Shown here piece after piece: positions 1-64,000 of a stretch of 64,000 nucleotides of DNA. This stretch comes from a virus. Under the pieces are notes generated by a model that worked only from the letters and a program-made list of their open reading frames with translations, ran no database searches and was not told the DNA's origin. The stretch lies in the IMG/VR virus record IMGVR_UViG_3300045988_121917, positions 1 to 64,000 of that record; one strand, given 5' to 3'. Position numbers and translations under genes: made by a program. How positions within the stretch are numbered: the stretch's first letter is position 1; every line of letters begins with the position of its first letter.

Positions 1-74
1 AAAATATCTTAATTGATATTTTATAAAAAATATTATATAATATATATGTAATAATTAAAAAGGAATTGATACTA

Positions 75-416
75 ATGGGACGAAGAAATGGAAAAATGAT
101 AATCAATGATTTCTATTGTATGAATTGTGGTCATAAAAATATGAGTTTACCACGTCGTAATAGTCATCAACATGGTAGATTTCATAGAAAGAAAATGTAC
201 TGTGTATTTTGTAAACAAGAAGTAAATCATATCGAATGTAAATCATATGAAGATGTTCTTGAATTTAAAGAAAATTTTAAAAATGGGGCGTATAAAGATG
301 AAGCACAAGATTCTCTTTCTTATGTGCGGACCCGCAGGATCGGGCAAGACAACTTACGTCAAGAAGGAAATGGCACAGGCAATGACTTACAAGTGCGTAC
401 ATGTGTCAAGAGATGA
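75..416 (+). CDS. hypothetical zinc-ribbon protein (two CxxC pairs)
   Basis: ORF with AAAGGAA RBS before the ATG at 75. CMNCGH...CVFCK Cys pairs. The 3' part overlaps the next gene in another frame, so the true end is uncertain. Confidence 0.4.
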   Translation: MGRRNGKMIINDFYCMNCGHKNMSLPRRNSHQHGRFHRKKMYCVFCKQEVNHIECKSYEDVLEFKENFKNGAYKDEAQDSLSYVRTRRIGQDNLRQEGNGTGNDLQVRTCVKR

Positions 417-816
417 AGTAAGAGCTGAGTTCTTAAAAGAAGATGATAAAAACATCTTCAAGTATGAAGATGATGTCTTTGATGAATTCTGTAATAGAAT
501 TAAAAATGCTTTAAATGAAGCAACTGATGATATTGCAGTTTTTGCAGATGCAACTCATCTGAGTGAAAAAGCAAGAAATCGAGTTCTTGATAGACTTGAT
601 TTGGATGGAGTAGATATTATTCCAGTTGTATTTAATTTACCACTTGCTCAGATTCTTGCTCAGAATGAGAATCGAAAAGGAATGGGGCGTGCCTATGTTC
701 CAAGAGGAACAATCAGAAGAATGTTTTATACTTTTGATAAGCCAACTTACAATGAAAAATATACCTACAAACATATTTTGATTGTAGGAGATGCCGATAA
801 GGAGTATGTAGAATGA
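298..816 (+). CDS. P-loop kinase, polynucleotide-kinase-like (AAA_33-type)
   Basis: Walker A CGPAGSGKTT right after the Met. Size and layout resemble the T4 Pnk kinase domain. The start could instead be the ATG at 247. Confidence 0.6.
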   Translation: MKHKILFLMCGPAGSGKTTYVKKEMAQAMTYKCVHVSRDEVRAEFLKEDDKNIFKYEDDVFDEFCNRIKNALNEATDDIAVFADATHLSEKARNRVLDRLDLDGVDIIPVVFNLPLAQILAQNENRKGMGRAYVPRGTIRRMFYTFDKPTYNEKYTYKHILIVGDADKEYVE

Positions 817-1364
817 TTTATGTTACTTCAGACCTTCATTTTGGTCATTCGAAGCCATTCATTTATGAACCAAGAGGTTTTCCGAATATTAATGACCATG
901 ATGAAGAGATTATTAAAAAATGGAATGAGCTGGTGCGGCCGGAAGATGAAGTGTATATCTTAGGCGATTTAATGCTGAAAGATAATGAACATGGACTCGA
1001 ATGTTTAAAACGGCTGAATGGTAAAAAGTATTTTATCATTGGAAACCATGATACAAATACAAGAGTTAATCTTTATAAAGAAAATGGTCTTGAATGTCTT
1101 GGATATTCGACAGTTTTAAAATATAGAAAATATAATTTCTATATGAGTCATTATCCAACAATGACTGGTAATGTTGATGACTCAGGATTACATCATATGA
1201 CTTTAAACTTATTTGGTCATACTCATCAACAAGTTAATTTTTATGAAGATAATTTTTTCATGTATCATGTAGGAGTTGATTCTCATAATTGTTATCCAGT
1301 TTCACTTGATACAGTTATTGAAGATATAAAAAATAAATATGAGGAGTGTAAAGATATGCTATGA
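813..1364 (+). CDS. calcineurin-like metallophosphoesterase
   Basis: Motifs DLHFGH, GDLM and GNHD typical of metallophosphatases. AAGGAG RBS. ATGA overlap with the next gene. Confidence 0.7.
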   Translation: MIYVTSDLHFGHSKPFIYEPRGFPNINDHDEEIIKKWNELVRPEDEVYILGDLMLKDNEHGLECLKRLNGKKYFIIGNHDTNTRVNLYKENGLECLGYSTVLKYRKYNFYMSHYPTMTGNVDDSGLHHMTLNLFGHTHQQVNFYEDNFFMYHVGVDSHNCYPVSLDTVIEDIKNKYEECKDML

Positions 1365-1630
1365 GCCATTTAATTGGGTATAAGAGCTATGACAGCTCTA
1401 CAAAAGAGTCCCAAATTTTACGAGATTTAAACAGTTTTGCTTATGACCCGCAAGAATCAAGTGGGTATCATGGAAATTTAACTTTTCATAAAAATGCAGT
1501 TTATAAAAATAAAACTGAAGCTGTTCAAAAACTTAAAAGTTTGGTAACAACGTCATATGATGACCATGCTGTTCTTTATAAAGAAGACGGCAAAGAATAT
1601 TGGTTAGTAAAATATGAGTATCATTGTTGA
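1361..1630 (+). CDS. hypothetical protein
   Basis: 89-aa ORF translationally coupled to the upstream gene. Confidence 0.45.
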   Translation: MSHLIGYKSYDSSTKESQILRDLNSFAYDPQESSGYHGNLTFHKNAVYKNKTEAVQKLKSLVTTSYDDHAVLYKEDGKEYWLVKYEYHC

Positions 1631-1678
1631 ACCTTGAAAATTAAATAAATTATTATAAGAGAAAAAGGAGCTAAGTAC

Positions 1679-3211
1679 ATGAATATTTTAAGTTCAATTT
1701 TTCCATTTATCCCTGTAATTATTATTGCAGTGGCATTGATTGTGATCCTTGCGACAGGATATGTAAAGTCCTCACCTGATGTAGCTTATATCATCTCTGG
1801 TCCGCACAAGAAACCTCGAATCTTGATTGGTAAATCCGGTATTAAGATTCCTTTCTTTGAGAAACTCGATAAGTTGTCTCTTGGTGCGATTCAGATTGAT
1901 GTAAAAACTCGTACCGCTGTTCCAACAGCAGAATACATTAACGTAAAAGTTGATTCTACTGTTTCTGTACAGGTTGGAAGAACTGATGAAATGATTGCAC
2001 TTGCGGCTCAGAACTTCTTGAATGTTAAACGTGAAGTAATTGCAGAAAGAATCAATGACCTTTTGGAAGGTAATATTCGTGAAATCGTTGGTCAGATGAA
2101 ACTGACTGAGATGGTATCTGATAGAAAATCGTTTAGCGAAAAAGTCCAGCAGAATGTAGTTCCTGATCTTGCCAGATTCGGACTTGAGCTTGTTTCCTTT
2201 AATGTTCAGAACTTTTCTGATGAGGGTGGCGTTATTGATAACTTAGGTATTGATAACGTTGAGCAGATTAGAAAGAATGCAGCAATCGCTAAGTCTGATG
2301 CACAGAGAGAAATCGCTGTTGCTGAAGCAGCCAATGCAAAGAAATCTAATGATGCTAAGGTTCAGGCAGCTGAGGAAATTGCAGTTTGTAACAACGAGTT
2401 CGAGATGAAACAGGCAGACCTCAAGAAAACTGCTGATACTGCAAAGGCTCAGGCTAATGCGGCACAGGCAATTGAGGAAGAGAAACAGCGTCAGTTAAGA
2501 GACGTTGCTGCTACTGAAGCAGATATTGCTCGTCAGGAAAAGCAGATTGAGTTGAAAGAAAGAGAAGTTGCTATTAAAGAGCGTGCTCTGGAAGCTGAAG
2601 TTAAGAAAACTGCTGAAGCTGAGAAGTATGCAGCACAGCAGAGGGCAGATGCTAAACTGTATGAGACTCAGAAGAAATCTGAAGCTGAGTTGTTCGAGAG
2701 AACAAAACAGGCAGAAGCTGCGCTTGCAGAAGCACAGAGAGATGCAGATGCTAAGAAAGCTCTTGCAGAAGCCGTAAAAGCACAGGGTGAAGCTGATGCA
2801 GCTGCAGCAAAAGTAAAAGGTGAAGCAGAAGCTGCTGCTATTAGAGCTAAACTTGAAGCTGAGGCTGAAGGTCTTCAGAAGAAGGCAGAGGCTATGAAGC
2901 AGTATGGTGAAGCTGCTAAGCAGGACATGCAGTTACAGGCACTTAAAGTGTACTTCGAGCAGTTACCGGCAATTGCTGAAGCTGTTGGTAAAGGATACAC
3001 AAATGTTGATAAGATTATGATGTTCGGTGGAGACACCTCTAAGCTTGCTGGTGACATCATGACCAATGTAACTCAGGTATCTGAAGGACTGAGTGAATCT
3101 CTTGGAATCGACCTGAAGGCTCTTCTGGCTGGTTTCATGGGTGGTAACTTAGCCGCAAACAAAGGCGTAACTATTAACGCTGATACAGTTGTTGCTCCGA
3201 CTGAAGAGTAA
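1679..3211 (+). CDS. SPFH/band-7 flotillin-like protein
   Basis: N-terminal TM segment, SPFH-like core, and a long Ala/Glu/Lys-rich coiled coil typical of flotillin/YqiK. Strong RBS AAAAGGAG. Locally GC-richer codon usage. Confidence 0.7.
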   Translation: MNILSSIFPFIPVIIIAVALIVILATGYVKSSPDVAYIISGPHKKPRILIGKSGIKIPFFEKLDKLSLGAIQIDVKTRTAVPTAEYINVKVDSTVSVQVGRTDEMIALAAQNFLNVKREVIAERINDLLEGNIREIVGQMKLTEMVSDRKSFSEKVQQNVVPDLARFGLELVSFNVQNFSDEGGVIDNLGIDNVEQIRKNAAIAKSDAQREIAVAEAANAKKSNDAKVQAAEEIAVCNNEFEMKQADLKKTADTAKAQANAAQAIEEEKQRQLRDVAATEADIARQEKQIELKEREVAIKERALEAEVKKTAEAEKYAAQQRADAKLYETQKKSEAELFERTKQAEAALAEAQRDADAKKALAEAVKAQGEADAAAAKVKGEAEAAAIRAKLEAEAEGLQKKAEAMKQYGEAAKQDMQLQALKVYFEQLPAIAEAVGKGYTNVDKIMMFGGDTSKLAGDIMTNVTQVSEGLSESLGIDLKALLAGFMGGNLAANKGVTINADTVVAPTEE

Positions 3212-3216
3212 TTAAC

Positions 3217-3249
3217 TGAGAGGGGCTTTTAAGCCCCTCTTTTTTTTAT
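3217..3249 (+). terminator. rho-independent terminator
   Basis: GAGAGGGGCTTTTAAGCCCCTCT hairpin followed by a T8 run. Confidence 0.85.
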
Positions 3250-3263
3250 AGAAAGGATTAAGT

Positions 3264-3650
3264 ATGGAAATTATTTATTTTGAAATTAATGATTGGAGTC
3301 CAGGAAGAGATTATCCAGATTGTAAGCCATTCGACACTTGGTTCGATGTTGATAATTTAACTTTTAGAAATGAGCAATGGTTGATTGAAAATAAAATTAT
3401 TGTGGTTGAAACAATAATTGATATGTCATTAAATTATTGCGTTACAGCTCCAAAAGAATGGGTTGAGAAAAACTGTCCTTGTATTTTAAATTCTAAATTT
3501 ATTAGAGAGCCAAATGAAAATAATGAAGTATTCGGAAGATTTGGTTGCCCTTTCAAACCTTATACTGAAGAAAATTTAGGATACTGGTTTGCGGGCTGGG
3601 ATGAATTCGGGAAATGGAATCCTAAGCGGCTGGATGAAATAGAGTCTTAA
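3264..3650 (+). CDS. hypothetical protein
   Basis: 128-aa ORF with AAAGGA RBS. Confidence 0.5.
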   Translation: MEIIYFEINDWSPGRDYPDCKPFDTWFDVDNLTFRNEQWLIENKIIVVETIIDMSLNYCVTAPKEWVEKNCPCILNSKFIREPNENNEVFGRFGCPFKPYTEENLGYWFAGWDEFGKWNPKRLDEIES

Positions 3651-3667
3651 AAGACTCTATTTTTTTG
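3639..3667 (+). terminator. rho-independent terminator
   Basis: ATAGAGTCTTAAAAGACTCTAT hairpin overlapping the stop codon, then a T7 run. Confidence 0.8.
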
Positions 3668-3758
3668 TGCCAGAAAATTCGGGCTCGTAGGCGCCCTCAG
3701 CGGTCGTTGCCGCTTAAAAATCGCACCTACCAATTTTTTTTAGCAAAATGTCCCCTTT

Positions 3759-3787
3759 TTGATTTTCCCTTATTTTTGTGATATAAT
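3759..3787 (+). promoter_or_regulatory. sigma70-type promoter TTGATT-N17-TGaTATAAT
   Basis: -35 at 3759-3764, 17-nt spacer, extended -10 at 3779-3787, then RBS AAGGAGG of the gene at 3817. Confidence 0.65.
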
Positions 3788-3816
3788 GTTTTTATATAAT
3801 ATAAGGAGGACTTAAT

Positions 3817-4275
3817 ATGAGACAAGAACCTAAGTTCTACTGGGACGATACTACTAAAACTGCAACTTGCATTTTAGCAGATGAAAATAATATATTTACA
3901 GGTATTGCCAGCGTACATCCAGATGATATGGATATGGCTAATGAAAAAACTGGATATCAAATCGCTTTATGGAGAGCAGAAATTAAATATTATACTCATG
4001 TTCGTGACAATGAGTTAAAGCCAGCTCTTAAAGCATTAAAAAAAGTGATGGATGAAATGAAGTATAGTAAAAATTTTAATCCAAAATCTTACGAAAATAG
4101 GTCTTTGCAGAGAAACTTCTATCAAGTAGAATCTGACTTAGATACAGTTCGTGATTTGCTAGCTCATACTAAGCAAAAACTTAAACAGTATATTTCTGAA
4201 AAAGAAAAATTCTATCAAAAAATTAGAGCCAATAGAACAAAGAAGAACGATGTAGGACAAAAACCTTCAATTTAA
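3817..4275 (+). CDS. hypothetical protein
   Basis: 152-aa ORF with strong RBS AAGGAGG. Confidence 0.5.
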   Translation: MRQEPKFYWDDTTKTATCILADENNIFTGIASVHPDDMDMANEKTGYQIALWRAEIKYYTHVRDNELKPALKALKKVMDEMKYSKNFNPKSYENRSLQRNFYQVESDLDTVRDLLAHTKQKLKQYISEKEKFYQKIRANRTKKNDVGQKPSI

Positions 4276-4323
4276 TCTCTCTATTTTCAAATATATATAT
4301 AAGGAGTTAAAAAGGAGGAATGA

Positions 4324-4572
4324 ATGATTCAAAACTTAATATTTTTTATTTTAGGAATAATTTTTATTGAATTAATAATTCCTGTAATAGAGGCTCTAAC
4401 AATAGTAATTGTCACTGCTTTAGAGGTTGCTAAAGGCAAACTAAACATGATAATTTCTAAATATAATATACAAATCCAAAAAATGTCAGAAGAACTTGAG
4501 CCAGAAAATACACCCACTATTGGGTTTGTAGTACAAAATAATGAACCAGAGGAAGAAGAGGAAGACGAATGA
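4324..4572 (+). CDS. small membrane protein with acidic tail
   Basis: Hydrophobic N-terminus (LIFFILGIIFIELIIPVIEALTIVIV), C-terminal EEEEDE. RBS AAGGAGG. Confidence 0.4.
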   Translation: MIQNLIFFILGIIFIELIIPVIEALTIVIVTALEVAKGKLNMIISKYNIQIQKMSEELEPENTPTIGFVVQNNEPEEEEEDE

Positions 4573-5816
4573 AATTTTATGACACATGTGCATTATTAGA
4601 TAACTTTGAAACTATGCCAGAAGAGAAGTTCATCATATCTTCTATTACATTAGCGGAACTTGAGAAGATTAAAACATCAACTTCTAAAGATTCTGAAGTT
4701 AAATATATTGCAAGGAAAATCCTATCTTTTTTAAATGCTAATCCCGCAGAATATGAAGTTGTATTATATAAAACATTTTTTATTTATCCCTTTACTGAAA
4801 AAGGATTTGAAGTAAATAATGATATTAAAATTTTAGCAACTGCATATTCTTATTTCAATAATTTAAAAATAAGCGAAAGAGAAAATTTTTTCTTTGTAAC
4901 GAATGATTTAACTTTAAAAGTTACTGCTACAGCATTTTTACCAGATCAATGTATTGTATCTATGTATCCTCCAAAAGATGATTATAGTGGATATAAAGAA
5001 ATTATAATGGATGATGAAATGATGTCTGATTTTTATTCTAATCCCACTGAGAATATTTATGATTTAAAAGTAAATGAATATATTATTGTAAAAAATAAAG
5101 ATGGAAAACCTGTTGACTCTGCTGTATGGACAGGTTCTGAATATCGTCATACTCAATTTAGAAGTTTTAATTCTAAATGGTTTGGTGAAGTTAAACCACT
5201 TAAAGGAGATATTTATCAGACCCTTGTCGCAGATAGCTTTACAAATAATAAAATAACTCTGGTAAAAGGACCTGCGGGATCGGGTAAAACATACCTATCT
5301 CTTGGATACTTAATGAGCCAATTAGAGCGTGGCAAGATTGATAAAATTATTATTTTCTGTAATACAGTTGCTACAAAAAATTCTGCTAAATTAGGATATT
5401 TACCAGGTACTAAAGATGAAAAACTTTTAGATTCACAAATTGGAAATGTCCTTGCAAGTAAAATAGGAAGTCGAATTGAATTAGAAAGATTAATGGATGA
5501 AGAACAAATTGTTTTACTTCCATTCTCTGATATTAGAGGTTATGACACTACTGGAATGAATGCTGGGATATATATTTCAGAAGCTCAAAATCTTGATATT
5601 ACACTTATGAAACTTGCTTTACAAAGAATTGGTGAAGATAGCATATGTATTATAGATGGAGATGAAAAAGCGCAAGTTGATGATATTGCATTTGCCGGAA
5701 ATAATAATGGTATGAGACGAGTATCAAAAGTCTATCGAGGCGAAGATATATATGGTGAAATTGAATTAAAAATGATTCATCGTTCTAAAATTGCTAAAAT
5801 TGCAGAAAGATTATAA
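4569..5816 (+). CDS. phoH: PIN-domain / PhoH-like ATPase fusion (YlaK-like)
   Basis: N-terminal PIN-like region, then Walker A GPAGSGKT and the PhoH motif LGYLPGTKDEKL. Confidence 0.75.
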   Translation: MKFYDTCALLDNFETMPEEKFIISSITLAELEKIKTSTSKDSEVKYIARKILSFLNANPAEYEVVLYKTFFIYPFTEKGFEVNNDIKILATAYSYFNNLKISERENFFFVTNDLTLKVTATAFLPDQCIVSMYPPKDDYSGYKEIIMDDEMMSDFYSNPTENIYDLKVNEYIIVKNKDGKPVDSAVWTGSEYRHTQFRSFNSKWFGEVKPLKGDIYQTLVADSFTNNKITLVKGPAGSGKTYLSLGYLMSQLERGKIDKIIIFCNTVATKNSAKLGYLPGTKDEKLLDSQIGNVLASKIGSRIELERLMDEEQIVLLPFSDIRGYDTTGMNAGIYISEAQNLDITLMKLALQRIGEDSICIIDGDEKAQVDDIAFAGNNNGMRRVSKVYRGEDIYGEIELKMIHRSKIAKIAERL

Positions 5817-5820
5817 TATA

Positions 5821-5860
5821 AACCAGAAGAGATTAATATCTCTTCTGGTTTATTTATTTA
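5821..5860 (+). terminator. rho-independent terminator
   Basis: AACCAGAAGAGAT-TAAT-ATCTCTTCTGGTT hairpin followed by a T-rich tract. Confidence 0.8.
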
Positions 5861-5920
5861 TAATGGAAACATGTTAAAACTTTTGAATAAGATATTTTGA
5901 AAGAGGAGGTTTATACAAAT

Positions 5921-7624
5921 ATGGCTTCAATTGAAAAAAATATTTGGGATTATCTAATTAAAGAAATTAATAATCCATATGGTGTTGCCGGATTAATGGG
6001 TAATATCTATGCTGAGTCTGGTATGATTCCAAATAGAGTAGAAGTTTTATGCTTAAATAGATTAAAAGAACATGGTCAAGTATGGAATGATTCTACTTAT
6101 ACTGCGGCAGTTGATAATGGAAAAATCTCAAGAGAAACTTTTCTGCATCCACTCCCTAATAAGCAATATGGATATGGGCTTTGCCAATGGACAAGTCCAG
6201 GTCGTAAAGCAGGATTATATGATTTAGCAAAAATGAAACAAGCTTCTATTGGCAATGAATTAATTCAATTGCAATGGCTTATGACTGAATTAAAAAATAA
6301 TTATTCTACAGTTTTATCAACTTTAAAAAATGCAACAAGTGTAAGACAAGCTTCTGATATTGTATTAACTCGTTTTGAATGTCCTGCTAATACAGGTGAA
6401 ACTGTTAAAGCAACAAGAGCTAAATATGGTCAGAGGTATTATGATGCATATGCATCTAATAAAGGAGGAAACTCAATAGTGGCAAATTATAATAACTATA
6501 TTAATTCTACTGGTACTCATTATATTTCTAATTCAGGTTCAGATGAAAATGGTGGATATCATAGCGGAAGAGCTGGTGACCAGACTGGTAGAGAATGGTA
6601 CTTACGTTCTTGGTATAATAGACCATGGAATTGTGTATTAAGATATGAAAAAGACCCAAGAGTCGGTCAAAAAATGGCTGAATTAAGCTGTGCAGCAGCT
6701 CTTAATAATTTAGTTGGTTATGACCAATATGAAAGAGATACTTATTGGGCTCATTTAAAAGCATCTAACTATGATCCTGCTCAAATCACTATTGCATGTG
6801 AGGCAGACTGCTCCGCAGGAGTAATTGCTAATATTAGAGCAGTAGGATATTTACTTGGCATTCCAGCTTTACAAAATATTAATGCAAGTTATACTGGTAA
6901 TATGAGAGCCGGTTTTAAAGCTGCTGGATTTACTGTTTTAACAGCAGATAAATATCTTTCTGGATATGATTATTTACTTCCTGGAGATATTTTACTTAAT
7001 GATGCCCATCATACAGCAACAAATGTTACAAGAGGACGTTTAGCAGCTAATTCTAACTCACTACAACAAAGCCCAGCTCCAGAAAAAACTAATACTACTT
7101 ATGTTGGAAAAGGAATTGGTACTGCAACTGCAAAAACTGAGATGAATATTAGAAGTAATTCCAATACAAATAGCTCTTCTTATGGAACTATTTCTAAAGG
7201 AACTAAAGTAGAAGTATTAGAGATTTTATCTAATGGCTGGTATAAAATTGTATGGCCAGGTGCTTCATGCGGTTATGCTTATACTTCTAATTCTACTAAA
7301 ACTTATTATTCATATGTAGCTAAAAAGAAGGCTCCTACAATTACTAAACCAAAACCATCCAGTAGTAAAAGTATAACTGCAAAAGAAGGCGCAACTGACT
7401 TTAATAAATCTCTTGCAGGCACATATTATACAACAGCTGATTTAAATATCCGCCATGGAGCAGGTACATCTAAGGCTCTTATGGTTACAATTCCAAAAGG
7501 AACAAAAGTAGCTAATTATGGATATTACTCAGTTAGCAACGGTTGTAAATGGCTATATGTCCAATTCACATATAAGAACGTAACTTATACAGGATTTGCT
7601 TCAAGCACATATTTACGTAAATAA
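5921..7624 (+). CDS. endolysin / peptidoglycan hydrolase (phage tail-lysozyme-type catalytic domain plus SH3b-like wall-binding repeats)
   Basis: N-terminal region (AGLMGNIYAESG, GLCQWTSPGRK) resembles phage lysozyme-like domains. C-terminal repeated SH3b-like segments (GTKV...NGWYK, GTKVANYGYYSVSNGCKWLYV). RBS AAAGAGGAGG. The ORF-track TTG at 5897 is probably not the start. Confidence 0.6.
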   Translation: MASIEKNIWDYLIKEINNPYGVAGLMGNIYAESGMIPNRVEVLCLNRLKEHGQVWNDSTYTAAVDNGKISRETFLHPLPNKQYGYGLCQWTSPGRKAGLYDLAKMKQASIGNELIQLQWLMTELKNNYSTVLSTLKNATSVRQASDIVLTRFECPANTGETVKATRAKYGQRYYDAYASNKGGNSIVANYNNYINSTGTHYISNSGSDENGGYHSGRAGDQTGREWYLRSWYNRPWNCVLRYEKDPRVGQKMAELSCAAALNNLVGYDQYERDTYWAHLKASNYDPAQITIACEADCSAGVIANIRAVGYLLGIPALQNINASYTGNMRAGFKAAGFTVLTADKYLSGYDYLLPGDILLNDAHHTATNVTRGRLAANSNSLQQSPAPEKTNTTYVGKGIGTATAKTEMNIRSNSNTNSSSYGTISKGTKVEVLEILSNGWYKIVWPGASCGYAYTSNSTKTYYSYVAKKKAPTITKPKPSSSKSITAKEGATDFNKSLAGTYYTTADLNIRHGAGTSKALMVTIPKGTKVANYGYYSVSNGCKWLYVQFTYKNVTYTGFASSTYLRK

Positions 7625-7626
7625 TT

Positions 7627-8028
7627 ATGACTAAAGAAGAACGTGATATAACTATTAAAGAACGTCGCTGGCAAAGAGAAAAAGAAGTTCTTGAAAGAAA
7701 ATATAAATTAAAACAAGAAAAAAGAGAATTTAAAAAACAATTCCTTCCTAAAATATCTACTTCAAAACTCCTTATTCTTTTCTTGTTTATAAATTGCACA
7801 ATTATAGAACTTTTCACAGGCTTTGTAACTTTAAAGAGTCTTGATTTAACAACTCTTACCATGGCGAATCCAGACTTTACTCCATTAGTAGCATTAATAG
7901 GTGCAGTCGTGAGTGAGGTCGTAGGATATGCGGTCTATGCATTGAAGTCCGCAAAAGAGAATACTGTAGGTGGTATTACATACGAAGCAGCAATGCGTCA
8001 AATTGACGAAGATAAAGCTAAAGGATAA
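7627..8028 (+). CDS. putative holin-like membrane protein
   Basis: Highly charged N-terminus followed by two predicted TM helices, located immediately after the endolysin. Confidence 0.35.
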   Translation: MTKEERDITIKERRWQREKEVLERKYKLKQEKREFKKQFLPKISTSKLLILFLFINCTIIELFTGFVTLKSLDLTTLTMANPDFTPLVALIGAVVSEVVGYAVYALKSAKENTVGGITYEAAMRQIDEDKAKG

Positions 8029-8039
8029 TTGATTTTTAA

Positions 8040-8081
8040 CCCTAAAAGAGAAGATTTTTCTCTTTTAGGGTATTTTTTTTT
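8040..8081 (+). terminator. rho-independent terminator
   Basis: CCCTAAAAGAGAAGATTTTTCTCTTTTAGGG hairpin plus a T10 run. Confidence 0.85.
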
Positions 8082-8104
8082 GACCGTAACTAAAATTTTA
8101 AGAA

Positions 8105-8133
8105 TTGATTTTATTATTTTTTTATGCTATAAT
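8105..8133 (+). promoter_or_regulatory. sigma70-type promoter TTGATT-N17-TGcTATAAT
   Basis: -35 at 8105-8110, -10 at 8128-8133, upstream of the gyrB-like gene. Confidence 0.6.
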
Positions 8134-8183
8134 ATATATATGATAAGAAAAAATGATGATTTTAAAGTTGAAAGGAGATTTAT

Positions 8184-10082
8184 ATGTCTGAAAACTATGG
8201 TGTAAAAGACATAAAAACTTTGGAAGGTATTGAAGCCATCAGGCTTAGACCTGGTATGTATATAGGCTCAATCGGACCAGATGGAGTTAGACATATTACT
8301 CTTGAAATTATTTCTAACGTAATTGATGAGTATTTAAACGGATATTGTACAAAGTGTAATATTGAAGTAACAGAAAATGACATGGTAAAAGTTTCTGATG
8401 ATGGACGTGGTGTTCCTTTTGGAAAAGCCGCAGATGGTTCAGAAACTCTTGAAAATATTTTTACTAAACTTCATACAGGAGCTAAATTTGATAGCTCTGG
8501 TAAAACTGGATATAATACATCTGGTGGTATGAATGGTGTTGGTGCAAAAGCAACAAATGCATTGTCTGATAAATTTATTGTCACTTCCAAAAGAGATGGT
8601 AAAATTGCAACAATGACATTTGAAAAGGGTGAAAGAAAAGATTTTAAAGTTGAAAAGTATGCTGGAAAAGATACTGGAACAACTATTACTTTTCATCCTG
8701 ATATTGAGATTTTTAAAGAGGGAATCTCACTTGATTATGAAGAATTAAAAAGACAGATTCAGGAATTAGCATATCTTTCTCCTGGATTAACTTTTACATT
8801 AAAATATAAAGATAAGGCTGAAGATGTAATTGTTTCTCAGAATGGTATTCTGGATTATATTCAAGATTTGAATAAAAAGAAAAATACTATTACATCTGTT
8901 TTTTATGCTGAAGCTTTCGAAGATAGAATTGGTGTAAAATTAGCAATGCTGTATAACGATAGTTATACTGATACTTATAAATTATATACAAACTCAATTC
9001 CAAATACAGCTGGGACTCATCTTACTGGATTTAGAACTGCATTAACTTCTGCAATTAATAATTATGCAAGAGAGAATAAACTTCTTAAAGAGAAGGATTC
9101 TAATATCGTAGGTGATGAATTAAAAGAAGGTCTTGTATTAGTTCTTTCTTTTGTGATGCCAGACCCAGTCTTTTCAGGTCAGACAAAAGAGAAACTTGAT
9201 TCAAGTGAAGGACGTACAATGGTCCAGAAGCTGGTATCAAAAGAAATCGCAATTTGGCTTGACAGCCATCCTAATGACGCAAAAGCAATTATCAATAAAG
9301 CTTTATTAGCACGTGCCGCAAGAGAAAAAGCTAAAAAAGCTAAAGAAACAGTTCGTAAAGCTGATGTGAAGAAAAGGGCAGTAATGCCTGGTACATTAGC
9401 AGATGCAAGTTCTCGAAATAGAGCTTCTTGTGAAGTATTTATTGTAGAGGGAAAATCTGCGGCCGGTTCAACAAAAGAAGCAAGGGATAGAGCTACCCAG
9501 GCTGTATTCCCCGTAAGAGGAAAGATTCTTAACGTATTGAAGGCAGACCTCGCGAAGGCATTAAAGAACGCAGAAATTGATGGTATGATTACTGCTTTTG
9601 GACTTGAAATTAAAGATGGAAAAGTAATTGTAAATAAAGATAAATTGCGTTACGGTAAAATTGTTATTACAGCCGATGCGGACGTTGATGGTAGCCACAT
9701 TAGAGCGTTATTTTTAACCTTTATTTGGAAATTTGCTCCGCAATTAATTGAAGATGGATATATTTATGCGGCAGTTCCTCCACTTTATAAAGTAACTCAG
9801 GGAACTAAGATTACTTATTTAAAAGATGATGCTGCTCTTGAGGAGTTCAGAAAGACCGCTAAAAAATCTTTTGAGCTGGGTCGTATGAAGGGTCTTGGCG
9901 AGATGGACCCGTCCGAAATGGCTGAAACAGTTATGAATCCAGAAACTAGAACTCTTAAACAGATATGTATGGAAGACGCAGAAGAAGCTGCTAAAACTTT
10001 CATGAGATTGATGGGTGAGTCAGTTGTTTATAGAAAGAAATTTATCGAAGAGAATGCGTGGAGAGCAAATATTGACGTATAA
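8184..10082 (+). CDS. type IIA topoisomerase ATPase/Toprim subunit (GyrB/ParE-like)
   Basis: GHKL ATPase N-terminus, Toprim motifs EGKSAAGS and ADADVDGSHI, 632 aa. RBS AAAGGAG. Confidence 0.9.
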   Translation: MSENYGVKDIKTLEGIEAIRLRPGMYIGSIGPDGVRHITLEIISNVIDEYLNGYCTKCNIEVTENDMVKVSDDGRGVPFGKAADGSETLENIFTKLHTGAKFDSSGKTGYNTSGGMNGVGAKATNALSDKFIVTSKRDGKIATMTFEKGERKDFKVEKYAGKDTGTTITFHPDIEIFKEGISLDYEELKRQIQELAYLSPGLTFTLKYKDKAEDVIVSQNGILDYIQDLNKKKNTITSVFYAEAFEDRIGVKLAMLYNDSYTDTYKLYTNSIPNTAGTHLTGFRTALTSAINNYARENKLLKEKDSNIVGDELKEGLVLVLSFVMPDPVFSGQTKEKLDSSEGRTMVQKLVSKEIAIWLDSHPNDAKAIINKALLARAAREKAKKAKETVRKADVKKRAVMPGTLADASSRNRASCEVFIVEGKSAAGSTKEARDRATQAVFPVRGKILNVLKADLAKALKNAEIDGMITAFGLEIKDGKVIVNKDKLRYGKIVITADADVDGSHIRALFLTFIWKFAPQLIEDGYIYAAVPPLYKVTQGTKITYLKDDAALEEFRKTAKKSFELGRMKGLGEMDPSEMAETVMNPETRTLKQICMEDAEEAAKTFMRLMGESVVYRKKFIEENAWRANIDV

Positions 10083-10178
10083 TGATGCAATGTATCTGGC
10101 CGTTGGAGTTGAAGACGGCTGGATACATGTAACTCCAAAAGTGTGGAAAGAATATTTAAAAGCTAAAGAGGTTATTCA

Positions 10179-10538
10179 ATGGAAACAAAAATATTTGAAT
10201 TTGTACCAGAAGAGTCAGAACACTTTGAATCCCAATTTTTAAAATGGTATGATGCGGGCAAGCCTAAAAATAATTTTAATGAGGCTTATAATTATAGTAC
10301 AATAACTCAATTTCTTATATGGGAGTATGGATTATCAGATGAGTCATATGATAAACCTCGTAGATGGAATCAAATTGTAGAAGGGGTTGTTTGTATTAAT
10401 GGACGCTATTTTTCTGTTTGCTATGATAGAGGTTTAACAGAAATGCAAGAAGATGATTATGACTTTGATGATAATATTACTGAAGTTGAAAAATGCACAG
10501 TTTTAAAAGAGGTAACAGAATGGAAGAAAAAAAGATAA
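10179..10538 (+). CDS. hypothetical protein
   Basis: 119-aa ORF with AAAGAGG RBS 7 nt upstream. Confidence 0.4.
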   Translation: METKIFEFVPEESEHFESQFLKWYDAGKPKNNFNEAYNYSTITQFLIWEYGLSDESYDKPRRWNQIVEGVVCINGRYFSVCYDRGLTEMQEDDYDFDDNITEVEKCTVLKEVTEWKKKR

Positions 10539-10759
10539 TTGAATTAGCTGGAGATTTTTCTCAAAAACCAGATATGGCCGCAATTACCAAAATAACTCCT
10601 ATAAAAGATGGGGATAAAGTGATTTTACATTTTGATATAGAGAAATATAATTTAGATATAGATACTGTTGCTCAACAATTTAAGCTATGGCAGCAATGTT
10701 TTCCACATAATGATGTAATTGGAGATTTGTGTAATATAGGCATTGAAGTAAAGGAGTAA
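10520..10759 (+). CDS. hypothetical protein
   Basis: Internal ATG with AAAGAGG RBS. The track ORF 10493 likely starts here. Confidence 0.35.
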   Translation: MEEKKIIELAGDFSQKPDMAAITKITPIKDGDKVILHFDIEKYNLDIDTVAQQFKLWQQCFPHNDVIGDLCNIGIEVKE

Positions 10760-10761
10760 AT

Positions 10762-11208
10762 ATGATATTTTATACAGATGGTTCGGCGAGTCCAAATCCA
10801 GGCCCAGGTGGTTTTGGAGTTGTTCAAGTCGATACAGAAGGTAATATTTTAAGTACATATTCCAGTAGACAGGATAATACGACTAATAATGAACAGGAAA
10901 TGAAAGCTATTCTTTATGCGGCCTGTCAAGGAGTATTAGCTAAAGAAGATGTATTAATTTACTCTGATTCTGCATATGCAATTAATACTTTTTCAAACTG
11001 GATATATAATTGGGAAAGAAATGGATGGGTTAAAGGAGATGGAAAGGTTCCTGAAAATTTAGAAATTGTGAAGGCTTTTTTTGATATATCTAAAATAATT
11101 GAGGTTACTTTTGTAAAAGTAAAAGGACACTCTAAAAATCCATTTAATGAGCTGGCAGATAATCTGGCGACAGGCAAGGTTAAACCTGGTAACTATTTGA
11201 CAATTTAA
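10762..11208 (+). CDS. rnhA: ribonuclease HI
   Basis: YTDGSASPNPGPGGFGVV RNase H signature with conserved acidic residues. RBS AAGGAG. Confidence 0.85.
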   Translation: MIFYTDGSASPNPGPGGFGVVQVDTEGNILSTYSSRQDNTTNNEQEMKAILYAACQGVLAKEDVLIYSDSAYAINTFSNWIYNWERNGWVKGDGKVPENLEIVKAFFDISKIIEVTFVKVKGHSKNPFNELADNLATGKVKPGNYLTI

Positions 11209-11225
11209 TTTTTTTATGGTAATAT
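11197..11225 (+). promoter_or_regulatory. sigma70-type promoter TTGACA-N17-TGgTAATAT
   Basis: -35 TTGACA at 11197-11202, -10 at 11220-11225. Confidence 0.5.
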
Positions 11226-11232
11226 ATTATAT

Positions 11233-11511
11233 ATGGATAAGAATAAAGAACAGTTAAAAAAACAATTACTACATTTTGTTAAATCAGTTGAAGAACTTAT
11301 GACAAAAGAAGAATATGATAAATATATGAAAGAATATCATAAACAAGATCCTCTTTTACAAACAGGTTCTGGTTATTTATATGTTCCATCAGAAGATGTT
11401 GTTATTAGTGCTGATTCAATTTATAATTTTATAGAAAGAGTTATAGATGAAAGTTTGATGGATGTAAAAATGCAATATTATAAAGAATTATTCGATAAGG
11501 GAGAGTTTTAA
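11233..11511 (+). CDS. hypothetical protein
   Basis: 92-aa ORF. Its stop overlaps the start of the downstream topoisomerase subunit. Confidence 0.45.
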   Translation: MDKNKEQLKKQLLHFVKSVEELMTKEEYDKYMKEYHKQDPLLQTGSGYLYVPSEDVVISADSIYNFIERVIDESLMDVKMQYYKELFDKGEF

Positions 11512-13889
11512 TGAGTGAGAATATTATTCAAGTAAATATTAAAGATGAAATTGAACAGAGTTTACTTGATTATGGAATGAGTATCATTTCAGATCGAGCT
11601 TTACCTTCAGCAGAGGATGGATTAAAACCTGTTAATAGACGTATCTTATATGATATGTTTGATAAAGGTTTTATGAACAATAAGAAATTTGTAAAGTGTG
11701 CTCAGCCAGTCGGAGATACAATGGGTAGATTTCATCCGCATGGTGATAGTTCTATCTATGGTGCATTAGTATGGATGTCACAGGAATGGAATATGAGATA
11801 TCCACTCATTTCTTGGCATGGTAATAACGGAAGCCGAGATGGTGATGAACCGGCTGCATATAGATATACAGAATGTAAGCTTTCTAAACTTGGAGAAGAA
11901 ATGCTTGCAGATATTAAAAAGAATACAGTAGATTGGATGAATGCTTATACAGATGAGGAGCAGGAGCCAATTTATTTACCTGGCCGCATTCCAAACCTTA
12001 TTGTAAATGGTACTTCTGGAATTGCATGGGCGATGGCTTGTTCATTTGCACCGCACAATTTATCAGAAGTTATGGATGCAGCTATTTATCTTTTGGAAAA
12101 TCCAGAATGTGATATTAGAGAACTCTTAAACTATATTAAAGGTCCAGATTTTCCAACAGGTGGATTACTTATTAATAAAGATGAACTTGAGACAGCTTAT
12201 CTTACAGGAAAAGGTCGTGCAAGATTAAGAGGTGAATATACAATCGAATCTTCCAAAAACGGAGATAGTATTGTTTTTACTTCAATTCCTTATAAGGTAT
12301 CTAAAGAGACATTAACAATCGAGATTGATAAACTCTGTGAAGAAGGAGAACTTAATGGCGTAACAGCTATTAGAGATGAATCCAACAGAGATGGTGTACG
12401 TTTTGTAATTGAACTTGGTAAAGGAATATCTGCGGCACCGATTATCGCAAAATTATTCAAATCTACACGCCTTGAAGATACATATTCATTTAATCAGGTT
12501 GCGCTGGTTGATAAGAAACCAAGACTGCTGAATATTAAACAGCTTTTGGAAAATTATATTGAGCATCAGAAAGATGTTCTTTTAAGAAAGACTAAATTCG
12601 ATATTGAAAAAGTACAAGCAAGAATTCATATTCTTGAAGGATTATTAATTGCACTTGAAGATATTGATAATATTATTGCTTTAATTAAGAAATCTGCTAG
12701 TGCTGCTGCCGCAAAAGAAGCTTTAATGGATAAGTATAATCTTAGTGAAGCACAGGCAAAAGCAATTCTTGATATGAAATTAAGTAAATTGGCTCGTTTG
12801 GAATCAGTTGAAATTCAGACTGAAAAAGATAATTTACTTAAAAAAGAAGCTGAATTAAATCAGATTCTTTTAAATCCAGTTCCAGAGATGAAAAAAAACT
12901 TCACAGAGATTAAAACCTCATATGGAGATGCTCGTAGAACCACAATCACACAGGTAAATGTCACAAAAGAAGAAAAAGAGATTGAATATGTAGAACCTGA
13001 AAAATGTGTTGTTGTAATGACAGAAGATGGTTTGATTAAACGTATTCCTTCTACTAGCTTTAGAACTCAGAGAAGAAACGGAAAAGGCGTTAAAACACAA
13101 GGTGATGTTGTTAAAACTACCATCCGCACAAATACTATTGATTCTCTTATGGTATTTACAACAAAAGGAAAAATGTATCGTATCCTTGTAAATGATATTC
13201 CAGTAGGTACAAATGTATCTAAAGGTCAGTCAATTAAGTCTTTAATTGCGATGGATACTGATGAAGAACCTAATTTAATTTATTCTATTTATAGAGATAC
13301 TGATGCGAAATATTTATTATTTGTAACAAAGAACGGAATTACAAAGAAAACCTCATTAGAGGAATATACAAATACAAAGAAAAAGACTGGAATTATTGCT
13401 ATTAATCTTAAAGAAGATGATACCTTAGTATCTGTAAATCTTGTTAAAGATGAAGATTTAATTCTTTTAACCTCTAATGGTATGGGAATTAAGATTAATT
13501 CTGGAGAGATTTCAGCTTCTGGTAGAGCAACAGCAGGCGTTAAAGGAATCACTTTAAAGAAAGATGATTTTGTAGTTGCAGCATTACCAGTTCGTAATAA
13601 GACAGATTACATTGCAATCTTTTCATCTAAAGGTCTTGGAAAGAAGATTGAAATGGATGAATTAGTTCTTCAGAAACGTGCGGGAAAAGGTTTAATTATT
13701 TATAAGCCAACAGATGAAACAGGAACAGTTATTTCTGGTGCTTTAGTTGCAGACGAGGATAATATTCTTGTTGTTGGCAAATTAAGTTCAATTTGTATTT
13801 CAGCAAAAGACATTCCTCTTACAAGTAGAATTGCAACAGGTAATCAGTTAATTAAGAATGGTGAAATTACTTCTGTGACAAAAATTTAA
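11511..13889 (+). CDS. type IIA topoisomerase DNA breakage-reunion subunit (GyrA/ParC-like)
   Basis: Active-site region AAYRYTECKL (catalytic Tyr), HPHGD motif, C-terminal beta-pinwheel-like repeats, 792 aa. Confidence 0.9.
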   Translation: MSENIIQVNIKDEIEQSLLDYGMSIISDRALPSAEDGLKPVNRRILYDMFDKGFMNNKKFVKCAQPVGDTMGRFHPHGDSSIYGALVWMSQEWNMRYPLISWHGNNGSRDGDEPAAYRYTECKLSKLGEEMLADIKKNTVDWMNAYTDEEQEPIYLPGRIPNLIVNGTSGIAWAMACSFAPHNLSEVMDAAIYLLENPECDIRELLNYIKGPDFPTGGLLINKDELETAYLTGKGRARLRGEYTIESSKNGDSIVFTSIPYKVSKETLTIEIDKLCEEGELNGVTAIRDESNRDGVRFVIELGKGISAAPIIAKLFKSTRLEDTYSFNQVALVDKKPRLLNIKQLLENYIEHQKDVLLRKTKFDIEKVQARIHILEGLLIALEDIDNIIALIKKSASAAAAKEALMDKYNLSEAQAKAILDMKLSKLARLESVEIQTEKDNLLKKEAELNQILLNPVPEMKKNFTEIKTSYGDARRTTITQVNVTKEEKEIEYVEPEKCVVVMTEDGLIKRIPSTSFRTQRRNGKGVKTQGDVVKTTIRTNTIDSLMVFTTKGKMYRILVNDIPVGTNVSKGQSIKSLIAMDTDEEPNLIYSIYRDTDAKYLLFVTKNGITKKTSLEEYTNTKKKTGIIAINLKEDDTLVSVNLVKDEDLILLTSNGMGIKINSGEISASGRATAGVKGITLKKDDFVVAALPVRNKTDYIAIFSSKGLGKKIEMDELVLQKRAGKGLIIYKPTDETGTVISGALVADEDNILVVGKLSSICISAKDIPLTSRIATGNQLIKNGEITSVTKI

Positions 13890-13918
13890 GTGGGATTTAT
13901 TTCCCACTTATCTTTTCC
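13888..13918 (+). terminator. rho-independent terminator
   Basis: AAGTGGGATTTATTTCCCACTT hairpin followed by a T-rich tract. Confidence 0.7.
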
Positions 13919-13931
13919 AAAAGGAGAATAA

Positions 13932-15910
<1,979 letters not shown>

Positions 15911-15943
15911 TAAATTGTAATAAAGATAAGGATAGAAAAAAAT

Positions 15944-16138
15944 ATGAATAAGAAAGAAATCAAGAATTTAGCTAAACAAATCGCAAAGGCTGAATTAATT
16001 ATTCAGAATTCCACTGATCAAAAGGAAAGAAAATATGCGATGGATACAATAATTGCTTTATCCAATAAGCTCTCCTCATTAGAGGAAATAGAACGTGTCG
16101 ATGAGATGGTTCAAAAAATTTTAAAAAATAATTCTTGA
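15944..16138 (+). CDS. hypothetical small protein
   Basis: 64-aa ORF downstream of the promoter. Confidence 0.35.
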   Translation: MNKKEIKNLAKQIAKAELIIQNSTDQKERKYAMDTIIALSNKLSSLEEIERVDEMVQKILKNNS

Positions 16139-16163
16139 CTTAAAAATATTTTTTTGATATAAT
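16135..16163 (+). promoter_or_regulatory. sigma70-type promoter TTGACT-N17-TGaTATAAT
   Basis: Perfect -35, spacing and -10 upstream of the gene at 16237. Confidence 0.7.
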
Positions 16164-16236
16164 AATTACATAAGCTAAGAGAGCTTAGAAAATTACACAA
16201 ACAATAAAATTATTTAATTAAAGGAGATTTGTTATT

Positions 16237-16512
16237 ATGGCAAAAATGAAAGAAAATTCACGTAAAGTATTTGAGTATTTAAAGACTATCGGAGATGCAA
16301 AGGTTACAGCAGCAGATGTAGCAGAGGCACTCGGAATTGAGAAGAAACGTGTAGATGGAATCTTTACTTCCGCTATTCAGAGAAAAGGTCTTGGAGTTCG
16401 TACTCCTGCAGAAGTTGAGCTTGAGGACGGAAGTCATAAGGCAGTTAAGTTCTTGTCTCTTACACCAGCTGGCATGAGCTTCGACCTAGACGCTGAAGAT
16501 GAAGCTGAGTAA
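16237..16512 (+). CDS. small acidic HTH-like protein
   Basis: 91 aa. TAADVAEALGIEKKRVDG resembles an HTH, with an acidic C-terminal tail DLDAEDEAE. Strong RBS AAAGGAG. Own promoter and terminator. Higher GC than neighbours. Confidence 0.5.
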   Translation: MAKMKENSRKVFEYLKTIGDAKVTAADVAEALGIEKKRVDGIFTSAIQRKGLGVRTPAEVELEDGSHKAVKFLSLTPAGMSFDLDAEDEAE

Positions 16513-16538
16513 TTAAATTATTTTTGTAAGATAAATTA

Positions 16539-16571
16539 AAAGAGATAAGGTAATACTTATCTCTTTTTTTA
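16539..16571 (+). terminator. rho-independent terminator
   Basis: AAAGAGATAAGGTAATACTTATCTCTTTTTTT hairpin with T-run. Confidence 0.85.
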
Positions 16572-16578
16572 ACAAAAT

Positions 16579-17571
16579 ATGATTACTGTAATTATAGCAA
16601 TTTTTTGTCTTATATTGGGGGCTGGGTTAGTATATCTGTTTATGCAACCAAAAGTCAAAGTTACTCAAGAGGAAGATAAAGAAATTCTTGAAAAGAATAA
16701 AGCCGTTCAATTTGAGTTACAAGCAATGGAGCAAAGAACGGATTACTTAAAAGAGCAATATGAACAAAAATTGCAAGAATATAAACAATTAAAACAAGAT
16801 GTTGATAAGGAATATAAGGCTTCAGAAGAAAATGCGAAAAAATATTATCAACAAATGCTTGATTTTTATAAACAAAAATTTCACACTGATATAGAAGAAA
16901 TTCATGCTATTTTTATGAATACCAAACATAGTTTAGAAGATAGCTATGAAGAATTGGCTAAAGATTTAGTACAAGATTATTTGGATAAAGAGCAAGAAAG
17001 CATCCAAAAGATAAAAAAATTAAATGAAAAAATTCAATTTGAAGAATCTCAGCTAGAGGACTTGCGGCATAAGGTAGAGGCCGCAGTTGCGTATGATAAA
17101 CGCAATGAAGAAAATAAGAATAAAACTGATTTTTATAAATTAAATTTAGCTCAAGATGATTTAGATGAAATTTATGAATTAAGGAAAATTATTTCTCATT
17201 TTAGAAATCCTGAACCTGTAAATAAGGTTATATGGAAAACATATTATGAGAAACCTTATACTGATTTAGTTGGTAGAGTAATTGGTTCTGGTATTCATTG
17301 CGGTATTTATAAAATCACAAATTTACAAAATAATATGTGTTATGTCGGACAAAGTACGAATATTGCTGAACGTTGGAAACAGCATATTAAGCGTGGATTG
17401 GGCGCAGATACTCCGACCCGCAATAAACTTTATCCTATTATGCAGGCTGTTGGAGTTGAAAATTTTTCATTTGAAATCATTGAAGAATGTACAAAATCTC
17501 AATTAAATGATAGAGAAGATTATTGGCAAGATTTTTTTAAAGCAAAAGAATTTGGTTATAGTATAAAATAA
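16579..17571 (+). CDS. membrane-anchored coiled-coil protein with C-terminal GIY-YIG nuclease domain
   Basis: N-terminal TM helix, about 200 aa of K/E/Q-rich coiled coil, then GIYKITNL...YVGQS...RWKQH...ENFSFEIIEEC. This is paralogous to the GIY-YIG domain of the 19588 gene. Confidence 0.6.
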   Translation: MITVIIAIFCLILGAGLVYLFMQPKVKVTQEEDKEILEKNKAVQFELQAMEQRTDYLKEQYEQKLQEYKQLKQDVDKEYKASEENAKKYYQQMLDFYKQKFHTDIEEIHAIFMNTKHSLEDSYEELAKDLVQDYLDKEQESIQKIKKLNEKIQFEESQLEDLRHKVEAAVAYDKRNEENKNKTDFYKLNLAQDDLDEIYELRKIISHFRNPEPVNKVIWKTYYEKPYTDLVGRVIGSGIHCGIYKITNLQNNMCYVGQSTNIAERWKQHIKRGLGADTPTRNKLYPIMQAVGVENFSFEIIEECTKSQLNDREDYWQDFFKAKEFGYSIK

Positions 17572-17586
17572 AAGGAGAAAATTGTT

Positions 17587-17880
17587 ATGTATAGAATTAT
17601 TGATGGACGAGGAACAGGAAAAACTTCTCGATTATTCTTACTTGCAAAAGAAGCCGGTGTTCCGATTATTTGCCAGTGTCCGCAAGATATGAGAGAAAAA
17701 GCTTACTCTTATGGAATAACTGGCATTGATTTTATTAGTTATCAAGAAGCCCTTGCCGCAGGAGACCTATCTGATACAGCTAAAGAGGTATTTGTTGATA
17801 ATATTGAACAATTTTCTTATTATATATTAATGAAGAATCATTTTAAGTTGAAAGGATTTACAGTATCAAATGAAGATTAA
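17587..17880 (+). CDS. hypothetical protein with P-loop-like GRGTGKTS motif
   Basis: 97-aa ORF with RBS AAAGGAG. Confidence 0.4.
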   Translation: MYRIIDGRGTGKTSRLFLLAKEAGVPIICQCPQDMREKAYSYGITGIDFISYQEALAAGDLSDTAKEVFVDNIEQFSYYILMKNHFKLKGFTVSNED

Positions 17881-18193
17881 AGTATTTACAACTGACCAAA
17901 AAGGTTATATTACTTTAACGCAGAAAGAGCTTCAAGAGCTTTTAAATGAAGCTTATTGGGAAGGTTATAATGAGGGAAACAGATCTATACCAACTTATCC
18001 TAATCGTCCAAATCCTTACTATTGGACTACTGCAACAAACGGTAATGTAACTTTATTAAATAATCCAGATGTTACTAATAATATTAAAAATATTACACCA
18101 ACAGTAACAACTACTACTGGAAATTTATCAATTAAATCAGAAGATATGAAACCATATTCAATTAGTTATGATACAAAAACCAGAGGTAAATAA
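17870..18193 (+). CDS. hypothetical protein
   Basis: 107-aa ORF overlapping the upstream stop. Thr/Asn-rich C-terminal half. Confidence 0.4.
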   Translation: MKIKVFTTDQKGYITLTQKELQELLNEAYWEGYNEGNRSIPTYPNRPNPYYWTTATNGNVTLLNNPDVTNNIKNITPTVTTTTGNLSIKSEDMKPYSISYDTKTRGK

Positions 18194-18196
18194 AGA

Positions 18197-19093
18197 ATGA
18201 AATTTGAAAATATAAAAGTTTATAATTTTGAAAATGCTTTAAGAGGAATGAGAAATCCAAAAAATTCTTGGAATTTAAGCGATAGTTATTTTGGACTTAT
18301 TAATATAGACGATGATGAGCATGATTATGAAGTTGCTGAAGAGTGGGTTCAGAAAAAATTCCCTAATTATCCATCTAATGCAGACAATGAAGCCCTTATG
18401 GCTCAAGAAGAATATGATAGATGGCTTTTAAACAATGGTATTCTTGAAATTAATTTTGACCATCAATTGGCTAATGTCGCTTTTATTGGTCCGAATGATA
18501 TGAAGCTTGCTAAGGCTCTTATTAATGGCGGTTCCGAACATAGAAAATTTTTAAGACAAATTATGGTAACAGTTGACATTACAGCCCCACTTTTCTGGTG
18601 GAAGGAATTTGATACTTATAAAGTAGGTACTACAGCTAATTCTACTTCTACAATGCATAAACTTACGAGCAAGCCAATCACAAAAGATTGCTTTGAAATT
18701 GATGATTATGACCAAGATTTATCTGTCGATTTTACAGACCAATCTCTTGCTGGAGAAAATGGTTTTACTGACCACTGGCATATGGATATGTTTGTTGATG
18801 ACCTTATTGATAGATTAGAAGAACTTAGACTTGCTTATTTACAAACTAAAGATAAACGCTATTGGAAAGAACTCGTTCGTTGGTTACCAGAGTCTTGGCT
18901 TCAGACAAGAACTGTTACAATGAATTATGAAAATGTTTTGGCTATGGTTCATCAGAGAGGCCATCATAAACTTACAGAATGGTCTGGAGATGGCGAAGAG
19001 TTTATCAATGAAAGTTTCATTAAATTTGCTCATTCTTTACCTTATTCTGATGATTTTATCTTTATAGATAACAATACAACAGAAAGTAAGTAA
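18197..19093 (+). CDS. ThyX-fold (flavin-dependent thymidylate synthase-like) protein, apparently without the canonical RHRxxxS motif
   Basis: From memory, EHRKFLRQIMVTVDITAPLFWWKEF and VRWLPESWLQTRTVTMNYENVLAMVHQRG align with ThyX conserved blocks. DTYKV sits where RHR normally is. Confidence 0.4.
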   Translation: MKFENIKVYNFENALRGMRNPKNSWNLSDSYFGLINIDDDEHDYEVAEEWVQKKFPNYPSNADNEALMAQEEYDRWLLNNGILEINFDHQLANVAFIGPNDMKLAKALINGGSEHRKFLRQIMVTVDITAPLFWWKEFDTYKVGTTANSTSTMHKLTSKPITKDCFEIDDYDQDLSVDFTDQSLAGENGFTDHWHMDMFVDDLIDRLEELRLAYLQTKDKRYWKELVRWLPESWLQTRTVTMNYENVLAMVHQRGHHKLTEWSGDGEEFINESFIKFAHSLPYSDDFIFIDNNTTESK

Positions 19094-19100
19094 AACAGTA

Positions 19101-19129
19101 TTGATTTTTATTTAAAAAAATGTTATAAT
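19101..19129 (+). promoter_or_regulatory. sigma70-type promoter TTGATT-N17-TGtTATAAT
   Basis: -35 at 19101-19106, -10 at 19124-19129. Confidence 0.6.
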
Positions 19130-19140
19130 ATACTTATAAG

Positions 19141-19521
19141 ATGAAAGATGAAAGCGAGTTAAAAGAAATGAGTAAAAAAGAAAAATTTATTGAATGCATA
19201 GATTCATTATTTGCAGATTTAGATATGGCAGATATTGACCCAGATGTAATTGCTTATTGGGAGGCTTTTAAAGGAAAAGGTACTTCTAATAAACCATTAT
19301 TTACTGATAATGGAAAAATGATTTTAAAATATATGCAGGAGCATGTTTCTGATATGCCAATGGGTAAAGCAAAAGATATTGCTGAAGGAATGTTTGTTTC
19401 TTCAAGAACTGTATCTGGTGCAATTCAGAAACTTGTTAAAGATGGATATGTTGAGAAGATTGGGTCAGACCCAGTTGTCTATGCTTTAACAGATAATGGA
19501 AAAACAGTTAATATTGAATAA
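19141..19521 (+). CDS. hypothetical protein, possible winged-helix DNA-binding
   Basis: 126 aa. SSRTVSGAIQKLVKDGYVEKIG resembles a MarR-like recognition helix plus wing. Confidence 0.45.
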   Translation: MKDESELKEMSKKEKFIECIDSLFADLDMADIDPDVIAYWEAFKGKGTSNKPLFTDNGKMILKYMQEHVSDMPMGKAKDIAEGMFVSSRTVSGAIQKLVKDGYVEKIGSDPVVYALTDNGKTVNIE

Positions 19522-19587
19522 ATTTTTATGGGCTATGTTGATTAAAAAATAATCAACAAAACTCACATAATTGTGAGGAGGTATAAA

Positions 19588-20247
19588 ATGTCTATAGGAA
19601 TTTATAAAATTGAAAACTTAATTAACCATAAGATTTATATTGGTCAAAGTATAGAAATTGAAAAAAGATGGCAAAAACATCTTAATGCAAAAGATAATTT
19701 TGTTATTCATAAAGCATTACAAAAATATGGAAAAGAAAATTTTTCTTTTCAGATTATAGAAGAATGTGATTTATTAGACTTAGATAATAAAGAGCAATAT
19801 TGGATTAATTATTATAATAGTTTAATCCCAAATGGATATAATATGATTCCAGGTGGGAGTAATGGAGCTGGATTTGCAAAAGGGAAAAAAGTCTTACAAT
19901 ATACTTTAGATGGAGCTTTTATAAAAGAATATAACAGTGCTAATCAAGCTAGTAATCAAACAGGAGTTTGTCATTCTGATATATGCAAATGTTGTAGAGG
20001 AGATGCTCCAAGAGCAGGAGAATATCAATGGAAATATTCTGGAGATGATAAAGAAATTAAGCCTATTAAAGTAAGAACGGATTTTTCTGTTTTACAAATA
20101 GATAAAAATACTGATGAAATTATAAAAGAATTTTCTTCACTAAAAGAGGCTTTTGAACAGACTCATATTGCGAAATCTATTATCTGTAGAGTTTGTAATG
20201 GTAAAGGCAAAACTGCTGGTGGATTTAAGTGGAAATATAAAAAATAA
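19588..20247 (+). CDS. GIY-YIG homing endonuclease (free-standing)
   Basis: IGIYKIENL...IYIGQS...RWQKH...ENFSFQIIEEC at the N-terminus. RBS GAGGAGG. C-terminal region carries a repeated GxKWKY motif. Confidence 0.75.
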   Translation: MSIGIYKIENLINHKIYIGQSIEIEKRWQKHLNAKDNFVIHKALQKYGKENFSFQIIEECDLLDLDNKEQYWINYYNSLIPNGYNMIPGGSNGAGFAKGKKVLQYTLDGAFIKEYNSANQASNQTGVCHSDICKCCRGDAPRAGEYQWKYSGDDKEIKPIKVRTDFSVLQIDKNTDEIIKEFSSLKEAFEQTHIAKSIICRVCNGKGKTAGGFKWKYKK

Positions 20248-20293
20248 AATGTTATAATTAAAATATAAGTTAAAAATAAAGGAGATAAAATAT

Positions 20294-21241
20294 ATGAAAA
20301 GCATGATTAATCGCACCCATTTGGAGGGATTTATTTATGAGCATGACTTACAGTTAAGAGAGTCTGGTGCAAATTCAAAACATCCAGGAACTAAATTTAT
20401 TATGGGTAATCTTAGTATTGCCACTGATAATGATATGACAAATATTGTACCTGTTCATTTTACATATGTAACAGCAACAACTGCAAAAGGAAATACAAAT
20501 GCAACATTTGGTATTCTTAATCAGATTATCAACGGAGAGCTTGGTTCTGTAATGGAACATGGTAAAGAGAATGCTGCAAAAGTTCGTATTGATTCTGCGA
20601 TTGGTTTAAATGAGTTTTATTCTGATAGAAATGGTGAGGAACAGCTTGTTTCTGTAAAAAGAAATGAAGGCGGATTTGTTCATACTTGTGTTGATTTGAA
20701 TGAAGACGAGAAAATGAGAAATACTTTTGAAGCTGATATTCTTATTACAAATGTAAGAACTATTGATGCGAATGAAGAGCAGAATACTCCTGAGAAAGCT
20801 ATTATCAAAGGTGCGATTTTTGACTTCAGAGGTGCGGTTCTTCCTGTTGAATTTTCAGCAATTAATCCAGGAGCCATCTCTTATTTTGAGGGACTTGGCG
20901 CATCTGCAAAAGAACCTGTATTTACAAAAGTAAAAGGTCGTCAGGTGTCTGAAGTAATTACTCGTACAATTACTGAAGAGTCTGCATTTGGTGAGCCTTA
21001 TGTAAGAACTGTTCAGTCTAATAGAAAAGATTGGGTTATTACTTGGGCTCTTCCAGATCCATATGTATGGGATGATAAAAGCACAATTACTGCGGCAGAG
21101 CTGACTGAAGCTCTTGCTAATAGAGAAGTTTATCTTGCTGATGTGAAGAAACGTCAGGACGAGTATAAGGCTTCTAAAGGACAGGCAGCTGCTCCAACTT
21201 CTGCAACTCCTGCAAAGGGCGGCGGCGCATTTAACTTCTAA
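20294..21241 (+). CDS. hypothetical protein, possibly an ssDNA-binding protein
   Basis: 315-aa ORF with strong RBS AAAGGAG. Sits directly upstream of the Sak4-like ATPase. Flexible Ala/Pro/Gly-rich C-terminal tail. Function is inferred from context only. Confidence 0.45.
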   Translation: MKSMINRTHLEGFIYEHDLQLRESGANSKHPGTKFIMGNLSIATDNDMTNIVPVHFTYVTATTAKGNTNATFGILNQIINGELGSVMEHGKENAAKVRIDSAIGLNEFYSDRNGEEQLVSVKRNEGGFVHTCVDLNEDEKMRNTFEADILITNVRTIDANEEQNTPEKAIIKGAIFDFRGAVLPVEFSAINPGAISYFEGLGASAKEPVFTKVKGRQVSEVITRTITEESAFGEPYVRTVQSNRKDWVITWALPDPYVWDDKSTITAAELTEALANREVYLADVKKRQDEYKASKGQAAAPTSATPAKGGGAFNF

Positions 21242-21413
21242 TGACAGTTTCTGAATTAATTATTTTACTACAATCGTATCCAAAAGATGCGATTGTAGTA
21301 AATGATATGGGAATTATATCAAAAGAAGATATTTATATACAAAATGAATTTTATAATGGTGACAGTGCAAATCCTAATTGTGAAATTTTAAAAGATGTTG
21401 TAAGAATTGATTA
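21240..21413 (+). CDS. possible small ORF (57 aa)
   Basis: The ATG overlaps the upstream stop (TAATGA). Below the track length cutoff. Uncertain. Confidence 0.2.
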
Positions 21414-21464
21414 AAATAAAAATTGCGGGTGGTCGGATGCCAATGCCGCAAGAAGGAGAAAAGA

Positions 21465-22442
21465 ATGGGAATTAATTTATTAAATATTGAGCCACATAAG
21501 GTTAGTAAAGATTTAAGTGGATATATCACTTATATCTATGGTGCTCCTAAAACAGGAAAAACAACTTTAGCAGTTCAGATGCCAAAAACACTTTTACTCG
21601 CTTTTGAACGTGGATATAATGCATTACCTGGTGTAATCGCTCAAGATGTTACTTCTTGGGGAGATATGAAACAGGTTATGAGAGAGCTTAAAAAGCCAGA
21701 AGTTAAAGCTAATTTTGATGCCGTAGTTGTTGATACTATTGATATTGCTTCTGATTTTTGTCAGAAATATATCTGTCAGCAAAAAGGTATTGAAGCTCTT
21801 GGAGACCTTGGATATGGAAAAGGCTGGACTGCTTTTAAAGATGAATTTAATGATGTATTTAGAGGTTTAACTCAGTTAGGATACGCAGTATTTTTCATCG
21901 GTCACCACAAAGAGCAGACAATTACAAATGATGATGGAACAGAAAGAATTGTAATTCGTCCTGCGCTTAGTAACTCAACAAGACAGGTCATTGAAGGTAT
22001 GGCTGATATTTATGGATATGCTCATCAGTCTAATAAGAATGAAATGTCTGTATTAACACTTCGTTGTCCAGATGATTCTATTAGCTGTGGTGGTCGTTTT
22101 AAATATATCGCAAGTGAGTTTCCAATGAGTTATGATAATCTTGTAGAAGAAATTCATAAAGCCATTGATAAAGAAGCTCTTGAGCATGGTAATCAGTATG
22201 TTACAGATGAACGTGAAAAGCCTGTTGAGAAAGAGGAATTAAATTATGATGCATTAATGAATAAGTTTCAGGAGTTAGTTGGTAATTTAATGCAAGCTTC
22301 TGAAGCTAATGGACCTAAGATTACGAAGATTATTGATAAATATCTTGGTAAAGGTCGTAAAATTGCAGATGCAACTCCAGAGCAAGTTGAGATGATTAAC
22401 TTAATTGTAACTGAGATTGAAGATGAATTAATGCATAGCTAA
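21465..22442 (+). CDS. Sak4-like / AAA_24 family recombination ATPase
   Basis: Walker A GAPKTGKTT near the N-terminus, Walker B-like VVVDTID. RBS AAGGAG before MGINLL. The track start at 21423 is probably upstream of the true start. Confidence 0.6.
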   Translation: MGINLLNIEPHKVSKDLSGYITYIYGAPKTGKTTLAVQMPKTLLLAFERGYNALPGVIAQDVTSWGDMKQVMRELKKPEVKANFDAVVVDTIDIASDFCQKYICQQKGIEALGDLGYGKGWTAFKDEFNDVFRGLTQLGYAVFFIGHHKEQTITNDDGTERIVIRPALSNSTRQVIEGMADIYGYAHQSNKNEMSVLTLRCPDDSISCGGRFKYIASEFPMSYDNLVEEIHKAIDKEALEHGNQYVTDEREKPVEKEELNYDALMNKFQELVGNLMQASEANGPKITKIIDKYLGKGRKIADATPEQVEMINLIVTEIEDELMHS

Positions 22443-22457
22443 GATATATAATCTTAA

Positions 22458-22494
22458 AGTCAATCCAAGTTATATTCTTGGATTGACTTTTTTA
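22458..22494 (+). terminator. rho-independent terminator
   Basis: AGTCAATCCAAG-TTATATT-CTTGGATTGACT hairpin plus a T6 run. Confidence 0.8.
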
Positions 22495-22511
22495 TTGAAA
22501 AATGATATAAT
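22483..22511 (+). promoter_or_regulatory. sigma70-type promoter TTGACT-N17-TGaTATAAT
   Basis: The -35 is embedded in the 3' arm of the preceding terminator hairpin. -10 at 22506-22511. Confidence 0.6.
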
Positions 22512-22545
22512 ATTATTATAGATTGGGAGAAAGGAGTAAGAATAT

Positions 22546-23073
22546 TTGGCACATAAAGTAAAATGTATATATTGTCATCAAACGTTTGATAGAGATAAAT
22601 ATTCTTTTGTTCAAGTCTCACCAAGAAGATACGCTCATACTGAATGTGCAAGTAAAGAGCAAAGTCGATTAAAACAAGAAGAAGCTGATAAAATAGCTTT
22701 AGAAGAATATATCATTAAATTGTTGGGCGATGACTTTATAACTCCAAGAATTAGAAAACAAATAAATACATACATTGAACAATACCAATATACTTATTCA
22801 GGAATTAGAAAAGCTTTAGTTTATTTTTATGAGATAAAAGGTAATTCTACAGAAAAGGCAAATGGCGGCATAGGTATCGTTCCTTATGTTTATAAAGATG
22901 CTTTTAATTATTATTATTCCATTTGGGAAGCGAATCAAAAAAATCAGGATAAAGATGTTCAAGAGTTTGTTTCAAAAGAAAAAGTTATAAAAATCGAACC
23001 CCCAAAAAGGAATTTGAGAAAACGGAGATTATTTGCATTTTTAGACGAGGAGGAAGCTGAAAGTGGCGAGTAA
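22546..23073 (+). CDS. hypothetical zinc-finger protein
   Basis: TTG start after a GGAGAAAGGAG RBS. CIYCH...HTEC motif. Precedes the helicase. Confidence 0.45.
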   Translation: MAHKVKCIYCHQTFDRDKYSFVQVSPRRYAHTECASKEQSRLKQEEADKIALEEYIIKLLGDDFITPRIRKQINTYIEQYQYTYSGIRKALVYFYEIKGNSTEKANGGIGIVPYVYKDAFNYYYSIWEANQKNQDKDVQEFVSKEKVIKIEPPKRNLRKRRLFAFLDEEEAESGE

Positions 23074-24604
23074 GTATGTCGATGTGACTGCAATAATGCA
23101 GGTAATTGGATGTGTTTATAATAATCCTCAGATTTTGGAGTTTGAAGATAAATATACTATTACAGATGAAGATTTTCCAGATGAATTTCATAGAACTGTA
23201 TTTGGTGCTATTTATAAAGTTTATGAACTTGGAGCAAAAACTATCACGTTAGAAAACTTAGCGGATTTTTTAAGTTCAAGACCAAAATCGGCGGCGATAT
23301 ATAAGAAAAATGATGGTGATAAATGGCTATTAAAAGTAGCTGATATCGCATCTCAGTTGTCTTTTGATTTCTATTATAATAGATTAAAAAAGATGACTTT
23401 ATTAAGGGCATATGATAACTATGGAGTAGATGTTTCTGATATCTACGACCCAGATAATATCTTAGATGTAAAAAAGAAACAACTTCAAGAAGACTTGTTA
23501 GATAATTCTTCTTTAGAGGAAATTGCGGATAGAGTTGACCGTAAGATAAGCGATATTCGTTTAAAATATGTTGATGATACTACTGGAGAAGCTATTCAAG
23601 CTGGAAAAGGTGTTTTACAATTAATCCAGAAATTTAAAGATCATCCAGAAGTAGGAGTTCCTCTTTATGGAAGATTAGTAAATACAGTTACTCGTGGAGC
23701 AAGATTAAAAAAGTTTTATTTACGTTCTGCGGCAACTGGTATAGGTAAGACTCGTTCAATGATTGCAGATGCTTGTAATATAGCTTGTAATAAAATATAT
23801 GATGAGTCTTTTGGATGGATTAAAAATGGTACATCTGAGCCAACTTTATTTATTACAACAGAGCAGGAACTTGAAGAAATCCAAACAATGATGTTAGCTT
23901 TTCTTTCCAATGTAAATGAAGAGCATATTATTAATGGTGAATATGAAGGCGATGAAGAAGAGCGAGTTATTAAAGCTGGAGAGATTCTTGAAAGTAGCCC
24001 ATTATATGTAGAAGAATTACCAGATTTTTCATTAAAAGATGTTGAAAATGTAATTAAGAAAAATATTCGTGACCATGATGTTAAGTATATTTTTCACGAT
24101 TATATTCATACCAGTTTGAAAATTTTGGAAGAAATCACAAAAAGAAGTGGTGGAGTAAAACTTCGTGAAGATAATATCTTATTTATGTTATCAAATAAAT
24201 TAAAAGATATTTGTAATCAGTATGGAGTCTTTATTATGTCTGCAACGCAGTTAAATGGAGACTATCAAGAAGCTAAAACTCCTGACCAGAATTTACTTCG
24301 TGGTGCAAAATCTATTGCTGATAAGATTGACTATGGTTCAATTTTATTAAGTGTTAAAGAAGAAGACATTGATGCTCTTGATTCAATTCTTTCTTCAAAT
24401 ATTTTTGAAAAGCCTACTATTAAAATGTCTGTTTACAAGAATAGACGTGGTAGATATAAAGGAATTATTATGTGGTGTAAAGCAGATTTAGGTACTTGTA
24501 GAATCCAGCCTATGTTCTGTACTACATATGATTATGAACTTATTAACATGGACGATATAAAAATTATTGTAGAGAAAGGTGCTTGGGACGATGATGAAGA
24601 GTGA
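23063..24604 (+). CDS. dnaB: DnaB-like replicative DNA helicase
   Basis: Walker A AATGIGKT, RecA-like C-terminal domain, N-terminal helical domain. GTG start after GAGGAGGAAG. Confidence 0.75.
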   Translation: MASKYVDVTAIMQVIGCVYNNPQILEFEDKYTITDEDFPDEFHRTVFGAIYKVYELGAKTITLENLADFLSSRPKSAAIYKKNDGDKWLLKVADIASQLSFDFYYNRLKKMTLLRAYDNYGVDVSDIYDPDNILDVKKKQLQEDLLDNSSLEEIADRVDRKISDIRLKYVDDTTGEAIQAGKGVLQLIQKFKDHPEVGVPLYGRLVNTVTRGARLKKFYLRSAATGIGKTRSMIADACNIACNKIYDESFGWIKNGTSEPTLFITTEQELEEIQTMMLAFLSNVNEEHIINGEYEGDEEERVIKAGEILESSPLYVEELPDFSLKDVENVIKKNIRDHDVKYIFHDYIHTSLKILEEITKRSGGVKLREDNILFMLSNKLKDICNQYGVFIMSATQLNGDYQEAKTPDQNLLRGAKSIADKIDYGSILLSVKEEDIDALDSILSSNIFEKPTIKMSVYKNRRGRYKGIIMWCKADLGTCRIQPMFCTTYDYELINMDDIKIIVEKGAWDDDEE

Positions 24605-24881
24605 AAAAAATTATAGTGAGAAAAATTATAAGGTAAACAATTTTACAAAGAAGAAAACGAAAAAGAAAGAAAGTAGAGTAGCAAAAGTTGCTCGTCAGTA
24701 TGTAGCTCCAAAAGAAATCAGAGCTGGTATGCAGTTTGAATATAAAATGCCTATCCCTATGTATGAGGACATTCTTAAAGAGTGTAAGAAAGATGGCGGC
24801 GAGGCTCAGGTATATCTTTGTAACTGGGTAAATGAGCAGTTTGGATTGCTTGGAACTTGCGTAAAAGTTATTCCAGGTTAA
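24591..24881 (+). CDS. hypothetical protein
   Basis: ORF overlapping the helicase stop. Internal ATG chosen. Confidence 0.4.
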   Translation: MMKSEKNYSEKNYKVNNFTKKKTKKKESRVAKVARQYVAPKEIRAGMQFEYKMPIPMYEDILKECKKDGGEAQVYLCNWVNEQFGLLGTCVKVIPG

Positions 24882-24885
24882 TGCT

Positions 24886-25074
24886 ATGGATAAGCAAGAA
24901 ATAACAATTCTTCGACTTATAGGACAGGATAAATTCGTTGCTGGCAGAAAATTAACTCTGTCAGCAGACGAATATAAGATAACCGGTCCAATGAAAGAGT
25001 TTGAAGAACAAACTGGAATAGATTTAACCGCAATAACAGATTTAATATTCTTTTGGCCAGAAAGTGAAAAGTAA
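24886..25074 (+). CDS. hypothetical small protein
   Basis: 62-aa ORF. Confidence 0.3.
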   Translation: MDKQEITILRLIGQDKFVAGRKLTLSADEYKITGPMKEFEEQTGIDLTAITDLIFFWPESEK

Positions 25075-26181
25075 ATGATTAATTATGATAAAAGCGAAAT
25101 TAGAGAAGTTTTAGAATTAGAAAATATATTTGAGTTATTGCAGGAGTGGGGAGGAGACCCAGAGTATACTGGCTTTGGAATCCTCTCTTCTACTATATGT
25201 CATAATGAACCAGGAGAAGGAAGTCGTAAACTATATTATTATAATAACTCAGGTTTGTTTAGATGTTATACTGGTTGTGATAGTTATTTTGATATTTTTG
25301 AATTAACCAGAAAAGTTGCTAAGATTCAATGGTCAGAAGAATATGATTTGAATGATGCAGTGCGTTGGGTTGCAAGAAGATTTGGTATCGCAGGAAGAAA
25401 TGAAGATGGTTCTGAGTCTGATGATAAAATTGAGGATTGGAAACTTTTAGCGAATTATGAAAAAATAAAAGAAATAGAGTTAAAAGAAAATAAGATAGAA
25501 TTAAAAGAATTTAATACAGATATTTTAACACGATTTAATTATAATGTTCTTATTATGCCTTGGATAAAAGAGGGAATAACTAATGAAGTTATGAAACTTG
25601 CTCAGATAGGTTATTATCCAGGAGCAGATCAAATTACGATTCCGCATTTTGATATTAATGGTAGGTTTATTGGTTTAAGAGGCCGAACTTTAATTGCGGA
25701 CGAAGCCGAGATATATGGAAAATATAGACCTATGCGAATTAATAAAGTATTATATAATCATCCTCTTGGAATGAATTTATATGGATTAAATTGGAGCAAA
25801 GATAATATTAAAACAATGGGAAAAGCTATTGTTTTTGAATCTGAAAAATCTGTATTAATGTATGCAAGTTATTTTGGTTGGGACAACAATATTTCAGTTG
25901 CTTGTTGCGGTTCAAGCTTGTCCGCAAGGCAAATTCAATTATTGAAAGATGTTGGAGCAAAAGAAATTATTATTGCTTTTGATAGACAGTTTCAAGAAAT
26001 TGGAGATAAAGAATTTAAACACTTAACAAGAAATCTTACAAGAATTAATGATAAATATAAAAATGATGTAAATATTAGCTTTATATTTGATAAGAATATG
26101 ATTACTGGATATAAAGCAAGTCCGATAGATGAAGGATCTGAAAAATTTCTTATATTATTTAAAGAAAGGATTTTATTATGA
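25075..26181 (+). CDS. dnaG: DnaG-like DNA primase
   Basis: CHC2-type zinc finger (CHNEPG...CYTGC) followed by a Toprim-like region (IVFESEKS, IIIAFDRQ). Confidence 0.7.
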   Translation: MINYDKSEIREVLELENIFELLQEWGGDPEYTGFGILSSTICHNEPGEGSRKLYYYNNSGLFRCYTGCDSYFDIFELTRKVAKIQWSEEYDLNDAVRWVARRFGIAGRNEDGSESDDKIEDWKLLANYEKIKEIELKENKIELKEFNTDILTRFNYNVLIMPWIKEGITNEVMKLAQIGYYPGADQITIPHFDINGRFIGLRGRTLIADEAEIYGKYRPMRINKVLYNHPLGMNLYGLNWSKDNIKTMGKAIVFESEKSVLMYASYFGWDNNISVACCGSSLSARQIQLLKDVGAKEIIIAFDRQFQEIGDKEFKHLTRNLTRINDKYKNDVNISFIFDKNMITGYKASPIDEGSEKFLILFKERILL

Positions 26182-26477
26182 TAGTAGATGAGCCTTTTAA
26201 CCCTAATAAATATCCATTAAGAGACTATGCCAGTTTTAGTATAGAAGTGCCTATTCATGGAGATAGATATGGCGCCAGATGTAAATTTTCTCGGGCACAT
26301 AGGGAAGTATTAGATATTATTGATGCAAATATGATTAGTTTTACTTTTCAAGATTATTGGGAATTTAATGAATTTGTAGATATGTTAAATCAAATGAAAA
26401 AATCCATTGATGAAAAAGCTGGATATGGAAAAGAAATAGGCTTAGTAAATAAAATTAATTTTGATAATGGAGAGTGA
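26178..26477 (+). CDS. hypothetical protein
   Basis: 99-aa ORF, ATGA-coupled to the primase. Confidence 0.4.
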   Translation: MIVDEPFNPNKYPLRDYASFSIEVPIHGDRYGARCKFSRAHREVLDIIDANMISFTFQDYWEFNEFVDMLNQMKKSIDEKAGYGKEIGLVNKINFDNGE

Positions 26478-26507
26478 TGGAGATATGAAAGGAGGTTGAA
26501 ATCAACT

Positions 26508-28289
26508 ATGGATTATCAACTTAAAACACCATTGCTCCCAATTAAAAATGAATATACAGTGGTAGAGCGGGTATTTGCAATAAGAGGAGTAGATCCAAAA
26601 GATATTCCTCATTATCTTAATACAACTAAAGAAGATATTTTAGACCCTGGTTTAATTATGAATATAGATGAAGGAGTAAGAATGTTGGCAAGACATATCA
26701 GCCAACAGGATAAGATTTATATTCAAGTAGATAGTGATTGCGATGGTTTTACGTCTGCGGCATTCCTTATTCATTATTTAAACCGATTATTTCCAGGGTA
26801 TACTCAAACAAAAGTTTCATATGGATTACATTCCGGTAAACAGCACGGACTTTATGAAGAGTTTATTCCAGATTTTATAAATGAAGATTATAAACTAATT
26901 ATTGCACCAGATTCGTCAAGTAATAATTATGAAGTACATAAAAAGCTTAAAGAACTCGGAGTTGATGTATTGGTTATTGACCACCATGAAGCTGAAAAAG
27001 TTTCAGAAGATGCGTGTGTAATAAATAATCAATTATGTGATTATCCAACTAAGTCCTTATCTGGTGTAGGTATGGTTTATAAATTTTGTTCTTATTTTGA
27101 TTCAATCATGGGAACAGATTGGGCAAATTACTATCTTGATTTGGCTGCACTTGGAATCATTGCAGATATGATGGATATTCGAGATTTTGAAACAAGAGAA
27201 ATTATTAATCTTGGTTTAGCATCTATTGAAAATCCATTCTTTAAAGAAATGGTAAAAGTGCAAGATTATTCCATTAGCAGAGCAGGTGGATTGTGTCCAT
27301 TTGCAGTTAGTTTTTATATTGCACCGCAGATAAATGGAACTATTCGTATGGGTTCTGCAAATGAGAAACTTATGCTTTTTGAATCTATGTTAGATTTTAA
27401 AGCTTATGACCAAATTCCTTCTACCAAAAGAGGATGTAAAGGTCAGTTTGAAACTCGTGTAGAGCAGGCTTGCCGCAATTGTACAAATATTAAACGTAAT
27501 CAATCTAAAGCCATTGATGCAAGTCTCCAAACAATTGAAGAAATTATAAAAGATAAATCTCTTGAAGAAAATAAAATTATTGCAGTTAAACTTGCTGCTG
27601 GAGCAATAAATAAAAATTTAACTGGACTTATTGCAAATCAGTTAATGGCTAAATATAATCATCCATTCCTTATTCTTATGGAACATCCACAAGAGGATGG
27701 TAGTATTAGTTTAGAAGGTTCTGGTAGAAGCTATGAAACTTCTAATTTTAATGATTTAAGAACATTTATTCGAGATAGCGGTTATGCTAGTCTTGCAGAA
27801 GGCCATCCTAATGCGTTTGGTGCAGCTATTCCAGAAGATAAGTTTAGTGATTTTATTCAGTATTCAAATGAAGCTTTAAAAGAATGCTCATTTACTCCAT
27901 GTCAGAAAGTTGATTTTATCTGGGATGCAAATGACTTTAAAGCAAATGATATTATTGATTTAGCTGAATTAAATACTATTTGGGGACAAGAGCTTGCGGA
28001 ACCAATTGTCGTAATTAAAAATATTAAAGTAACTAAAGATAATTTATCTTATATGGGAAAAGGTGGCAGATGTCCTTCATTTAAAATTACTTTACCCAAT
28101 GGAACAAGTTTAATTAAGTTTAGAATTACTGATGAAGAATTTGATTCATTACTTCCTACTAATGCTACTGGTAGTAAAAATATTACAGTTATAGGAACTT
28201 GTGCAATTAATGAATGGAATGGTCGTATAACTCCTCAGATTAAAGTTAGTGATTATGAAATCACAGGAGAGACTAAATATTATTTTTAA
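26508..28289 (+). CDS. recJ: RecJ-like DHH/DHHA1 ssDNA exonuclease
   Basis: DHH motifs DSDCDG and VIDHHE, and a DHHA1 GHPNAFG motif. RBS AAAGGAGG before MDYQL. The track TTG at 26496 is probably not the start. Confidence 0.75.
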   Translation: MDYQLKTPLLPIKNEYTVVERVFAIRGVDPKDIPHYLNTTKEDILDPGLIMNIDEGVRMLARHISQQDKIYIQVDSDCDGFTSAAFLIHYLNRLFPGYTQTKVSYGLHSGKQHGLYEEFIPDFINEDYKLIIAPDSSSNNYEVHKKLKELGVDVLVIDHHEAEKVSEDACVINNQLCDYPTKSLSGVGMVYKFCSYFDSIMGTDWANYYLDLAALGIIADMMDIRDFETREIINLGLASIENPFFKEMVKVQDYSISRAGGLCPFAVSFYIAPQINGTIRMGSANEKLMLFESMLDFKAYDQIPSTKRGCKGQFETRVEQACRNCTNIKRNQSKAIDASLQTIEEIIKDKSLEENKIIAVKLAAGAINKNLTGLIANQLMAKYNHPFLILMEHPQEDGSISLEGSGRSYETSNFNDLRTFIRDSGYASLAEGHPNAFGAAIPEDKFSDFIQYSNEALKECSFTPCQKVDFIWDANDFKANDIIDLAELNTIWGQELAEPIVVIKNIKVTKDNLSYMGKGGRCPSFKITLPNGTSLIKFRITDEEFDSLLPTNATGSKNITVIGTCAINEWNGRITPQIKVSDYEITGETKYYF

Positions 28290-28293
28290 AATT

Positions 28294-28326
28294 ATATGGC
28301 GTATATAATGTACGCCATATTTTTGT
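28294..28326 (+). terminator. rho-independent terminator
   Basis: ATATGGCGTATATAATGTACGCCATAT hairpin plus T5. Confidence 0.75.
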
Positions 28327-28430
28327 ACCCATATGCGAGAATAGCAGTTCTTCCGGCGGTGATGGGTCCTAACAACCGTAATCCAAAACAAAAAGTGGTC
28401 TTAGAAATTTTTCACCAAAAATGCCTTATA

Positions 28431-28459
28431 TTGATTTTTTACTTAAAAAATGGTATAAT
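28431..28459 (+). promoter_or_regulatory. sigma70-type promoter TTGATT-N17-TGgTATAAT
   Basis: -35 at 28431-28436, -10 at 28454-28459. Followed by the shared 18-mer TATAATATTTATATAAT. Confidence 0.65.
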
Positions 28460-28490
28460 ATTTATATAATCAAAAGGGATGGTATATATT

Positions 28491-28787
28491 ATGATAAGAG
28501 AAGCTGAAGAATTAAAAAATAAATTAGATGTAACAGTAATTAATAAGGACCAGTTAAATAAAATTTTACTTGAAAGACTTAATTTTGCCTTTGATAGTTT
28601 ATATTTTCGATACGCTATGGCTATCAAAGAACTTGGTGAATATAAAGAAAGAGAAGCATTAAAAGAAGGTAGACATTTTTCCCGTAAAAATTGGGAAGAG
28701 GGTCAGTGTATGCATTTTTATAAAGTATTAGAGGAGATATTAGAAGCCCATGCAGAAGATCACCCACTTCGATCAAACAAGGAATGA
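28491..28787 (+). CDS. hypothetical protein
   Basis: About 98-aa ORF downstream of the promoter. The start could also be 28479. Confidence 0.4.
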   Translation: MIREAEELKNKLDVTVINKDQLNKILLERLNFAFDSLYFRYAMAIKELGEYKEREALKEGRHFSRKNWEEGQCMHFYKVLEEILEAHAEDHPLRSNKE

Positions 28788-28999
28788 TTCAATTAGAGCT
28801 TTTAAATTAACTAAAAGTGATATATTTTCAATTTCCATGAAAACGTATATGAAAAGTTCATTTTTATGGAATGGAAATTTTAAGATAATGGGATTTAAAA
28901 AAGAACGAGTATATTTATATTGGCATTATTATAGAATTCCAACGCCATTTAAACAGCAAATGATTAGATTAATGTATATGAAAGAGAGTAATGAAATAA

Positions 29000-30181
29000 A
29001 TGGAATTAACTAAAAAACAAGAAGAAGGACTTAAAATTGCAGTTGAAAGATTCCACAATAATGAGAAATATACCGTAATAGCTGGGTACGCAGGTACTGG
29101 TAAGTCCACCCTTGTAAAGTTCATCATCGAGGCTCTTGATGTCGAACCAAGCAAGGTTGCATATGCTACTTTTACTGGTAAAGCTGCTGAAGTTCTTCGT
29201 AAAAAGGGAAATAAAAATGCTTGCACTTTGCATAAATTACTTTATGAACATATTCCAAGACCAGGTGGAGGCTTCTTTAGAAAACCAAAAACTACTATTG
29301 AATATAGTATTATTGTGGTAGATGAGATTTCAATGGTGCCAGTAGATATGATGCAGCAGCTTTTTAAACATAAAGTGTATGTTATTTGTCTTGGTGACCC
29401 ATTCCAGATTCCTCCAATAGAGAAAGATAAAGATAATCATTTACTTGATAATCCTCATATTTTTTTGGATGAAATTATGCGGCAAGCAGCAGATTCTGAA
29501 ATTATTAGATTAAGTATTGACATTCGAGAAATGAAGCCTTTACAATTATTTAGAGGAGAAAATGTTCAAGTAATTGACCAGAAAGATTATGAAGCAGGCA
29601 TGGTTCTTTGGGCTGACCAAATTATTTGCGGAACTAATGCCGCAGTTGAAGAAATTAATATTTATGTAAGAAATCTTTTGGGAAGAGGTCCTCTTCCAGA
29701 AGATGGAGATAAAATTCTTTGCAGACAAAACTATTGGGATGATATTAGTGATGACCATAATGCTTTAGTTAATGGCACTATCGGTTATTTAAAAAATCCT
29801 AAAAATAGATTTGTTTATTTCCCATATTGGATTGGAACTTCTGTTCCATCAGTACAGGCTATTCAGTGTGATATAGAGACTGATGAAGGAGACTTATATA
29901 AAGACCTGTATTTAGATAAAACTATGCTTACTCATGGAGCAAGATGTCTTGATGATAGAGATATTTATAAAATTGGTAAATACCGTGAAAGAGTTGGAGA
30001 TTTAGTTCCAAAATTTTTCACTTATGGATATGGTATTACTGGACATAAAGCTCAAGGTTCTGAATGGGATAAGGTTTTAGTTCTTGAAGAGCCATTTCCA
30101 AGAGTAAGATTAGAACATGCCAGATGGCTTTATACTGCGGTTACAAGAGCATCTGAAAAAGTAATTATAAGGAGAAAATAA
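29000..30181 (+). CDS. Dda/RecD-like SF1 DNA helicase
   Basis: Walker A GYAGTGKST, Walker B VVDEISMV, C-terminal GHKAQGSEWDKV and TAVTRA motifs. Confidence 0.8.
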   Translation: MELTKKQEEGLKIAVERFHNNEKYTVIAGYAGTGKSTLVKFIIEALDVEPSKVAYATFTGKAAEVLRKKGNKNACTLHKLLYEHIPRPGGGFFRKPKTTIEYSIIVVDEISMVPVDMMQQLFKHKVYVICLGDPFQIPPIEKDKDNHLLDNPHIFLDEIMRQAADSEIIRLSIDIREMKPLQLFRGENVQVIDQKDYEAGMVLWADQIICGTNAAVEEINIYVRNLLGRGPLPEDGDKILCRQNYWDDISDDHNALVNGTIGYLKNPKNRFVYFPYWIGTSVPSVQAIQCDIETDEGDLYKDLYLDKTMLTHGARCLDDRDIYKIGKYRERVGDLVPKFFTYGYGITGHKAQGSEWDKVLVLEEPFPRVRLEHARWLYTAVTRASEKVIIRRK

Positions 30182-30182
30182 T

Positions 30183-30824
30183 ATGAATGTAGTTACAATA
30201 GATTTTGATATTATTATGGAACCAAGTATTAGTTTTTATAATAATATGGTAGATATTGAAGACCCAATGAAAGATTATGTAGATAAATTTTCATTTCTTA
30301 CAAATATCCCTGCTAATTTATATATTTATGATTATCTAACTCGCTATATTGTACGTGCGGCAAAGCAAAATCAAGAAATTTATTTTGTAAATAGCCATGA
30401 TAAAGTGATTGATATTCTTAAAACAATTCCTCATGATGAGCAGATTGATTTATATAATATTGACCATCACCATGATTTAGGATATGACATGGAGCCTTCA
30501 GACTGGATGCGCCCAATGTTTAAATATGATTTAAGTAACTGGGTTAAGTATGCAAGAGATAAGAAGTTGGTTGATACTTTTTATTGGGTTCATAATGAAA
30601 ATTCTGACCCTTATCCAAACGAGGCCGCAAGATATGTTACAGAAGATTATGTCTTAAAAGACTTTAATTTAGAAGATGACAAATATGCTCCAGATGTTTT
30701 AATTATTTGCTCTTCTTTTGAATGGATTCCACCAGTTTATCAACCATTGTTTTATTCATGGAATACCATCTGTAGTGAAATCACAGGAAAAGAATATCCT
30801 TTTGACAGTATTGAAAAAATATGA
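30183..30824 (+). CDS. hypothetical protein
   Basis: 213-aa ORF with RBS AGGAGAAAA. Confidence 0.5.
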   Translation: MNVVTIDFDIIMEPSISFYNNMVDIEDPMKDYVDKFSFLTNIPANLYIYDYLTRYIVRAAKQNQEIYFVNSHDKVIDILKTIPHDEQIDLYNIDHHHDLGYDMEPSDWMRPMFKYDLSNWVKYARDKKLVDTFYWVHNENSDPYPNEAARYVTEDYVLKDFNLEDDKYAPDVLIICSSFEWIPPVYQPLFYSWNTICSEITGKEYPFDSIEKI

Positions 30825-30829
30825 TATAA
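30801..30829 (+). promoter_or_regulatory. consensus sigma70 promoter TTGACA-N17-TGaTATAAT
   Basis: Perfect -35 (30801-30806), 17-nt spacer, extended -10 (30822-30829). Followed by the same 18-mer TATAATATTTATATAAT seen at 28454. Confidence 0.75.
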
Positions 30830-30872
30830 TATTTATATAATTGAGAATAGTATAGATAGAGGAAAATAATAA

Positions 30873-33800
30873 ATGAGCAAAAAGTGGTTTAATTGTCATA
30901 ACCATACAGAGTATTCAAACTTACGTCTTTTGGATTCAACCAATCACCCAAAAGATTTAATCAATAAAGCAATCGAATTAGGACTTAGTGGTATCTGTAT
31001 AACTGACCATGAAGCCCTTTGTGCGCACGTTGAAATAAATAAAATTGCAACAGAATTAAGAGAAACAAATCCTGATTTTGTGATTGGGTTAGGAAATGAG
31101 ATTTATTTAACTGATACAAGAAATCATGGTCAGAAGTATTATCACTTCATTTTGATTGCTAAAGATGCAATCGGTCATAAAGCGTTAAGAGAGTTAAGTT
31201 CTACAGCTTGGTATTATTCATATATGGATAGAGGTATGGAAAGAGTTCCAACTCTAAAAGATGAATTAACTGAAATTGTAAAACATTATAAAGGTCATTT
31301 AATTGCAACAAGTGCATGTATCGGCGGAGAATTATCTTCATGGTCTTTATTATATGCAGAAGCATTAAAAGTAAATGACCAAAAGATGGCAATAGAATTT
31401 CAGAAAAAGATTCAAGATTTTATGGATTTTGTTTTGGATTTATTTGGAGATGATTTTTATATTGAATGCGCTCCATCTAATAAAGAAGACCAAATGACTG
31501 TAAATTCTCAGTTATTTAAAATTGCAACTGCATATAATGTTAAAATGGTTGTTGGAACCGACTCTCATTATTTAACAAAAGAAGATAGAATGGTTCATAA
31601 AGCATATCTTAATTCAAAGGGTGGAGAGCGTGAAGTTGATGACTTTTATGAATTTGCCAGACTTATGGATAGCGATGAAGTAGAAGAATTATTATCTCCA
31701 TGTTTTCCAGAAGGATATGTAGATATAATTTTTGAGAACACTTTAGATTTACAGAATAAAATTGAATATTATAGTCTTTTTCATAAGCAAGATATTCCAT
31801 CTGTAGAAGTTAAAGATTATCCAAAAGTAAGAGGATTTAAACAGTATCCACATTTATCTGCGATGTTAATGGATGATGATATTCAGAATCGTTATTGGGT
31901 AAATGAGTGTTTAAATCAGCTTGAAAAACTTGAGAAAATCAATGATAAACGTTATCTTGATGAACTTGAAGAAGAAGCACGAGTTAAAAGTATTATTAGT
32001 GAAAAACTTGAAACAAATATGTTTCGTTATCCAAATACACTTCAACATTATATTGATATGATTTGGGATTGCGGTTCAATGGTAGGCGCTGGTCGTGGTT
32101 CCAGTTGTGCCGCACTTAATCATTACCTTATGGGAATTACTCAGTTGGACCCTATCGAGTGGGATTTACCTTTCTTCCGTTACCTCAACGAAGAGAGAAT
32201 TGAGCTTGGCGATATTGATATCGATATATGCCCGTCTAAACGTCCGGAGATTCTTCGTAAAATTAAAGAAGAGCGTGGAAAAATGTTCTATGATAATATC
32301 ATAGAATGGGCGAAGAAAAATCTTGGATGTACTCTTGTAGCAACATTTGGTACAGAAGGAACTAAATCTGCAATTCAAACAGCTTGTAGAGGTTATAGAA
32401 GTGAAGATTATCCAGAAGGAATTGACGTTGATGAAGCTCAGTATATGAGTTCATTAATTCCAGAAGAAAGAGGATTTTTATGGCCAATTAAAGAAGTTGT
32501 TTATGGAAATCCAGAAAAAGGTCGTAAGCCTGTTAAGACATTTGTAAATGAAGTAAATAAATATCCAGGTTTATTGGATATTATTATAGCTATTGAAGGT
32601 CTTATAAACCATAGAGGTTCTCATGCATCTGGCGTAATTTTATTTGGAGATGACCCATTTGAGCATAGTGCTTTTATGAAAACTCCAAAAGGCGAGATTA
32701 CTACTCAGTTTGACTTGCATGATGCTGAGTATATGGGGTTAACAAAGTATGATTTTCTTGTAACTGAAGTTCAGGATAAATTAGTTCAGACAATTCAATT
32801 ACTCCAAGAGGATAATGAAATTGAGCCAGAATTAAGTTTGCGGGAAGTCTATGATAAATATTTTCACCCTAATGTATTACCTTTAGATGACCAGAAAATC
32901 TGGGATGCATTGGGTAAAGTATCTGTTATTAATACTTTCCAGTTTGATTCTCAGGTTGGTGCGCAGGTAGCAAAGAAATTAAAACCTCAGAATGTATTGG
33001 AAATGGCGGATGCGAATGGTCTAATGAGACTTATGGGCGAAGATGGAGAGGAACGCCCGATGGATAAATATTATCGTTTTAAACAAAACATTCAGTTATG
33101 GTATGATGAAATGACAAAATTTGGTCTTACCGAAGAAGAGCAGAAAACTCTTGAGCCTTACTTTAAGAGTTCTTATGGAGTTCCTCCTTCACAGGAACAG
33201 TTAATGAGAATGTTGATGGACGATAAGATTTGTCATTTCACTCTTGGAGAAGCAAATGCGGCTCGTAAGATTGTTGGTAAAAAACAAATGAATAAAATTC
33301 CAGCTTTACATGAAAAAGTATTGGCACAAGCGGCAAGTGAGAAGCTTGGACAGTATGTATGGAAATGTGGAGTTGGCCCGCAGATGGGTTATTCATTTAG
33401 TGTTATTCATGCTTTAGCTTATAGTTTCATTGGTGTTCAAACGTTATATATTGCAACAAATTGGAATCCTATTTATTGGGATTGTGCATGTTTAATTGTA
33501 AATAGTGGTTCACTTGAAGATAATAGTGACTTAGAGATTGAAGAGGATGATGAATCTGAATCTATTTCTGTAAAGAAAACAGCTTCAACTGATTATGGAA
33601 AGATTGCAAAAGCTATGGGTGAAATTATGTTAGCAGGAATTAAATTAAGTCTTGTTGATATAAATAATTCAGATTATGGGTTTAAACCTGATGCTAAAAA
33701 CAATCAGATTCTTTATGGAATGAAAGGTTTATTGAATGTAAGTGATGCAGTAATTGATGATATTATTAAAAATAGACCTTATACTTCACCTAAAGATTTT

Positions 33801-34799
33801 TTATTAAAAGTGCGTCCAAAAAAACAGGCAATGATTTCACTTATTAAAGGTGGAGCATTTGATACAATGATTGATCGTAAGATTTGTATGGGTTGGTATA
33901 TTTGGGAAACTTGTGATAAGAAGAAACGAATTACATTACAAAATATGGGAGGTTTGATTAAATATAATCTTCTTCCAGAAAAAAATGAAGAACAGATTAT
34001 GGCGAGAAGAGTTTATGAATTTAATCGTTATTTAAAATCTGTCTGTAAAATTAAAGGTGACGCAATTAATTATCATATAGATGATAGAGCAATGAATTTT
34101 TTGATTGAAATTGAACATGATGATTTATTAGAGGGTTATTCTTTAAATATGAAAGCATGGGACAAAGTATATCAGAAATGGATGGATGTATTCAGAGAAT
34201 GGATTGCAGAAGAAAAAGAACAGATTCTTCAGAACTTAAATGAAAAAATCTTTAAGGATGATTGGGATAAATATGCTCAAGGAACTTTATCAGCTTGGGA
34301 AATGCAAGCATTATGTTTCTATTATCATGAACATGAATTATCTCATGTTGATACTCAAAGATATGGTTTTGTTGATTTTGATAAACTGCCGCAAGAACCT
34401 ATCATAGAAAGAACAATTACAAAAGGTGCAAAGCAAAATAATATATTCAAATTGAATAAAATTTGCGGAACTTGTATTGCTAAAAATAAAACTAAAAGTA
34501 CAGTAACTCTATTGACAACTTCTGGAGTAGTTAATGTCAAATTTAGAAAAGAATATTTCTCATTATTTGATAAACAGATTTCTGAAAAACAAGAAGATGG
34601 AACTAAAAAGGTTCGAGAAAAATCTTGGTTCAATCGAGGAAATATGATTATAGTAATGGGCATTAGGTCAGGAGATGATTTCATTTCTAAGAAATATGCT
34701 TCTTCTAATGGACATCAATTATATAAGATTGATAAAATTAATGAAGATGGAAGTTTGGAAATTAGAAGTGATAGATACCAAGGGGAAGATGTTTTTTAA
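30873..34799 (+). CDS. dnaE: DNA polymerase III alpha subunit (DnaE-type, N-terminal PHP domain)
   Basis: PHP His/Asp motifs at the N-terminus, GDIDIDIC and GLTKYDFL Pol III alpha signature blocks, 1308 aa. Confidence 0.9.
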   Translation: MSKKWFNCHNHTEYSNLRLLDSTNHPKDLINKAIELGLSGICITDHEALCAHVEINKIATELRETNPDFVIGLGNEIYLTDTRNHGQKYYHFILIAKDAIGHKALRELSSTAWYYSYMDRGMERVPTLKDELTEIVKHYKGHLIATSACIGGELSSWSLLYAEALKVNDQKMAIEFQKKIQDFMDFVLDLFGDDFYIECAPSNKEDQMTVNSQLFKIATAYNVKMVVGTDSHYLTKEDRMVHKAYLNSKGGEREVDDFYEFARLMDSDEVEELLSPCFPEGYVDIIFENTLDLQNKIEYYSLFHKQDIPSVEVKDYPKVRGFKQYPHLSAMLMDDDIQNRYWVNECLNQLEKLEKINDKRYLDELEEEARVKSIISEKLETNMFRYPNTLQHYIDMIWDCGSMVGAGRGSSCAALNHYLMGITQLDPIEWDLPFFRYLNEERIELGDIDIDICPSKRPEILRKIKEERGKMFYDNIIEWAKKNLGCTLVATFGTEGTKSAIQTACRGYRSEDYPEGIDVDEAQYMSSLIPEERGFLWPIKEVVYGNPEKGRKPVKTFVNEVNKYPGLLDIIIAIEGLINHRGSHASGVILFGDDPFEHSAFMKTPKGEITTQFDLHDAEYMGLTKYDFLVTEVQDKLVQTIQLLQEDNEIEPELSLREVYDKYFHPNVLPLDDQKIWDALGKVSVINTFQFDSQVGAQVAKKLKPQNVLEMADANGLMRLMGEDGEERPMDKYYRFKQNIQLWYDEMTKFGLTEEEQKTLEPYFKSSYGVPPSQEQLMRMLMDDKICHFTLGEANAARKIVGKKQMNKIPALHEKVLAQAASEKLGQYVWKCGVGPQMGYSFSVIHALAYSFIGVQTLYIATNWNPIYWDCACLIVNSGSLEDNSDLEIEEDDESESISVKKTASTDYGKIAKAMGEIMLAGIKLSLVDINNSDYGFKPDAKNNQILYGMKGLLNVSDAVIDDIIKNRPYTSPKDFLLKVRPKKQAMISLIKGGAFDTMIDRKICMGWYIWETCDKKKRITLQNMGGLIKYNLLPEKNEEQIMARRVYEFNRYLKSVCKIKGDAINYHIDDRAMNFLIEIEHDDLLEGYSLNMKAWDKVYQKWMDVFREWIAEEKEQILQNLNEKIFKDDWDKYAQGTLSAWEMQALCFYYHEHELSHVDTQRYGFVDFDKLPQEPIIERTITKGAKQNNIFKLNKICGTCIAKNKTKSTVTLLTTSGVVNVKFRKEYFSLFDKQISEKQEDGTKKVREKSWFNRGNMIIVMGIRSGDDFISKKYASSNGHQLYKIDKINEDGSLEIRSDRYQGEDVF

Positions 34800-34838
34800 C
34801 ATCTTCTCTAATATATCAATAAAAAGGAGAATAAAGAT

Positions 34839-35201
34839 ATGAGTCAAGTAGTAAAAAGAGTTTGTGATTTATGTGGACATGAAATTACAGAAAACTTAGA
34901 TACTGGTAATATTAATTTTAATTATGCAAATTCTATGGGCTATATGTGTAGTCATAACATGGATATTTGTAAGGAGTGCGCTCCAAAGATTGTTCCTGCT
35001 CTTCATAAAACCTTAACAGATTTGTTTAAATTAAAAGAAAATGATAATGAGGTTTCTGATTTAAGTACATTCTTTCAGAGAGAAAGTATTATGCAGGAAG
35101 AAATGAGAAAATATCAGGAAGAGATAGATAAAGCAAATAAGCCAGGTGAAAATACTACACCAGGAGAATCAACAGGTAAAGAGGAAGAAGCAAGCGTATG
35201 A
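34839..35201 (+). CDS. hypothetical zinc-ribbon protein
   Basis: CDLCGH...CKEC motifs. RBS AAAAGGAG. Confidence 0.45.
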   Translation: MSQVVKRVCDLCGHEITENLDTGNINFNYANSMGYMCSHNMDICKECAPKIVPALHKTLTDLFKLKENDNEVSDLSTFFQRESIMQEEMRKYQEEIDKANKPGENTTPGESTGKEEEASV

Positions 35202-35770
35202 TAGGTTCTTATAAAATTCTTGCCATTATTGGAGAAGCTGGTAGCGGAAAAGATACTCTTATGCAAGAGGTTTTAAAAGTTAATCATAATCTCCATGAGA
35301 TAGTTAGTTTTACAACAAGACCTCCAAGAGAAGGAGAAAAAGACGGAATTAATTATCATTTTATTTCTGGTGAAGAATTTGCAGAAAAGCTTCTGGCAGG
35401 TGAAATGCTGGAAGCTGCCTGCTTCAATGACTGGTTTTATGGAACCGGTTTTGGCTCATTGCGCTCTGATTGTGTTAATATCGGAGTCTTTAATCCAGAA
35501 GGAATTGATAGTTTAATGGCTCATAAAAATATTGAGCTTGTAGTATATTATGTGACTGCTAAAGATAAGACTCGATTATTGCGGCAGTTGAATAGAGAAG
35601 AAAATCCAAATGTTGATGAAATTATTAGAAGATATAAAGCTGATAAAGATGATTTTGCTGATTTGGATTTTCATTATAATGAAATAGTGAATGAAGATAG
35701 AAAAGATATGGACTTCAATGTGAAAGTTGTATCTGCTGCGGCACAGCGGTTGGAGAACAAGATTGGATAA
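35198..35770 (+). CDS. guanylate-kinase-like (d)NMP kinase
   Basis: P-loop GEAGSGKDT and SFTTRPPREGEKDGINYHF guanylate kinase signature. Confidence 0.7.
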   Translation: MIGSYKILAIIGEAGSGKDTLMQEVLKVNHNLHEIVSFTTRPPREGEKDGINYHFISGEEFAEKLLAGEMLEAACFNDWFYGTGFGSLRSDCVNIGVFNPEGIDSLMAHKNIELVVYYVTAKDKTRLLRQLNREENPNVDEIIRRYKADKDDFADLDFHYNEIVNEDRKDMDFNVKVVSAAAQRLENKIG

Positions 35771-35844
35771 TTTATCCATCGCAAAAACCATATATAGTGT
35801 TAAGACTTAAAAAATTTTACTAAATATAGATGGAGGGATACAAT

Positions 35845-38163
35845 ATGTTAGAAGTTCAAAAACGAAATGGTGATATTGTCCCATTTGATAAAGAAAAAAT
35901 TATTGACGCAGTAAATAGAGCGATGATTGAAGTAGATAAAATCCTTTATGAAACAGATACTTCAAAAGATATTGCCACTGAAATTGAAGAAATGGCTAAA
36001 CGCTCTAAGACAACTATTTCTGTAGAAACTATTCAAGATTGCGTAGAAGATTTATTGATGCAATCTGAAAGAAGAGATGTTGCAAGAGCGTATATTCGTT
36101 ATAGATATAAGCAAGAAGCAAAGAGAGAACATGAGGCAGTTTTTATTAAAACTTATAGTGAAAAATTGGAAGCCCGCAATGTTCAAAATCAAAATGCTAA
36201 TGTAGATGAACATTCTTTTGGTGGACGTATGGGTGAAGCAAGTTCAGTTATGACAAAAAAATATGCTTTAGATTATATCGTATCTAAAATGTCAAGAGAT
36301 AATCATTTAAACAATGAGATTTATATTCACGACTTAGATAGTTATGCTGTTGGAATGCATAATTGTTTGTCACTACCTATAGATGATTTACTCAGAGATG
36401 GTTTTAATACTCGCCAAACTGATGTTCGTCCTGCTCAATCAGTTAATACAGCTTTTCAGCTTTTAGCAGTATTATTTCAATTACAATCATTACAGCAGTT
36501 TGGAGGAGTATCTGCTACTCACTTAGACTGGAGCATGGTTCCTTATGTTCGTAGAAGTTTTTATAAGCATTTCTTAGATGGTGTTAAATATTGTCAAAAA
36601 GGTCAGATGCTTGGATTAGCCGGAATTTATGAAGATTTTGATTTATCTAATGCAAAAGATATGTGGATTAAAGCTGATGCTTCTATTAATGATGATGTAT
36701 TTGTTAGAAATGAAGCTGCTTATAAATATGCTATGGATATGACAACAAAAGAAACTTATCAGGCTGTAGAAGGAATGTATCATAATCTTAATACATTGCA
36801 ATCTCGGAGTGGAAATCAGTTACCTTTTACTTCTATTAATTATGGCACATGTACTTTACCAGAAGGAAGATTGGTAACAGAAGCTTTATTAAATGTATCT
36901 ATTAAAGGTATTGGAAAGCTTCATAAAACTTCTATTTTTCCTTGTGGAATTTTCCAGTGTATGAAAGGAGTTAATCGTGAAGAAGGAGACCCAAATTACG
37001 ATTTATTTAAACTCGCATTACGTTCAACCGCCACAAGACTGTACCCAAATTATGCTAATGTAGATTGGTCTGGAAACGCAGGATATGACCCAGACGACCC
37101 GACGACTTACTTCAGTACAATGGGATGCAGAACTGCCAACGGATGGGATATCAATGGTTTCGGCCAAAAGAAGGATGGACGTGGAAATATTTGTCCTGTA
37201 ACAATTATTTTACCTACATTAGCGATGGAAGCTAAACAGAATTTTATGTCTCAATATGCTTTAACTGACGAAGATGCAAAAGAAGCTTTTGCAGTTGAAT
37301 ATTTCATGACTCTTTTAGATGAAAAAATTCATCAGGCAAAAGATATGTTAATTGAACGTTTTGATTGGATTTGTTCTCAGGATGCTTCTGCCGCAACTTT
37401 TATGTATGAGAATGGTACAATGAAAGGATATATTCCAGAAGAAGGAATAAGAAGTGCATTGAAGCATGGAACTTTAGCATTAGGTCAGTTAGGACTCGCT
37501 GAGACTCTTCAAATTCTTATTGGTACAGACCATACTACTCCAGAAGGAATGAAACTGGCTAAAAGAATTGAACAGTTATTTAAAGATAGATGTGCGGAAT
37601 TTAAAGAAGAATATAAACTTAATTTTGGAGTATATTATACTCCGGCTGAGAACCTTTGCTATAAAGCTTTAAAAAACTTTAAAGCAAAATATGGTGTAAT
37701 TGAAAATGTAAGTGACAAAGAATTCTTTACTAATTCAATTCATGTTCCAGTGTGGAAAAAAATGTCTCCATTTGAAAAGATTGATATTGAATCTCAATTA
37801 ACTGGTTATTCATCTGCGGGATGTATTACTTATATTGAATTAGATTCCGGTATTAAAAATAATCTTGAGGCATTAGAGCAAATTGTAAATTATGCTATGG
37901 ATAAAGATATTCCATATTTTGCGGTCAATGTACCAAATGATACATGCCTTGAGTGCGGCTACACAGATGAATTTAATGATAGATGTCCTATTTGCGGAAG
38001 CACTCATATCCAACAGCTTAGAAGAGTTACTGGATATTTAACAGGAAATTATAAAACTGCTTTTAATCTTGGAAAACAAGATGAAGTTGAACATCGTGTT
38101 AAGCATGGAGGAAGAAGAGAATGGGCGCAGATAAAACCTGGCACGACAAAGAAGAATACTTAA
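35845..38163 (+). CDS. nrdD: anaerobic ribonucleoside-triphosphate reductase (class III RNR)
   Basis: ATP-cone-like N-terminus, C-terminal Zn ribbon CLEC...CPIC, and glycyl-radical motif RVTGYLTG. RBS GGAGGGA before the ATG at 35845. Confidence 0.9.
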   Translation: MLEVQKRNGDIVPFDKEKIIDAVNRAMIEVDKILYETDTSKDIATEIEEMAKRSKTTISVETIQDCVEDLLMQSERRDVARAYIRYRYKQEAKREHEAVFIKTYSEKLEARNVQNQNANVDEHSFGGRMGEASSVMTKKYALDYIVSKMSRDNHLNNEIYIHDLDSYAVGMHNCLSLPIDDLLRDGFNTRQTDVRPAQSVNTAFQLLAVLFQLQSLQQFGGVSATHLDWSMVPYVRRSFYKHFLDGVKYCQKGQMLGLAGIYEDFDLSNAKDMWIKADASINDDVFVRNEAAYKYAMDMTTKETYQAVEGMYHNLNTLQSRSGNQLPFTSINYGTCTLPEGRLVTEALLNVSIKGIGKLHKTSIFPCGIFQCMKGVNREEGDPNYDLFKLALRSTATRLYPNYANVDWSGNAGYDPDDPTTYFSTMGCRTANGWDINGFGQKKDGRGNICPVTIILPTLAMEAKQNFMSQYALTDEDAKEAFAVEYFMTLLDEKIHQAKDMLIERFDWICSQDASAATFMYENGTMKGYIPEEGIRSALKHGTLALGQLGLAETLQILIGTDHTTPEGMKLAKRIEQLFKDRCAEFKEEYKLNFGVYYTPAENLCYKALKNFKAKYGVIENVSDKEFFTNSIHVPVWKKMSPFEKIDIESQLTGYSSAGCITYIELDSGIKNNLEALEQIVNYAMDKDIPYFAVNVPNDTCLECGYTDEFNDRCPICGSTHIQQLRRVTGYLTGNYKTAFNLGKQDEVEHRVKHGGRREWAQIKPGTTKKNT

Positions 38164-38318
38164 AACAAGCAAAAGAATGTAAATATTGTAGAGAACTAGA
38201 TGCAGATGATACTTTATATATGGCAAACGACTGAGATGGCGGAGTAGGATTTGAATATATCAGGCATATTAAATACTGCCCTATCTGCGGCCGCAAGCTT
38301 TTTAATTGGGAGGAATAA
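38121..38318 (+). pseudogene. small zinc-ribbon ORF (CKYC...CPIC) interrupted by an in-frame TGA
   Basis: Frame-0 ORF from ATG 38121 to TGA 38232-38234. It continues in the same frame to TAA 38316-38318 and contains a second CxxC. Could be recoding, a pseudogene, or a sequencing error. Confidence 0.2.
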
Positions 38319-38323
38319 TTATA

Positions 38324-38803
38324 ATGCGTTATGCAGGAATTATTAAAAATGATTTTTCCGCCGCTCCTGGAATAAGTGTAACTTTTTTTACACAAGGTTG
38401 CCCTCACAAATGTGAGGGTTGCCACAATCCAGAGACTTGGGATTTTGAAGGCGGAGAAGAAGTTACTCATGATACTATTTTAGAGGTTATTGAAGCTATT
38501 ACTGCTAATGGATTACATCGTAATTTATGTATTATGGGAGGAGAGCCTCTTTGCCCAGAAAATCAATTTTTGACTAATTTAATTATTAATTCTGTTAAAG
38601 AAAAACTTCCTGACACTAAAATTTATTTATGGACAGGATATTGTTTAGAAGATTTAGATATGAGTAATAATAGAATTAAATCAATACTTGAGCAAGTAGA
38701 TTGCATTATTGATGGTCCTTATGATAAAACAAAAAGAGATGTTTCTTTATTTATGAGAGGTTCATCTAATCAACGAATTTTATATAAGGGAACTGATTAT
38801 TGA
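38324..38803 (+). CDS. nrdG: anaerobic RNR activating protein (radical SAM)
   Basis: CPHKCEGC CxxxCxxC cluster near the N-terminus, about 160 aa, immediately after nrdD. RBS GGGAGG. Confidence 0.85.
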   Translation: MRYAGIIKNDFSAAPGISVTFFTQGCPHKCEGCHNPETWDFEGGEEVTHDTILEVIEAITANGLHRNLCIMGGEPLCPENQFLTNLIINSVKEKLPDTKIYLWTGYCLEDLDMSNNRIKSILEQVDCIIDGPYDKTKRDVSLFMRGSSNQRILYKGTDY

Positions 38804-38828
38804 TTTTCTAAAAAAAATATGATATTAT
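38800..38828 (+). promoter_or_regulatory. sigma70-type promoter TTGATT-N17-TGaTATTAT
   Basis: -35 at 38800-38805, -10 at 38823-38828. Confidence 0.5.
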
Positions 38829-38856
38829 ATACTTATAAATAATAAGGAGATTAAAA

Positions 38857-39384
38857 ATGAAACATATTAAAGATAATAAAGAATTAGATGAAATTAAAGA
38901 GCCAGAAGATGGCCAGATTGTATATAATGAAACAGATGATAGTTATTTTATTTATAAAAATGAAAAATGGTTTCCAGTAGAAGCTCAAATGACTTCTCAG
39001 GGACTTGAACTTAATTTATATGAATTAAATCGAAGTATTATTGAGCAACTTCCAGACTATGAAGATTCTCAGTGGGAAGGCGCTGAAAAGATTTTTGGAG
39101 ACTGGTTAATGGAACAATCTTCTACATATTATATGCTTTATGGTAGAGAGATTAATTACTTTACAATCTTTAAGAAAGGGAATATCGGAGAGTCAGATTT
39201 CGCAACATTCTGGGATGGACTTAAAGAATGTTTAACTGCGCTCGGTACAGTTCGTTCTATCAACGTTAATAAATTAGAGGATGGTAGTGCTTCTTCTATT
39301 GAAATCTGGATTAAATATAATGGTGTAGTTACCTGCATGTATTTATTTAATTACGATGAAGGTATTGTGACTTATGAACAATAA
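38857..39384 (+). CDS. hypothetical protein
   Basis: 175-aa ORF with RBS AAGGAG. Confidence 0.5.
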   Translation: MKHIKDNKELDEIKEPEDGQIVYNETDDSYFIYKNEKWFPVEAQMTSQGLELNLYELNRSIIEQLPDYEDSQWEGAEKIFGDWLMEQSSTYYMLYGREINYFTIFKKGNIGESDFATFWDGLKECLTALGTVRSINVNKLEDGSASSIEIWIKYNGVVTCMYLFNYDEGIVTYEQ

Positions 39385-39628
39385 TGAGATTGTATGTTTT
39401 ATTGATATGTTCTCTATTTATCAAAAAGTTCAATATAATGACGGTCAAGAAGAGCAGGTTTCTTTAGCAAATTTACCTGACTTCTTACCGCAGGTTTGTT
39501 CAGCAGAGAATATCAGTAAAATTCATTTATATGGTGATGCTATTTTTTGTAATGGTGTTGCTGATAAAATTAGAACAAGTGAAATTACAACATATGGAGA
39601 AAATAATTTAGAAATCGAGGTAAATTAA
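39374..39628 (+). CDS. hypothetical protein
   Basis: 84-aa ORF overlapping the upstream stop. Confidence 0.4.
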   Translation: MNNNEIVCFIDMFSIYQKVQYNDGQEEQVSLANLPDFLPQVCSAENISKIHLYGDAIFCNGVADKIRTSEITTYGENNLEIEVN

Positions 39629-39631
39629 TTT

Positions 39632-39880
39632 ATGAATAAATATTTAATTAACAATACATTAGTATTTAGAGTTCCAACAGTAGAAGATGCTTTAGTTTTA
39701 AGAGATGAACTTTCTGAGAATCCTTATGGAGAATTAACAAACTTTAGTTATACAACTAAGTACATCAAAGCTAAAGGTGAGAATATTGAAGAGTATCAGC
39801 TTGTAAAAGCTAAAATTGAATTTACTCCAGAAAAAGATCCAGAGCAGCATATTAATGTTACTTATGAGGAGGGAATCTAA
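39632..39880 (+). CDS. hypothetical protein
   Basis: 82-aa ORF. Confidence 0.4.
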   Translation: MNKYLINNTLVFRVPTVEDALVLRDELSENPYGELTNFSYTTKYIKAKGENIEEYQLVKAKIEFTPEKDPEQHINVTYEEGI

Positions 39881-39881
39881 T

Positions 39882-40478
39882 TTGGCTAAATTTGAGTTAA
39901 TTAAAAAATTTAAAGGCGAAAATGATTTACTTCCTAAAAGAAAAACGGTAGAATCTGCGGGATATGATTTTATTGTAGCAGAAGATACAGTAATTCTTCC
40001 ATATCATTATCATTTTTCAAATCTTTCAAAGAGTGTTTTTGAAGATATGACATCTAAAAAGCTTGAAGAAAAATATCTTGAAAGACCTATGACGCTTGAT
40101 GAAGTTGCTACTTTTACAAAACAAGCTAAAGCAAAACCAACATTAGTTCCAACAGGGGTTAAAGCTAAACTTGATCCTGGCACATACTTAGAACTTTCAG
40201 TTCGTAGTTCTTGTCCGCTTAAATATTGGTTAGTAATGGCCAATAGTGTAGGAATTATAGATGGTGATTATTATAATAATCCAGATAATGAGGGGCATAT
40301 CTTTTTTCAATTAATTAATTTTTCCCCTGTCCCTATTATTTTAAAGAAAGGTGACTGTATTGGTCAAGGTATTATTAAACCTTATTTAAAAACTGAGGAT
40401 GATAATACAGTTGATTTGCGGGAAGGCGGTTTTGGTTCTACAGATGCGGCAAGTCAGCCAGTACTGCAAGAAGCTTAA
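39882..40478 (+). CDS. dut: dUTP diphosphatase (trimeric dUTPase with an insertion)
   Basis: Motifs SAGYDF, RSS and GIIDGDYYNN. Likely TTG start at 39882 after the GAGGAGGG RBS. The track ATG at 39816 lies inside the previous gene. Confidence 0.7.
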   Translation: MAKFELIKKFKGENDLLPKRKTVESAGYDFIVAEDTVILPYHYHFSNLSKSVFEDMTSKKLEEKYLERPMTLDEVATFTKQAKAKPTLVPTGVKAKLDPGTYLELSVRSSCPLKYWLVMANSVGIIDGDYYNNPDNEGHIFFQLINFSPVPIILKKGDCIGQGIIKPYLKTEDDNTVDLREGGFGSTDAASQPVLQEA

Positions 40479-40975
40479 TGAGTCGATTACTCGCATTAGA
40501 CCAAGCAAGCAGAATTTCAGGTTGGGCCTTCTTTAACGAAGGCCAACTTGAAGCTCATGGTAAATTTAATGCTACTCAAGAAGATATTGGGGAAAGACTT
40601 TTTTTTATTAAAAATGAAGTAAATAAACTTATTGAAGAATTTAATATTAATGAAGTAGCTTTTGAAGATATTCAACTTCAAGGAAATGTTACTAATAATG
40701 TTCAAACCTTTAAGGTTTTGGCAGAAGTGTTCGGAGTTATTTATGAATTAGTAACAGAATTAAAGATACCAAATAGTGCAACTTTAGCAAGTGTATGGAA
40801 GTCTGCATTAAATATAAAAGGACGTACTCGTCCTGAGCAGAAAAGAAATGCTCAACAATATGTTCTTGATACATATGGAATAAAAGCTACTCAAGATGAA
40901 TGCGATGCAATTTGTATTGGGACATATATTGTTAATGAAAAAGCAAGAGAAAAGATACATGACTGGTCTGATTAA
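40478..40975 (+). CDS. RuvC-like Holliday junction resolvase
   Basis: LALDQASRISGWAFF and DECDAICIG match the RuvC/YqgF-fold catalytic motifs. Confidence 0.6.
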   Translation: MSRLLALDQASRISGWAFFNEGQLEAHGKFNATQEDIGERLFFIKNEVNKLIEEFNINEVAFEDIQLQGNVTNNVQTFKVLAEVFGVIYELVTELKIPNSATLASVWKSALNIKGRTRPEQKRNAQQYVLDTYGIKATQDECDAICIGTYIVNEKAREKIHDWSD

Positions 40976-41025
40976 AGAAAGTATTTTCTCTTTTTTTTCA
41001 TTTCTTAAAAAGGAGAGAGAAAAAT

Positions 41026-41400
41026 ATGTATACTTTAATTATAAATAATGGCGAATTACAATGCCATATTAAAAGCTTTACAGAAGGCTTAGAATTAAAA
41101 GAATTACCAGATAATTCTGGTAAGAAAGAAACTACAGCGGCTTTATATATTACCACTTATATTTCTGCAGATAATGGTGAAAATATAAATACTTTTGATA
41201 ATATTAGTTTAGTAGATTTTCTTCCATATTTTAAAGTTGATAATTCTATTAAGAATATAACTATTAAAGATGAAGAAAAAATTGTTTTTGAAACTACTAA
41301 ATATACGTCTATCTCAAATGCAAAAGGAGATTATGACCAAACTGCTGAAGTACCAGAATATTATATAGATATTTCTTTTCAAACAAATCCAAGACTTTAA
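41026..41400 (+). CDS. hypothetical protein
   Basis: 124-aa ORF with strong RBS AAAAGGAGAGAG. First gene of the radical-SAM operon. Confidence 0.45.
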   Translation: MYTLIINNGELQCHIKSFTEGLELKELPDNSGKKETTAALYITTYISADNGENINTFDNISLVDFLPYFKVDNSIKNITIKDEEKIVFETTKYTSISNAKGDYDQTAEVPEYYIDISFQTNPRL

Positions 41401-41414
41401 AAAGAGGTGATTGA

Positions 41415-42656
41415 ATGGCAAGAATAGTATATACAGGTCAGCCAATTCAAGCCTCTACTATTAATGACTATTATAATAGATTGGATGCTATTAGAACTTG
41501 GAATGGTAGATATTCTGCTATTTCTAATCGAGGAAGCGTTGGTAGTGGTGTTAGAATAACCAGCGCACAAATTATGAATGAAATTTTTAAAAGTGTTGTA
41601 GATACAAAAAATACTGTTTCATTTGTAAGTGGTGTTTCAATCTTAACTCCTATTGGAGTTAGTCAAGGCACTTCCGCAATTGGAAAAAAATCCATGGCTC
41701 AAATTGAAAAAAGTATTGGAATGATGGAACAAGCTTGTCGAGAATATTTTTCAAGCAATCGTGGAGGCTTTAATAGTTCTAATTATGGTGTTTTTGGTAG
41801 CTTTAGTTCTAATAGATCTGGACATAATGGCGCACATAGAATTTCTAATGATACCAGTTTTAATGTAATTGGTAATAATTCTAATAGAAGTGGTTATAAC
41901 GGTGGCCATAGAAGCGGTTATTTTGCTTCTAATAAAAGTAGTAATAATGCTTCTAATAGAAGAGGTTATAATAATGCTTTTAGAAATGGACATCATAATA
42001 CTTTTAACAGTGGATTTTTTAGTACCAAATGGGCAAGTAATAACGGTTCAGATTTTAGTTCTTTTGGAAGTAATAGTTCTAAATTTTCAGAAGTTCATAA
42101 TGGTAATCATAGTGGATTCAAAACCGGAAAATATCATCATCATTACTCTTATTGGGTATTTAACTGGGCCAGTAGTGGAAGTAAAGACGTTCAATTATCA
42201 GGTAATGCTCTTAAAAGAGGTAACTTCCAGGGCCATAACGGTTCTAAATACTCTGGAAATGGAAAAAATAGCACTAATAGAACTACTGTTAATAATGCTA
42301 AAAGAAGTTCTTTCCAAAAAGGTGGATATACTGCAAATAATAATACTAAATATACAGGACATACAACTGGTTGTTCTGGAAATAACTCTACTAATTTTTC
42401 CAGTGTTGGTACTCAATGCGTAGGAGATAATGCTTCTAATTATTCTGGAAATGCTACTGGATATACAGGTTTCTTTACTTCAAATTGTCCAAGTAATTTT
42501 AGTACAAATGATTCCAGTGTAAATACTTGTCCAAGTAATTTTTCTGGAGTAAATAGCAGTAATTTTAATTCTGTTAATACTGGTAATTTTAGTAATGTCG
42601 ATAAACGATGCTTTGTAGTTCATAGTAGCTATACTGTAGAAGGCGTTGATTTTTAA
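41415..42656 (+). CDS. Ser/Asn/Gly-rich repeat protein with Cys-containing C-terminal repeats, a candidate radical-SAM substrate
   Basis: Globular N-terminus of about 110 aa. Repeats SNRSGHNGAHR, SNRSGYNGGHR and SNRRGYNNAFR. Very many NxS/T triplets. C-terminal NCPSNFS and TCPSNFS repeats with 5 Cys. RBS AAAAGAGG. Confidence 0.55.
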   Translation: MARIVYTGQPIQASTINDYYNRLDAIRTWNGRYSAISNRGSVGSGVRITSAQIMNEIFKSVVDTKNTVSFVSGVSILTPIGVSQGTSAIGKKSMAQIEKSIGMMEQACREYFSSNRGGFNSSNYGVFGSFSSNRSGHNGAHRISNDTSFNVIGNNSNRSGYNGGHRSGYFASNKSSNNASNRRGYNNAFRNGHHNTFNSGFFSTKWASNNGSDFSSFGSNSSKFSEVHNGNHSGFKTGKYHHHYSYWVFNWASSGSKDVQLSGNALKRGNFQGHNGSKYSGNGKNSTNRTTVNNAKRSSFQKGGYTANNNTKYTGHTTGCSGNNSTNFSSVGTQCVGDNASNYSGNATGYTGFFTSNCPSNFSTNDSSVNTCPSNFSGVNSSNFNSVNTGNFSNVDKRCFVVHSSYTVEGVDF

Positions 42657-42686
42657 TATATTTTAAAAGAGTAAAAGGAGCTATTA

Positions 42687-44111
42687 ATGATAGAAAATAA
42701 TGAAAAAATTTATTTTACAAATATAACTTTATTTACTACTGCTTTATGTAATCTTAATTGCGGATATTGTTATATTTGTAAAGATGCTACTGGATGTTTA
42801 AAACAAATAGATGATGATTTGGCTAAAGATTTTGAAAATGGAAGTCAAATTAAACAAGTCTATGATGTTGATCCAGAAGCAGATAAACATATTAAGCATA
42901 TTACTTTATGGGGAGGAGAACCTTTTCTTCATATAGAACGTTTTATAGATCACTTTGAAGAATATACAAAGGCTTTTCCAAACTTTAATGAATTAGATAC
43001 TTCAACAAATTTTACTCTTCCAAACCAAGTTGAATCTTTAAAAAGATTATTTGATACAATTATTAAATATTATCATGGTAATCAAAAATTTCATTTTGAT
43101 CTTCAGGTCTCAATTGATGGGCCTGAAGAGATGAATGATTTGGGAAGAGGTAAAGGAGTTACTCAAAAGTTCTTAAAGAATTTTAGAGATTTATGTGAAT
43201 TAGAATTTGATGATTCTAAAATTGATTTATATGTTCATACTAAACCAACTTTTTCAAAACCTACATTTCATTTTGTAGATACACCAGAAAAAGCATATGA
43301 ATGGTTTGAATTTTTCGATAGAGAAATGTATCAGCCTTATAAGAATAGAAAAACTCGAAAATGGTGTTTCTTACCATGTCTTTTCAATTATGCAACTCCA
43401 GCAGAATGGACAAAAGATGATGGACTTGAAGTGGCAAAGATTTATCGTTCAATCCAAAAGGTAACTCCAAAAATAAAACAATTAGATGGATGGATTCCTA
43501 ATTATGAAACTTATATTCCAAGCGTAGAGTTCTTATTAGGACGATTAAAAGATAATAATTCATTTAATAAGAAAAAATGTTTGGATTGTTCAAAGCCATT
43601 CTGCGGCGGAGGATGCGGTTCATTTTCACATGTAGTAGTTCCTATCCATGATGGAAAATATACTATGTGTCATAGAGGTATGTTTGATGATTATGTAGAT
43701 TATCATAATAATATGAAAGACCATGCTGATATGAATGGACTTGCCGCAAAATATGTTCAGACAAATAATGAATCTGCTTGGATTTATGATAAAGATCAGT
43801 TCTTAAATCTTAAAAAGACTTTTGACAATCTTATCCTATATCCTCATCAAATTTTTTATACAGATTATGTTAAGTTTGTATATGAATATGCAAAAGCAGG
43901 TATCATTGATGAGAAATGGACTGATATGAGTAAAATTGATAAAACGATTGCTATTTTTGTTGATAAATCATGTTGTTTACAAGATTCATATATTATTACT
44001 GGCTCTTGGATAACATCAAATCCATTAGAAATTCCATTGTGGTATAATGGAGCTATGGATGTAGTTGAAGAAGAAATTGACAGAGTAATGGCGGAAAGAG
44101 GTATTGTATGA
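42687..44111 (+). CDS. radical SAM / SPASM-domain enzyme (anSME-like)
   Basis: CNLNCGYC cluster, GGEP motif, anSME-like VSIDGPEEMND, C-terminal Cys cluster CLDCSKPFCGGGCGS...C. RBS AAAAGGAG. Confidence 0.85.
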   Translation: MIENNEKIYFTNITLFTTALCNLNCGYCYICKDATGCLKQIDDDLAKDFENGSQIKQVYDVDPEADKHIKHITLWGGEPFLHIERFIDHFEEYTKAFPNFNELDTSTNFTLPNQVESLKRLFDTIIKYYHGNQKFHFDLQVSIDGPEEMNDLGRGKGVTQKFLKNFRDLCELEFDDSKIDLYVHTKPTFSKPTFHFVDTPEKAYEWFEFFDREMYQPYKNRKTRKWCFLPCLFNYATPAEWTKDDGLEVAKIYRSIQKVTPKIKQLDGWIPNYETYIPSVEFLLGRLKDNNSFNKKKCLDCSKPFCGGGCGSFSHVVVPIHDGKYTMCHRGMFDDYVDYHNNMKDHADMNGLAAKYVQTNNESAWIYDKDQFLNLKKTFDNLILYPHQIFYTDYVKFVYEYAKAGIIDEKWTDMSKIDKTIAIFVDKSCCLQDSYIITGSWITSNPLEIPLWYNGAMDVVEEEIDRVMAERGIV

Positions 44112-45502
44112 CATTTCAAGAACAGCAAGATTTACTTTTAAAAAATTATTTATTCAGATATGATAAAGATGAAAATTCTGTTGAATTTATTATTACATCT
44201 GCATGTAATCAAAAATGTGAGTATTGTTATTTATACAGATATGGCGATGAAATGTATCCTCCAGAAGCCAATAAGAAAGAAAATATTCTTAGAAACTTAG
44301 CTCTATTATTAGATTGGCTTGACGAAAATGATTACCAGTATACAACTTTTGATATTTTTTCAGGTGAGTTTTTTCAAATCCCTTATTGGGAAGATGTTCT
44401 AAATGTTTTTTATGAACATCAAATAAATACTCCTAACGTTCCAAGAAGAGATTTTGTTATTCCTACAAATATGTCTTTTCTTATGGATGATGAAAAAACA
44501 GCAAGAGTTGAATATTGGATGAATAGAGTCAGAGATGATGTAAAACATTTCAATGGCTTTTGGTTAAGTGTTTCTGTAGATGGACCAACAGAGTTAGAAT
44601 CTGTTGAAAGAGGACTTAAAAATGGTCAAATAAAACAAGACAAGTTTTATGATAAACTTTTTAAGTTTATTGCAAAGTATTCTCTTTCTTGTCACCCTAT
44701 GATTACAAGAGAATTTGTAAAGAATTATAAACGTAATTATGACTGGTGGATTGATAATATTATTAAATATAATGTTATCTTTAAGAAAGAAAATGGATGT
44801 GAAGTATATTCAATTCCAATGATGTTAGAGGTCAGAAATGCGGAGCAGTGGGATGAAGAATCTTTAAAGGATTATAGAGATTTCCTTCTTTATGTAGCGG
44901 AAAAAGACTTAAATACGCTTCATAACGGAGATTTAACAGATTTTGCATATCATATGGCAGATAACTTCTCTGATGGGATGATGAATATTGGAAAATATAA
45001 TCATGTACAGCCATACATATTAGCTCTTCCAGAAATACAACATAAATTACCATGTTCAATTCAAGGCGGTTCAATTTTTAGAGTCGGAGATTTAGCAATT
45101 GTACCTTGTCATAGAACTTGTTATCCTGATAAAGTTTATGGTTTTCTTGAATTAAATGAAGATAAAACTAAGATTATTGGAGTTCGTGGAGAAAATCCTA
45201 TGCTTGCATATAAAATTAAGACTCTTAATCAAAATCGTTCTTTTATGAAATGTGCTGGCTGTCCTATTAAAAGCTTTTGTATGAAAGGTTGTCTAGGAGC
45301 GCAATATGAAGATAGAAAAGAACTTTTCTGCGCTATTGATGAAGTATGTGAAATGTTTAAAACTAAATATCGTACTGTTAATGATATAGCTGAAAAATAT
45401 GGCGTTTATGATATTATTTTAAATGATTTGAAAATTCCAAAAGAAAGAAGGGAGTTTATAAAATATGCAAGAGATATTATCAACAGATACTTGTATGACT
45501 AA
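44108..45502 (+). CDS. radical SAM / SPASM-domain enzyme (anSME-like), paralog of the upstream gene
   Basis: CNQKCEYC cluster, VSVDGPTELES, C-terminal CAGCPIKSFCMKGC. ATGA-coupled to the upstream rSAM gene. Confidence 0.85.
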   Translation: MTFQEQQDLLLKNYLFRYDKDENSVEFIITSACNQKCEYCYLYRYGDEMYPPEANKKENILRNLALLLDWLDENDYQYTTFDIFSGEFFQIPYWEDVLNVFYEHQINTPNVPRRDFVIPTNMSFLMDDEKTARVEYWMNRVRDDVKHFNGFWLSVSVDGPTELESVERGLKNGQIKQDKFYDKLFKFIAKYSLSCHPMITREFVKNYKRNYDWWIDNIIKYNVIFKKENGCEVYSIPMMLEVRNAEQWDEESLKDYRDFLLYVAEKDLNTLHNGDLTDFAYHMADNFSDGMMNIGKYNHVQPYILALPEIQHKLPCSIQGGSIFRVGDLAIVPCHRTCYPDKVYGFLELNEDKTKIIGVRGENPMLAYKIKTLNQNRSFMKCAGCPIKSFCMKGCLGAQYEDRKELFCAIDEVCEMFKTKYRTVNDIAEKYGVYDIILNDLKIPKERREFIKYARDIINRYLYD

Positions 45503-46142
45503 TGAAGTTTCTATTTTCGATTTAGCTCAAGACATTATGTTTAAAAAACAATTCGCATTAATAGATGAGTTAGATTTTAGATTAGGTAAGATAAATACGA
45601 CTGATGATGTAATTGAATCAGCCAGATTGAAAATTTATTATATCTATTATTTTATGCTTGATAATAATGAAAAAGAGTATTTTACTCATATAAAAAACTT
45701 TATCATTTTGTCTAATAATGATTTAATTAAACGAATTAAAAATACTACTGTTGAAGGTTTTTTTGATGAAGGTAAAAATACGATTGAAGAAATATACTTG
45801 AATAAATTGTTTTTAGTTCTATTAAAAGAATATGCTCCAGAGTTAAAATATACAGATTATAAAGATGACGTTTTATCTAATATGAATAAGTATATTTATC
45901 TTTTAAATGCAACTTATTTTGATGATTTCAGCTTATTTCAAGATAATGTCTTATATGGAATTTGCATTGGAAATTCTGTAGTTGATTATAAAAAATTCTT
46001 AACGGCTGCAGAGTGGGATAGATTCCAATATAGCATTTATTATTTATTTTATGGTATTAAAGAATTTCCAACAGACAATGAAATATTAGATATTGAAAAT
46101 CGTATTGAGAGTAAGGTAGACCTTCTTTATGTAAAAGAATAA
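45465..46142 (+). CDS. hypothetical protein
   Basis: 225-aa ORF with RBS AAGGGAG. Overlaps the rSAM stop by 38 nt. The start could instead be 45496. Confidence 0.45.
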   Translation: MQEILSTDTCMTNEVSIFDLAQDIMFKKQFALIDELDFRLGKINTTDDVIESARLKIYYIYYFMLDNNEKEYFTHIKNFIILSNNDLIKRIKNTTVEGFFDEGKNTIEEIYLNKLFLVLLKEYAPELKYTDYKDDVLSNMNKYIYLLNATYFDDFSLFQDNVLYGICIGNSVVDYKKFLTAAEWDRFQYSIYYLFYGIKEFPTDNEILDIENRIESKVDLLYVKE

Positions 46143-46171
46143 AGAAGTAAAGAGTAAAAGGAGTATAGTAA

Positions 46172-46963
46172 ATGATTTTTATATTGCCATCTATTTATTA
46201 TAATTTTGAAGATAATGTTAATATTTTAGATATGTATAGCAATACAGTAAAAATCAAAGGCATCGAAGGCAATTTCCCATCTAACATTATGTGTGGTGGG
46301 ATTAATGCCTTAGACACCAGATATTTTGCACTGTATGATGATATTGTGGGTTGCGTAAATAGTTATTCAATACCATCTAAAATGTTATTTGTTGACTGCG
46401 GCAACCTCTTCCTTAATGAAAAAGAATATCTAAATCGTTTTGATAAGATATTATTTGAAGAATGGGAAAATAATGATTCTGCATATTATGAAATTGCAGA
46501 TTTTAATTTGATTGATTATGTAGTGAAACGTTATCCTAATATTCAAATTGCATTACATCAAAATGCTTTATTGAGATATAATTTAAAAGAGATTCAAGAT
46601 AAGATTGATAATTGTAAAAATATTAAATATATAATCTTACCAAGACGTTATGCTCATTTAAAAGTAAAAGGCGTACAAAAGATTTACTTAATGAGTTTTA
46701 CAAAGTGTAGAGATTGTGTAAATTATTGCGATTGTTTATCTGAAGAATCTCATTATATACTTGAATATAGTGGTCATTCTACTTTTAGAAAATGTACTAA
46801 AAGATTTTATAAAGACGATAATGAATTCTTTGAAGAATATAGAAATATTCCAAAAGATTTCTCATATGTTCTGTTTGATGACATCATTCCAGAAGATGCA
46901 AATGAAAGCTATACATTAATAATTAATTTATTTGAGAGAGGGCTTAAAAATGATTTATTATAA
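46172..46963 (+). CDS. hypothetical Cys-rich protein
   Basis: 263 aa, RBS AAAGGAG. Cys cluster CRDCVNYCDC. N-terminal IYYNF motif shared with the next gene. Confidence 0.5.
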   Translation: MIFILPSIYYNFEDNVNILDMYSNTVKIKGIEGNFPSNIMCGGINALDTRYFALYDDIVGCVNSYSIPSKMLFVDCGNLFLNEKEYLNRFDKILFEEWENNDSAYYEIADFNLIDYVVKRYPNIQIALHQNALLRYNLKEIQDKIDNCKNIKYIILPRRYAHLKVKGVQKIYLMSFTKCRDCVNYCDCLSEESHYILEYSGHSTFRKCTKRFYKDDNEFFEEYRNIPKDFSYVLFDDIIPEDANESYTLIINLFERGLKNDLL

Positions 46964-47948
46964 TTTATCCGGATTTTACGAACATTTTACTTTAAATAAA
47001 TTTATTTTGGAATTGCGTGATACTAATCCTGAATACTTCAGAGACGGAATTAAAATTGGAACCTTCTTTGGTAACTTTCCATTTTGCACTTGGGACGGCG
47101 GAAGAAACTTTCCATTTTATCGCCAGGTCACAAAAGAAGAGATTGAAAAAATTAGAGACTTTTATAAGTTCTATAATATTCCTCTGAGATTAATTTTTAC
47201 TAATTCCGCAATTGAGGAAGAGGATTTATATGATCCATTCTGTAATCTTCAAATGAAATTGCTTGAAGATGGCAATAATGAGGTTGTTGTAAATTCTCCT
47301 CTTTTGGAGCAATATTTAAGAGAGACATATCCAGATTTTAAATATATTAGTTCTACAACTAAATGTTTAAATAAAGAAAAATTCCTTAAAGAACTTCAAA
47401 ATCCAGATTATTATCAAGTTTGTTTAGATTATAATTTGAATAAAGATATGGATATGCTTGAGAATATTCCTCAAGAATTACGAGGTAAATGTGAATTTTT
47501 ATCAAATGCAATTTGTCATAGCCATTGTCCTATTAGAAAATCACATTATCTCGATACAAGTAAAACTAACTTGACATATGGTAAACATAAATACAGTATC
47601 ACTGCAAAATGTCAAATTCATGGTGGTATTAATGACCCTGATACTCTTGGAAAACAGAATAATTTAACTTGGGAAGATATCCAAAAGTACAATAGTATGG
47701 GATATAAATACTTTAAATTTGAAGGAAGAACATTGCCGAGCGCAGATATTTTTTCTAATTATCTATATTATTTATTTAAACCAGAATATATTCCAATTAT
47801 TGTAAGTAAATCTTCATATGTACCAGGAATATTCTTTAATAATCCAAATTCTCAGTTCTATTTAGATATGGTAAAAAGAACTGATGCTTCATTAGATGCT
47901 GATAATGGTGTATATGCAGATGAATGCGTAATGAGTTGGCCATTCTAA
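46950..47948 (+). CDS. hypothetical Cys-rich protein, distant paralog of the upstream gene
   Basis: ATG at 46950 (MIYYNLSGFY) after a GAGAGAGGG RBS. Cys cluster CEFLSNAICHSHC. The track TTG at 46932 is unlikely to be the start. Confidence 0.5.
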   Translation: MIYYNLSGFYEHFTLNKFILELRDTNPEYFRDGIKIGTFFGNFPFCTWDGGRNFPFYRQVTKEEIEKIRDFYKFYNIPLRLIFTNSAIEEEDLYDPFCNLQMKLLEDGNNEVVVNSPLLEQYLRETYPDFKYISSTTKCLNKEKFLKELQNPDYYQVCLDYNLNKDMDMLENIPQELRGKCEFLSNAICHSHCPIRKSHYLDTSKTNLTYGKHKYSITAKCQIHGGINDPDTLGKQNNLTWEDIQKYNSMGYKYFKFEGRTLPSADIFSNYLYYLFKPEYIPIIVSKSSYVPGIFFNNPNSQFYLDMVKRTDASLDADNGVYADECVMSWPF

Positions 47949-48017
47949 TAGAATTAACTCTTCTTGTTTTTTAAAATCTGTAGAGAGAAAGTTTAAAAAT
48001 GAGGAGGGTTTTTAACT

Positions 48018-48602
48018 ATGCTGGAAACAATTGGATCAATTGTCTTAAAGTATTGGGTTGAATTTATTTTAGGCTTAATTGTAGCTGGCGGCGGTTTTTT
48101 AATAAAACGTTATTTAAGACTTGAAAAAGAAGAGCGCCAAAGAGATCAAAAAGAATATTTTGATAATGTGCTTAAAAAAATTCAAAGTGAAAATCAACAG
48201 ATATTAAAATCTTTAGAAAAAGAACATGATAAGATGGATCAAAATTCTGAAGATAAATATAATGAAATTAATACCAAGGTTGATAAAGCTTTAGAAGCAG
48301 GTAGAGAAGAATCTAAAGCAGATGATGCCGTTCTTGAAAAAGAAATTTCTGCGATGAAAAAAAATATTACAGCTTTAACCGCAGGCGTTTTATCAATGCA
48401 AGGAAAAGAATTTATAAATAATTGTAGAAAACTTTTAGCTGAAGATCATATTATTACTCTTGATGAATGGGAAGAATTAGATGCAGACCATACAGCCTAT
48501 AACGGATTAGGTGGTAATCATAAAGGTGACCATTTATTTTCATTAGTAAAAAAGAAAGTCGAAGCTGGATTTGCAGAAGACCAACGTCCAAAAGAAAAAT
48601 AA
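48018..48602 (+). CDS. membrane-anchored coiled-coil protein
   Basis: N-terminal TM helix then K/E-rich coiled coil. RBS GAGGAGGG. Last gene before the bidirectional terminator. Confidence 0.5.
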   Translation: MLETIGSIVLKYWVEFILGLIVAGGGFLIKRYLRLEKEERQRDQKEYFDNVLKKIQSENQQILKSLEKEHDKMDQNSEDKYNEINTKVDKALEAGREESKADDAVLEKEISAMKKNITALTAGVLSMQGKEFINNCRKLLAEDHIITLDEWEELDADHTAYNGLGGNHKGDHLFSLVKKKVEAGFAEDQRPKEK

Positions 48603-48646
48603 AAAAGAGGGGATAGAATTTAATTCTATCCCCTATTATTTTTTAT
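48601..48646. terminator. bidirectional rho-independent terminator
   Basis: A-run, then AGGGGATAGAATTTAATTCTATCCCCT hairpin, then T-run. Lies between convergent + and - gene blocks. Confidence 0.85.
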
Positions 48647-48934
48647 CTTAGAAAAAATCTTATTAGTTATATCAATTATCTCTTGTCCATAAGTAGCGAG
48701 TAAATCGGATAATAACTCCTCTTGGTCATAAGTTAATTGAATATCATAACTAAACATTGCGGCGTGTGTTATTTCGTGGCATAAAACTTGTTTAACTTTT
48801 GCGAGAGAAAGTTTATTATTAATATAGATTTTCTTTGTATCATCAACGCAGGCTCCAAGAGTATAAGAGCCATCTTTCTTTTTAAGTATTGGGTTATATT
48901 GGGGATACAAAGACGACTCGCCAATTATCCCCAT
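48626..48934 (-). CDS. small HExxH-motif protein, putative metallopeptidase-like
   Basis: 102 aa with HEITHA. Confidence 0.4.
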   Translation of the reverse strand: MGIIGESSLYPQYNPILKKKDGSYTLGACVDDTKKIYINNKLSLAKVKQVLCHEITHAAMFSYDIQLTYDQEELLSDLLATYGQEIIDITNKIFSKIKNNRG

Positions 48935-48939
48935 TAATT

Positions 48940-49449
48940 TTAAACATTTATTTTAGTTGCTAATAAAGCAATTTTCTTTTGAAGTAACTGTTTTTCCTCT
49001 TGGCTTGCGCCCTCAATCATTTCGAGAATATCTGCATTAAGTTCTTGCATATATTCTTCAAGTTCTTTTAATTTTTTAGCTTGATCATGATGAAGTTCTT
49101 TGGATTCCATATACATGCGTCTGCGCTCAGGGCTTTTACCTTCACGGCTATCGTATATTTTAATTGGATATTCTCTTTCATCTTCATCTTCGTATCTATC
49201 ATAATAGTCCATAGGTACATTACGTTTTTTCTTACGAATACTTTCTTTATAGTACATTCTCTGAGGTTCTTCATCATCAGATTTTTCTCTCATAGCGTTA
49301 GTGATTGTACAATAATAGATAGCCTGTTCAATATCTTTAATCATATCAATAACTTCGCCTAATTCTTCAGCGTCACAATTCTGAAGATTAGACATTTGAG
49401 ATTGGGCTGCGCTAATTAAGCAATTTTTTATTTCACAAAGTCTTTTCAT
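48940..49449 (-). CDS. hypothetical acidic coiled-coil protein
   Basis: 169-aa ORF, D/E-rich. Confidence 0.45.
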   Translation of the reverse strand: MKRLCEIKNCLISAAQSQMSNLQNCDAEELGEVIDMIKDIEQAIYYCTITNAMREKSDDEEPQRMYYKESIRKKKRNVPMDYYDRYEDEDEREYPIKIYDSREGKSPERRRMYMESKELHHDQAKKLKELEEYMQELNADILEMIEGASQEEKQLLQKKIALLATKINV

Positions 49450-49450
49450 A

Positions 49451-49873
49451 TTAAGCCACCCTTTCTACGATTAGATTAGCATTTTGAACATTAATCGTTT
49501 GATTTGAAGTATTAGTTACCCCAGCTGTTGAACAGCATCCAGTAGGTACATCAATGTATACACATGAAGCTACATTAAAATACTGCTCTACTGCGGCAGG
49601 GGTAACAATCATCTGGGCAGTGCGAACTGCTTCACCATCTATAGTGATAGTTAATGAGATAGCTTCTGCGGTGCCGCCAGTTGGAACCGCAATATTACCT
49701 GTAAAAGTTACTTTAAATCTTGAGCGGCATTGATTATTAGATAAGCCTCTCATTTTGATATTTCCACTTCCCTCGGTATGAATAATTGAACAATTACCAG
49801 GGATTCTTGTTGTGATAAATACAACATTATCATTTGTATTTACGGTTTGTACTATATTATTAGTTAGTTCCAT
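49451..49873 (-). CDS. hypothetical protein
   Basis: 140-aa ORF, Thr/Asn/Val-rich, several Cys. Confidence 0.45.
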   Translation of the reverse strand: MELTNNIVQTVNTNDNVVFITTRIPGNCSIIHTEGSGNIKMRGLSNNQCRSRFKVTFTGNIAVPTGGTAEAISLTITIDGEAVRTAQMIVTPAAVEQYFNVASCVYIDVPTGCCSTAGVTNTSNQTINVQNANLIVERVA

Positions 49874-49944
49874 ATATAGTCTCCTTTCAGGAATTTAATA
49901 GGTTAGAGGGTTGGCAGACCTTCTAACCATTAAACTAATTTAGA

Positions 49945-50712
49945 TTAAAGTGTACTACATCCGCAGTTATGATATCCAGAATATGGATTAGCAACTGTAT
50001 ATGCAGGAATAGGTGTTGGATTTAAAGCATTAATTAAATAGCTATTTTGAGCTGCTTGACTAGCTTGTAATCTAAGATCAGAATTTTTGGCAGTTAATTC
50101 AGCAATCTTATCATGTAAAGCTTGTGTTTGCATCTCTTGAAGAGCACTTAAAACGCTTCTGGTATTAGCGTTTTGATTTTCCATTAGGTCTCTGGTTGCA
50201 TCAGAAACTGTTCTACGAGTTGAGCACTCTTGGTCTGCTAAATTATAATTTAATTGAGCAAAATTTTGAGCGTCCTCATATCTGCTTTGGCAGCAACACT
50301 GTTGCAACTGAGTTCCTAAGTTAGTAATACCTGCATTAATAGTATTAGTATTTTGCATGTCTGCGATTGATTGCTGAGTAATATTATTATTAACAGCAGC
50401 AAATCCATTTAACATGCCTGTGTTCATGGCATAAAAACCATCACAAACACCACTATTTACGCCATCAATTTTTCTTTCAATGTTGGCGAAATCTGAGGTT
50501 AAAATATAACCGTCTGTAATTCCAGAGCCTGTGGAACCTCCTCCGAAGAGTCCATTTCCATATCCTCCCCATCCTGCAAAGCAGAAAAGGAATAAAATTA
50601 TAATCCACCAAGCTCCATCTCCACCGAATCCAAATCTATTATCATTTCTATTGGCTCCAGTAGCTGCGGCAATGTCGGCTAAACTATAGCCATTTGTTGC
50701 GTTATTGAACAT
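49945..50712 (-). CDS. Gly-rich membrane protein with C-terminal coiled coil
   Basis: TM segment WWIIILFLFCFAGW flanked by Gly-rich tracts. Confidence 0.5.
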   Translation of the reverse strand: MFNNATNGYSLADIAAATGANRNDNRFGFGGDGAWWIIILFLFCFAGWGGYGNGLFGGGSTGSGITDGYILTSDFANIERKIDGVNSGVCDGFYAMNTGMLNGFAAVNNNITQQSIADMQNTNTINAGITNLGTQLQQCCCQSRYEDAQNFAQLNYNLADQECSTRRTVSDATRDLMENQNANTRSVLSALQEMQTQALHDKIAELTAKNSDLRLQASQAAQNSYLINALNPTPIPAYTVANPYSGYHNCGCSTL

Positions 50713-50738
50713 ATTAATGTCCTCCTTTTTAAAATATA

Positions 50739-50987
50739 TTATTTAATCCCAAGCATTTGCTTAAAGGCATTAAATTCTTTATCAAAATCTTTACCATTTT
50801 GACTACATATATTTCGAGCGATTTGTTCAATATCTGCACTTCTATTCTGCTTTGCTAAAGACAATAGATTAGCTCCCATTGGAGTATTTTGCATTTGTTG
50901 CTCTAAAATATTCATTACTAACTGTTGAGGATTCTGGCCTCCTTTAATCATTTGAATTAATTGCATTGGGTTAATATTCATTGGCAT
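50739..50987 (-). CDS. hypothetical protein
   Basis: 82-aa ORF. Confidence 0.4.
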   Translation of the reverse strand: MPMNINPMQLIQMIKGGQNPQQLVMNILEQQMQNTPMGANLLSLAKQNRSADIEQIARNICSQNGKDFDKEFNAFKQMLGIK

Positions 50988-50998
50988 AAGAATTCCTC

Positions 50999-51424
50999 CT
51001 AAAACTTAATATCTTCTTTTTTGACTGGTTGCGGCGAAGGAACTGAAGGAGTAGTATTTTGCGGCGCTTGCTCTGGTACCTGGCCCGCAAATATAGCTCT
51101 TATTTTTTCCATTTGTTCATTAAATTCATCTCTTGTTATATAATCTGTCATTTGTGGCTGTGCAGTTGGTTGTTGTAATATTTTTAATTCATACACATTA
51201 ATTGATGCGGTTCCATCTAAGTTAATTTGTTTAGTATAAATTTGTTTATTCGCTATATCTGGAAAAATAAAAATAGAGCCATCAAAGTCTATTGGAATGG
51301 CTTTAACCTCTTCAATGGAAGAAACTGGCCTGCCTTTTAGGTACAAAATACCTTGGTTTTGCATTGGTGGTTGCTGTCTAATAGGTTGTTGATTCTGCGG
51401 GAAGTAATTGTAGTTAGGATACAT
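50999..51424 (-). CDS. hypothetical Gln/Pro-rich protein
   Basis: 141-aa ORF. Confidence 0.45.
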   Translation of the reverse strand: MYPNYNYFPQNQQPIRQQPPMQNQGILYLKGRPVSSIEEVKAIPIDFDGSIFIFPDIANKQIYTKQINLDGTASINVYELKILQQPTAQPQMTDYITRDEFNEQMEKIRAIFAGQVPEQAPQNTTPSVPSPQPVKKEDIKF

Positions 51425-51550
51425 TTTTTAATCCTCCTTCTTAAAATTATTTTTCTTTCTTTCCTTCAATAGTATGTAAAATTTTTACTAACTATCTTAA
51501 TATGAAAAGTCCAGTCTTTTTTAATCTTTTTTTGTACTACAAAATTAGAC

Positions 51551-51590
51551 AAAAAAAAATAGGGGTACAGAATATACATTCTGTACCCCT
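51551..51590 (-). terminator. rho-independent terminator (minus strand)
   Basis: AGGGGTACAGAATATACATTCTGTACCCCT hairpin. A9 on + means a T-run on -. Confidence 0.8.
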
Positions 51591-51595
51591 TATTT

Positions 51596-52006
51596 TTATT
51601 TAGATTCAATAGTTGTTTTATTTTTATTAACAGCCGCTTCAATTTGTTTTGTAATGTATGTATTCAAATCACCATAGATTGCTGTCAAGTATTCTTTCGC
51701 TTCGTCATTTAAGATAGAAAGAACTGCAGTTAAGGTCATATTAAATGCTTTTTTCTGAGCTTCGGCATCGAATTTTCCTTGAGCTTTTAAGCTATCTACA
51801 TATGTTTGATTTGTAGCAATTACACAATCAGTAATTGTTTTTGACAACATTGTAATATATTTTGCGGCTAAAGCATTATCATTTTGCTTAATTAAAGCAT
51901 CTTTTTTTGTTGCGATATACTGTACTAAGTAAGCTGTTAAAATTCCCAATAATGGGATTACACATACTTCAAAAATTTGTGATAACATTTGTAAAAAATT
52001 TTCCAT
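51596..52006 (-). CDS. holin-like protein (single N-terminal TM, amphipathic C-terminus)
   Basis: 136 aa, TM VCVIPLLGILTAYLVQYIA, located next to the tail fibre gene. Possibly LL-H-type holin family. Confidence 0.35.
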   Translation of the reverse strand: MENFLQMLSQIFEVCVIPLLGILTAYLVQYIATKKDALIKQNDNALAAKYITMLSKTITDCVIATNQTYVDSLKAQGKFDAEAQKKAFNMTLTAVLSILNDEAKEYLTAIYGDLNTYITKQIEAAVNKNKTTIESK

Positions 52007-52017
52007 AATTATTCCTC

Positions 52018-55000
52018 CTATTTAACTTTAATCCAAATTCTTCCATTAACTTTTACGTTTCCTGTGCCCCAAACTTCATACTCTGGAATTTCAGAAACTG
52101 TACCAACAATACGGTCTGGATATTCTCTGACTTCTTCACGAGTCATTTTTGAAATAGTTCCATTAGGTCCAGAACAAACTGGGTCACCAGCTTGATATGA
52201 ATCTCTATCTTCATAAGGATAAGCTAATACCCTACCTGAGACCGCAATTGGTGTTTTAGTTTGTTCAGTTTTTCCAATCGCAAAGCCAAAAGTATCTGAT
52301 ACTATATTTGCTCCTGGCTGAAGACGTTTAGTTGATTGAACCAAATCTCCTAGGCCAGTTTCAATAACACATTGGCCTGGTTTAATATTTATAGTATTAC
52401 GATATTCGGCATAGTCATTCCATACTGCGCCATAAACTTTTCCCGCATACACACTAGTAGTATTATAACCTGCATGACCATTTCCAAAATAATAACTATT
52501 GATAGTTGATGAACTGTTTCTACTCCAAGATTGATAATTAATCCATATATCTCCAGAATACGCATCTGGAATAAAATTAAATTCTTTTCCGCCTACTAAA
52601 AAATCATGACCATGTTTTGCAACTAAACCACTATTATTAATTAAAGCTCCAGTCATTGTGTCACCAGATTTTTTAACATAATTACCATTAAGCGTTCCAG
52701 TATAATTACCAGTTGTAAGAATTCTATTCCAATTACCCCAAGCTGTTGCACTTGTACCAATACGAGTCCAAAGATTACCATTTGCAGTATAAGCTATTTC
52801 AATTGGATAACCACCAGACAAATCACCGCCTAAACCGTAGCTTCTCCAACTTAATAAACCAATATATGAACCTCCATCAGATAGACTATAAGTACCATTC
52901 CCTTTAAAATTTAAAGTCATACCTCTTGGAGTATCTTGTGGAGTTCTTGTTGCACTTCTAGTGTCATAAGAATCTAATCTAGCTGCTCTAGCAGCCTCTC
53001 CATTAAGATATCCATTAAATTGAGTTGCAGTAACCTGACCATTAAAATATGCAGTTCCATTTACATATAAATTATAGTCCGCAGTATCTGCATCTCTAAC
53101 AGCTCTATTGATGTATAAAGCATTATGATGTATTTGTACAGCTGGAATTACACCTAAAGAATTCCATTTTGTTTTATTACTTGGTCTAATTCCATTAACA
53201 AATATCCATCCTGCATGAGCATACATATTTGCAAATACTACAGATTCTCTGTTAGGAGTAGAGTAATAAACGCCTGATTCTAAACCTCCAGTAACGCCAC
53301 CATGATCAGCTTTTCTCCAAGTTAAGCTACAATTTCCATCTCCTATATTCACATTTCCATTTGCTGGTGCTAAAAGAATGTCTCCATAAGAGGTAGCTAT
53401 TTTTAAATGAGTACTAGATTTAAAAGTATTATCGATATTTCCATTAAAAGTAATAATAGCTCTTTGAGTATTATTACTAGCATTGAATCTAATATGAGAT
53501 TCATCTCCAGTAGATTCATTACCATAAATATTAAAATCACGATAAATATGACCGCTTCTCCATCTACGATTACTTAAGCCAAGATCCATTGCATTTGTTG
53601 AATATGGAGATATATAATTTGTGCTTCCATATAAAACATAACTATCTCCTGAAGTAGAAGTCTCAGAATTAGTAGTGCGTTTTCCCCAATACCAATTTCC
53701 ATCATTATTAACGCATAATCCATACCCTAATGTATTCGTAGATAATAAGATAGATACATGATCATTACCTTTAAATACAGTAGCTAATCTATGTCCGCCA
53801 ATTCCCCAAGCATTATTTGAATTGATATTTATTGAAACAGCTTTTGAATTATAGTTACGAATAAAATTGCTATCAGTCATATGCCAGCCACCGCCATAGG
53901 TCTCAGAATACCATCCTCCAGTTCCGATACTTCTAAACCAACTATTTGAATATACTTCATGCCAAGGATATCCAATCGTTCCTAAATTTCCATCTGTTGA
54001 AGCAACAGTTTTATTAAAAATAAAAGGAATATTTGCGCTATTATATAAATGACACCAATTAGAGTTTTGAGAACCTATTGTAATAGTATTTCCATTAGAA
54101 CTAATCTGTAATAGTCTTGGAATTTCAGCATTGCTTTTTGTGGTAGAAATTAACCAAGTTGAAACTCCACCAACATTAGTCCAAATTCCCATTCTACCAT
54201 TTGTAGCATCTAAATGAATATGTCCAGTACTATTATAAACATCTACAAATCTCTCACTTGTATCATTTGCTTTAATACATAAGTGACCAGTCATGGTATC
54301 GCCAGTTTTTAAAACATATCTACCATCTAATGTATAGGTATAATTATCAACATCTAATACTTGAACCCATTTAGAACCTACCACATTTCCACCTCTAACA
54401 ATTTTATAATAAATACTTTTATCATTAAAGGGAATTGCAACATCTGTATAATAATTATTTAATTGATTAGTATGTCTGTTTCTTAATATGTACCACCAGG
54501 CACTTGACGGAGTGTCATTAGTATCTACGGCAGCTCCAGCAGTACCACTTATATTCAACCAAGTTAATCCACCTACATCTCCAGAATTTGTACTACTATT
54601 TTCTCCTAATATACCATGAAAACATGATTTATTTGGTATAGTAAGGTTTCCATCTATGTAAGAAGCTCCATTAACTCGTAATCTATAAGCAGAATCATTT
54701 GAGTTGTAGTTATATCCAATATTAGTATATTGAAACCATGAATAACCATCTATATTAATAGCCCAATTATTCGCTCCAGAATGAGAACAAATGTCTTGTG
54801 TAAAAACCCAATTAGAATTATCTGCATTTCCAAGATATAATGGTTGTGTAGAACGATTCATTATACGAGTTGCACCAGATAATTGTCCTGCAACATCTGC
54901 GGTTCCATTAAAAGGCTGTCCCCAAATATTTCTGGTATTTAATAATTTAGTTGCTGCATAGCTACTATTTGGTTTATCAATTGAGGCAGTTACATTTTCT

Positions 55001-58000
55001 AAAGTAGTAACAAAGTCAATATTCCAATTAAAGCACCATTGTTTATATTCATAATTTTGAAAACCTACAACAACATCATGAATTTGAATTTGTGGATAAC
55101 TCCAACTAGTTGCAACATCTCCAATATAAATGACACTATTAGAAGCTGTTTCTCCATAATAAACGGGTAAATTAGATTTTGATAAGTCCCCATTATATCC
55201 TATAGAATAAGCAGTGCATTGACTCCATACACCATCATAATAATTATACCCTTTAATAGTATATTCACAACTTGTATTTGTAGAATAATTATAAATAGAA
55301 ACTTTAAAACCTAACATCGTATTAGAACGTCGTTGTGGTAAAGTAATTCTTAAATATCCTGTTTTAACATCAGCTGTAGTTACATAACTTCCTCCGTCTG
55401 GAAAAGCAATAAAGCTACTTTTTCCAACCGCACTAAAAGCTGCATAACCCTTATTATTAATAGAAGCAACATTGGTATTACCAGTTCTAAAAATCCATCC
55501 TCTATTAGAAGTGCTATTCATAGTAAAATAAGTTGCCCAATCATTGCAAACAGCTCCATGAGAGTCAAATGTATCAACTCCTGCAAAAGCAATTCCATAA
55601 GTAGGAAGTGAACCAGTTCCTCCATAGCCACCTCCATATAAAGAAATACCTTTTCCAGTATTAGAAGCTGTATTTGTAATTCCAATATGAGTTGCATATA
55701 ATGTATCAGAAAAATATCCAGTACCAGAAACTATTAAACGATGATTTGAATTAGCATCTGTGCCTATTCCAACTTGGCCATTTTGATTGATTCCAATAGC
55801 AATTACATCTGAATTACCTCGATTATCAGCATATAATCTTAATAGATTGCCTACTTCAGAACCAGTTCCAATATATTTTAATCCATATCCATAATATTGC
55901 TTAGTAGAAGTTCCAGAACCAATTTGCCATAACCAATTATCAGTATTATTTCCATTCATCCAAATTACTGGATTTTGATTATTAGCAGTAAAGTTTTTAT
56001 AAATACCACCTGAATTTGCCAATGGCTCAATAATTCCATTATCTCTAATAACTAATAGATTTTTCCAAGTAGATGCAGAATCTTCACTTTGTTGAAAAGT
56101 AAATACAGGAGTATTTGCAGTTGAATCATCTGTTGTTAATAATCTTTGTCTATATGTATCTGAGTCCCAATAAATACTTGTTCCTGCTCTAGTCATATAT
56201 ATATCATTAGCTACTCTTATATTACCTTGAAATAAAGAATCACCTTTAACATAAAAAGTATAACTTCCTACAGGAGAAGTATCTCCAATAGATACTTGAG
56301 TTGAACTGGCATAATGATGAGAAGCTTGTATTGCATTAGCTCCATTAGTCCATACTAATCTATTTGCGGTTTGTCCATATAAATTAAGATTAGTTACATA
56401 AAGAGTTCTCCATGCTAATGCTTGTGTACCTAAATCATATGCGTTAGTTTGGTTAGGATTTACATGGCTATTAAAAGTAAAATAACCTCCACCCTCCTTT
56501 ACAAAACGCATATTTCCATTATCAGAAATATCCGTTTGAATATATCCATATCTTTTAGAAGAAGTATCTCCTTTTGCAGTATACCATCCAATCCAATTAT
56601 CTCCAGATAAATATTTATTACCAAACCATCCTGCATTAGCTCTAATAGTTGCTGTGCCAGTACCACTACCAAAAATAAAAATTGATGGAATTTCTTTAGA
56701 ATCTTTTTTTCTATATCCAAAATAAACAGTATTAGAATTATTTGTTCCGCCAAAATTTATTTCATTATTAAATTCCGCATAAACTTTCATAGTACCAGCA
56801 TCTGAAGTAAAACCACCTAAAGCTTTTACTCCACCAGCAGTATTTATAGAATCAGAATCTGTATTTTCTACAGCAAATTTTTTTCCACCATAAATTCTAA
56901 CATAACTGTTGTCTTTCATATAAATACCGCCGCCATGAGCGGAATTTTGCCATCCTGTAGAAGATGTATTTGAGAAAAACCAGCCTGAAGAAGTCACATT
57001 GAAAAAATTTGGATTAGTCTTTGCATTAGCTGTTGTAGAAACTTTAACATCTGCCCAATAATAATTATTTATATAAGAGGTATAATTTGAAGAATCTAAA
57101 ACTGTACTCCAAGTTTCATCCCAAATAGAATCACCTTTTTCGCCAGCTTTTGCGCCTCTTATTGCCATATGCGGTTTAGCATCTGTAGTAATCGCTAATT
57201 GAGCGCCCCATCCAGAACCATCCCAACCAAAAGTCAAAACATGTGAATCTCCTACTGGAGGCTTTCCCGTTTTTGTAATTGAACTGGCTAATGAATAAGT
57301 TACTCTACTTTGATATTTATCTGAATTTATTTGATAGTTAATGTTTTCTTGTCTATTACTTGGATTTAAAAATAAGCTATTTGCTCTACTGGCCACAGTT
57401 GCGCTATCTGCGTTACCTTGAAATCTTGTAGATTGAATTAAATTAAAACCAGAAATACTTGCTGGCAAAATTAACTCCAATAAAGCTCCAGTTAATTTAG
57501 TAACTACACCTGTTTCACCAGTAGTTGCATTAGCAATTTTACTAATTTTAAAAGTAACATCATGATCTAATCCAGCTGTACTTACAGAATGAGCAACCCT
57601 AAAATTAGATGGATTATAAACGTACATATCTGTACCATTTTCTCCACCCCATAACCAAGTTGGTTGTCCACCTTGGCCGCTCCAATTGAATGTCATAGGT
57701 AAAGAAGTATTTCCACCTCTACCTAATTTAGCCGCTACAGTTGAAGTATCAGCATTGCCTTGAAAGCGTGTAGCTTGTAATAAATCAAAGCCAGATATTT
57801 TTGTTGGTAAATATAAATCAACTGCGGAACCAGATAAATTAGTCGCAGTACCACTTCCACCTTTAATTGCATCAGCAGTAGAAGCAATCTTAAAAGTTAC
57901 ATTATGGTCTAATTTTGCGCTATCACTGGAATGACCACCGATCCCATTTAAATCATAAGTTTTATCATTAGAACCAGTAATGGTAAAATACCAAACTGGA

Positions 58001-58533
58001 GCACTACCATTTCCTCCCGCAAATCTAACACTTGGTTGGTAATATCTAACAGATATGACACCTTTTGTATTTTCACCACCAAAGGCAATACCAGCACTAT
58101 AATCAGGCTGAAACCAAGCTGGAGCTTTAGCTTGTCCTCTAATAGATTTTAACCAAAAGCCTCCACCATTTTGATTTCCCAATCTTGTCCATTTTAAATC
58201 AGTATCATCATCTGATAAAGTTACAGTAAAATCTTGATGTGCTAATCCATGAGAGTGGTTAGTTGATGTATTTATTTCAATAGTTTCACCGTCTTGAGAA
58301 ATAACTCCTGTTCCTATTACAGAACCAGTTATTTTAATTGGTAAACCAGAAAATTTAACTCTATGGACAGTTCCATTTTTAGTAGCCTTTTTACCATCAA
58401 CAATAGTATCATAGTATATAGAACCATTATTATTTTCATCTATAACAAAATAAATCATACCATTTGTTAATGGCTGATTTGTTGTATTAAAGTCCTTTTT
58501 TAAACCTTGTTTAAATTTAACATAATTTGCCAA
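52018..58533 (-). CDS. giant tail fibre / receptor-binding structural protein
   Basis: 2171 aa, G/N/S/T/Y/W-rich. Internal tandem repeat (HNVTFKIA...ISGFDLLQATRFQGNAD and HDVTFKIS...ISGFNLIQSTRFQGNAD). Own consensus promoter upstream. Confidence 0.65.
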   Translation of the reverse strand: MANYVKFKQGLKKDFNTTNQPLTNGMIYFVIDENNNGSIYYDTIVDGKKATKNGTVHRVKFSGLPIKITGSVIGTGVISQDGETIEINTSTNHSHGLAHQDFTVTLSDDDTDLKWTRLGNQNGGGFWLKSIRGQAKAPAWFQPDYSAGIAFGGENTKGVISVRYYQPSVRFAGGNGSAPVWYFTITGSNDKTYDLNGIGGHSSDSAKLDHNVTFKIASTADAIKGGSGTATNLSGSAVDLYLPTKISGFDLLQATRFQGNADTSTVAAKLGRGGNTSLPMTFNWSGQGGQPTWLWGGENGTDMYVYNPSNFRVAHSVSTAGLDHDVTFKISKIANATTGETGVVTKLTGALLELILPASISGFNLIQSTRFQGNADSATVASRANSLFLNPSNRQENINYQINSDKYQSRVTYSLASSITKTGKPPVGDSHVLTFGWDGSGWGAQLAITTDAKPHMAIRGAKAGEKGDSIWDETWSTVLDSSNYTSYINNYYWADVKVSTTANAKTNPNFFNVTSSGWFFSNTSSTGWQNSAHGGGIYMKDNSYVRIYGGKKFAVENTDSDSINTAGGVKALGGFTSDAGTMKVYAEFNNEINFGGTNNSNTVYFGYRKKDSKEIPSIFIFGSGTGTATIRANAGWFGNKYLSGDNWIGWYTAKGDTSSKRYGYIQTDISDNGNMRFVKEGGGYFTFNSHVNPNQTNAYDLGTQALAWRTLYVTNLNLYGQTANRLVWTNGANAIQASHHYASSTQVSIGDTSPVGSYTFYVKGDSLFQGNIRVANDIYMTRAGTSIYWDSDTYRQRLLTTDDSTANTPVFTFQQSEDSASTWKNLLVIRDNGIIEPLANSGGIYKNFTANNQNPVIWMNGNNTDNWLWQIGSGTSTKQYYGYGLKYIGTGSEVGNLLRLYADNRGNSDVIAIGINQNGQVGIGTDANSNHRLIVSGTGYFSDTLYATHIGITNTASNTGKGISLYGGGYGGTGSLPTYGIAFAGVDTFDSHGAVCNDWATYFTMNSTSNRGWIFRTGNTNVASINNKGYAAFSAVGKSSFIAFPDGGSYVTTADVKTGYLRITLPQRRSNTMLGFKVSIYNYSTNTSCEYTIKGYNYYDGVWSQCTAYSIGYNGDLSKSNLPVYYGETASNSVIYIGDVATSWSYPQIQIHDVVVGFQNYEYKQWCFNWNIDFVTTLENVTASIDKPNSSYAATKLLNTRNIWGQPFNGTADVAGQLSGATRIMNRSTQPLYLGNADNSNWVFTQDICSHSGANNWAINIDGYSWFQYTNIGYNYNSNDSAYRLRVNGASYIDGNLTIPNKSCFHGILGENSSTNSGDVGGLTWLNISGTAGAAVDTNDTPSSAWWYILRNRHTNQLNNYYTDVAIPFNDKSIYYKIVRGGNVVGSKWVQVLDVDNYTYTLDGRYVLKTGDTMTGHLCIKANDTSERFVDVYNSTGHIHLDATNGRMGIWTNVGGVSTWLISTTKSNAEIPRLLQISSNGNTITIGSQNSNWCHLYNSANIPFIFNKTVASTDGNLGTIGYPWHEVYSNSWFRSIGTGGWYSETYGGGWHMTDSNFIRNYNSKAVSININSNNAWGIGGHRLATVFKGNDHVSILLSTNTLGYGLCVNNDGNWYWGKRTTNSETSTSGDSYVLYGSTNYISPYSTNAMDLGLSNRRWRSGHIYRDFNIYGNESTGDESHIRFNASNNTQRAIITFNGNIDNTFKSSTHLKIATSYGDILLAPANGNVNIGDGNCSLTWRKADHGGVTGGLESGVYYSTPNRESVVFANMYAHAGWIFVNGIRPSNKTKWNSLGVIPAVQIHHNALYINRAVRDADTADYNLYVNGTAYFNGQVTATQFNGYLNGEAARAARLDSYDTRSATRTPQDTPRGMTLNFKGNGTYSLSDGGSYIGLLSWRSYGLGGDLSGGYPIEIAYTANGNLWTRIGTSATAWGNWNRILTTGNYTGTLNGNYVKKSGDTMTGALINNSGLVAKHGHDFLVGGKEFNFIPDAYSGDIWINYQSWSRNSSSTINSYYFGNGHAGYNTTSVYAGKVYGAVWNDYAEYRNTINIKPGQCVIETGLGDLVQSTKRLQPGANIVSDTFGFAIGKTEQTKTPIAVSGRVLAYPYEDRDSYQAGDPVCSGPNGTISKMTREEVREYPDRIVGTVSEIPEYEVWGTGNVKVNGRIWIKVK

Positions 58534-58562
58534 AAGGAAAATCCTCCTTTCTCTCTGAGTTA

Positions 58563-58591
58563 ATTATATCATAAAAACGACGTTAAGTCAA
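58563..58591 (-). promoter_or_regulatory. consensus sigma70 promoter TTGACT-N17-TATAAT (minus strand)
   Basis: The reverse complement reads TTGACTTAACGTCGTTTTTATGATATAAT, upstream of the 2171-aa gene. Confidence 0.6.
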
Positions 58592-58648
58592 TTTCATTCT
58601 ATGATATATAAAAACTTGACCAAAAATATTATTATAATTTGGCCTATT

Positions 58649-58688
58649 AAACAAAAATAAGGGGATAAGACAAAATGTCTTATCCCCT
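58649..58688 (-). terminator. rho-independent terminator (minus strand)
   Basis: GGGGATAAGACAAAATGTCTTATCCCC hairpin followed by a T-rich run on the minus strand. Confidence 0.75.
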
Positions 58689-58694
58689 ATATAT

Positions 58695-59318
58695 TTAATA
58701 AGCGTCTTGCCAAAATATATCCATTTGCTTATTAATTTGATCAATTCGTGCGATTAATTGTTCAGTTACAGTATATTCTTTAGTATCAAGAATTCTCTGT
58801 ACTCTGTCATTATCGCCTTCTTCATCTAAGTTAATATCTACTACTAAACTTTGTTTAATCTCAGTTGTAGTTTCGATTGTACTCAGATTATAAGTTAATT
58901 CAGATTTACTACTATCTATACTGTAAAATCGAATTGAATATTTTACTTTACCTGCGGCCGCAGCTACTCGTCCACTAATACACCATGGAATTAGCAACTT
59001 ATCTTCATCAATAAAAGTATCTGCATCATAAAAAGGAACTACATAAAGTCCAGATTTTCCTTCCGCATTTTCATATTGAATTAAACAAGTTGTATTAATT
59101 AAATCCATATGGTCATAATATCTATTTAATTTAAAATAGATAATTTCAGAACGGTGGTCAGCCTCTACACCAAGAGAGGCCGGCCCTTTAATTGTTCTTG
59201 TAGACAAATCAACATCATAAATCGTTTCTGTAGATGGAATTAAAACAGCTAAGCTCGGCTTATTTTGATCTTGAATACGATAGAGTAAATCATAATATTC
59301 CTGCATATTAGTAACCAT
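58695..59318 (-). CDS. structural protein, paralog of a domain in the 59343-61466 protein
   Basis: Shared block DH-SEI-YF...R-YD--DL-N...IPWC/IGWC...RFY with the neighbouring 707-aa protein. Confidence 0.5.
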   Translation of the reverse strand: MVTNMQEYYDLLYRIQDQNKPSLAVLIPSTETIYDVDLSTRTIKGPASLGVEADHRSEIIYFKLNRYYDHMDLINTTCLIQYENAEGKSGLYVVPFYDADTFIDEDKLLIPWCISGRVAAAAGKVKYSIRFYSIDSSKSELTYNLSTIETTTEIKQSLVVDINLDEEGDNDRVQRILDTKEYTVTEQLIARIDQINKQMDIFWQDAY

Positions 59319-59342
59319 GCTTAACCCTCCTTAACTGTTTTA

Positions 59343-61466
59343 TTAATCTTGAGTAGAAATTACTAAGAAGAACTTAGAACATCTATCTGCTGTTGTTCCA
59401 TTATATGTATTTCTAACCATGCAATAATAATATCCGCCTTCGTTATCTTTTGGTTTAAAGATTGACTGAGTTTCTCCCTCAATAGGAATATCATTATCAA
59501 AGGTGTAATTTCCAAGTGCCGCATCTTGAACGTCTTCATCAATATTACTATTTGTACCCTTATAGTATTTATACCATTGATATGTAATAGTATCAGCATC
59601 AGTTCTCATAAGACCTTCGCCGCGTTCTTTAGCTAATGAATAATCTACTTTCAATCCATAATTATGAGCAATTGAATAGTCAACTTTTAATTCAGTCCTT
59701 TTAGGAGTATCTACTACTGGATCTCCATGCCCATCGAAACTTGAGATTTCAATATTAACAGGACTTGCAACATGAGTTACACGACAATTTCTTGTCTCTT
59801 CAGTTGAAGTTTCGTTGTTGATACTATTAGTAGCAACTACTGCATAATATCCATCTCCAACTGCTCCAGTTTTATCAGTTGCATCATTAGAACCTACAAT
59901 TGTATAAATTGGATTGGTAGCGTCCGCAATTCTCTCCCAAGGAGCATTAATATCAACACTTGTAACGAGATTTGGTTTATCTTGATTATCATAGTGCTTA
60001 GTTTGAACTTTCTTCAATTTGCCTTCATCATCAAAAGCATCTTTTACATTTTCTGGTTTAATCTTATACCACTGATATGTAATAACACCGCTATCACTCT
60101 TACCAGTTTGAGTTGTTAAAACGCCTTTGAACTCTTCAGCTTCTTTAAGAACTAAAGATTCATCAATATCTTTAACAATAGTAACTTCGCTTGGGTGGAA
60201 GATTTGACAAATAACACTTAATGTGCTTTCACGGCTCTTTCCTACACGGTTTGTTGCAACAGCTACATAACGTCCAGTAGAAGTAATTTTAACTTGAGAT
60301 TTTCTTTCAAATACACCTGTTGGAGTAGCCCAATCTACAGCTCTTAAATCTTCTTCTGTCATTAATTCATAAGCTGGAACTCCATCTTCTGCAGCAGTAG
60401 GTTTATAATAATATTTAGTATCACTCTGAGCAGTATCAGTAGTTTGAACATAAATATTTTTAGCAGTTAATAGACCAATGTATTCATTTGTATCAATATC
60501 ATACATTCTCCATACATAGGATAAAGTACCACCATCTGGAGAAACTGCTTCAACTTGCTGCATAGTATAACCAACTTCTGTAGCGAAAGATACTGTTTCT
60601 GCAAGATTCTCGATAAATACAGGAGGCTGAGCCTTTGTAGTATCTCCAGTAGCAGTAGAATCTACTAATCTTTCAAGAACTTTCTTATCATCTTCATCAA
60701 ATACATTTTCACCATCAAGCATCATTTGCGGAATGTTGAAATCTAATGTAGGCTTAATAGATACAGTTGCTGTCTTTGTTGATAAAGAATAAGTAAGCAT
60801 ATTAGTAATTTCATCTTGGATATAGAATCTAACTGCGAACTGTACGTTACCAGCATATTTAGTGATGTCGTTATTTAAACACCATCCAATTAAAATCTTA
60901 CCAGGATTACTTGTTACATCAGCAATATAAGGTGCGGAAATACCTTGAATAGTATTACCATTTTCATCTTTTTGACTTAATTGCCATTCAATATAAACAT
61001 TACAGTTATCTAAATCTTGGTTATCATAAAAACGATCTACTAAGAAATAAACAATTTCTGAAATATGGTCACCTTGTACGGATACACCATTTTTAGTAAA
61101 TGTTTGAGGAACAGAAATTTCTCTTGTATTAGCATCAATTTCAAATACATCTTCATCTAATGGAAGAACTGTATAGATTTTATCAATTTCAGCTAACTCA
61201 ACGATACTACCAAAATACTCAGCAAGAGATGTAATACCATTACTTGGTTCATAGTATGTTTCTGTTGGGTCAAACGCATTAGTTGCTTGGACATATTGAC
61301 CGTCTTTTGTTTTTACAAAATACATTCCTTCTCCGAATTGGCTTTCTTCCAAAGGAACTTCTACATATGTAAGTTTTAACTCGCCAGCATCACTTAAAGC
61401 TTTTGTAGCTTTTGAGAAAAGACGATTATATTTTGCACTATTCTGACTATTTACATAGGTAATCAT
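59343..61466 (-). CDS. virion structural protein (baseplate or fibre-associated)
   Basis: 707-aa ORF containing the domain shared with the 58695 gene. Position within the late module. Confidence 0.55.
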   Translation of the reverse strand: MITYVNSQNSAKYNRLFSKATKALSDAGELKLTYVEVPLEESQFGEGMYFVKTKDGQYVQATNAFDPTETYYEPSNGITSLAEYFGSIVELAEIDKIYTVLPLDEDVFEIDANTREISVPQTFTKNGVSVQGDHISEIVYFLVDRFYDNQDLDNCNVYIEWQLSQKDENGNTIQGISAPYIADVTSNPGKILIGWCLNNDITKYAGNVQFAVRFYIQDEITNMLTYSLSTKTATVSIKPTLDFNIPQMMLDGENVFDEDDKKVLERLVDSTATGDTTKAQPPVFIENLAETVSFATEVGYTMQQVEAVSPDGGTLSYVWRMYDIDTNEYIGLLTAKNIYVQTTDTAQSDTKYYYKPTAAEDGVPAYELMTEEDLRAVDWATPTGVFERKSQVKITSTGRYVAVATNRVGKSRESTLSVICQIFHPSEVTIVKDIDESLVLKEAEEFKGVLTTQTGKSDSGVITYQWYKIKPENVKDAFDDEGKLKKVQTKHYDNQDKPNLVTSVDINAPWERIADATNPIYTIVGSNDATDKTGAVGDGYYAVVATNSINNETSTEETRNCRVTHVASPVNIEISSFDGHGDPVVDTPKRTELKVDYSIAHNYGLKVDYSLAKERGEGLMRTDADTITYQWYKYYKGTNSNIDEDVQDAALGNYTFDNDIPIEGETQSIFKPKDNEGGYYYCMVRNTYNGTTADRCSKFFLVISTQD

Positions 61467-61494
61467 CTATTTTATCCCAATCCTTTCTTAGAAT

Positions 61495-61545
61495 TTTAAA
61501 AAGAGGAAAGAAAAAACTATTTCTTTCCTCTTTACTTTTTCTTTC
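61495..61545 (-). terminator. rho-independent terminator
   Basis: AGAGGAAAGAAAAAACTATTTCTTTCCTCT hairpin flanked by T-rich tracts. Confidence 0.7.
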
Positions 61546-61577
61546 AAAAGATATGAAAGAAAGAGATTCATTTATAA

Positions 61578-61814
61578 TTATTTTTGGCCAACTTCTCGCC
61601 ATTCATCCAGTTCATCCTCTGGAATAGTAACGCTTTGGACAAAAGTCTTACCATCTTTGGTAAGACTTTTTCTTGCGTCTGCTACTAATCTATATTTACG
61701 AATATAGTAAATATCTTCAAGATGAACTGTACTTGTAATTGTTCCATTAGTACCTAAATAGGTATACAAAACAGTTTTAGTCATCTTTTTAGAATCCTCC
61801 TTATTTGAATTCAA
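61578..61814 (-). CDS. hypothetical protein
   Basis: 78-aa ORF overlapping the upstream gene's stop. Confidence 0.4.
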   Translation of the reverse strand: MNSNKEDSKKMTKTVLYTYLGTNGTITSTVHLEDIYYIRKYRLVADARKSLTKDGKTFVQSVTIPEDELDEWREVGQK

Positions 61815-64000
61815 TCATTGTTTCAGGGTCTGCATACATTCTAGCCAAAGATTTTTTAATCAGTGGTTTCATTTGTTCAGAAGCACCATAAATAAATGCT
61901 TTAGCTTCTGGATCGGTAATCATAGCTTCACCATTCTGTGCAAAAGAATTCTCTTGAATAGAAGTCAATTTACTGTTTTCAGTTTCAGTACCGATGTATA
62001 AAAACTTTAATGTAGCTGTACACATAATATACATGAAAGCTGAATCTCCAATTGTTTTAACGCTTGGAGGAATGATAATTGTGAAGTCTCCAGAAGGAGC
62101 ATCAGCAAGAGCCTGGTTAAATGCAAAATTACCAATCTTTTCCAACTTGTTTGGTAAACCAGTCCAAATAAGGTTTGAACACATTCTAAATGCCATAGCT
62201 CCAATTTCAATTAAGTTATTTGGAAGATAACAATATTTCATTTGAGAGCAGTTCTGAAATGCATTTTCTTTAATATATTTCAAAGGAGCATCTTCGTAGA
62301 AGAATACATGAGTTATTTCTGTCTGGTTAGAAAACTCTTGAATTATACTAATATCTGCGTTTCCATGGATTTTATCATTATGCTGTTTTGGAATAGTAAT
62401 TTTACCAGTTAAAGAAACACCAGGTTTAACACGTATAGAATAAGTTTGGTCTGTTTGCCAATTAAATTCAAAATACTTATCATCAGTAGGATTGTCATAA
62501 ACATTTTCAACACTGAATGCCGCATAGAACTTTAAGTTTTGAGTAGCTTTAATTGTTGTTAAATCTACAATAGGCGCTAAAGTTGCGGAACCGTATATAT
62601 TATTTTCACCAGAAATTCTTCTTGTATATCCTAAGAATCTATACTTACTTGTAATAGGAAGACTATCTTCTTTTGGATTTTGAACAAGATAATTTGGATC
62701 ATGTAATGCGCTTCCATGAACAACAGAATATCCAATCTTATTTCCATAAGTATTCTCAATCTCTCTCTCAGAGCCATCATCGTTTACAAGATAGAATTTT
62801 ATATCCCAATGGTGGTCTTCGAATACAGCATAAAATGTGTAATCAGTTTTATCAGCTAATAATTGTTGAGTTTCCCAATTATGGATTGCGCTATTACCTA
62901 ATAAAGTAACCCAGTTTGTATCATAAGACTCAATCAATCCAGTTCTATCAGGAGTTGTAGACCATCCAATAAAGTCTTGAGAAGGCTTTAATGCATTAAT
63001 TCTTGTCTCACTAAAAGCGGATTCAGTTCTGTCTTTTGGATTTATGAAGAAAACTCTTGGATTTGTCTCAAATTCATGTAAACCAATTTTATCTGTACCA
63101 ATTAAGGTTTCTGTTGTTGTAGTAACTCCAGTTAAGGGATCAGTTGTTTTATCTTGAATTACGAAACGTGCTGCAAAACCTTTAGTAACTTTCTTAAAGA
63201 AGAATGTTAAATTAGGATAATTCTTAACTAATAAGTCTTGAATTGCGCTTTCTTCAACTGCGACTTCATTGTTAATGTAAATGTAACCAGAAATTGTAGG
63301 AACTTTTGTTCCACTGGAAACACCAACGAAACTTGCATTAGTGATTAAATTCTCAAGTAATTGTGTATCTTTGATATCAACTGTATTCATAGTGCTGTCA
63401 TATTCATACATCTGGTTATTGTTGATGTATTGAATCCAATCTCCAGGATGCGCTTTATAATCTTCTGCTGTAAAAGCAACTAATCCAAAGTGACCATCAT
63501 CTCTGAAGTATTGAGAACTTGCACTAAATGTAGCTTCTGGGTCATCTACTAATACGTATGGACTCCATTGAACGTCAGTCATATTAATCTTTCTCTGTGC
63601 ACCCAAAGAAGCGGTTGCCGCATAGAATTTATTTAATAATTTATAACTATTATATCCTAAGCTTCCACCTATAATATTTAAAGTTGTTAAATTAGATTTT
63701 CCTTCTCCAACAGCCTTATCAGTTAATCCTTCGATATAAAGTCCTTTTTGAGCTACCAAATCTCCGCTCGGATTATTCTTATCTTTTTCTTCTGGAACTT
63801 TATAAGTTTCAATCAGATCAGTTAATAATCTTGCTTCAGTTAATTTTAAAGCTGCGGTTGAAGCGCTTAAATGCAATGTATCAAGTGCAACACCATCAGC
63901 AAAAGTAACTTGAGTAATGTTTGAACCAGTATCTCTAAAGTTCTGTAATTTTTCACTTGCAGATAAATCAAATGTTACGTTATTATCCTTAAAGGTAATG
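61801..64000 (-). CDS. structural protein with C-terminal BspA-type leucine-rich repeats (5' end outside window)
   Basis: LRR_5-like repeats (LPNNLIEIGAMAFRMCSNL, LPNKLEKIGNFAFNQ, IPPSVKTIGDSAFMY). There is no in-frame stop between 63877 and 64000, so the ORF continues past the window edge. The track start at 63876 is a TTG. Confidence 0.6.
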   Translation of the reverse strand, partial: ITFKDNNVTFDLSASEKLQNFRDTGSNITQVTFADGVALDTLHLSASTAALKLTEARLLTDLIETYKVPEEKDKNNPSGDLVAQKGLYIEGLTDKAVGEGKSNLTTLNIIGGSLGYNSYKLLNKFYAATASLGAQRKINMTDVQWSPYVLVDDPEATFSASSQYFRDDGHFGLVAFTAEDYKAHPGDWIQYINNNQMYEYDSTMNTVDIKDTQLLENLITNASFVGVSSGTKVPTISGYIYINNEVAVEESAIQDLLVKNYPNLTFFFKKVTKGFAARFVIQDKTTDPLTGVTTTTETLIGTDKIGLHEFETNPRVFFINPKDRTESAFSETRINALKPSQDFIGWSTTPDRTGLIESYDTNWVTLLGNSAIHNWETQQLLADKTDYTFYAVFEDHHWDIKFYLVNDDGSEREIENTYGNKIGYSVVHGSALHDPNYLVQNPKEDSLPITSKYRFLGYTRRISGENNIYGSATLAPIVDLTTIKATQNLKFYAAFSVENVYDNPTDDKYFEFNWQTDQTYSIRVKPGVSLTGKITIPKQHNDKIHGNADISIIQEFSNQTEITHVFFYEDAPLKYIKENAFQNCSQMKYCYLPNNLIEIGAMAFRMCSNLIWTGLPNKLEKIGNFAFNQALADAPSGDFTIIIPPSVKTIGDSAFMYIMCTATLKFLYIGTETENSKLTSIQENSFAQNGEAMITDPEAKAFIYGASEQMKPLIKKSLARMYADPETMIEFK

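Follow-up and report, generated by a model that had tools for sequence, protein, structure and literature searches.

A flotillin cassette, very probably long resident, in a clade of large gut phages of Firmicutes

What bacterial flotillins and other SPFH scaffolds do in the cell is still a matter of debate. FtsH-type proteases are partners common to the SPFH families, with HflK/C and B. subtilis FloA/FloT paired with FtsH and prohibitin with the m-AAA protease. B. subtilis FloT (YuaG) has about 500 aa arranged as a membrane anchor, an SPFH domain, an EA-rich coiled coil and a C-terminal region, and its gene has an NfeD-type partner (yuaF-floT). The best solved relative of the protein described here is the human flotillin-1/flotillin-2 complex (9bq2, 9l3g), a eukaryotic hetero-oligomer with acylation and a hairpin anchor, which serves as a provisional model of an oligomeric cage attached to the membrane. 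Prohibitin, HflK/C and QmcA share the superfamily fold and the ring-forming principle, but are proteins of ~300 aa with a short coiled coil.

Previously, SPFH-superfamily proteins of unknown function have been recorded in several phages, including the T4-like phages 44RR, Aeh1 and RB43 (PMC1524935), the Pseudomonas phages KPP10 and PAK_P3, with a link to FtsH proposed for phage SPFH proteins (PMC8540360), and phage GIB1 (PMC13239085). A tblastn search of GenBank phages added a "flotillin family protein" of Vibrio phage KIT04, which is 25% identical to the flotillin studied here over the SPFH part only. All of these are short or distant proteins from Gram-negative phages. The literature yielded only such short phage SPFH ORFs and no account of a full-length flotillin that a whole phage clade has kept. 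A phage that integrates into the host floA gene has also been described (PMC13245101), and has no bearing on a phage-borne flotillin.

The flotillin gene analysed in this work lies in a stretch of 64,000 nucleotides (hereafter, the window) from a large gut phage of Gram-positive bacteria (Firmicutes), which is related to SPbeta and to the 140-kb Enterococcus phages. Megablast of window positions 1-12000 against GenBank phages gave no match, so that database holds no annotated close relative of this region. The initial annotation had called a complete flotillin-like gene unusual cargo for a phage, and the databases bear this out. By tblastn, any match was present in 10 of 50,697 GenBank phage records and at least 80% coverage of the protein in only two, both of them uncultured human-gut contigs, while PHROGs contained no SPFH or flotillin family matching it. 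The features of the locus are collected in Table 1.

Table 1. Features of the phage flotillin locus (window coordinates)
Feature	Position	Strand	Evidence
Sigma-70-like promoter candidate, TTGAAC-18 nt-TATTAT	1627..1656	+	consensus scan, 9/12 matches; in the 48-nt upstream gap
Conserved upstream motif ACCTTGAAAATTAAATAA	1631..1648	+	travels with the phage flotillin cassette
Shine-Dalgarno sequence AAAGGAG	1664..1670	+	8 nt upstream of ATG; read directly; conserved among relatives
Flotillin gene (ATG start, 510 aa, stop codon included)	1679..3211	+	Pfam, FloT model and PDB matches
N-terminal hydrophobic membrane anchor, residues ~4-26	1688..1756	+	sole hydropathy peak; model helix 4-25
SPFH/Band_7 domain, residues 52-209	1832..2305	+	Pfam PF01145, E 1.6e-18
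Long A/E/K/Q-rich helical (coiled-coil) region, residues ~191-430	2249..2968	+	composition, model helices, flotillin-1 alignment
Flot C-terminal region (PF15975), residues 371-449	2789..3025	+	Pfam; flotillin-1 alignment
Intrinsic terminator GAGAGGGGCT-TTTA-AGCCCCTCTT + T run	3218..3249	+	hairpin 3218-3241

That the gene encodes a flotillin is practically certain. In the Pfam search proposed with the initial annotation, Band_7 (PF01145) scored 67.8 bits against a cutoff of 23.6, placing the protein in the SPFH superfamily, and Flot (PF15975) passed narrowly (E 1.3e-6, 28.9 bits, cutoff 27). The best PDB match was human flotillin-1 (9bq2_B, 9l3g_A; E 1e-45), which aligns with residues 32-326 and 366-479 of the phage protein, the second segment corresponding to residues 305-416 of flotillin-1. 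Flotillin-2 (E 7e-35) and QmcA (E 1.9e-5) followed, and the same search gave no prohibitin or HflK match at E ≤ 0.01. Residues 13-487 align end to end with the FloT model NF058507 (positions 6-476 of 477) with a score of 231 bits, which is below the equivalog cutoff of 700. Thus, the protein has a FloT-like architecture, yet is not a FloT orthologue. The sole PHROG match was to a tape-measure family (E 1.8e-4) and could point to a coiled-coil virion protein with a chance similarity to SPFH domains. This match lies largely on the low-complexity helix and is spurious, whereas Band_7, Flot, FloT and flotillin-1 match far better across the full length, and the gene is found in a replication-side block, not amid tail genes. 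The tape-measure reading is refuted by these observations; the best matches are flotillins and not unrelated coiled-coil phage proteins without an SPFH core.

The anatomy claimed at the outset, a membrane anchor followed by an SPFH core and a long coiled coil, was recovered, with an anchor segment that may be either a hairpin or a transmembrane helix. The only hydrophobic segment reaches a Kyte-Doolittle maximum of 3.13 at residues 7-25 (19-residue window) and is followed by K30, which suggests that the bulk of the protein is cytoplasmic. Residues 201-430 consist of 65% A, E, K and Q and include 15 EA dipeptides, with Pro absent from residues 201-410. A low-confidence AF2 model places helices at residues 4-25, 191-246 and 251-406, with a mean pLDDT of 53.8 (below 50 in the SPFH part) from a shallow alignment of 21 sequences, all at least 77% identical. 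Because this model is poor, the cage architecture is drawn from homology at the sequence level only. The order of parts and the length class of the protein are those of B. subtilis FloT, from which it differs in being phage-borne, in scoring below the equivalog cutoff and in the absence of an NfeD-type neighbour. In contrast to the human complex, the phage has one gene with one hydrophobic N-terminal segment.

The flotillin gene stands in an early, replication-side block between a metallophosphoesterase gene and a PIN-PhoH gene, and the gene order of this slot is kinase, phosphoesterase, flotillin, PIN-PhoH, endolysin. Neither of the neighbouring ORFs (1361-1630 and 3264-3650) matches any Pfam or PHROG family, and neither encodes a membrane protein. 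No NfeD partner gene adjoins the phage flotillin, and the ORF lists of the examined Clostridia flotillin loci show no obvious NfeD-like neighbour either, so NfeD adjacency does not define the nearest cellular relatives.

The signals around the gene give it the form of a cassette. The upstream motif (ACCTTGAAAATTAAATAA) occurs once in the 64-kb window, which rules out a general phage promoter class. The sequence TTGA[AC]AA was present at -60 to -20 in 26 of 41 syntenic phage flotillins versus 3 of 87 other flotillin loci. A role of the motif as the -35 box in all lineages was also ruled out, since its spacing to the Shine-Dalgarno sequence varies from 5 to 27 nt. The overlapping promoter candidate carries little weight by itself, as shuffling this AT-rich DNA does not lower the number of promoter-like sites. 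The genes upstream (247-1630) are not separated from the flotillin gene by a terminator, so that the latter may be co-transcribed with them and not monocistronic. Downstream, the strong terminator reported in the initial annotation is indeed present as a hairpin with a 10-bp stem (6 G-C pairs) and a T run (-17.4 kcal/mol). Its stem is the most G-C-rich of the four intergenic terminator-like sites on the + strand in the first 20 kb, and of 16 divergent relatives, 14 have a hairpin with a T run at the matching position, built from stems of unrelated sequence.

Synteny of the flotillin extends over a wide clade of large gut phages that infect Firmicutes. About 39 of 47 IMG/VR loci and one MAG-binned contig carry it in the same slot, with identities from 99% down to ~50%; it is present in all species-level relatives, and at every level the nearest relatives are phage genes in this slot. 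Its conservation often exceeds that of the adjacent genes (in one relative, 77% identity for the flotillin and 27-57% for the neighbours). The dN/dS ratio was 0.04-0.10 in comparisons involving the closest relatives and L010/L011 and reached 0.15 at most with lineages farther removed, while dS between phage lineages was ~1.2-2.2, a level at which synonymous sites are saturated. The gene is thus under strong purifying selection. Its closest cellular relatives are flotillins of gut Clostridia (Lachnospiraceae, Oscillospiraceae) and Streptococcus sanguinis, which are ~50-56% identical overall, with the SPFH domain reaching 64% and the tail 60%; the best bacterial homologues, from Clostridia, are ~50-61% identical. 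These are also stand-alone genes, but they occupy housekeeping chromosomal contexts without phage synteny, resemble their neighbours in composition and have no upstream TTGAAAA motif. Clostridia were probably the original donors, and these flotillins still swap modules with those of the phages.

The composition of the gene is distinct, as the initial annotation had stated. With a GC content of 0.424 against 0.315 ± 0.028 in the 54 other ORFs, it is the GC-richest of all, and its GC3 is 0.324 against 0.192 ± 0.039. Amino acid content accounts for about half of the GC excess (expected GC 0.369; Ala 16.7% versus 5.9%). The remainder is synonymous choice, with observed minus expected GC3 at +0.143 compared to +0.009 ± 0.036 in the other ORFs. 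On cross-validation, one half of the gene predicts the codon bias of the other (z ~4.1-4.2 against all other ORFs). This bias is gene-wide and has been kept over saturated synonymous divergence. All syntenic lineages favour the same codons (CAG at ~100%, more AAG, AAC, ATC and GGT); ATA is absent, TTA is avoided, and GCC and GCG are not enriched, so the bias concerns specific codons and not GC-rich codons generally. The GC offset is +0.10 in 32%-GC and 40%-GC phages alike and tracks the GC of each phage. An offset intrinsic to flotillin genes was ruled out, because the flotillins of 59 bacterial loci differ from their own genomes by merely +0.028 in GC and +0.043 in GC3.

Two origins had been suggested for this composition, recent acquisition from a host and high expression. 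Under the first, the gene would be passenger cargo without a phage-specific role that still carries the GC-rich signature of its donor. The composition, unlike that of every other ORF, would fit, as would the exchange of segments between phage and bacterial flotillins in this clade; moreover, since bacterial flotillins are barely offset from their genomes, host-like composition would look identical. However, the closest bacterial homologue is at most 61% identical, whereas phage homologues in the same slot reach 99%, and the same codon bias is retained between phage lineages with saturated dS. The low dN/dS (0.04-0.10), the offset that follows phage GC, the lack of GCC and GCG enrichment and the equal bias of a non-homologous SPFH substitute (see below) also speak against it. 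Recent capture is largely refuted and very improbable, and the flotillin is in all likelihood a long-resident, selected cassette.

High expression is better supported than recent acquisition, and the codon pattern looks like the product of selection for it. The favoured CAG and AAG agree with Lachnospiraceae-type usage, where the codons presumed optimal are those of Clostridia loci, which may differ from those of the true host. Host-like composition could alternatively be maintained by repeated recombination with host flotillins, a process that is real in this clade. The 64-kb window contains no tRNA genes, and hence no phage tRNA to match the bias; no Rfam families were detected in it either.

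Trees of the separate modules (neighbour-joining, 100 bootstraps, with the best 80 bacterial matches) revealed that the gene is a mosaic. The SPFH domain of the window flotillin falls into a phage-type clade with 100% bootstrap support, while monophyly of all syntenic phage flotillins was ruled out (0% bootstrap). In one group of phages (L017), the SPFH domain clusters with that of Acetatifactor (100% bootstrap, 77% identity) and the tail with the group of the window flotillin (96% bootstrap); at the nucleotide level this tail is 85% identical, compared to 65-70% for the flanks. Thus, SPFH heads and coiled-coil tails of phage flotillins recombine with those of other phage and bacterial flotillins, and some phage lineages have exchanged their SPFH head for a bacterial-type one.

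The whole cassette is also exchanged. Of ~62 PhoH-anchored loci that could be judged within ±8 kb, 25 carry a flotillin, nine a short SPFH protein and ~28 neither. The short protein occupies the flotillin slot in six of its nine loci and is a member of the superfamily (Band_7, E 4.3e-27) with prohibitin-2 as the best PDB match (2e-12). By BLASTP, these prohibitin-like proteins and the window flotillin have no similarity beyond the low-complexity helix. Comparison of a locus with the flotillin (L141) and a locus with the short protein (L152) showed flanks with 90-98% identity and an exchange confined to the cassette. The substitute ranks 1-4 in GC3 and uses CAG at a fraction of 0.56-1.0 (at least 0.9 in five of seven), so that sister phages replace the flotillin cassette with a prohibitin-like SPFH protein of the same codon bias. 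With ~45% of the backbone relatives lacking an SPFH gene within ±8 kb, the function is either dispensable or provided from another locus.

Purifying selection, tuned codons and replacement only by another SPFH protein together indicate a concrete, selectable scaffold function, and the selected trait may be an abundant SPFH scaffold rather than flotillin per se. In the explanation that we favour, with a probability of about 0.55 for the statement as a whole, this phage lineage has retained a FloT-type flotillin over the long term as a functional and probably highly expressed gene, organised as a self-contained cassette (upstream motif, strong ribosome-binding site, coding sequence and terminator) in a fixed slot, and the product would act as a membrane scaffold during infection. 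By analogy with flotillin, HflK/C, QmcA and prohibitin, the protein would be anchored by its N-terminus, oligomerise through its long helices and assemble, on the cytoplasmic side of the host membrane, into cages shaped like rings or domes. Its most likely use would be to give the infected cell a stabilised or compartmentalised membrane, with possible effects on membrane integrity, fluidity or energisation, on membrane-protein turnover, or on the timing of holin/endolysin lysis. Such a role in the infection cycle is, taken by itself, a tentative proposal, and the remodelling of host membrane microdomains suggested by the initial annotation would be a reasonable extrapolation from the family. 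A broader proposition, that this clade of gut Firmicutes phages needs an abundant SPFH scaffold of its own, with flotillin and prohibitin-like proteins interchangeable in the slot and modules shuffled with host flotillins, is conceivable but doubtful. If this holds, setting up or commandeering membrane cages or microdomains in the infected cell would be a dedicated task of phages during infection, possibly serving the timing of lysis, the turnover of membrane proteins, or replication or assembly at the membrane, and the phages would offer a clean genetic handle on the actual function of bacterial flotillins. The locus also corrects a common shortcut, as atypical GC content in a phage gene need not signal recent horizontal transfer.

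A more specific possibility is that the flotillin acts on host FtsH in the manner of HflK/C, caging or modulating the protease and thereby shielding membrane or regulatory proteins of the phage or setting the lysis-lysogeny decision. FtsH-type proteases are common partners across SPFH families, and the exchange between a flotillin and a prohibitin/HflK-like protein would fit a superfamily-wide function. However, by the positive-inside rule the flotillin and its substitute probably have opposite orientations in the membrane, which argues against one specific shared protein partner, and no FtsH-related gene was found near the flotillin. We regard an FtsH-directed regulator as quite unlikely.

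It is also unlikely that the flotillin is a moron, a lysogenic-conversion gene expressed from the prophage that hardens the lysogen membrane against bile and antimicrobial peptides or excludes superinfecting phages. The phage resembles the temperate SPbeta group, its DNA polymerase being closest to those of SPbeta-type and Enterococcus phages, the cassette is exchanged as a unit together with an upstream element and a terminator of its own, and the flotillin is patchily present among relatives. Furthermore, host membrane-repair proteins such as DynA alter phage lysis (PMC8844932). On the other hand, the temperate lifestyle is putative, neither an integrase nor a repressor was seen in the 64-kb window, and the PADLOC defence models gave no match to the flotillin at E ≤ 0.01 and, for the neighbouring genes, nothing beyond weak P-loop noise. 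In addition, the gene lies inside, and in the same orientation as, the replication and nucleotide-metabolism block, which also speaks against a moron. Genes identified in the phage include those for topoisomerase II, NAD-dependent ligase, a PolIII-alpha-type polymerase, DnaB, primase, RecJ and NrdD, as well as holin, endolysin and GIY-YIG homing endonucleases. The window also contains a 2171-aa ORF with tail-fibre-like segments and several large minus-strand ORFs, whose sole Pfam match is a BspA-type LRR region in ORF 61801-63876.

The initial annotation had described a flotillin homologue with a TM anchor, an SPFH core, a long AEAKK-type coiled coil and its own terminator, and all of these items were right. 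In Pfam searches, Band_7/SPFH (residues 52-209, E 1.6e-18) and the flotillin C-terminal family Flot (residues 371-449, E 1.3e-6) both scored over their curated cutoffs. Residues 13-487 align end to end with positions 6-476 of the 477-position NCBIfam FloT model, with a score of 231 bits that does not reach its equivalog cutoff of 700. The top solved relative is human flotillin-1 (E 1e-45, residues 32-326 and 366-479), with flotillin-2 also among the best, and QmcA, the next SPFH subfamily among solved structures, matches only at 1.9e-5. The protein has a single hydrophobic segment (residues 4-26); Ala, Glu, Lys and Gln account for 65% of residues 201-430, with 15 Glu-Ala dipeptides, and proline is absent from residues 201-410. 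Its AF2 model was poor. The window protein belongs to a known family, though its carrier is unusual, and some of these proteins already bear the label 'flotillin' from JGI pipelines.

The distinct, GC-richer composition noted initially was borne out by measurement, with GC of 0.424 (0.315 +/- 0.028 in the 54 other ORFs) and GC3 of 0.324 (0.192 +/- 0.039). About half of the GC excess comes from amino-acid content (Ala 16.7% versus 5.9%) and the remainder from synonymous choice. Gln is encoded by CAG at all 30 positions (background 33%); AAG (45% versus 20%), AAC (45% versus 12%), ATC (29% versus 11%) and GGT (67% versus 39%) are raised, ATA (0% versus 16%) and TTA (17% versus 55%) are lowered, and GCC/GCG show no rise over background. 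With codon bias trained on one half of the gene and scored on the other, z relative to the full set of other ORFs is about 4.1-4.2 in both directions. The preferences are identical in kind across all syntenic phage lineages, and an offset of about +0.10 GC with GC3 rank 1-3 is found in every lineage, in 32%-GC and 40%-GC phages alike. Bacterial flotillins differ from their own neighbours by merely +0.028 GC and +0.043 GC3 (59 loci); the offset is therefore not a property of flotillin genes in general but a phage-specific feature. Since a purely historical donor signature should decay over saturated synonymous change, selection on codon use is the simpler explanation of this composition.

A peptide-pattern scan of IMG/VR returned 47 flotillin loci. 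In about 39 of them, and in L048 (a contig in an 'Eubacterium' MAG; L-numbers denote relative loci from our IMG/VR, genome and MAG scans), the gene occupies one slot in the order AAA_33 kinase, metallophosphoesterase, flotillin, PIN-PhoH, endolysin, topoisomerase. Slot flotillins have identities between about 50% and 99%, in many cases exceeding those of the neighbouring genes. Values of dN/dS were 0.04-0.10 for the closest relatives and L010/L011, rising to 0.15 for more distant lineages, and dS between lineages was 1.2-2.2, so that synonymous sites are saturated. Same-slot phage homologues of up to 99% identity, and a codon bias kept through saturated dS, argue against the recent acquisition first proposed as one of two readings. 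In L158:5619-6089 the flotillin ORF has just 156 aa, yet tblastn similarity runs past its end, and this copy may be frameshifted or decaying.

When one genome was scanned for each species, cellular homologues appeared at about 50% identity, mostly in Clostridia (Lachnospiraceae, Oscillospiraceae, Ruminococcus, Blautia, Dorea), with others in Streptococcus sanguinis, a few Erysipelotrichales and occasionally other phyla. These occupy housekeeping contexts; identity to the window copy was 61% at most, and no close counterpart was found among them. In neighbour-joining trees with bootstrap, the syntenic phage flotillins were not monophyletic as whole genes (0%), whereas the SPFH domains of most of them formed one clade (100%). 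L049, from an uncultured Clostridiales scaffold, falls inside this clade, its SPFH domain sharing 80-88% identity with the phage type; the TTGAAAA motif accompanies it, and the surrounding +/-8 kb contains no window-phage gene. It could represent phage-to-bacterium transfer or another phage. In the group comprising L017, L018, L020, L029 and L041 (flotillin at about 10001-11540), the SPFH domain is Acetatifactor-like (77% identity, 100% bootstrap) and the tail clusters with the window's clade (96% bootstrap), with 85% nucleotide identity in the tail and 65-70% in the flanks. L044 has a third head type, 34% identical to the window protein in the SPFH domain and 63% in the tail. The gene has therefore long been resident in the phage lineage and still trades modules with other phages and with hosts.

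The motif (G/A)(T/A)AC(C/A)TTGAAAA is also found 5' of flotillin in L010, L017, L023, L026, L033, L039, L042, L044, L048 and L049, at 5-27 nt from the Shine-Dalgarno sequence, and is nearly missing 5' of bacterial flotillins; a role as operator or 5'UTR element is possible. No terminator was found between the window flotillin and the genes upstream, so flotillin may stand at the end of a longer transcript.

Using the PIN-PhoH gene as anchor, we obtained 78 further loci, about 62 of which could be judged from upstream sequence. Within +/-8 kb, 25 carried flotillin, nine another SPFH protein and about 28 neither; roughly 45% of backbone relatives have no nearby SPFH gene. The substitute (260-323 aa; Band_7 E 4.3e-27; top PDB match prohibitin-2, 2e-12) lies in the flotillin slot in six of nine cases and just 5' of the kinase in three. 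Between L141 (flotillin) and L152 (substitute) the flanks are 90-98% identical and the cassette alone differs; its edges fall roughly 60 nt ahead of the start codon and 50 nt past the stop codon. BLASTP similarity between the two proteins is absent beyond the low-complexity helix. The substitute shares the codon bias (GC3 rank 1-4; CAG fraction 0.56-1.0, and 0.9 or higher in 5 of 7 loci), and a terminator mostly lies in the same place 3' of it. The positive-inside rule predicts an outward-facing SPFH domain for the substitute and the opposite orientation for flotillin. Its first transmembrane segment, in the case of the substitutes of L152 and L176, is split off as a separate small ORF. The exchange is a non-orthologous replacement within one superfamily, which argues for selection acting to keep an abundant SPFH scaffold.

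By analogy with solved flotillin, HflK/C, QmcA and prohibitin assemblies, this conserved, selected and exchangeable protein would be anchored by its N-terminus in the host membrane, its long helices driving oligomerisation into rings or domes on the inner face. We favour a role in which it stabilises or partitions the infected cell's membrane, with possible benefits for membrane integrity and energisation, membrane-protein turnover, or holin/endolysin lysis timing; the same block encodes an endolysin, together with a small membrane protein, 2.7 kb 3' of the gene. Alternatively, the gene may be a prophage-expressed moron for host hardening or superinfection exclusion, or may exert an HflK/C-like effect on FtsH.

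The window element is a phage encoding topoisomerase II subunits, NAD-dependent ligase, PolIII-alpha-type polymerase, DnaB, primase, RecJ, a Dda-like helicase, NrdD with activase, dUTPase, RuvC, guanylate kinase, holin and an endolysin with SH3 domains. Its polymerase is nearest those of 140-kb Enterococcus phages and SPbeta YorL (about 39-41%), and the host is therefore almost certainly Gram-positive. GenBank phages include no nucleotide-level relative; near-identical contigs of 188-196 kb are present in IMG/VR. Strand switch and GC-skew reversal occur near 48.6 kb, with a minus-strand block at 48600-64000. The endolysin and adjoining membrane protein are a possible second lysis module, distant from the holin. 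The AAA_33 kinase gene (247-816), two genes 5' of flotillin, ranks second in flotillin-like codon score, with raised GC3 (0.302); ahead of it, ORF 66-416 encodes a small CxxC...CxxC protein kept in relatives (e.g. L160:5949-6203). Four ORFs without family match, one of 413 aa with unusually high GC2, flank the radical-SAM pair, and this region (41415-47948) may be a modification or peptide-maturation cluster.

Coordinates of features in the window and in relative loci
Feature	Location	Strand	Details
Flotillin ORF	1679-3211	+	ATG start, 510 aa; ORF list
Motif (G/A)(T/A)AC(C/A)TTGAAAA	1631-1648		5' of flotillin; single copy in window
Shine-Dalgarno AAAGGAG	8 nt 5' of flotillin ATG	+	sequence
Flotillin terminator, hairpin and T run	3218-3241		7 nt past stop; 10-bp, 6-GC, -17.4 kcal/mol
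Endolysin (Phage_lysozyme2, ELLD, SH3), then directly 133-aa membrane protein	5897-8028
Terminator after these	8039-8071
GIY-YIG-type homing endonuclease genes (2)	16579-17571, 19573-20247		inside replication module
Radical-SAM proteins, tandem pair	42687-44111, 44108-45502
Holin	51596-52006	minus-strand block	PHROG annotation
2171-aa ORF	52018-58533	minus-strand block	tail-fibre-like segments
BspA-type leucine-rich-repeat protein	61801-63876	minus-strand block
L049 flotillin	8007-9536		ONBX01000009.1, uncultured Clostridiales RUG166, 60% GC scaffold
Prohibitin-like SPFH, flotillin slot	L140:5147-6118; also L150, L152, L176, L204, L181
Prohibitin-like SPFH, 5' of kinase	L173, L183, L202

Earlier papers list SPFH ORFs without an assigned function from T4-like phages (PMC1524935), Pseudomonas phages (PMC8540360) and a schitovirus (PMC13239085). 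The 'flotillin family protein' of Vibrio phage KIT04 is 25% identical to the window flotillin, in the SPFH part only. Our literature search returned no account of a full-length flotillin kept across a phage clade; slot-level replacement, mosaicism and the maintained codon bias are new observations. Four short GenBank entries named 'Enterococcus phage' or 'Listeria phage' (OR846627.1, PQ520226.1, OR847422.1, OR849508.1; 1.5-20 kb) match the flotillin at 33-36% and seem to be pieces of host DNA, not phage genomes. The relative L206 (GCA_963641765.1, CAVIER010000002.1, 1-17491) encodes a flotillin 81% identical to that of the window, with a formate/nitrite-transporter-like membrane protein directly 3' of it, and also carries NAD-salvage genes (NAPRTase, NAD synthase, NADAR) and formate-tetrahydrofolate ligase.

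What the first reader, a model, noticed from the sequence alone, without database searches (positions are those of the whole stretch)
16579..17571. GIY-YIG nuclease domain at the C-terminus of a membrane-anchored coiled-coil protein
Homing-type GIY-YIG enzymes normally carry the catalytic domain in the first residues, followed by DNA-binding modules. Here a TM helix and about 200 aa of coiled coil precede a complete GIY-YIG core (GIY...YVG...R...H...E). That core is a close paralog of the N-terminal domain of the free-standing endonuclease at 19588-20247 (GIYKITNL/GIYKIENL, ENFSFEIIEEC/ENFSFQIIEEC).

Either a homing-endonuclease gene has fused in-frame to an upstream membrane protein gene, or this is a genuinely new membrane-tethered nuclease. 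Such a nuclease could be relevant to host DNA degradation or superinfection exclusion.
Basis: seen in the sequence. Interest (0 to 1): 0.6.

Follow-up and report, generated by a model that had tools for sequence, protein, structure and literature searches.

The report
Membrane-tethered GIY-YIG nuclease of gut phages
This gene encodes a DNA-cutting enzyme of the homing-endonuclease type that is permanently fused to a membrane anchor and a long helical stalk; it is a conserved, fixed-position gene of a large group of uncultured gut phages rather than a selfish mobile gene, and it resembles in layout, but not in sequence, the recently described bacterial defence nuclease SNIPE.

Summary
ORF 16579-17571 (+) encodes 330 aa: one N-terminal TM helix (aa 2-22), a Gly/Pro-free amphipathic helix (aa 24-180), a conserved two-helix extension (aa 186-235), and a complete I-TevI-type GIY-YIG core (aa 241-330) that ends the protein.

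It is not an assembly or recent-fusion artefact. At least 838 protein clusters (50% identity) and at least 504 IMG/VR contigs carry the same full-length architecture, always in 130-200 kb gut phage genomes. In 67 of 70 loci it directly follows the same 91-aa gene in the replication module. The catalytic residues are invariant in 124/124 members, and dN/dS is about 0.1 in both halves. In-frame TAGs in relatives are recoded Gln codons, not gene boundaries.

The free-standing endonuclease at 19588-20247 is only 40% identical. It is sporadic in relatives, so it is a true mobile gene and not a close paralog.

The charge distribution predicts N-out/C-in topology, so the nuclease faces the cytoplasm. 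The closest functional analogue is SNIPE, which cleaves phage DNA during injection. There is no DUF4041 and no sequence similarity, so this is not a SNIPE member.

Best guess, at about 0.35-0.4: a spatially confined nuclease that excludes superinfecting DNA. Rivals are host-DNA degradation and membrane-associated genome processing.

The parts
16579..17571 (+). Complete gene for the 330-aa membrane-anchored GIY-YIG nuclease (stop codon included)
   Evidence: ORF list and sequence. An identical protein occurs on 9 metagenomic contigs. Full-length homologues.
16582..16644 (+). N-terminal signal-anchor TM helix, aa 2-22 (predicted N-out/C-in)
   Evidence: KD19 maximum of 2.79. 130 of 149 family representatives have such a helix in the first 40 aa. 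Mean K/R count is 0.08 before the helix and 3.2 in the 12 aa after it, and 121 of 124 members have more after than before. SNIPE shows the same charge pattern, and its N-out/C-in topology was shown experimentally (PMC13190303).
16648..17118 (+). Long amphipathic helical stalk, aa 24-180 (probable coiled coil)
   Evidence: AF2 predicts a single helix over aa 2-180. The segment has 0 Gly. Periodicity of 3.5-3.67 gives a median z of 3.8. The spacer from TM end to GIY motif has a median of 216 aa and an IQR of 206-226, although the top-residue frequency is only 0.30. dN/dS is 0.06-0.07.
17134..17298 (+). Conserved two-helix extension, aa 186-240, that packs onto the nuclease core and is specific to this family
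17299..17568 (+). I-TevI-type GIY-YIG catalytic core, aa 241-330, which ends the protein with no DNA-binding module after it
16538..16571 (+). Stem-loop followed by a T-run (terminator-like) just upstream of the start codon. No Shine-Dalgarno sequence lies between it and the ATG.
   Evidence: Pattern scan and sequence. An equivalent hairpin plus T-run, with different stem sequences, sits at the same place in L006, L011, L012, L013, L015, L017, L018, L020, L021 and L036.
16237..16512 (+). Conserved 91-aa gene, always immediately upstream. It is a possible partner or co-regulated gene of unknown function, with an acidic C-terminal tail.
   Evidence: It is 43-81% identical in syntenic MAG loci. 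It lies directly upstream in 67 of 70 IMG/VR loci. It has no significant Pfam or PHROG family. A promoter-like site matching 11 of 12 positions lies at 16135-16163.
19588..20247 (+). Free-standing GIY-YIG homing endonuclease (GIY-YIG + NUMOD1 + I-HmuI NUMOD-like). This is the comparison gene and not part of the anchored nuclease.
   Evidence: Pfam and TIGR01453 hits. It is 40% identical over 81 aa to the anchored domain. It is sporadic and at varying positions in relatives.

Best explanation
SHOWN: The gene encodes an anciently domesticated I-TevI-type GIY-YIG nuclease. It has lost the usual C-terminal DNA-binding modules of homing endonucleases. In their place it carries, on its N-terminal side, a signal-anchor TM helix, a helical stalk of about 160 residues with conserved length, and a family-specific two-helix extension. 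It is a fixed-position gene under purifying selection in the replication/nucleotide-metabolism module of a large clade of uncultured 130-200 kb gut phages, several of which read TAG as Gln. All five key catalytic residues are invariant across the family.

PREDICTED: The topology is N-out/C-in, so the nuclease hangs on the cytoplasmic face of the membrane.

INFERRED MECHANISM: An I-TevI-type catalytic domain has little DNA affinity on its own. Tethering should therefore confine cleavage to DNA that comes to the inner face of the membrane. The phage's own replicating genome, and the bulk nucleoid, would be spared. Probable dimerisation through the stalk would pair two single-strand nicking sites into a double-strand cut. 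The conserved terminator-like hairpin and the missing ribosome-binding site would keep expression low.

MOST LIKELY TARGET (about 0.35-0.4): DNA of a second phage entering an already infected cell. That would be superinfection exclusion by cleavage at the entry site. It is the mechanism shown for the architecturally analogous SNIPE, which is itself prophage-encoded.
For: Architecture.

A real and ancient fusion:
- 120 of the 120 best hits listed are the same protein family. Nearly all are 318-333 aa with 95-100% query coverage, at 50-100% identity.
- 838 representatives of 50% clusters score E<=1e-30, and nearly all of the best 150 match the profile end to end.
- At least 504 IMG/VR contigs encode a relative.

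Not mobile:
- The gene order ligase, 64-aa gene, 91-aa gene, nuclease, then YorF, AAA_24, YorH and DnaB is conserved.
- The 91-aa gene lies directly upstream in 67 of 70 loci.
- The free-standing GIY-YIG genes are sporadic and move about.

Selection: dN/dS is 0.08-0.13 overall, 0.06-0.07 for the stalk and 0.04-0.07 for the core. The catalytic residues are present in 124/124 members.

Topology: K/R averages 0.08 before the TM helix and 3.2 after it, in 121 of 124 members. SNIPE has the same pattern, and its N-periplasmic/C-cytoplasmic topology, nuclease-dependent toxicity on loss of the TM helix, and cleavage of injected DNA were shown experimentally (PMC13190303).

SNIPE's own gene sits in a lambdoid prophage.

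Low-expression signals.

In one relative an insertion carrying a homing endonuclease has invaded the gene within the conserved core. Such elements typically target conserved, important genes.
Against: - No experiment exists on any family member. The nuclease activity, the topology and the target are all inferred.
- Superinfection-exclusion genes are usually accessory and variable. This gene is fixed inside the replication module of its clade, and its stalk is under purifying rather than diversifying selection. That fits a housekeeping phage function at least as well.
- SNIPE's specificity and DNA-binding domain, DUF4041, is absent.
- There is no sequence similarity to SNIPE: BLASTP finds nothing, hhalign gives a probability of 1%, and no PADLOC PD-lambda-1 model hits. 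The analogy therefore rests on layout alone.
- The extension plus core is not markedly basic (net charge about +1).
- In 73 of 124 members the Asn equivalent to I-TevI N90 is Ser. The effect of this on activity is unknown.
Confidence: 0.4

Rival explanations
1. Host-DNA degradation and nucleotide salvage, as with T4 EndoII. The tethered nuclease would nick or cut the host chromosome early in infection to shut the host off and feed the phage's nucleotide-metabolism enzymes. The tether or stalk would keep it away from the phage's own replicating DNA.
For: - The gene sits among nucleotide-metabolism genes in divergent lineages. ThyA plus DHFR lie two genes downstream in the L006 lineage. NrdD/NrdG follow it in phAss-1. 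NrdD is in the window.
- Fixed clade-wide conservation and purifying selection fit a core takeover function.
Against: - A membrane tether restricts access to the nucleoid, which is the opposite of what a bulk DNA degrader needs.
- No DNA-modification genes were identified near the gene that would protect phage DNA. Most of the genome was not examined.
- Adjacency to nucleotide-metabolism genes may only reflect the general replication module.
Confidence: 0.25
2. Membrane-associated processing of the phage's own genome. The protein would be a catalytic counterpart of phi29 p16.7 (TM helix + coiled coil + DNA-binding head). It would anchor replicating or entering phage DNA at the membrane and nick or resolve it, for example to start recombination-dependent replication, to debranch concatemers, or to process ends after injection.
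For: - It has a fixed position inside the replication operon, between the NAD-ligase gene upstream (two small genes intervene) and the YorF, AAA_24, YorH, DnaB, RecJ-like and PolIII-alpha genes downstream.
- The whole protein, including the stalk, is under purifying selection, and stalk length is conserved.
- There is a precedent for an early phage membrane protein that recruits replicating DNA to the membrane (p16.7; PMC4974454).
Against: - No membrane-tethered resolvase or nickase is known in any phage.
- The core is closest to sequence-tolerant homing endonucleases, not to SLX1.
- A more distant relative with the same module (L040) lacks the gene, so it is not indispensable for this type of replication.
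Confidence: 0.15
3. A still-mobile homing endonuclease, or a recent or artefactual in-frame fusion of one to a membrane-protein gene.
For: - The catalytic core belongs to the I-TevI/TIGR01453 homing-endonuclease subfamily.
- The genome and its relatives carry several free-standing GIY-YIG homing genes that could act as donors. Some of these score up to 98 bits on the family's domain HMM.
- Under the standard genetic code many relatives show stop codons inside the gene.
Against: - The same full-length architecture occurs in hundreds of clusters at 28-98% identity.
- The locus is fixed in 67 of 70 cases.
- There is no NUMOD, IENR1 or HTH DNA-binding module.
- dN/dS is about 0.1 in both halves.
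- The in-frame stops are all TAG, they fall at conserved Gln positions (GQA, WKQHIKRG) in both halves, and they occur in genomes with TAG recoding.
- No relative has the parts as separate genes.
Confidence: 0.03
4. A secreted or extracytoplasmic nuclease, with the hydrophobic N-terminus acting as a Sec signal peptide, as in membrane-bound competence or secreted nucleases.
For: The protein has an N-terminal hydrophobic segment.
Against: - There is no positively charged n-region (mean K/R before the helix is 0.08).
- The hydrophobic stretch is about 21 residues long.
- A K/R cluster follows it in 121 of 124 members. This is the reverse of a signal peptide and the signature of an N-out/C-in anchor.
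- A 160-residue K/E/Q-rich helix follows.
Confidence: 0.05

Closest known systems
I-TevI and TIGR01453 group I intron / free-standing GIY-YIG homing endonucleases
   Same: Same catalytic fold and subfamily.
- TIGR01453 scores 70 bits.
- Equivalents of Y6, Y17, R27, H31 and E75 are invariant.
   Different: - The core is at the C-terminus, not the N-terminus.
- There is no linker, zinc finger, NUMOD or HTH DNA-binding region.
- It is preceded by a TM helix, a stalk and a two-helix extension.
- It has a fixed locus and clade-wide conservation instead of sporadic, mobile distribution.
- N90 is replaced by Ser in most members.
SNIPE (PD-lambda-1; DUF4041 + T5orf172/MUG113 protein), Saxton et al., Nature 2026 (PMC13190303)
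   Same: - Same order of parts: short extracytoplasmic N-terminus, one TM helix with K/R after it, long helix, small helical or mixed domain, then a GIY-YIG-superfamily nuclease near the C-terminus.
- Encoded by a phage genome. SNIPE lies in a lambdoid prophage.
- Conservation rises from the N-terminus to the nuclease in both (PMC13190303).
   Different: - No DUF4041.
- The nuclease is of the PF01541/I-TevI type, not T5orf172/MUG113.
- 330 aa against 500 aa.
- No detectable sequence similarity. BLASTP finds nothing, hhalign gives a probability of 1%, and no PADLOC model hits.
- SNIPE is an accessory defence gene. This gene is fixed in a replication module and shows no diversifying signal.
T4 endonuclease II (DenA)
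   Different: - It is soluble, with no TM helix or stalk.
- It is only 14% identical.
- By my own knowledge, T4 discriminates self from host through cytosine modification. No such system was identified here.
phi29 p16.7
   Same: An early phage protein with an N-terminal TM anchor, a coiled coil and a C-terminal DNA-interacting head on the cytoplasmic side. It recruits DNA to the membrane (PMC4974454; domain layout from my own knowledge of Meijer/Salas work).
   Different: The head is a DNA-binding domain with no nuclease. The protein is about 130 aa. There is no homology.
MMSYN1_0777 of JCVI-syn3.0
   Same: An N-terminal hydrophobic anchor followed by a GIY-YIG-like domain (PMC13621843).
   Different: It is a cellular protein. 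Its similarity to GIY-YIG is not significant, and its catalytic Tyr and His are replaced, so it is considered inactive. Here all catalytic residues are intact.

Membership tests
GIY-YIG nuclease superfamily (PF01541 / I-TevI lineage) | GIY and YIG motifs on the first two beta-strands | tested here: met
   G242-I243-Y244 and Y255-V256-G257. Y244 and Y255 are present in 124/124 members. Pfam scores 43 bits against a cutoff of 22.6.
GIY-YIG nuclease superfamily (PF01541 / I-TevI lineage) | Catalytic Arg, His and metal-binding Glu (I-TevI R27, H31, E75) | tested here: met
   R265, H269 and E313 align to R27, H31 and E75. They are invariant in 124/124 members.
GIY-YIG nuclease superfamily (PF01541 / I-TevI lineage) | C-terminal Asn of the UvrC/I-TevI lineage (I-TevI N90) | tested here: inconclusive
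   S328 occupies this position in the window protein. Across the family it is Ser in 73 members and Asn in 48. The functional consequence is unknown.
GIY-YIG nuclease superfamily (PF01541 / I-TevI lineage) | alpha/beta GIY-YIG fold | tested here: met
Mobile GIY-YIG homing endonuclease | N-terminal catalytic domain followed by DNA-binding modules (NUMOD, IENR1, HTH, zinc finger) | tested here: not met
   The core is C-terminal and the protein ends 2 residues after the GY(S/N) motif. No DNA-binding Pfam family was found in 46 members. The neighbouring gene at 19588-20247 does have such modules.
Mobile GIY-YIG homing endonuclease | Sporadic, insertion-like distribution (intron-borne, or free-standing between conserved genes) | tested here: not met
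   The same neighbours are found in 67 of 70 IMG/VR loci and in all syntenic MAG loci. Free-standing homologues of the 19588 gene are sporadic.
SNIPE (PD-lambda-1) | Single TM helix near the N-terminus, with the N-terminus outside and the rest cytoplasmic | tested here: inconclusive
   The TM helix is present. The charge bias predicts N-out/C-in in 121 of 124 members. Topology itself cannot be measured with these tools.
SNIPE (PD-lambda-1) | DUF4041 (PF13250) domain between the TM helix and the nuclease | tested here: not met
   No PF13250 hit at E<=1 in the window protein, or at E<=0.01 in 46 members. SNIPE itself hits at 1.2e-19. hhalign of the family profile against SNIPE gives a probability of 1%.
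SNIPE (PD-lambda-1) | T5orf172/MUG113-type GIY-YIG nuclease domain | tested here: not met
   SNIPE matches PF10544 and PF13455. The window protein matches PF01541/TIGR01453 only. No PADLOC PD-lambda-1 model hits.
SNIPE (PD-lambda-1) | Cleaves phage DNA during injection and protects the cell | not testable with these tools
   This needs infection assays. No cultured phage or host is known for this clade.
Sec-exported or extracellular membrane nuclease | Signal peptide with a positive n-region, a short h-region and a cleavage site | tested here: not met
   There is no K/R before the hydrophobic stretch, which is about 21 residues long, and K/R residues follow it.

The most novel reading that the evidence does not exclude
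The protein is not a defence or exclusion factor at all. It would be a new kind of essential phage replication-cycle enzyme: a membrane-anchored nickase or resolvase. It would work as a catalytic analogue of phi29 p16.7, organising and processing the phage's own genome, or the host chromosome, on the inner face of the membrane. The length-conserved stalk would act as a molecular ruler. That would make spatial confinement of a non-specific nuclease a core feature of how a large clade of gut phages replicate.
Probability: 0.2. Interest if true: 0.8.

Novelty: new variant of a known kind. Interest (0 to 1): 0.6.

Why it matters
Membrane tethering as a way for a nuclease to tell foreign DNA from self DNA was shown experimentally only in 2026, for SNIPE. 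This finding shows that a second, unrelated branch of the GIY-YIG superfamily, the homing-endonuclease branch, has independently been given the same layout: TM helix, stalk, small domain, nuclease.

The resulting protein is a fixed gene of a very large, entirely uncultured clade of 130-200 kb gut phages. It occurs in at least 838 clusters at 50% identity and at least 504 IMG/VR contigs. It is annotated everywhere as 'hypothetical' or, wrongly, as a homing endonuclease.

It is a clean example of the domestication of a selfish nuclease. It also gives a compact (330 aa) and highly conserved test case for spatially confined DNA cleavage.

There is a practical consequence for annotation. In TAG-recoded relatives, including the GenBank record of phAss-1, the gene is split into fragments.

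Tried and rejected
- Near-identical DNA in cultured phages: none (megablast). By tblastn, only phAss-1 extends beyond the GIY-YIG core.
- SNIPE membership: I recovered the SNIPE gene from published primer sequences. BLASTP, hhalign, Pfam and PADLOC all found no relationship beyond the superfamily. Membership is rejected, and only the analogy is kept.
- DUF4041 or any other Pfam family in the stalk or extension of 46 members: only weak, scattered coiled-coil-type hits (DivIC, ZapG-like, DUF948, PspA). I treat these as compositional.
- Fold search of the whole 330-aa model was not attempted. I re-predicted aa 180-330 with a deep alignment instead.
- The afdb50 library was unavailable, so cellular proteins sharing the two-helix extension could not be sought.
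- Group I intron in the interrupted relative L124: no Rfam hit at gathering thresholds. The insertion's nature stays open.
- 'ThyA-like' label for the downstream 298-aa gene: rejected. It is not similar to the ThyA that occupies the same position in L006, and it has no Pfam or PDB match.
- Diversifying selection on the stalk, as expected for an arms-race adaptor: not seen. dN/dS is 0.06-0.07, but this rests on only two close pairs with few substitutions.
- Search for the N-terminal module alone or with another head: every truncated hit is explained by a contig end or a recoded TAG. A distant relative simply lacks the gene. A stalk-only relative would score low, so its existence cannot be excluded.
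Full report
**1. What is in the sequence**

The ORF at 16579..17571 (+) starts with ATG and encodes 330 aa.

*GIY-YIG core*
- Residues 241-322 match Pfam GIY-YIG (E 5.8e-11, 43 bits, cutoff 22.6).
- Residues 242-329 match NCBIfam TIGR01453 'group I intron endonuclease' above its cutoff (70 against 56 bits).
- PHROGs and PADLOC hit only 'homing endonuclease' models, and only on this C-terminal part.
- A family profile finds the I-TevI catalytic domain in the PDB (E 1e-7). The alignment equates Y244, Y255, R265, H269 and E313 with I-TevI Y6, Y17, R27, H31 and E75. I-TevI N90 is replaced by S328.

*TM helix and stalk*
- The only hydrophobic segment is aa 2-22, with a Kyte-Doolittle 19-residue maximum of 2.79.
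- Residues 24-185 contain no Gly and one Pro and are rich in K, E and Q.
- AlphaFold2 draws a single helix over aa 2-180.
- The hydrophobic pattern has a 3.5-3.67-residue period well above shuffled controls, with a family median z of 3.8. This fits a coiled coil, but the oligomeric state was not tested.

*C-terminal module*
- I re-predicted aa 180-330 with a 114-sequence alignment. This gives one compact domain (pLDDT 95.6, pTM 0.90). Two helices (aa 192-205 and 212-234) pack onto the GIY-YIG core.
- Nothing in the PDB matches the two-helix extension.
- In BFVD only two uncharacterised viral proteins share the whole 148-residue module. All other hits cover about 90 residues.
- The protein stops two residues after the GY(S/N) motif, so no DNA-binding module follows the core.

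The 'coiled coil' is a helix of about 157 residues plus a two-helix unit of about 55 residues that belongs to the nuclease domain. The free-standing endonuclease at 19588-20247 (GIY-YIG + NUMOD1 + I-HmuI NUMOD-like) is not a close paralog. It is 40% identical over 81 aa, no closer than homing endonucleases of unrelated phages at 41-42%.

**2. It is a real, old and widespread gene, not a fusion artefact**

*Spread*
- A word-indexed search returned 120 hits of the same family. Nearly all are 318-333 aa and cover 95-100% of the query.
- These hits fall into a 89-100% identity group, found on contigs up to 194-198 kb from human gut metagenomes, and a set of more divergent relatives at about 50-59% identity.
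- A profile search of 1.84 billion cluster representatives found 838 proteins at E<=1e-30. Nearly all of the best 150 (238-523 bits) match the profile from the TM helix to the last residue.
- Free-standing homing endonucleases reach at most 98 bits on the domain. The 838 are therefore family members.
- Of 149 representatives, 130 have a TM helix in the first 40 residues. The rest are fragments.
- IMG/VR holds at least 504 contigs with a relative, many of 130-197 kb.
- In GTDB species genomes the gene occurs only in MAGs. It sits on 140-180 kb contigs binned into mutually inconsistent taxa (Clostridia, Bacilli, Mollicutes, Melainabacteria, Methanobrevibacter). These are phage genomes swept into bins. 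No isolate genome has it.
- Among 50,697 deposited phage genomes, only the metagenome-assembled phAss-1 has a relative that extends beyond the core. There is no DNA-level match at all.

- Read with the standard code, many relatives do show stops inside the gene. ORF callers split it: the C-terminal piece they report is 131-169 aa.
- Every one of these stops is TAG. They occur in both halves. They fall on conserved Gln positions ('G#A' for GQA, 'WK#HIKRG' for WKQHIKRG).
- In phAss-1, a phage assigned to the code-15 clade, eight in-frame TAGs and a terminal TGA give a 326-aa protein. It has the same TM helix, stalk, extension and core. The GenBank record splits it into 47-aa and 144-aa 'hypothetical proteins'.
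- The stops are recoding, not a gene boundary.

*Synteny separates this gene from mobile endonucleases*
- In both lineages sampled from metagenomes the order is: GyrA, NAD-ligase, 64-aa gene, 88/91-aa gene, nuclease, small genes, YorF, AAA_24, YorH, DnaB.
- The same order holds in the MAG loci.
- A homologue of the 91-aa gene lies directly upstream in 67 of 70 IMG/VR loci.
- Homologues of the free-standing endonuclease at 19588 are present or absent and sit at different places.
- A more distant relative (L040) goes GyrA, 91-aa gene, YorF with no anchored nuclease. The gene is therefore an acquisition of this clade.

*Selection*
- Against two 96%-identical relatives, dN/dS is 0.08-0.13 overall. 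It is 0.06-0.07 in the stalk and 0.04-0.07 in the core (few substitutions).
- Across 124 full-length representatives the top-residue frequency is 0.33 for the TM helix, 0.30 for the stalk, 0.59 for the extension and 0.68 for the core.
- The five catalytic residues are present in 124/124 members. The N90-equivalent position is Ser in 73 and Asn in 48.
- The stalk sequence drifts, but the distance from the TM helix to the GIY motif is kept: median 216 aa, IQR 206-226.

**3. Topology and expression signals**

- The hydrophobic segment begins a median of 2 residues from the N-terminus.
- K/R residues average 0.08 before it and 3.2 in the 12 residues after it. In 121 of 124 members there are more after than before.
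- By the positive-inside rule, this is the reverse of a Sec signal peptide. It is the signature of an N-out/C-in anchor, so the stalk and nuclease should be cytoplasmic.
- SNIPE has the same pattern (MTQTPLLLAIIFLLVVLVLYIAAIKRIKK). It was shown by PhoA-LacZ-alpha fusions to be N-periplasmic and C-cytoplasmic (PMC13190303).
- A stem-loop with a T-run (16538-16571) lies between the stop of the 91-aa gene and the ATG. No Shine-Dalgarno sequence follows it.
- Equivalent hairpins with different stem sequences occupy the same spot in ten other loci.
- The nearest strong promoter-like sites (11 of 12 positions) are upstream of the two preceding small genes.
- I infer, but have not shown, that the nuclease is made at low level by terminator read-through.

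**4. How it most likely works**

*Shown:* the domain anatomy, the intact catalytic constellation, the absence of a DNA-binding module, the conservation, and the fixed locus.

*Predicted:* cytoplasm-facing tethering.

*Inferred from established knowledge of I-TevI:* the isolated catalytic domain binds DNA poorly and depends on being delivered to DNA. A tethered copy should therefore cut only DNA that comes to the inner face of the membrane. Each GIY-YIG site nicks one strand, so pairing through the stalk would give double-strand breaks.

The one protein with this layout that has been studied is SNIPE. [quoted passage not shown] It cleaves lambda DNA during injection, but it does not cleave a genome already in the cell (PMC13190303). 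SNIPE's gene lies in a lambdoid prophage, between ren and a P22AR-domain gene. It too is a phage gene that acts against other phages.

By analogy, I rank exclusion of superinfecting DNA first (about 0.35-0.4). Three points count against it:
- The gene is fixed inside a replication module.
- Its stalk shows no diversifying signal.
- SNIPE's DUF4041 is missing.

*Rivals*
- Host-DNA degradation for nucleotide supply (about 0.25). ThyA plus DHFR lie just downstream in one lineage and NrdD/NrdG in phAss-1. T4 EndoII is a GIY-YIG enzyme. However, a tether hinders access to the nucleoid.
- Membrane-associated processing of the phage's own DNA, as a catalytic analogue of phi29 p16.7 (about 0.15).
- A still-mobile or artefactual fusion (0.03).
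- An exported nuclease (0.05).

One relative (L124) has the gene interrupted inside the conserved core. The break falls after 'AVNI' and the reading frame resumes at 'ADRWKQHIKRG'. The insert is about 1.25 kb and carries its own GIY-YIG homing endonuclease. Such elements usually settle in conserved, important genes. This agrees with the gene's importance to the phage but does not say what it does.

**5. Comparison with known families**

- *Membership:* it is a member of the GIY-YIG superfamily, I-TevI lineage.
- *Not a homing endonuclease in organisation or behaviour:* two defining features were tested and not met.
- *Not a SNIPE family member:* DUF4041 is absent, the nuclease belongs to a different Pfam family, and sequence similarity is nil.
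- *'Works like':* SNIPE is the closest analogue.
- *Literature:* the 2006 phylogenomic survey of GIY-YIG architectures lists no membrane-anchored form. The only other anchored case I found is the apparently inactive MMSYN1_0777 of JCVI-syn3.0. The phAss-1 paper does not mention the gene. No source names the protein beyond 'hypothetical protein'.

**6. Verdict**

The artefact or recent-fusion reading is rejected. The 'genuine membrane-tethered nuclease' reading is supported.

The finding is a new variant of a known kind: an independently evolved membrane-tethered GIY-YIG nuclease. It is notable for being a fixed gene of a very large uncultured gut-phage clade. Its function is unproven. Interest 0.6.

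Noticed in passing
L012-L018, L020, L021, L029, L036, L038 (MAG loci); L001 3467-4447 (phAss-1, OQ749652): Many relatives carry in-frame TAG codons at conserved Gln positions throughout this early gene. This is genetic code 15. Standard-code gene calling truncates the gene. The GenBank phAss-1 record splits it into a 47-aa CDS and a 144-aa CDS.
   Followed up: yes
L124 about 3750-5010 (IMGVR_UViG_3300026522_000023): The anchored nuclease gene is interrupted inside the GIY-YIG core by an insertion of about 1.25 kb. The insertion encodes its own free-standing GIY-YIG homing endonuclease, so it looks intron-like. Rfam finds no group I intron at gathering thresholds.
   Followed up: partly
window 16237-16512: A 91-aa protein with an acidic C-terminal tail is more conserved than the nuclease (up to 81% identity). 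It lies directly upstream in 67 of 70 loci and has no significant Pfam or PHROG family. It is also present in a distant relative that lacks the nuclease (L040), so it is not strictly coupled to it.
   Followed up: partly
window 16538-16571, and the equivalent positions in L006, L011-L013, L015, L017, L018, L020, L021 and L036: A terminator-like hairpin plus T-run sits immediately before the nuclease start codon. Its position and structure are conserved but its stem sequence is not. Most loci lack a Shine-Dalgarno sequence after it.
   Followed up: partly
window 19573/19588-20247: A free-standing GIY-YIG + NUMOD1 + I-HmuI-NUMOD homing endonuclease lies between the 126-aa MarR-like gene and the YorF-like gene. 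Homologues in relatives are sporadic and at other positions. In the L006 lineage a second one splits the GyrA gene region.
   Followed up: partly
window 18197-19093, compared with L006 7283-8667: The window has a 298-aa protein of unknown function (phrog_6721, with no Pfam or PDB match). At the same position the 50%-identity lineage has ThyA plus DHFR. The two proteins are not homologous, so this may be a non-orthologous replacement.
   Followed up: partly
window 1679-3211: A phage-encoded SPFH/Band 7 + flotillin protein (510 aa), which is a membrane-microdomain scaffold. Any link to the membrane nuclease is unknown.
   Followed up: no
window 4569-5816: A PIN domain fused to a PhoH-like ATPase (415 aa).
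   Followed up: no
window 8184-38163: The replication module resembles that of SPbeta. It comprises GyrB, GyrA, NAD-ligase, YorF-like, AAA_24, YorH-like, DnaB, a RecJ-like DHH nuclease, an SF1 helicase, a DnaE-type PolIII alpha and an anaerobic RNR (NrdD). This suggests a Firmicute-type anaerobic host.
   Followed up: partly
L011-L045 (GTDB species-representative MAGs): Contigs the size of phage genomes (140-180 kb) from this clade are binned into MAGs of unrelated taxa, including Methanobrevibacter and Melainabacteria. These are probably binning errors. They contaminate reference MAGs and would mislead host assignment.
   Followed up: no
L010 4001-5503 (E. coli CFSAN061770, WP_000195116.1): The SNIPE/PD-lambda-1 gene sits in a lambdoid prophage, between ren and a P22AR-domain gene. 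It is in the opposite orientation to its neighbours, like a moron.
   Followed up: no

Follow-up and report, generated by a model that had tools for sequence, protein, structure and literature searches.

A large family of ThyX-fold proteins without the RHR motif in phages and Clostridia, predicted to be thymidylate synthases

The ThyX-like gene and its neighbours

The features of the window, meaning the whole 64-kb stretch of viral DNA that was analysed, are listed in Table 1. A preliminary description had placed the ThyX-like gene in a mobile cassette between two GIY-YIG genes. Pfam confirmed a GIY-YIG domain in both, and the start given there for the second, position 19588, is the first ATG inside an ORF that begins with GTG at 19573. 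However, the protein encoded by the upstream gene contains no NUMOD-type DNA-binding domain (Pfam), and the gene is found at the same position in related loci L002-L005. With synteny retained in 28 of 61 locus groups, it belongs to the conserved surroundings of the ThyX-like gene and is not a mobile element. Only the downstream gene has the properties of a free-standing homing endonuclease gene, and it is sporadic, being present in L004, absent from L002, L003 and L005, and represented (as cluster 19) near the ThyX-like gene in 7 locus groups. A cassette bracketed by two homing endonucleases was rejected on this synteny, and the ThyX-like gene holds its place with or without the downstream gene.

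The two small ORFs directly upstream of the ThyX-like gene have no Pfam or NCBIfam match and are variably present (clusters 24 and 28, in 11 and 6 locus groups, respectively). The winged-helix gene is a conserved downstream neighbour in the phage lineage (32 of 61 locus groups). At 42.7-45.5 kb, 24 kb from the ThyX-like gene, are two genes for radical SAM/SPASM proteins; nothing connects them to it, and a tie that had been considered was dropped.

In L027, a 96 % identical relative, the conserved motif is interrupted by an intron-like insertion of 1,050 nt containing a 233-aa ORF. Rfam found no intron family in this insertion and Pfam no domain in its ORF. Invasion of conserved motifs by introns or homing endonucleases is typical of essential nucleotide-metabolism genes, and the repeated invasion seen here counts for such a role. 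Some relatives contain in-frame stop codons, but every one of these is TAG and falls at a Gln/Glu-type position, a pattern suggestive of recoding; their classification as pseudogenes was rejected.

Table 1. Features of the window that bear on the ThyX-like gene, with positions in the window
Feature	Position	Strand	Evidence or remark
330-aa protein, N-terminal hydrophobic/coiled-coil, C-terminal GIY-YIG	16579..17571	+	Pfam GIY-YIG E=5.8e-11
Two small ORFs, 97 aa and 107 aa, unknown function, directly upstream of the ThyX-like gene	17587..18193	+	ORF list
ThyX-fold protein gene, 298 aa	18197..19093	+	ORF; phrog_6721 member
Residues 114-155, EHRKFLRQIMVTVDITAPLFWWKEFDTYKVGTTANSTSTMHK	18536..18661	+	Most conserved block; corresponds to ThyX H53...RHR...S88-x-R90-Y91
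Site of the L027 insertion, inside codon W135 (between T and GG)	18599..18600	+	Window copy uninterrupted
T140-Y141-K142 in place of ThyX RHR	18614..18622	+	hhalign and MAFFT
Residues 222-262, YWKELVRWLPESWLQTRTVTMNYENVLAMVHQRGHHKLTEW	18860..18982	+	Corresponds to ThyX E144...R147-x-x-LP...N163-x-R165...R174...H178...E182
126-aa winged-helix (MarR/TrmB-like) protein	19141..19521	+	Weak wHTH Pfam matches, all below curated cut-offs
Free-standing GIY-YIG + NUMOD1 + I-HmuI-like homing endonuclease	19573..20247	+	Pfam; between the wHTH gene and yorF
Guanylate-kinase-like dNMP kinase	35198..35770	+	Pfam Guanylate_kin E=3.6e-19
NrdD, anaerobic ribonucleotide reductase	35830-38163	+	Pfam NRDD E=7.9e-146
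NrdG, activase	38306-38803	+	Fer4_12/Radical_SAM
dUTPase, domain at residues 106-209, N-terminal extension of ~95 aa	39816..40478	+	Pfam dUTPase E=3.2e-12

Size and distribution of the family

The window protein, a member of phrog_6721, falls in a sister clade of ThyX that is large (3,900 clusters at 50 % identity) and unannotated. Members are found in phages of Clostridia, Desulfovibrio and Treponema, phages of gut anaerobes among them, and on the chromosomes of at least 593 bacterial species (GTDB), among them Lachnoanaerobaculum gingivalis, Bilifractor porci, Oribacterium sp. and Eubacterium plexicaudatum ASF492. The names given to family members in the source records say nothing beyond 'hypothetical protein', and a literature search found no description of the family.

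Relationship to ThyX

The closest known enzyme is ThyX/FDTS (Thy1, PF02511; T. maritima TM0449, 1O26; H. pylori, 3AH5; M. tuberculosis, 2AF6). ThyX is a homotetramer in which three subunits contribute to each active site; with FAD bound, it makes dTMP at the expense of CH2-THF and NAD(P)H and releases THF. The search with PF02511 proposed in the preliminary description left the window protein itself unmatched even at E<=10, with only a noise match to DUF5663 in Pfam, while 20 of 67 family members gave weak, sub-threshold Thy1 matches (best E=4.4e-4) and one member, P0220, exceeded the Thy1 gathering score (29.3 versus 24.8 bits). No other family recurred. Nothing useful was recovered with the single window sequence in phmmer searches of PDB or in NCBIfam, or with the family profile in PDB sequences. 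Megablast of the 6-kb region found no match in cultured phages, and the family was not retrieved by tblastn with T. maritima ThyX.

Run against just one ThyX sequence, hhalign gave too little signal (E=0.063) and opened a spurious gap of 13 residues in the motif, and an alignment of nine ThyX sequences was used instead. With this profile, the family aligned over 153 columns and without gaps through the motif (E=0.0043, probability 8 %), a modest level of support for what would be homology to ThyX. The segments quoted in the preliminary description as conserved in ThyX were located at residues 114-138 and 227-255, and both conserved blocks were aligned with ThyX segments by MAFFT as well as by hhalign.

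The predicted model of the window protein (a monomer, without ligands) has the Thy1 fold, with two insertions in this lineage relative to ThyX at residues ~37-95 and ~168-195. The pLDDT falls to 73 at residues 141-150, and in the model this loop would match the mobile substrate loop of ThyX.

Active-site residues

The ThyX signature is RHRX7S (Myllykallio 2002, as used in PMC2826268), and RHR is the motif that binds the phosphate and ribityl groups of FAD (PMC6514825). Further FAD phosphate ligands are Ser71 of M. tuberculosis ThyX (T55 in T. maritima) and Arg190 (R165 in T. maritima), and the dUMP ligands of the T. maritima enzyme are R78, S88, R90, R147 and R174, with Y91 in the lid (PMC6514825).

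A ThyX-like fold lacking the RHR motif had been proposed from the sequence, and both parts of this are supported. The region of the motif is occupied by DTYKVGTTANSTS (residues 139-151), with T140-Y141-K142 aligned to R78-H79-R80. When conservation was counted over 67 diverse family members, these positions were T in 63, Y in 67 and K in 62, and neither T140 nor K142 was ever Arg. The RHRX7S signature is absent, S151 being kept one residue further along. The additional FAD phosphate ligands are also missing: S/T55 is replaced by K117 (67/67) and R165 by E245 (E in 50 members, A in 10, Q in 6). All five ligands of the FAD phosphates and ribityl group are thus replaced.

The dUMP site has been altered in part. 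R78 has become T, the phosphate-binding R90 is M153, and the lid residue Y91 is H154, while R228, the counterpart of R147, is conserved in just 34/67 members. Retained are the uracil-polarising R174 (R254, 67/67), S88 (S151, 67/67), H178 (H257), N85 (N148) and, mostly, H53 (H115), together with N243 among the core residues of the isoalloxazine/dUMP site. K117, R120, Y141, S149 and S151 are invariant in the first block and R254 and H257 in the second; K117, R120, Y141, S149, R211 and W262 are invariant residues that are new relative to ThyX. Altogether, about 20 polar residues are very strongly conserved over the 67 members, clustered at positions equivalent to the active site. As the support from hhalign is modest and its alignment differs from that of MAFFT by one residue in the loop 143-155, residue equivalences in this loop could be off by one.

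These replacements could have arisen in an ordinary flavin-dependent ThyX whose cofactor motif has drifted, and which would use FAD or FMN with NAD(P)H and release tetrahydrofolate. The fold and the core residues H115, N148, S151, N243, R254 and H257 are kept, H79 and R80 have been replaced semi-conservatively, by Y141 and K142, and the invariant K117 and R120 stand at FAD-binding positions (T55 and E58), where they could rebuild a phosphate pocket. The RHR position can also vary within ThyX-like phage proteins, as annotated ThyX of phage phiEco32 (gp64) and Vibrio phage 11895-B1 have KHQ and that of Bacillus phage Bolokhovo has KYV, so that a protein lacking nothing but RHR may still be able to use flavin. 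However, tblastn with T. maritima ThyX retrieves these proteins easily (E=1e-23 to 1e-29), and E86, S88, R90, Y91, R147 and R174 are all present in them, whereas the family has lost E86, R90 and Y91. The change of all five FAD residues, which includes a charge reversal (R165 to E245), also argues against drift, and we regard an ordinary ThyX of this kind as possible but doubtful.

Nucleotide genes in the window and in phage relatives

The window contains genes for a dUTPase, a dNMP kinase and NrdDG but not thyA, as had been noted from the sequence, and the genes present were confirmed with Pfam. The dUTPase also matched the NCBIfam dUTP diphosphatase model (E=1.2e-40), under the cut-off of that model. 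Neither ThyA nor a canonical ThyX was found in the 64-kb window at E<=10. The same holds for the complete genomes of Enterocloster phage CB457P1, C. difficile phage phiCD211 and Desulfovibrio phage ProddE, each of which encodes one family member, NrdD/G and a dUTPase-type enzyme; a nucleotide kinase is annotated in phiCD211 and ProddE. The pipeline and query sequences used in these searches passed positive controls. In the three genomes and in the window, the family gene is the only thymidylate-synthase-like gene. No DHFR gene was found near the phage copies.

Guanylate kinase, Nuc_deoxyrib_tr, RNR and dUTPase genes recur in the phage neighbourhoods of the family, with a Guanylate_kin-type domain adjoining the family gene in L009 and Nuc_deoxyrib_tr genes adjoining distant members. 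Some members are fused to other domains, namely DNMK (P0138), a guanylate-kinase-like domain (P0192), DUF3310 (P0220), which is a domain of the T7 gp1.7 nucleotide kinase (E=4.5e-23), and DUF1599, 'nucleotide modification associated domain 1' (P0247). DUF1599 is also found beside canonical ThyX, in a dUTPase-ThyX-DUF1599 block of Asgard viruses. These fusions, which involve DUF1599 and dNMP kinase domains of three types, point to dTMP synthesis.

Bacterial loci and folA

In many Clostridia, the family is represented by a single-copy chromosomal gene encoding the same TYK and NS[TC]STMH motifs. Genes for RuvB, GyrB, TatD and ABC-F proteins are found around the bacterial copies, though the flanks vary by locus. 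In 10 of 80 bacterial loci, folA (DHFR) lies directly downstream and abuts or overlaps the family gene, as in an operon, with gaps of mostly -4 to +11 nt. The DHFRs encoded there match Pfam DHFR_1 with E=1e-39 to 1e-46, and one of these loci is on a 2.8-Mb contig. This coupling was not seen in the phage loci.

DHFR is required for de novo folate synthesis as well as for recycling. ThyA yields H2folate, which has to be recycled by DHFR, and ThyX uses FADH2 (PMC5954106; PMC13174731). The coupling to folA hints at a flavin-independent reaction that yields dihydrofolate, though adjacency does not prove this because DHFR also serves de novo synthesis. For a drifted, flavin-dependent ThyX, folA adjacency would reflect general clustering of folate and dTMP genes, and the hosts do come from ThyX-using lineages (ThyX is recorded in 43/49 Clostridia genomes in a COG table). 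However, tight coupling to DHFR is a hallmark of the dihydrofolate-producing ThyA route and not of ThyX.

The bacterial loci also bear on the function suggested in the preliminary description, in which an altered ThyX scaffold moves another group, e.g. hydroxymethyl, onto dUMP or dCMP to give a precursor of hypermodified phage pyrimidines. The remodelled active site would suit such an enzyme, as would the DUF1599 fusion, the Nuc_deoxyrib_tr genes beside distant members, the radical SAM/SPASM genes in the window, and the dNMP kinase fusions, which resemble the hydroxymethylase/kinase logic of T4. However, the radical SAM genes are remote, DUF1599 accompanies canonical ThyX too, and in the phage lineage no gene for DNA-level modification (glycosyltransferase, hmU kinase or aminotransferase) is recognisable on either side of the ThyX-like gene. 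The same motifs occur in a chromosomal gene that lies among housekeeping genes in many Clostridia and often abuts folA, and bacteria are not known to carry hypermodified pyrimidines throughout their genomes. Because a housekeeping enzyme is coupled to DHFR, ordinary dTMP is a far more likely product than a hypermodified base, and we consider the hypermodification role improbable.

Still more improbable, in our view, is a role unrelated to thymidylate synthesis, for a ThyX-fold protein that is non-catalytic or catalyses something else. Such a protein could regulate by binding nucleotides, inhibit the ThyX of the host, methylate uridine in RNA or hydrolyse nucleotides. The key dUMP-phosphate ligands R78 and R90 have been lost, no family member has been characterised, and if the carrier bacteria have a canonical ThyX or ThyA as well, the family would be a paralogue with a second role. 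On the other side, the conserved polar residues at active-site-equivalent positions argue for catalysis, chemistry of deoxynucleotides and folate is indicated by the dNMP kinase fusions and by the dUTPase, RNR and DHFR genes nearby, and a gene for an inhibitor of host ThyX would not be found in single copy on a chromosome.

Predicted role

In phages and bacteria alike, the gene sits in the genomic niche of a thymidylate synthase, and the evidence supports placing the protein at the level of the nucleotide pool. We predict, with a probability of about 0.58, that it is a thymidylate synthase that transfers a one-carbon unit onto C5 of dUMP to give dTMP. The substrate would be dUMP and the carbon donor methylene-tetrahydrofolate. 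In the phage pathway, NrdDG would supply dNTPs and the dUTPase would supply dUMP, which the ThyX-like enzyme would convert to dTMP; the next step, from dTMP to dTDP, would fall to the guanylate-kinase-like dNMP kinase.

As to mechanism, we tentatively favour a flavin-independent enzyme with the dihydrofolate-producing stoichiometry of ThyA on a ThyX scaffold, because the site for the ADP part of FAD has been lost and the family gene is tightly linked to folA in bacteria. Folate would then be the reductant, the dihydrofolate released would be recycled by DHFR, and bound FAD would not be needed. A flavin bound in a different way (e.g. FMN) is about equally likely.

The predicted enzyme differs from ThyX in that the window protein lacks a Pfam Thy1 match and has TYK...S for RHRX7S with the FAD ligands replaced, and in that the bacterial genes of the family are paired with folA, a partner that ThyX can do without. 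With ThyA, the family shares neither sequence nor fold and lacks a conserved cysteine that could act as nucleophile (C165 occurs in just 29/67 members). The gene order is nevertheless that of thyA-folA and of td-frd in T4, where the thymidylate synthase gene precedes that for DHFR and stop and start codons often overlap, and in the 10 of 80 loci the family gene takes the place of thyA. PolB of polyoxin biosynthesis (PDB 4P5A) was deposited as ThyX and is described as a ThyX paralogue that methylates dUMP and UMP. Compared by setting, PolB lies in an antibiotic gene cluster, whereas the family occurs in nucleotide modules of phages or in an operon with folA.

Implications

Two enzyme families, ThyA and ThyX, are thought to underlie thymidylate synthesis. 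The family may be a third mechanistic kind of thymidylate synthase, one that has discarded the flavin and is the sole such enzyme of many gut and oral Clostridia, other anaerobes and their phages, though we put this forward only as a possibility. Recognition of ThyA and ThyX underlies genome-based predictions of the susceptibility of gut microbes to antifolates and 5-fluorouracil, of thymidine auxotrophy and of the nucleotide autonomy of phages; a ThyX/DHFR rule set is one such scheme (PMC13174731). If the family is a thymidylate synthase, many genomes of anaerobes and phages are wrongly scored as being without one. The dependence of carriers on DHFR, and with it their sensitivity to trimethoprim or pyrimethamine, would then differ from what 'ThyX' implies. 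If the enzyme is also flavin-free, a single scaffold would have passed from one to the other of the two known chemistries for making dTMP, giving a kind of thymidylate synthase that is invisible to current annotation.

Gene position and surroundings

The open reading frame for the ThyX-like protein was confirmed at the position given in the preliminary description. It lies in a low-GC region (about 31 %) within a run of same-strand genes, and family searches of the window identified the surrounding genes as a phage replication and nucleotide module, listed in order in the first table. An SPbeta-like layout is common to the window and its close relatives, which lie on contigs of 175-200 kb. Elsewhere in the window, the N-terminal extension of the dUTPase (about 95 aa) had no match, the best matches of two adjacent radical SAM/SPASM-type genes were peptide-maturase families, far below threshold, and several ORFs beside this pair had no family match. 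The GC skew changes sign at about 49-50 kb, where the opposite-strand genes lie and where a structural or host-interaction module probably begins.

Features of the window and of related loci (L-numbers)
Feature	Position	Strand	Length	Remarks
GyrB	8184-10082		632 aa	Module; intact, unlike L004 and L005
RNase H, GyrA, NAD-dependent ligase				Module
Upstream GIY-YIG protein	16579-17571		330 aa	Module
ThyX-like gene	18197..19093	+	298 aa	ORF
Winged-helix protein				Module
Downstream GIY-YIG+NUMOD endonuclease	19573-20247			Module
YorF-, AAA_24-, YorH-, DnaB-like genes				Module
Primase-like gene, RecJ, SF1 helicase, PolIII-alpha				Module
Guanylate-kinase-like kinase, NrdD, NrdG				Module
dUTPase	39816-40478		220 aa	Module; domain residues about 106-209
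RuvC				Module, last listed
ORF beside radical SAM pair	41415-42656
Radical SAM/SPASM-type pair	42687-45502	+	474 and 464 aa
ORF beside radical SAM pair	45465-47948
ORF	52018-58533	-	2,171 aa	Opposite to target module
BspA-type leucine-rich-repeat protein	61801-63876	-	691 aa	Opposite to target module
Insertion in ThyX-like gene	L027, 10404-11453		1,050 nt	Equivalent window site 18599|18600
Split gyrB	L004, 1-2264; L005, 1-1902
NfnAB-like pair downstream of family-DHFR pair	L169, 7177-9473

Assignment to the ThyX fold

The Pfam HMM search with Thy1 (PF02511), the check proposed in the preliminary description, gave no match to the window protein even at E<=10, and searches of PDB (phmmer) and NCBIfam likewise returned nothing. 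Its sole family assignment was phrog_6721 (E=9.5e-50), function unknown; this group and its kin are referred to here as the family. However, an AlphaFold2 model built from a 67-sequence alignment (pLDDT 91.2, pTM 0.87) had 125 Foldseek matches in PDB at E<=1e-3, and all 50 among the matches listed were ThyX. In the viral structure library, the three top matches were gut-virome entries named "Uncharacterized protein", and canonical phage ThyX proteins came next. Sub-threshold Thy1 matches were found in 20 of the 67 family members, no other family recurred among the weak Pfam matches, and one member exceeded the Thy1 gathering score. A profile-profile comparison of the family with nine canonical ThyX sequences gave E=0.0043 over 153 columns; the T. 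maritima sequence was checked against PDB. The ThyX fold originally suggested for the window protein is thus upheld, by the modelled structure and weak sequence signals and not by single-sequence searches.

Active-site residues

The preliminary description had reported the RHRxxxS motif as apparently lacking. This was borne out: T140-Y141-K142 was found in place of R78-H79-R80 in an hhalign alignment without gaps across the motif region, which agrees with the secondary structure of the model (helix 132-141, strand 144-147). In the loop 143-155, the MAFFT and hhalign alignments are offset from each other by one residue. The change extends beyond this motif (see the table below). In M. tuberculosis (Mtb) ThyX, contacts to the FAD phosphates and ribityl come from the RHR motif, Ser71 and Arg190, the dUMP ligands are Arg95, Arg199, Arg87, Ser105 and Arg107, and Tyr108 forms a lid (PMC6514825). 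From the alignment, the FAD-ADP site appears to have been rebuilt as a whole and the dUMP-phosphate site in part, while the uracil-recognition core is predicted to be kept. Invariant residues new to the family are R120, S149, R211 and W262.

ThyX residues (T. maritima numbering) and their counterparts in the window protein, with conservation among 67 diverse family members
ThyX residue	Role	Family residue	Conservation
R78	FAD / dUMP	T140	T 63/67
H79	FAD	Y141	Y 67/67
R80	FAD	K142	K 62/67
T55 (Mtb S71)	FAD	K117	K 67/67
R165 (Mtb R190)	FAD	E245	E 50/67
R90	dUMP phosphate	M153	M 66/67
Y91	Lid	H154	H 66/67
R174	Uracil	R254	R 67/67
H178		H257	H 67/67
S88	dUMP	S151	S 67/67
N85		N148	N 60/67
N163		N243	N 56/67
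H53		H115	H 53/67
R147		R228	R 34/67

Even some easily recognised ThyX homologs lack the RHR signature: certain annotated phage thymidylate synthases of this type carry KYV or KHQ there. These proteins, from Bacillus phage Bolokhovo (L095), phiEco32 (gp64, L096) and Vibrio phage 11895-B1 (L097), keep E86, S88, R90, Y91, R147 and R174.

Family size and distribution

Close relatives number >8000, none with a Pfam domain, and an exhaustive HMM search (E<=1e-3) gave 3,900 clusters at 50 % identity. Confirmed family stretches were found at least 576 times in viral contigs and at least 593 times in species-representative genomes. Cultured-phage carriers are Clostridium phiCTP1, six Enterocloster phages, the C. 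difficile phiCD211 group and the T7-like Desulfovibrio phage ProddE, and every member found in cultured phages is annotated as "hypothetical". Among the matches listed, bacterial carriers include Clostridia (Lachnospiraceae, Oscillospiraceae, Ruminococcus), gut Bacilli and Treponema, with further carriers in Gastranaerophilales, Phascolarctobacterium and Methanobrevibacter MAGs. In NCBI, UniRef and JGI the bacterial proteins are labelled "hypothetical protein", and so is the one from cultured Lachnoanaerobaculum gingivalis.

Two contigs binned with Methanobrevibacter MAGs (L134 and L172) carry members at about 40 % identity; the contigs may derive from archaeal viruses or proviruses, or they may have been misbinned. 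In nine viral loci (L013, L015, L026, L029, L030, L031, L034, L065 and L083), the family gene contains a single in-frame TAG, which aligns with Q121, E137 (where some members have Q), K106 or N93. The pattern suggests that TAG is read as an amino acid, probably Gln, in these phages, and disfavours a reading of the genes as pseudogenes.

Mobile elements

A mobile cassette bracketed by two GIY-YIG genes had been proposed. The upstream GIY-YIG gene keeps its position in relatives, occurring in 28 of the 61 locus groups, and no NUMOD module was found in its product by Pfam, which sets it apart from typical homing endonucleases. Only the downstream gene is sporadic, and it behaves like a free-standing homing endonuclease. 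As the ThyX-like gene stays in place with or without it, there is no mobile cassette.

The ThyX-like gene is itself a target of mobile elements. L027 is a 96 %-identical relative from a viral contig of 195.6 kb. Its insertion splits codon W135 within the most conserved motif of the family, and the flanking exons 1 and 2 are 96.6 % and 80.8 % identical to the window. As at the boundaries of group I introns, the last base is U in the 5' exon and G in the insertion; Rfam recognised no intron family in the insertion. Its 233-aa ORF is Cys-rich, has a C-terminal '...LIEFNGLQHY' segment and gave no Pfam match. Four family proteins of 400-478 aa (P0185, P0224, P0238 and P0239) contain in-frame HNH+NUMOD4 segments mid-protein, some with HTH. 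These segments may be intron ORFs that gene callers have read through, or else true in-frame insertions. In some close relatives (L004 and L005), a 250-aa GIY-YIG gene separates the N-terminal HATPase/GyrB part of gyrB from the Toprim/GyrB_C part.

Phage neighbourhoods and fusions

Individual family members are fused to a C-terminal DNMK dNMP-kinase domain, a guanylate-kinase-like domain, DUF3310, which is a domain in the T7 gp1.7 nucleotide kinase (E=4.5e-23), or DUF1599. In Asgard viruses, DUF1599 accompanies a canonical ThyX in a dUTPase-ThyX-DUF1599 block. In phage loci, genes for guanylate kinase, Nuc_deoxyrib_tr, RNR and dUTPase/DCD adjoin distant members; phiCD211 encodes NrdDG, dUTPase and guanylate kinase, and in ProddE a MazG/DR2231-type NTP pyrophosphatase, a kinase and NrdDG lie just downstream of the family gene.

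The complete genomes of CB457P1 (96.6 kb), phiCD211 (131.7 kb) and ProddE (42.6 kb), which represent independent lineages, each encode exactly one family member, and neither ThyA nor canonical ThyX was found in them at E<=10. The 64-kb window gave the same result, which bears out the lack of thyA first noted there, and so did all other loci examined. All eight canonical ThyX included as positive controls were recovered by the pipeline, and the ThyA query aligned along its full length with the E. coli enzyme in PDB.

Bacterial copies and dihydrofolate reductase

Bacterial genomes carry a short form (about 205-220 aa) with the same motifs, single-copy and in housekeeping contexts. Gene orders include ABC-F > family > DHFR, TatD > SDR > family, recF-like...gyrB > family (GyrB and recF identified from sequence only) and family > DHFR > NfnAB-like. 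The preliminary description had suggested a possible role in pyrimidine hypermodification; because chromosomal housekeeping copies share the altered motifs, such a role is disfavoured. Of its overall interpretation, the ThyX fold with an altered site stood, and hypermodification and cassette mobility did not. ThyX is recorded in most Clostridia (43 of 49 genomes), and bacteria with the family gene may also carry a canonical enzyme elsewhere in the genome.

A DHFR gene (Pfam DHFR_1, E=1e-39 to 1e-46) immediately follows the family gene in 10 of 80 bacterial loci, one on a 2.8-Mb contig, with gaps of mostly -4 to +11 nt and outer flanks that vary among loci. De novo folate synthesis also uses DHFR, and the pairing occurs in only 10/80 loci; both points weaken the case for a dihydrofolate-producing enzyme. 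An NfnAB-like pair (a PyrK-like Fe-S/NAD-binding subunit and a GltD-like subunit) lies downstream of the family-DHFR pair in L168, L169 and L182, and could be an NADPH source for DHFR. In seven loci from Ruminococcus and other Clostridia MAGs (L139, L141, L144, L147, L154, L176 and L179), all without adjacent DHFR, a gene for a short-chain dehydrogenase (SDR, about 250 aa) follows TatD directly upstream of the family gene; it could encode a FolM/PTR1-like alternative dihydrofolate or pteridine reductase.

Proposed function

In the ThyA reaction, folate is oxidised to dihydrofolate, so that DHFR is required; the ThyX reaction draws on FADH2 and leaves tetrahydrofolate (PMC5954106; PMC13174731). 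The coupling to DHFR and the loss of every FAD-phosphate ligand suggest a flavin-free ThyX scaffold with ThyA-like stoichiometry. An enzyme that still binds flavin, held in a new way, is about equally likely, and we propose a flavin-independent, dihydrofolate-producing enzyme only tentatively.

The broader assignment is firmer. We consider, with a probability of about 0.6, that the family is an unannotated clade of the ThyX superfamily acting as a thymidylate synthase. The ThyX-like enzyme would convert dUMP to dTMP, between dUTPase and dNMP kinase, and provision of dTMP is the simplest reading of the fold, the fusions, the phage niche and the bacterial operon.

Follow-up and report, generated by a model that had tools for sequence, protein, structure and literature searches.

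A probable natural nonsense allele of a small zinc-ribbon gene upstream of nrdG in a gut phage

An in-frame TGA found between nrdD and nrdG in a 64,000-nucleotide stretch of phage DNA (hereafter the window; 32% G+C, tiled by long ORFs under code 11) is most probably a real, recent natural nonsense allele (TGG Trp to TGA) of a bona fide small phage gene. When the sequence was read directly, the ATG at 38121, the TGA at 38232–38234, and the TAA at 38316–38318 were found to share a single frame on the plus strand, exactly as the initial annotation had placed them. The conceptual translation of 38121–38318 is MGADKTWHDKEEYLKQAKECKYCRELDADDTLYMAND, a stop, DGGVGFEYIRHIKYCPICGRKLFNWEE, and a second stop, with one CxxC pair on either side of the TGA. 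The initial annotation had offered site-specific recoding, a decaying duplicate of the nrdD tail, or a sequencing error as explanations. A natural nonsense allele, which was absent from these options, is the fitting one, with basal readthrough possible.

The small zinc-ribbon gene (38121..38318, plus strand) consists of 65 codons and a stop and is broken at codon 38. A GGAGG ribosome-binding site, likewise read directly, lies at 38107..38111 on the same strand, 9 nt 5' of the ATG (38121–38123). The N-terminal 37 codons (38121..38231, plus strand), which contain a helix, the first CxxC knuckle (C20 and C23), and the first beta strand, are the sole part made if termination occurs at the TGA. The TGA itself (38232..38234, plus strand) occupies the position of a near-invariant Trp38, which is TGG in relatives and therefore one G-to-A change, at 38234, away from the stop. 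The C-terminal 27 codons and the TAA (38235..38318, plus strand) contain the second beta strand and the second knuckle (C53 and C56); no in-frame ATG, GTG, or TTG was found in this half, and thus it cannot be translated alone.

The gene is tightly packed between its neighbors. Upstream, nrdD (35830..38163, plus strand; Pfam labels ATP-cone, NRDD, and Gly_radical), which encodes the large subunit of anaerobic ribonucleotide reductase, overlaps the start of the small gene by its last 43 nt in a different frame. Its product has a C-terminal extension of ∼18 residues (GGRREWAQIKPGTTKKNT) past the end of the Thomasclavelia phage NrdD (..RVKHNKNN), and the DNA for this extension (window 38107–38163) covers, in a different frame, the ribosome-binding site and initial 43 nt of the zinc-ribbon gene. 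Downstream, the TAA ends 5 nt before the ATG (38324) of nrdG (38324..38803, plus strand), which encodes the radical-SAM activase and whose ribosome-binding site, GGGAGG (38308–38313), falls within the last codons of the small gene. No promoter or terminator was found between nrdD, the small gene, and nrdG.

The open frame alone is unremarkable, given that 229 stops in the window have at least 25 open codons on both flanks. The split ORF is taken as a real gene because of homology. A search of a 5.8-billion-protein collection with the joined sequence as query yielded uninterrupted homologues of 64–66 aa, 71–97% identical, that span the stop and come from hundreds of related gut-phage contigs. 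This result bore out the proposal that a single zinc-ribbon gene has been divided into two halves by a stop. Codon 38 is W in the intact clusters P0001–P0012 with the exception of P0010, where it is C and sits in a diverged local motif (NNCERG). The closest intact cluster, P0001, alone represents 295 contigs, and the window allele, identified by an exact record of its 37-aa product, is on about 9–13.

The DNA of these relatives told the same story. TGG stands at the position of the window's TGA in L011–L036 (GAC TGG GAT versus GAC TGA GAT in the window) and in 11 of 11 close IMG/VR relatives (L042–L052, contigs up to 195.8 kb), in the latter as GAC TGG GAT or AAC TGG GAT. The orthologues thus have a sense codon one mutation from a stop, which is the pattern of a nonsense allele or young pseudogene. 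Pairwise dN/dS among intact alleles was 0.04–0.3 overall and 0.03–0.15 for the C-terminal half, indicating that both halves code for protein under constraint. The small gene is fixed directly upstream of nrdG in this ∼195-kb gut-phage family and always ends 2–5 nt before nrdG, even where an extra 118-aa ORF parts it from nrdD. Several of the relatives' contigs (among L042–L052, from IMG/VR dataset 3300045988, and L021–L030) measure 193.9–196.7 kb, suggesting that the complete genome of the family is ∼195 kb and that the window's own scaffold, at 94 kb, is about half of one.

Outside this family, a search of GenBank phages at the DNA level and by tblastn returned no homologue of the small ORF. 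The nearest GenBank phages, Thomasclavelia TR-TP1 and TR-TP2, match in nrdD only, at 75% nucleotide identity, and the small ORFs downstream of their nrdD are unrelated to that of the window. A scan of bacterial genomes gave no confirmed relative and hence no clue to the host. One large candidate, P0018 (3179 aa, 37 matched stretches), was rejected as a C2H2-finger false positive, and the odd-tailed short variants P0013, P0015, P0017, P0169, and P0170, which are on contigs of ∼1 kb or less and look like chimeras or junctions, were left out of the evidence.

The assembled contigs indicated that the TGA at 38232–38234 is a real variant and not an assembly error. Contigs L003, L004, L005, L007, and L009 cover the whole region and match the window at 100% identity for as much as 6.1 kb, with the TGA and the untouched C-terminal half included. 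The TGA-bearing contigs represent at least three sequencing runs; their sources include runs ERR321226 and ERR209219 as well as analyses ERZ1309883 and ERZ28626940 (the window is scaffold_4 of ERZ28626940, offset 596), and the allele was seen in three assembly styles: MEGAHIT-style (k127), SPAdes-style (NODE), and Logan. The same TGA-bearing contig was recorded in up to 3 samples. A sequencing or assembly error at 38234, with G as the true base, would explain why relatives have TGG and why the difference is a single base within a GGG run, but this run is too short for an Illumina error hotspot and the same TGA came up in all of these runs, analyses, and assembly styles; we therefore consider an error very improbable. 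The initial annotation had held that relatives with a sense codon at this position would point to a sequencing error. Comparison of the nrdD-nrdG region did reveal the uninterrupted ORF with TGG in relatives, but the inference drawn from it proved too simple, because the TGA is nevertheless reproduced across runs and assemblers.

The TGA-bearing contigs are one clone seen repeatedly, which does not by itself prove spread among hosts, and the human samples with this clone may share one cohort or even one person. Apart from the stop, the window lineage showed no private non-synonymous change, indicating that the allele is young. An exact-NrdG lookup for a closer TGG relative returned the TGA clone only. 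L006 and L008 were dropped as evidence for the stop, because the 37 aa are found there only since the contig ends. L008 (Logan ERR209219_2789) ends at ORF base 113, just one base short of the site that varies between TGA and TGG. Such an end may be what is expected from a graph branch if both alleles were in the sample; low coverage is an equally good reason, as the MEGAHIT contigs of ERR209219 are also very fragmented.

Programmed recoding, whether by selenocysteine insertion or by local or global reassignment of TGA, has nothing in its favor beyond the in-frame TGA and the intact frame that follows it, and several lines of evidence make it extremely improbable. TGA terminates 11 of the 59 ORFs of at least 100 aa in the window, including those that end in ATGA overlaps (813–816, 35198–35201, and 44108–44111), in agreement with the earlier view that TGA is a genuine stop elsewhere and that the genome as a whole is not recoded. 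The rarest stop is TAG, which ends 4 of the 59 long ORFs; a 2171-aa ORF on the minus strand (52018–58533) ends in TAG. No other interrupted gene was found in the window, and an in-frame TGA at 26475, upstream of a 597-aa ORF, proved to be merely the stop of a separate 99-aa gene. No tRNA gene was found in these 64 kb of the ∼195-kb genome, of which ∼130 kb lies outside the window. Neither the many in-frame TGAs nor the UCA tRNA that a code 4/25 reassignment or a suppressor tRNA would entail were therefore present within the 64-kb window.

The RNA around the stop likewise gave no sign of recoding. The 75 nt from the TGA have a folding energy of −15.2 kcal/mol (z = 0.08 versus shuffles) and form no downstream hairpin, the next 111 nt, including the nrdG ribosome-binding site, show no structure (z = +1.05), and an Rfam scan gave nothing relevant and no SECIS match. 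The check for a SECIS-like hairpin that the initial annotation had proposed thus found none downstream of the UGA. As for polarity on nrdG, the search revealed no RNA structure by which translation of nrdG would be tied to ribosomes crossing the C-terminal half. Bacterial selenoprotein genes resemble the small gene in that a UGA lies in frame within the coding sequence of a small, Cys-rich protein, but they have a SECIS hairpin just 3' of the UGA, whereas in the small gene there is no such hairpin, the stop is not conserved, and the aligned residue is Trp rather than Cys or Sec (Cys occurs only in P0010). For programmed readthrough, too, the stop would be conserved among relatives and accompanied by a stimulatory structure or context; hundreds of relatives lack the stop, and neither structure nor context was found. 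Moreover, one sister allele, that of L010, is TAG, for which a UGA-specific mechanism could not account. Taken together, these results spoke against site-specific recoding, selenocysteine included.

The small protein belongs to a wider family, which was delineated by a profile search over 1.84 billion cluster representatives. The family comprises 248 clusters (50% identity) at E ≤ 1e-3 and 142 at 1e-10, and its signature, CxxC..GDTLY-x4-(D/S)WDGGIGFDYIRxIKYCPxCGRxL, is N- or C-terminal in proteins of 52–241 aa. In a 74-sequence alignment of this wider family, all four cysteines (C20, C23, C53, and C56) are invariant, and W38 shows at least 90% conservation. An AlphaFold2 model built from the 74 sequences (pLDDT 90.2) has, in order, a helix (7–16), knuckle 1, a short helix (21–25), a hairpin of strands 30–38 and 41–50, and knuckle 2, with W38-D-G-G at the tip of the long hairpin between the two knuckles. 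It replaced a first model, based on 12 close sequences, that was poor (pLDDT 53). Both the alignment and the model have two invariant CxxC pairs around a beta hairpin, as in a zinc ribbon. The small protein is accordingly best described as a predicted four-Cys zinc ribbon, with two knuckles around a beta hairpin and a putative metal site at which Zn and Fe are indistinguishable from sequence.

Comparison with known domains gave no firm assignment: every Pfam match was under the curated cut-off (best E = 0.068; 11.8–16.7 bits versus cut-offs of 25–27), PHROG matches were weak and had no function assigned in PHROG, PDB sequence matches extended only to the CPxCG knuckle, and a structural search of PDB and BFVD with the small protein returned no neighbor. 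The small protein resembles Zn_Ribbon_1, Zn_ribbon_3, and DUF6011 (zinc-ribbon/rubredoxin-like knuckles) in its two invariant CxxC pairs, the second a CPxCG, that bracket a beta hairpin. It differs from them in falling below the Pfam cut-offs, in having no PDB or BFVD neighbor, and in the long signature of its own family, GDTLY-x4-WDGGIGFDYIRxIKYCPxCGRxL. The P0019–P0166 family together with the small protein is thus a candidate for a new domain of unassigned function. Its distant member P0020, the sole one whose context was examined, has small hypothetical ORFs as neighbors and no RNR gene close by, so the association with nrdG may be confined to this group of phages.

These data also bear on the origin of the second half, which the initial annotation had likened to the C-terminal ribbon of NrdD. 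The likeness was confirmed for a CPICG knuckle, alongside genomic adjacency, but did not extend further: BLASTP of the small protein against the NrdD tail aligned just these 5 residues and nothing beyond them, and the Cys spacing is CxxC-29-CxxC in the small protein versus CxxC-10-CxxC in NrdD. Duplication of the C-terminal zinc ribbon of NrdD, with the ORF as its non-coding relic, would explain the CPICG common to both proteins, but such a relic would not be under purifying selection, as the small gene is, nor would it belong to a family of 248 clusters with a member, P0020, in a setting devoid of RNR genes. We give this origin virtually no credence, and the idea of a decaying nrdD-tail duplicate was abandoned.

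The nrdD gene is itself intact in the window. It is split by an HNH_3 endonuclease ORF in close relatives (L021–L030, L006, and L041), where the alignment breaks at window 37640/37644, by GIY-YIG endonuclease ORFs in L033–L035, and by an HNH endonuclease in the Thomasclavelia phages. The split-nrdD regions compared were L021 1–3043, L033 544–2648, and L001 1399–4522; Rfam detected no group I intron at gathering score in the split nrdD of the relatives.

Stops at codon 38 were found in three lineages only, among hundreds of contigs. Besides the window, L010 (ERR9190654) has GAC TAG GAT, and L041 (ERR2597496) has GAC TGA GAT in a background of R21, T35, I42, D62, and a split nrdD. The three lineages differ pairwise at 31–39 of 860 aligned bases (3–4% divergence) and are no nearer to one another than to TGG lineages, and the tract around the stop that lacks any site distinguishing the window from L041 is shorter than 48 nt. 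Because of this divergence and the shortness of the tract, independent G-to-A hits are the simplest account. Under simple mutation models, the chance of three nonsense alleles falling on one codon is 0.006–0.07. It rises to ∼0.25 if most mutations in this AT-rich genome are GC-to-AT transitions and a stop before codon 30 leaves no callable ORF, since the candidate codons are then reduced to W38 and W63. The recurrence at codon 38, which might point to selection or a hotspot, is thus mildly suggestive but not compelling, as mutation bias and detection limits can account for it. In all three stop alleles the C-terminal half is intact at the protein level. Private changes downstream of the stop number 0 in the window and 2 synonymous to 0 non-synonymous in L041, counts far too small for a relaxed-selection test. 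Intact C-terminal halves would also be expected under continued use via readthrough.

We considered whether selection, not random decay, produced the three stops at Trp38 (2 TGA, 1 TAG), either by silencing the gene, for instance as an evasion of a host defence triggered by the zinc-ribbon protein, or by attenuating it through leak at the stop. There is a small chance that this is so. If it were true, the gene for this widespread domain (GDTLY..WDGGIGFDYIRxIKYCPxCGRxL) would be costly under some conditions and naturally polymorphic between on and off states. Less likely again is the more specific proposal of selected leaky expression, by which the stop is kept because low readthrough, of UGA via tRNA-Trp and of UAG via another near-cognate tRNA, yields a reduced but useful dose of protein. 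The recurrence of the stops in three divergent backgrounds would suit this proposal, as would the intact C-terminal halves with the purely synonymous changes in L041 and the fact that the lost residue, Trp, is exactly what UGA misreading inserts (PMC7918605). Set against it are the rarity of the stop alleles, which are confined to three lineages versus hundreds of intact contigs, the lack of any divergence in the window clone, which marks the allele as young, the missing stimulatory structure, a TAG allele that would not give Trp, and the sizable probability of same-codon recurrence under GC-to-AT dominance with detection from codon 30 onward.

On the favored reading, a recent nonsense allele, the ancestral gene has its own GGAGG site and codes for a four-cysteine zinc-ribbon protein of 65 aa, overlapping the end of nrdD and ending 5 nt before nrdG, and one G-to-A transition turned the near-invariant Trp38 TGG into TGA in the window strain. 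Ribosomes would then mostly halt after 37 residues, leaving a fragment with a single CxxC knuckle and only half of the beta hairpin at the center of the fold. Such a fragment presumably could not form the metal site, and the gene would be effectively off, making this a knock-out allele. The truncated product is accordingly expected to be inactive and the gene to be dispensable. The sole path to the full-length protein would be misreading of UGA by tRNA-Trp at a basal, unprogrammed rate, inserting Trp and restoring the exact wild-type sequence at a low level. UGA followed by G is not known as the weakest context for termination in E. coli. Among bacterial stops UGA leaks most, and it is reported to be read as Trp, at very low frequency, in E. 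coli and S. typhimurium (PMC7918605); its decoding by tRNA-Trp variants has been discussed (PMC13092985). A trace of exactly wild-type protein made by readthrough is thus plausible, and the peptide MANDWDGGVGFEYIR, if present at a level comparable to that in TGG strains, would mean functional readthrough.

In these respects the allele resembles natural nonsense polymorphisms in accessory phage and bacterial genes (PMC7918605), in which a single-base change from sense to stop occurs in one lineage while orthologues remain intact, and in which TGA is a leaky stop read as Trp at low frequency. It differs from them in that three divergent strains within a single phage population have been struck at the same codon and in that the gene encodes a 65-aa protein normally missed by annotation. 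The finding is ordinary overall, with a small twist in the triple strike on one codon.

Taken together, these results are mainly a clean negative, in that the striking in-frame TGA which splits this zinc ribbon reflects an ordinary nonsense polymorphism and not recoding. As a by-product, the gene upstream of nrdG was placed in a large unannotated zinc-ribbon family with a strong signature and a confident predicted fold. The presence of at least three separate presumed knock-out alleles in natural phage populations suggests that this gene is dispensable at least sometimes, and these alleles are ready natural mutants for finding its role.
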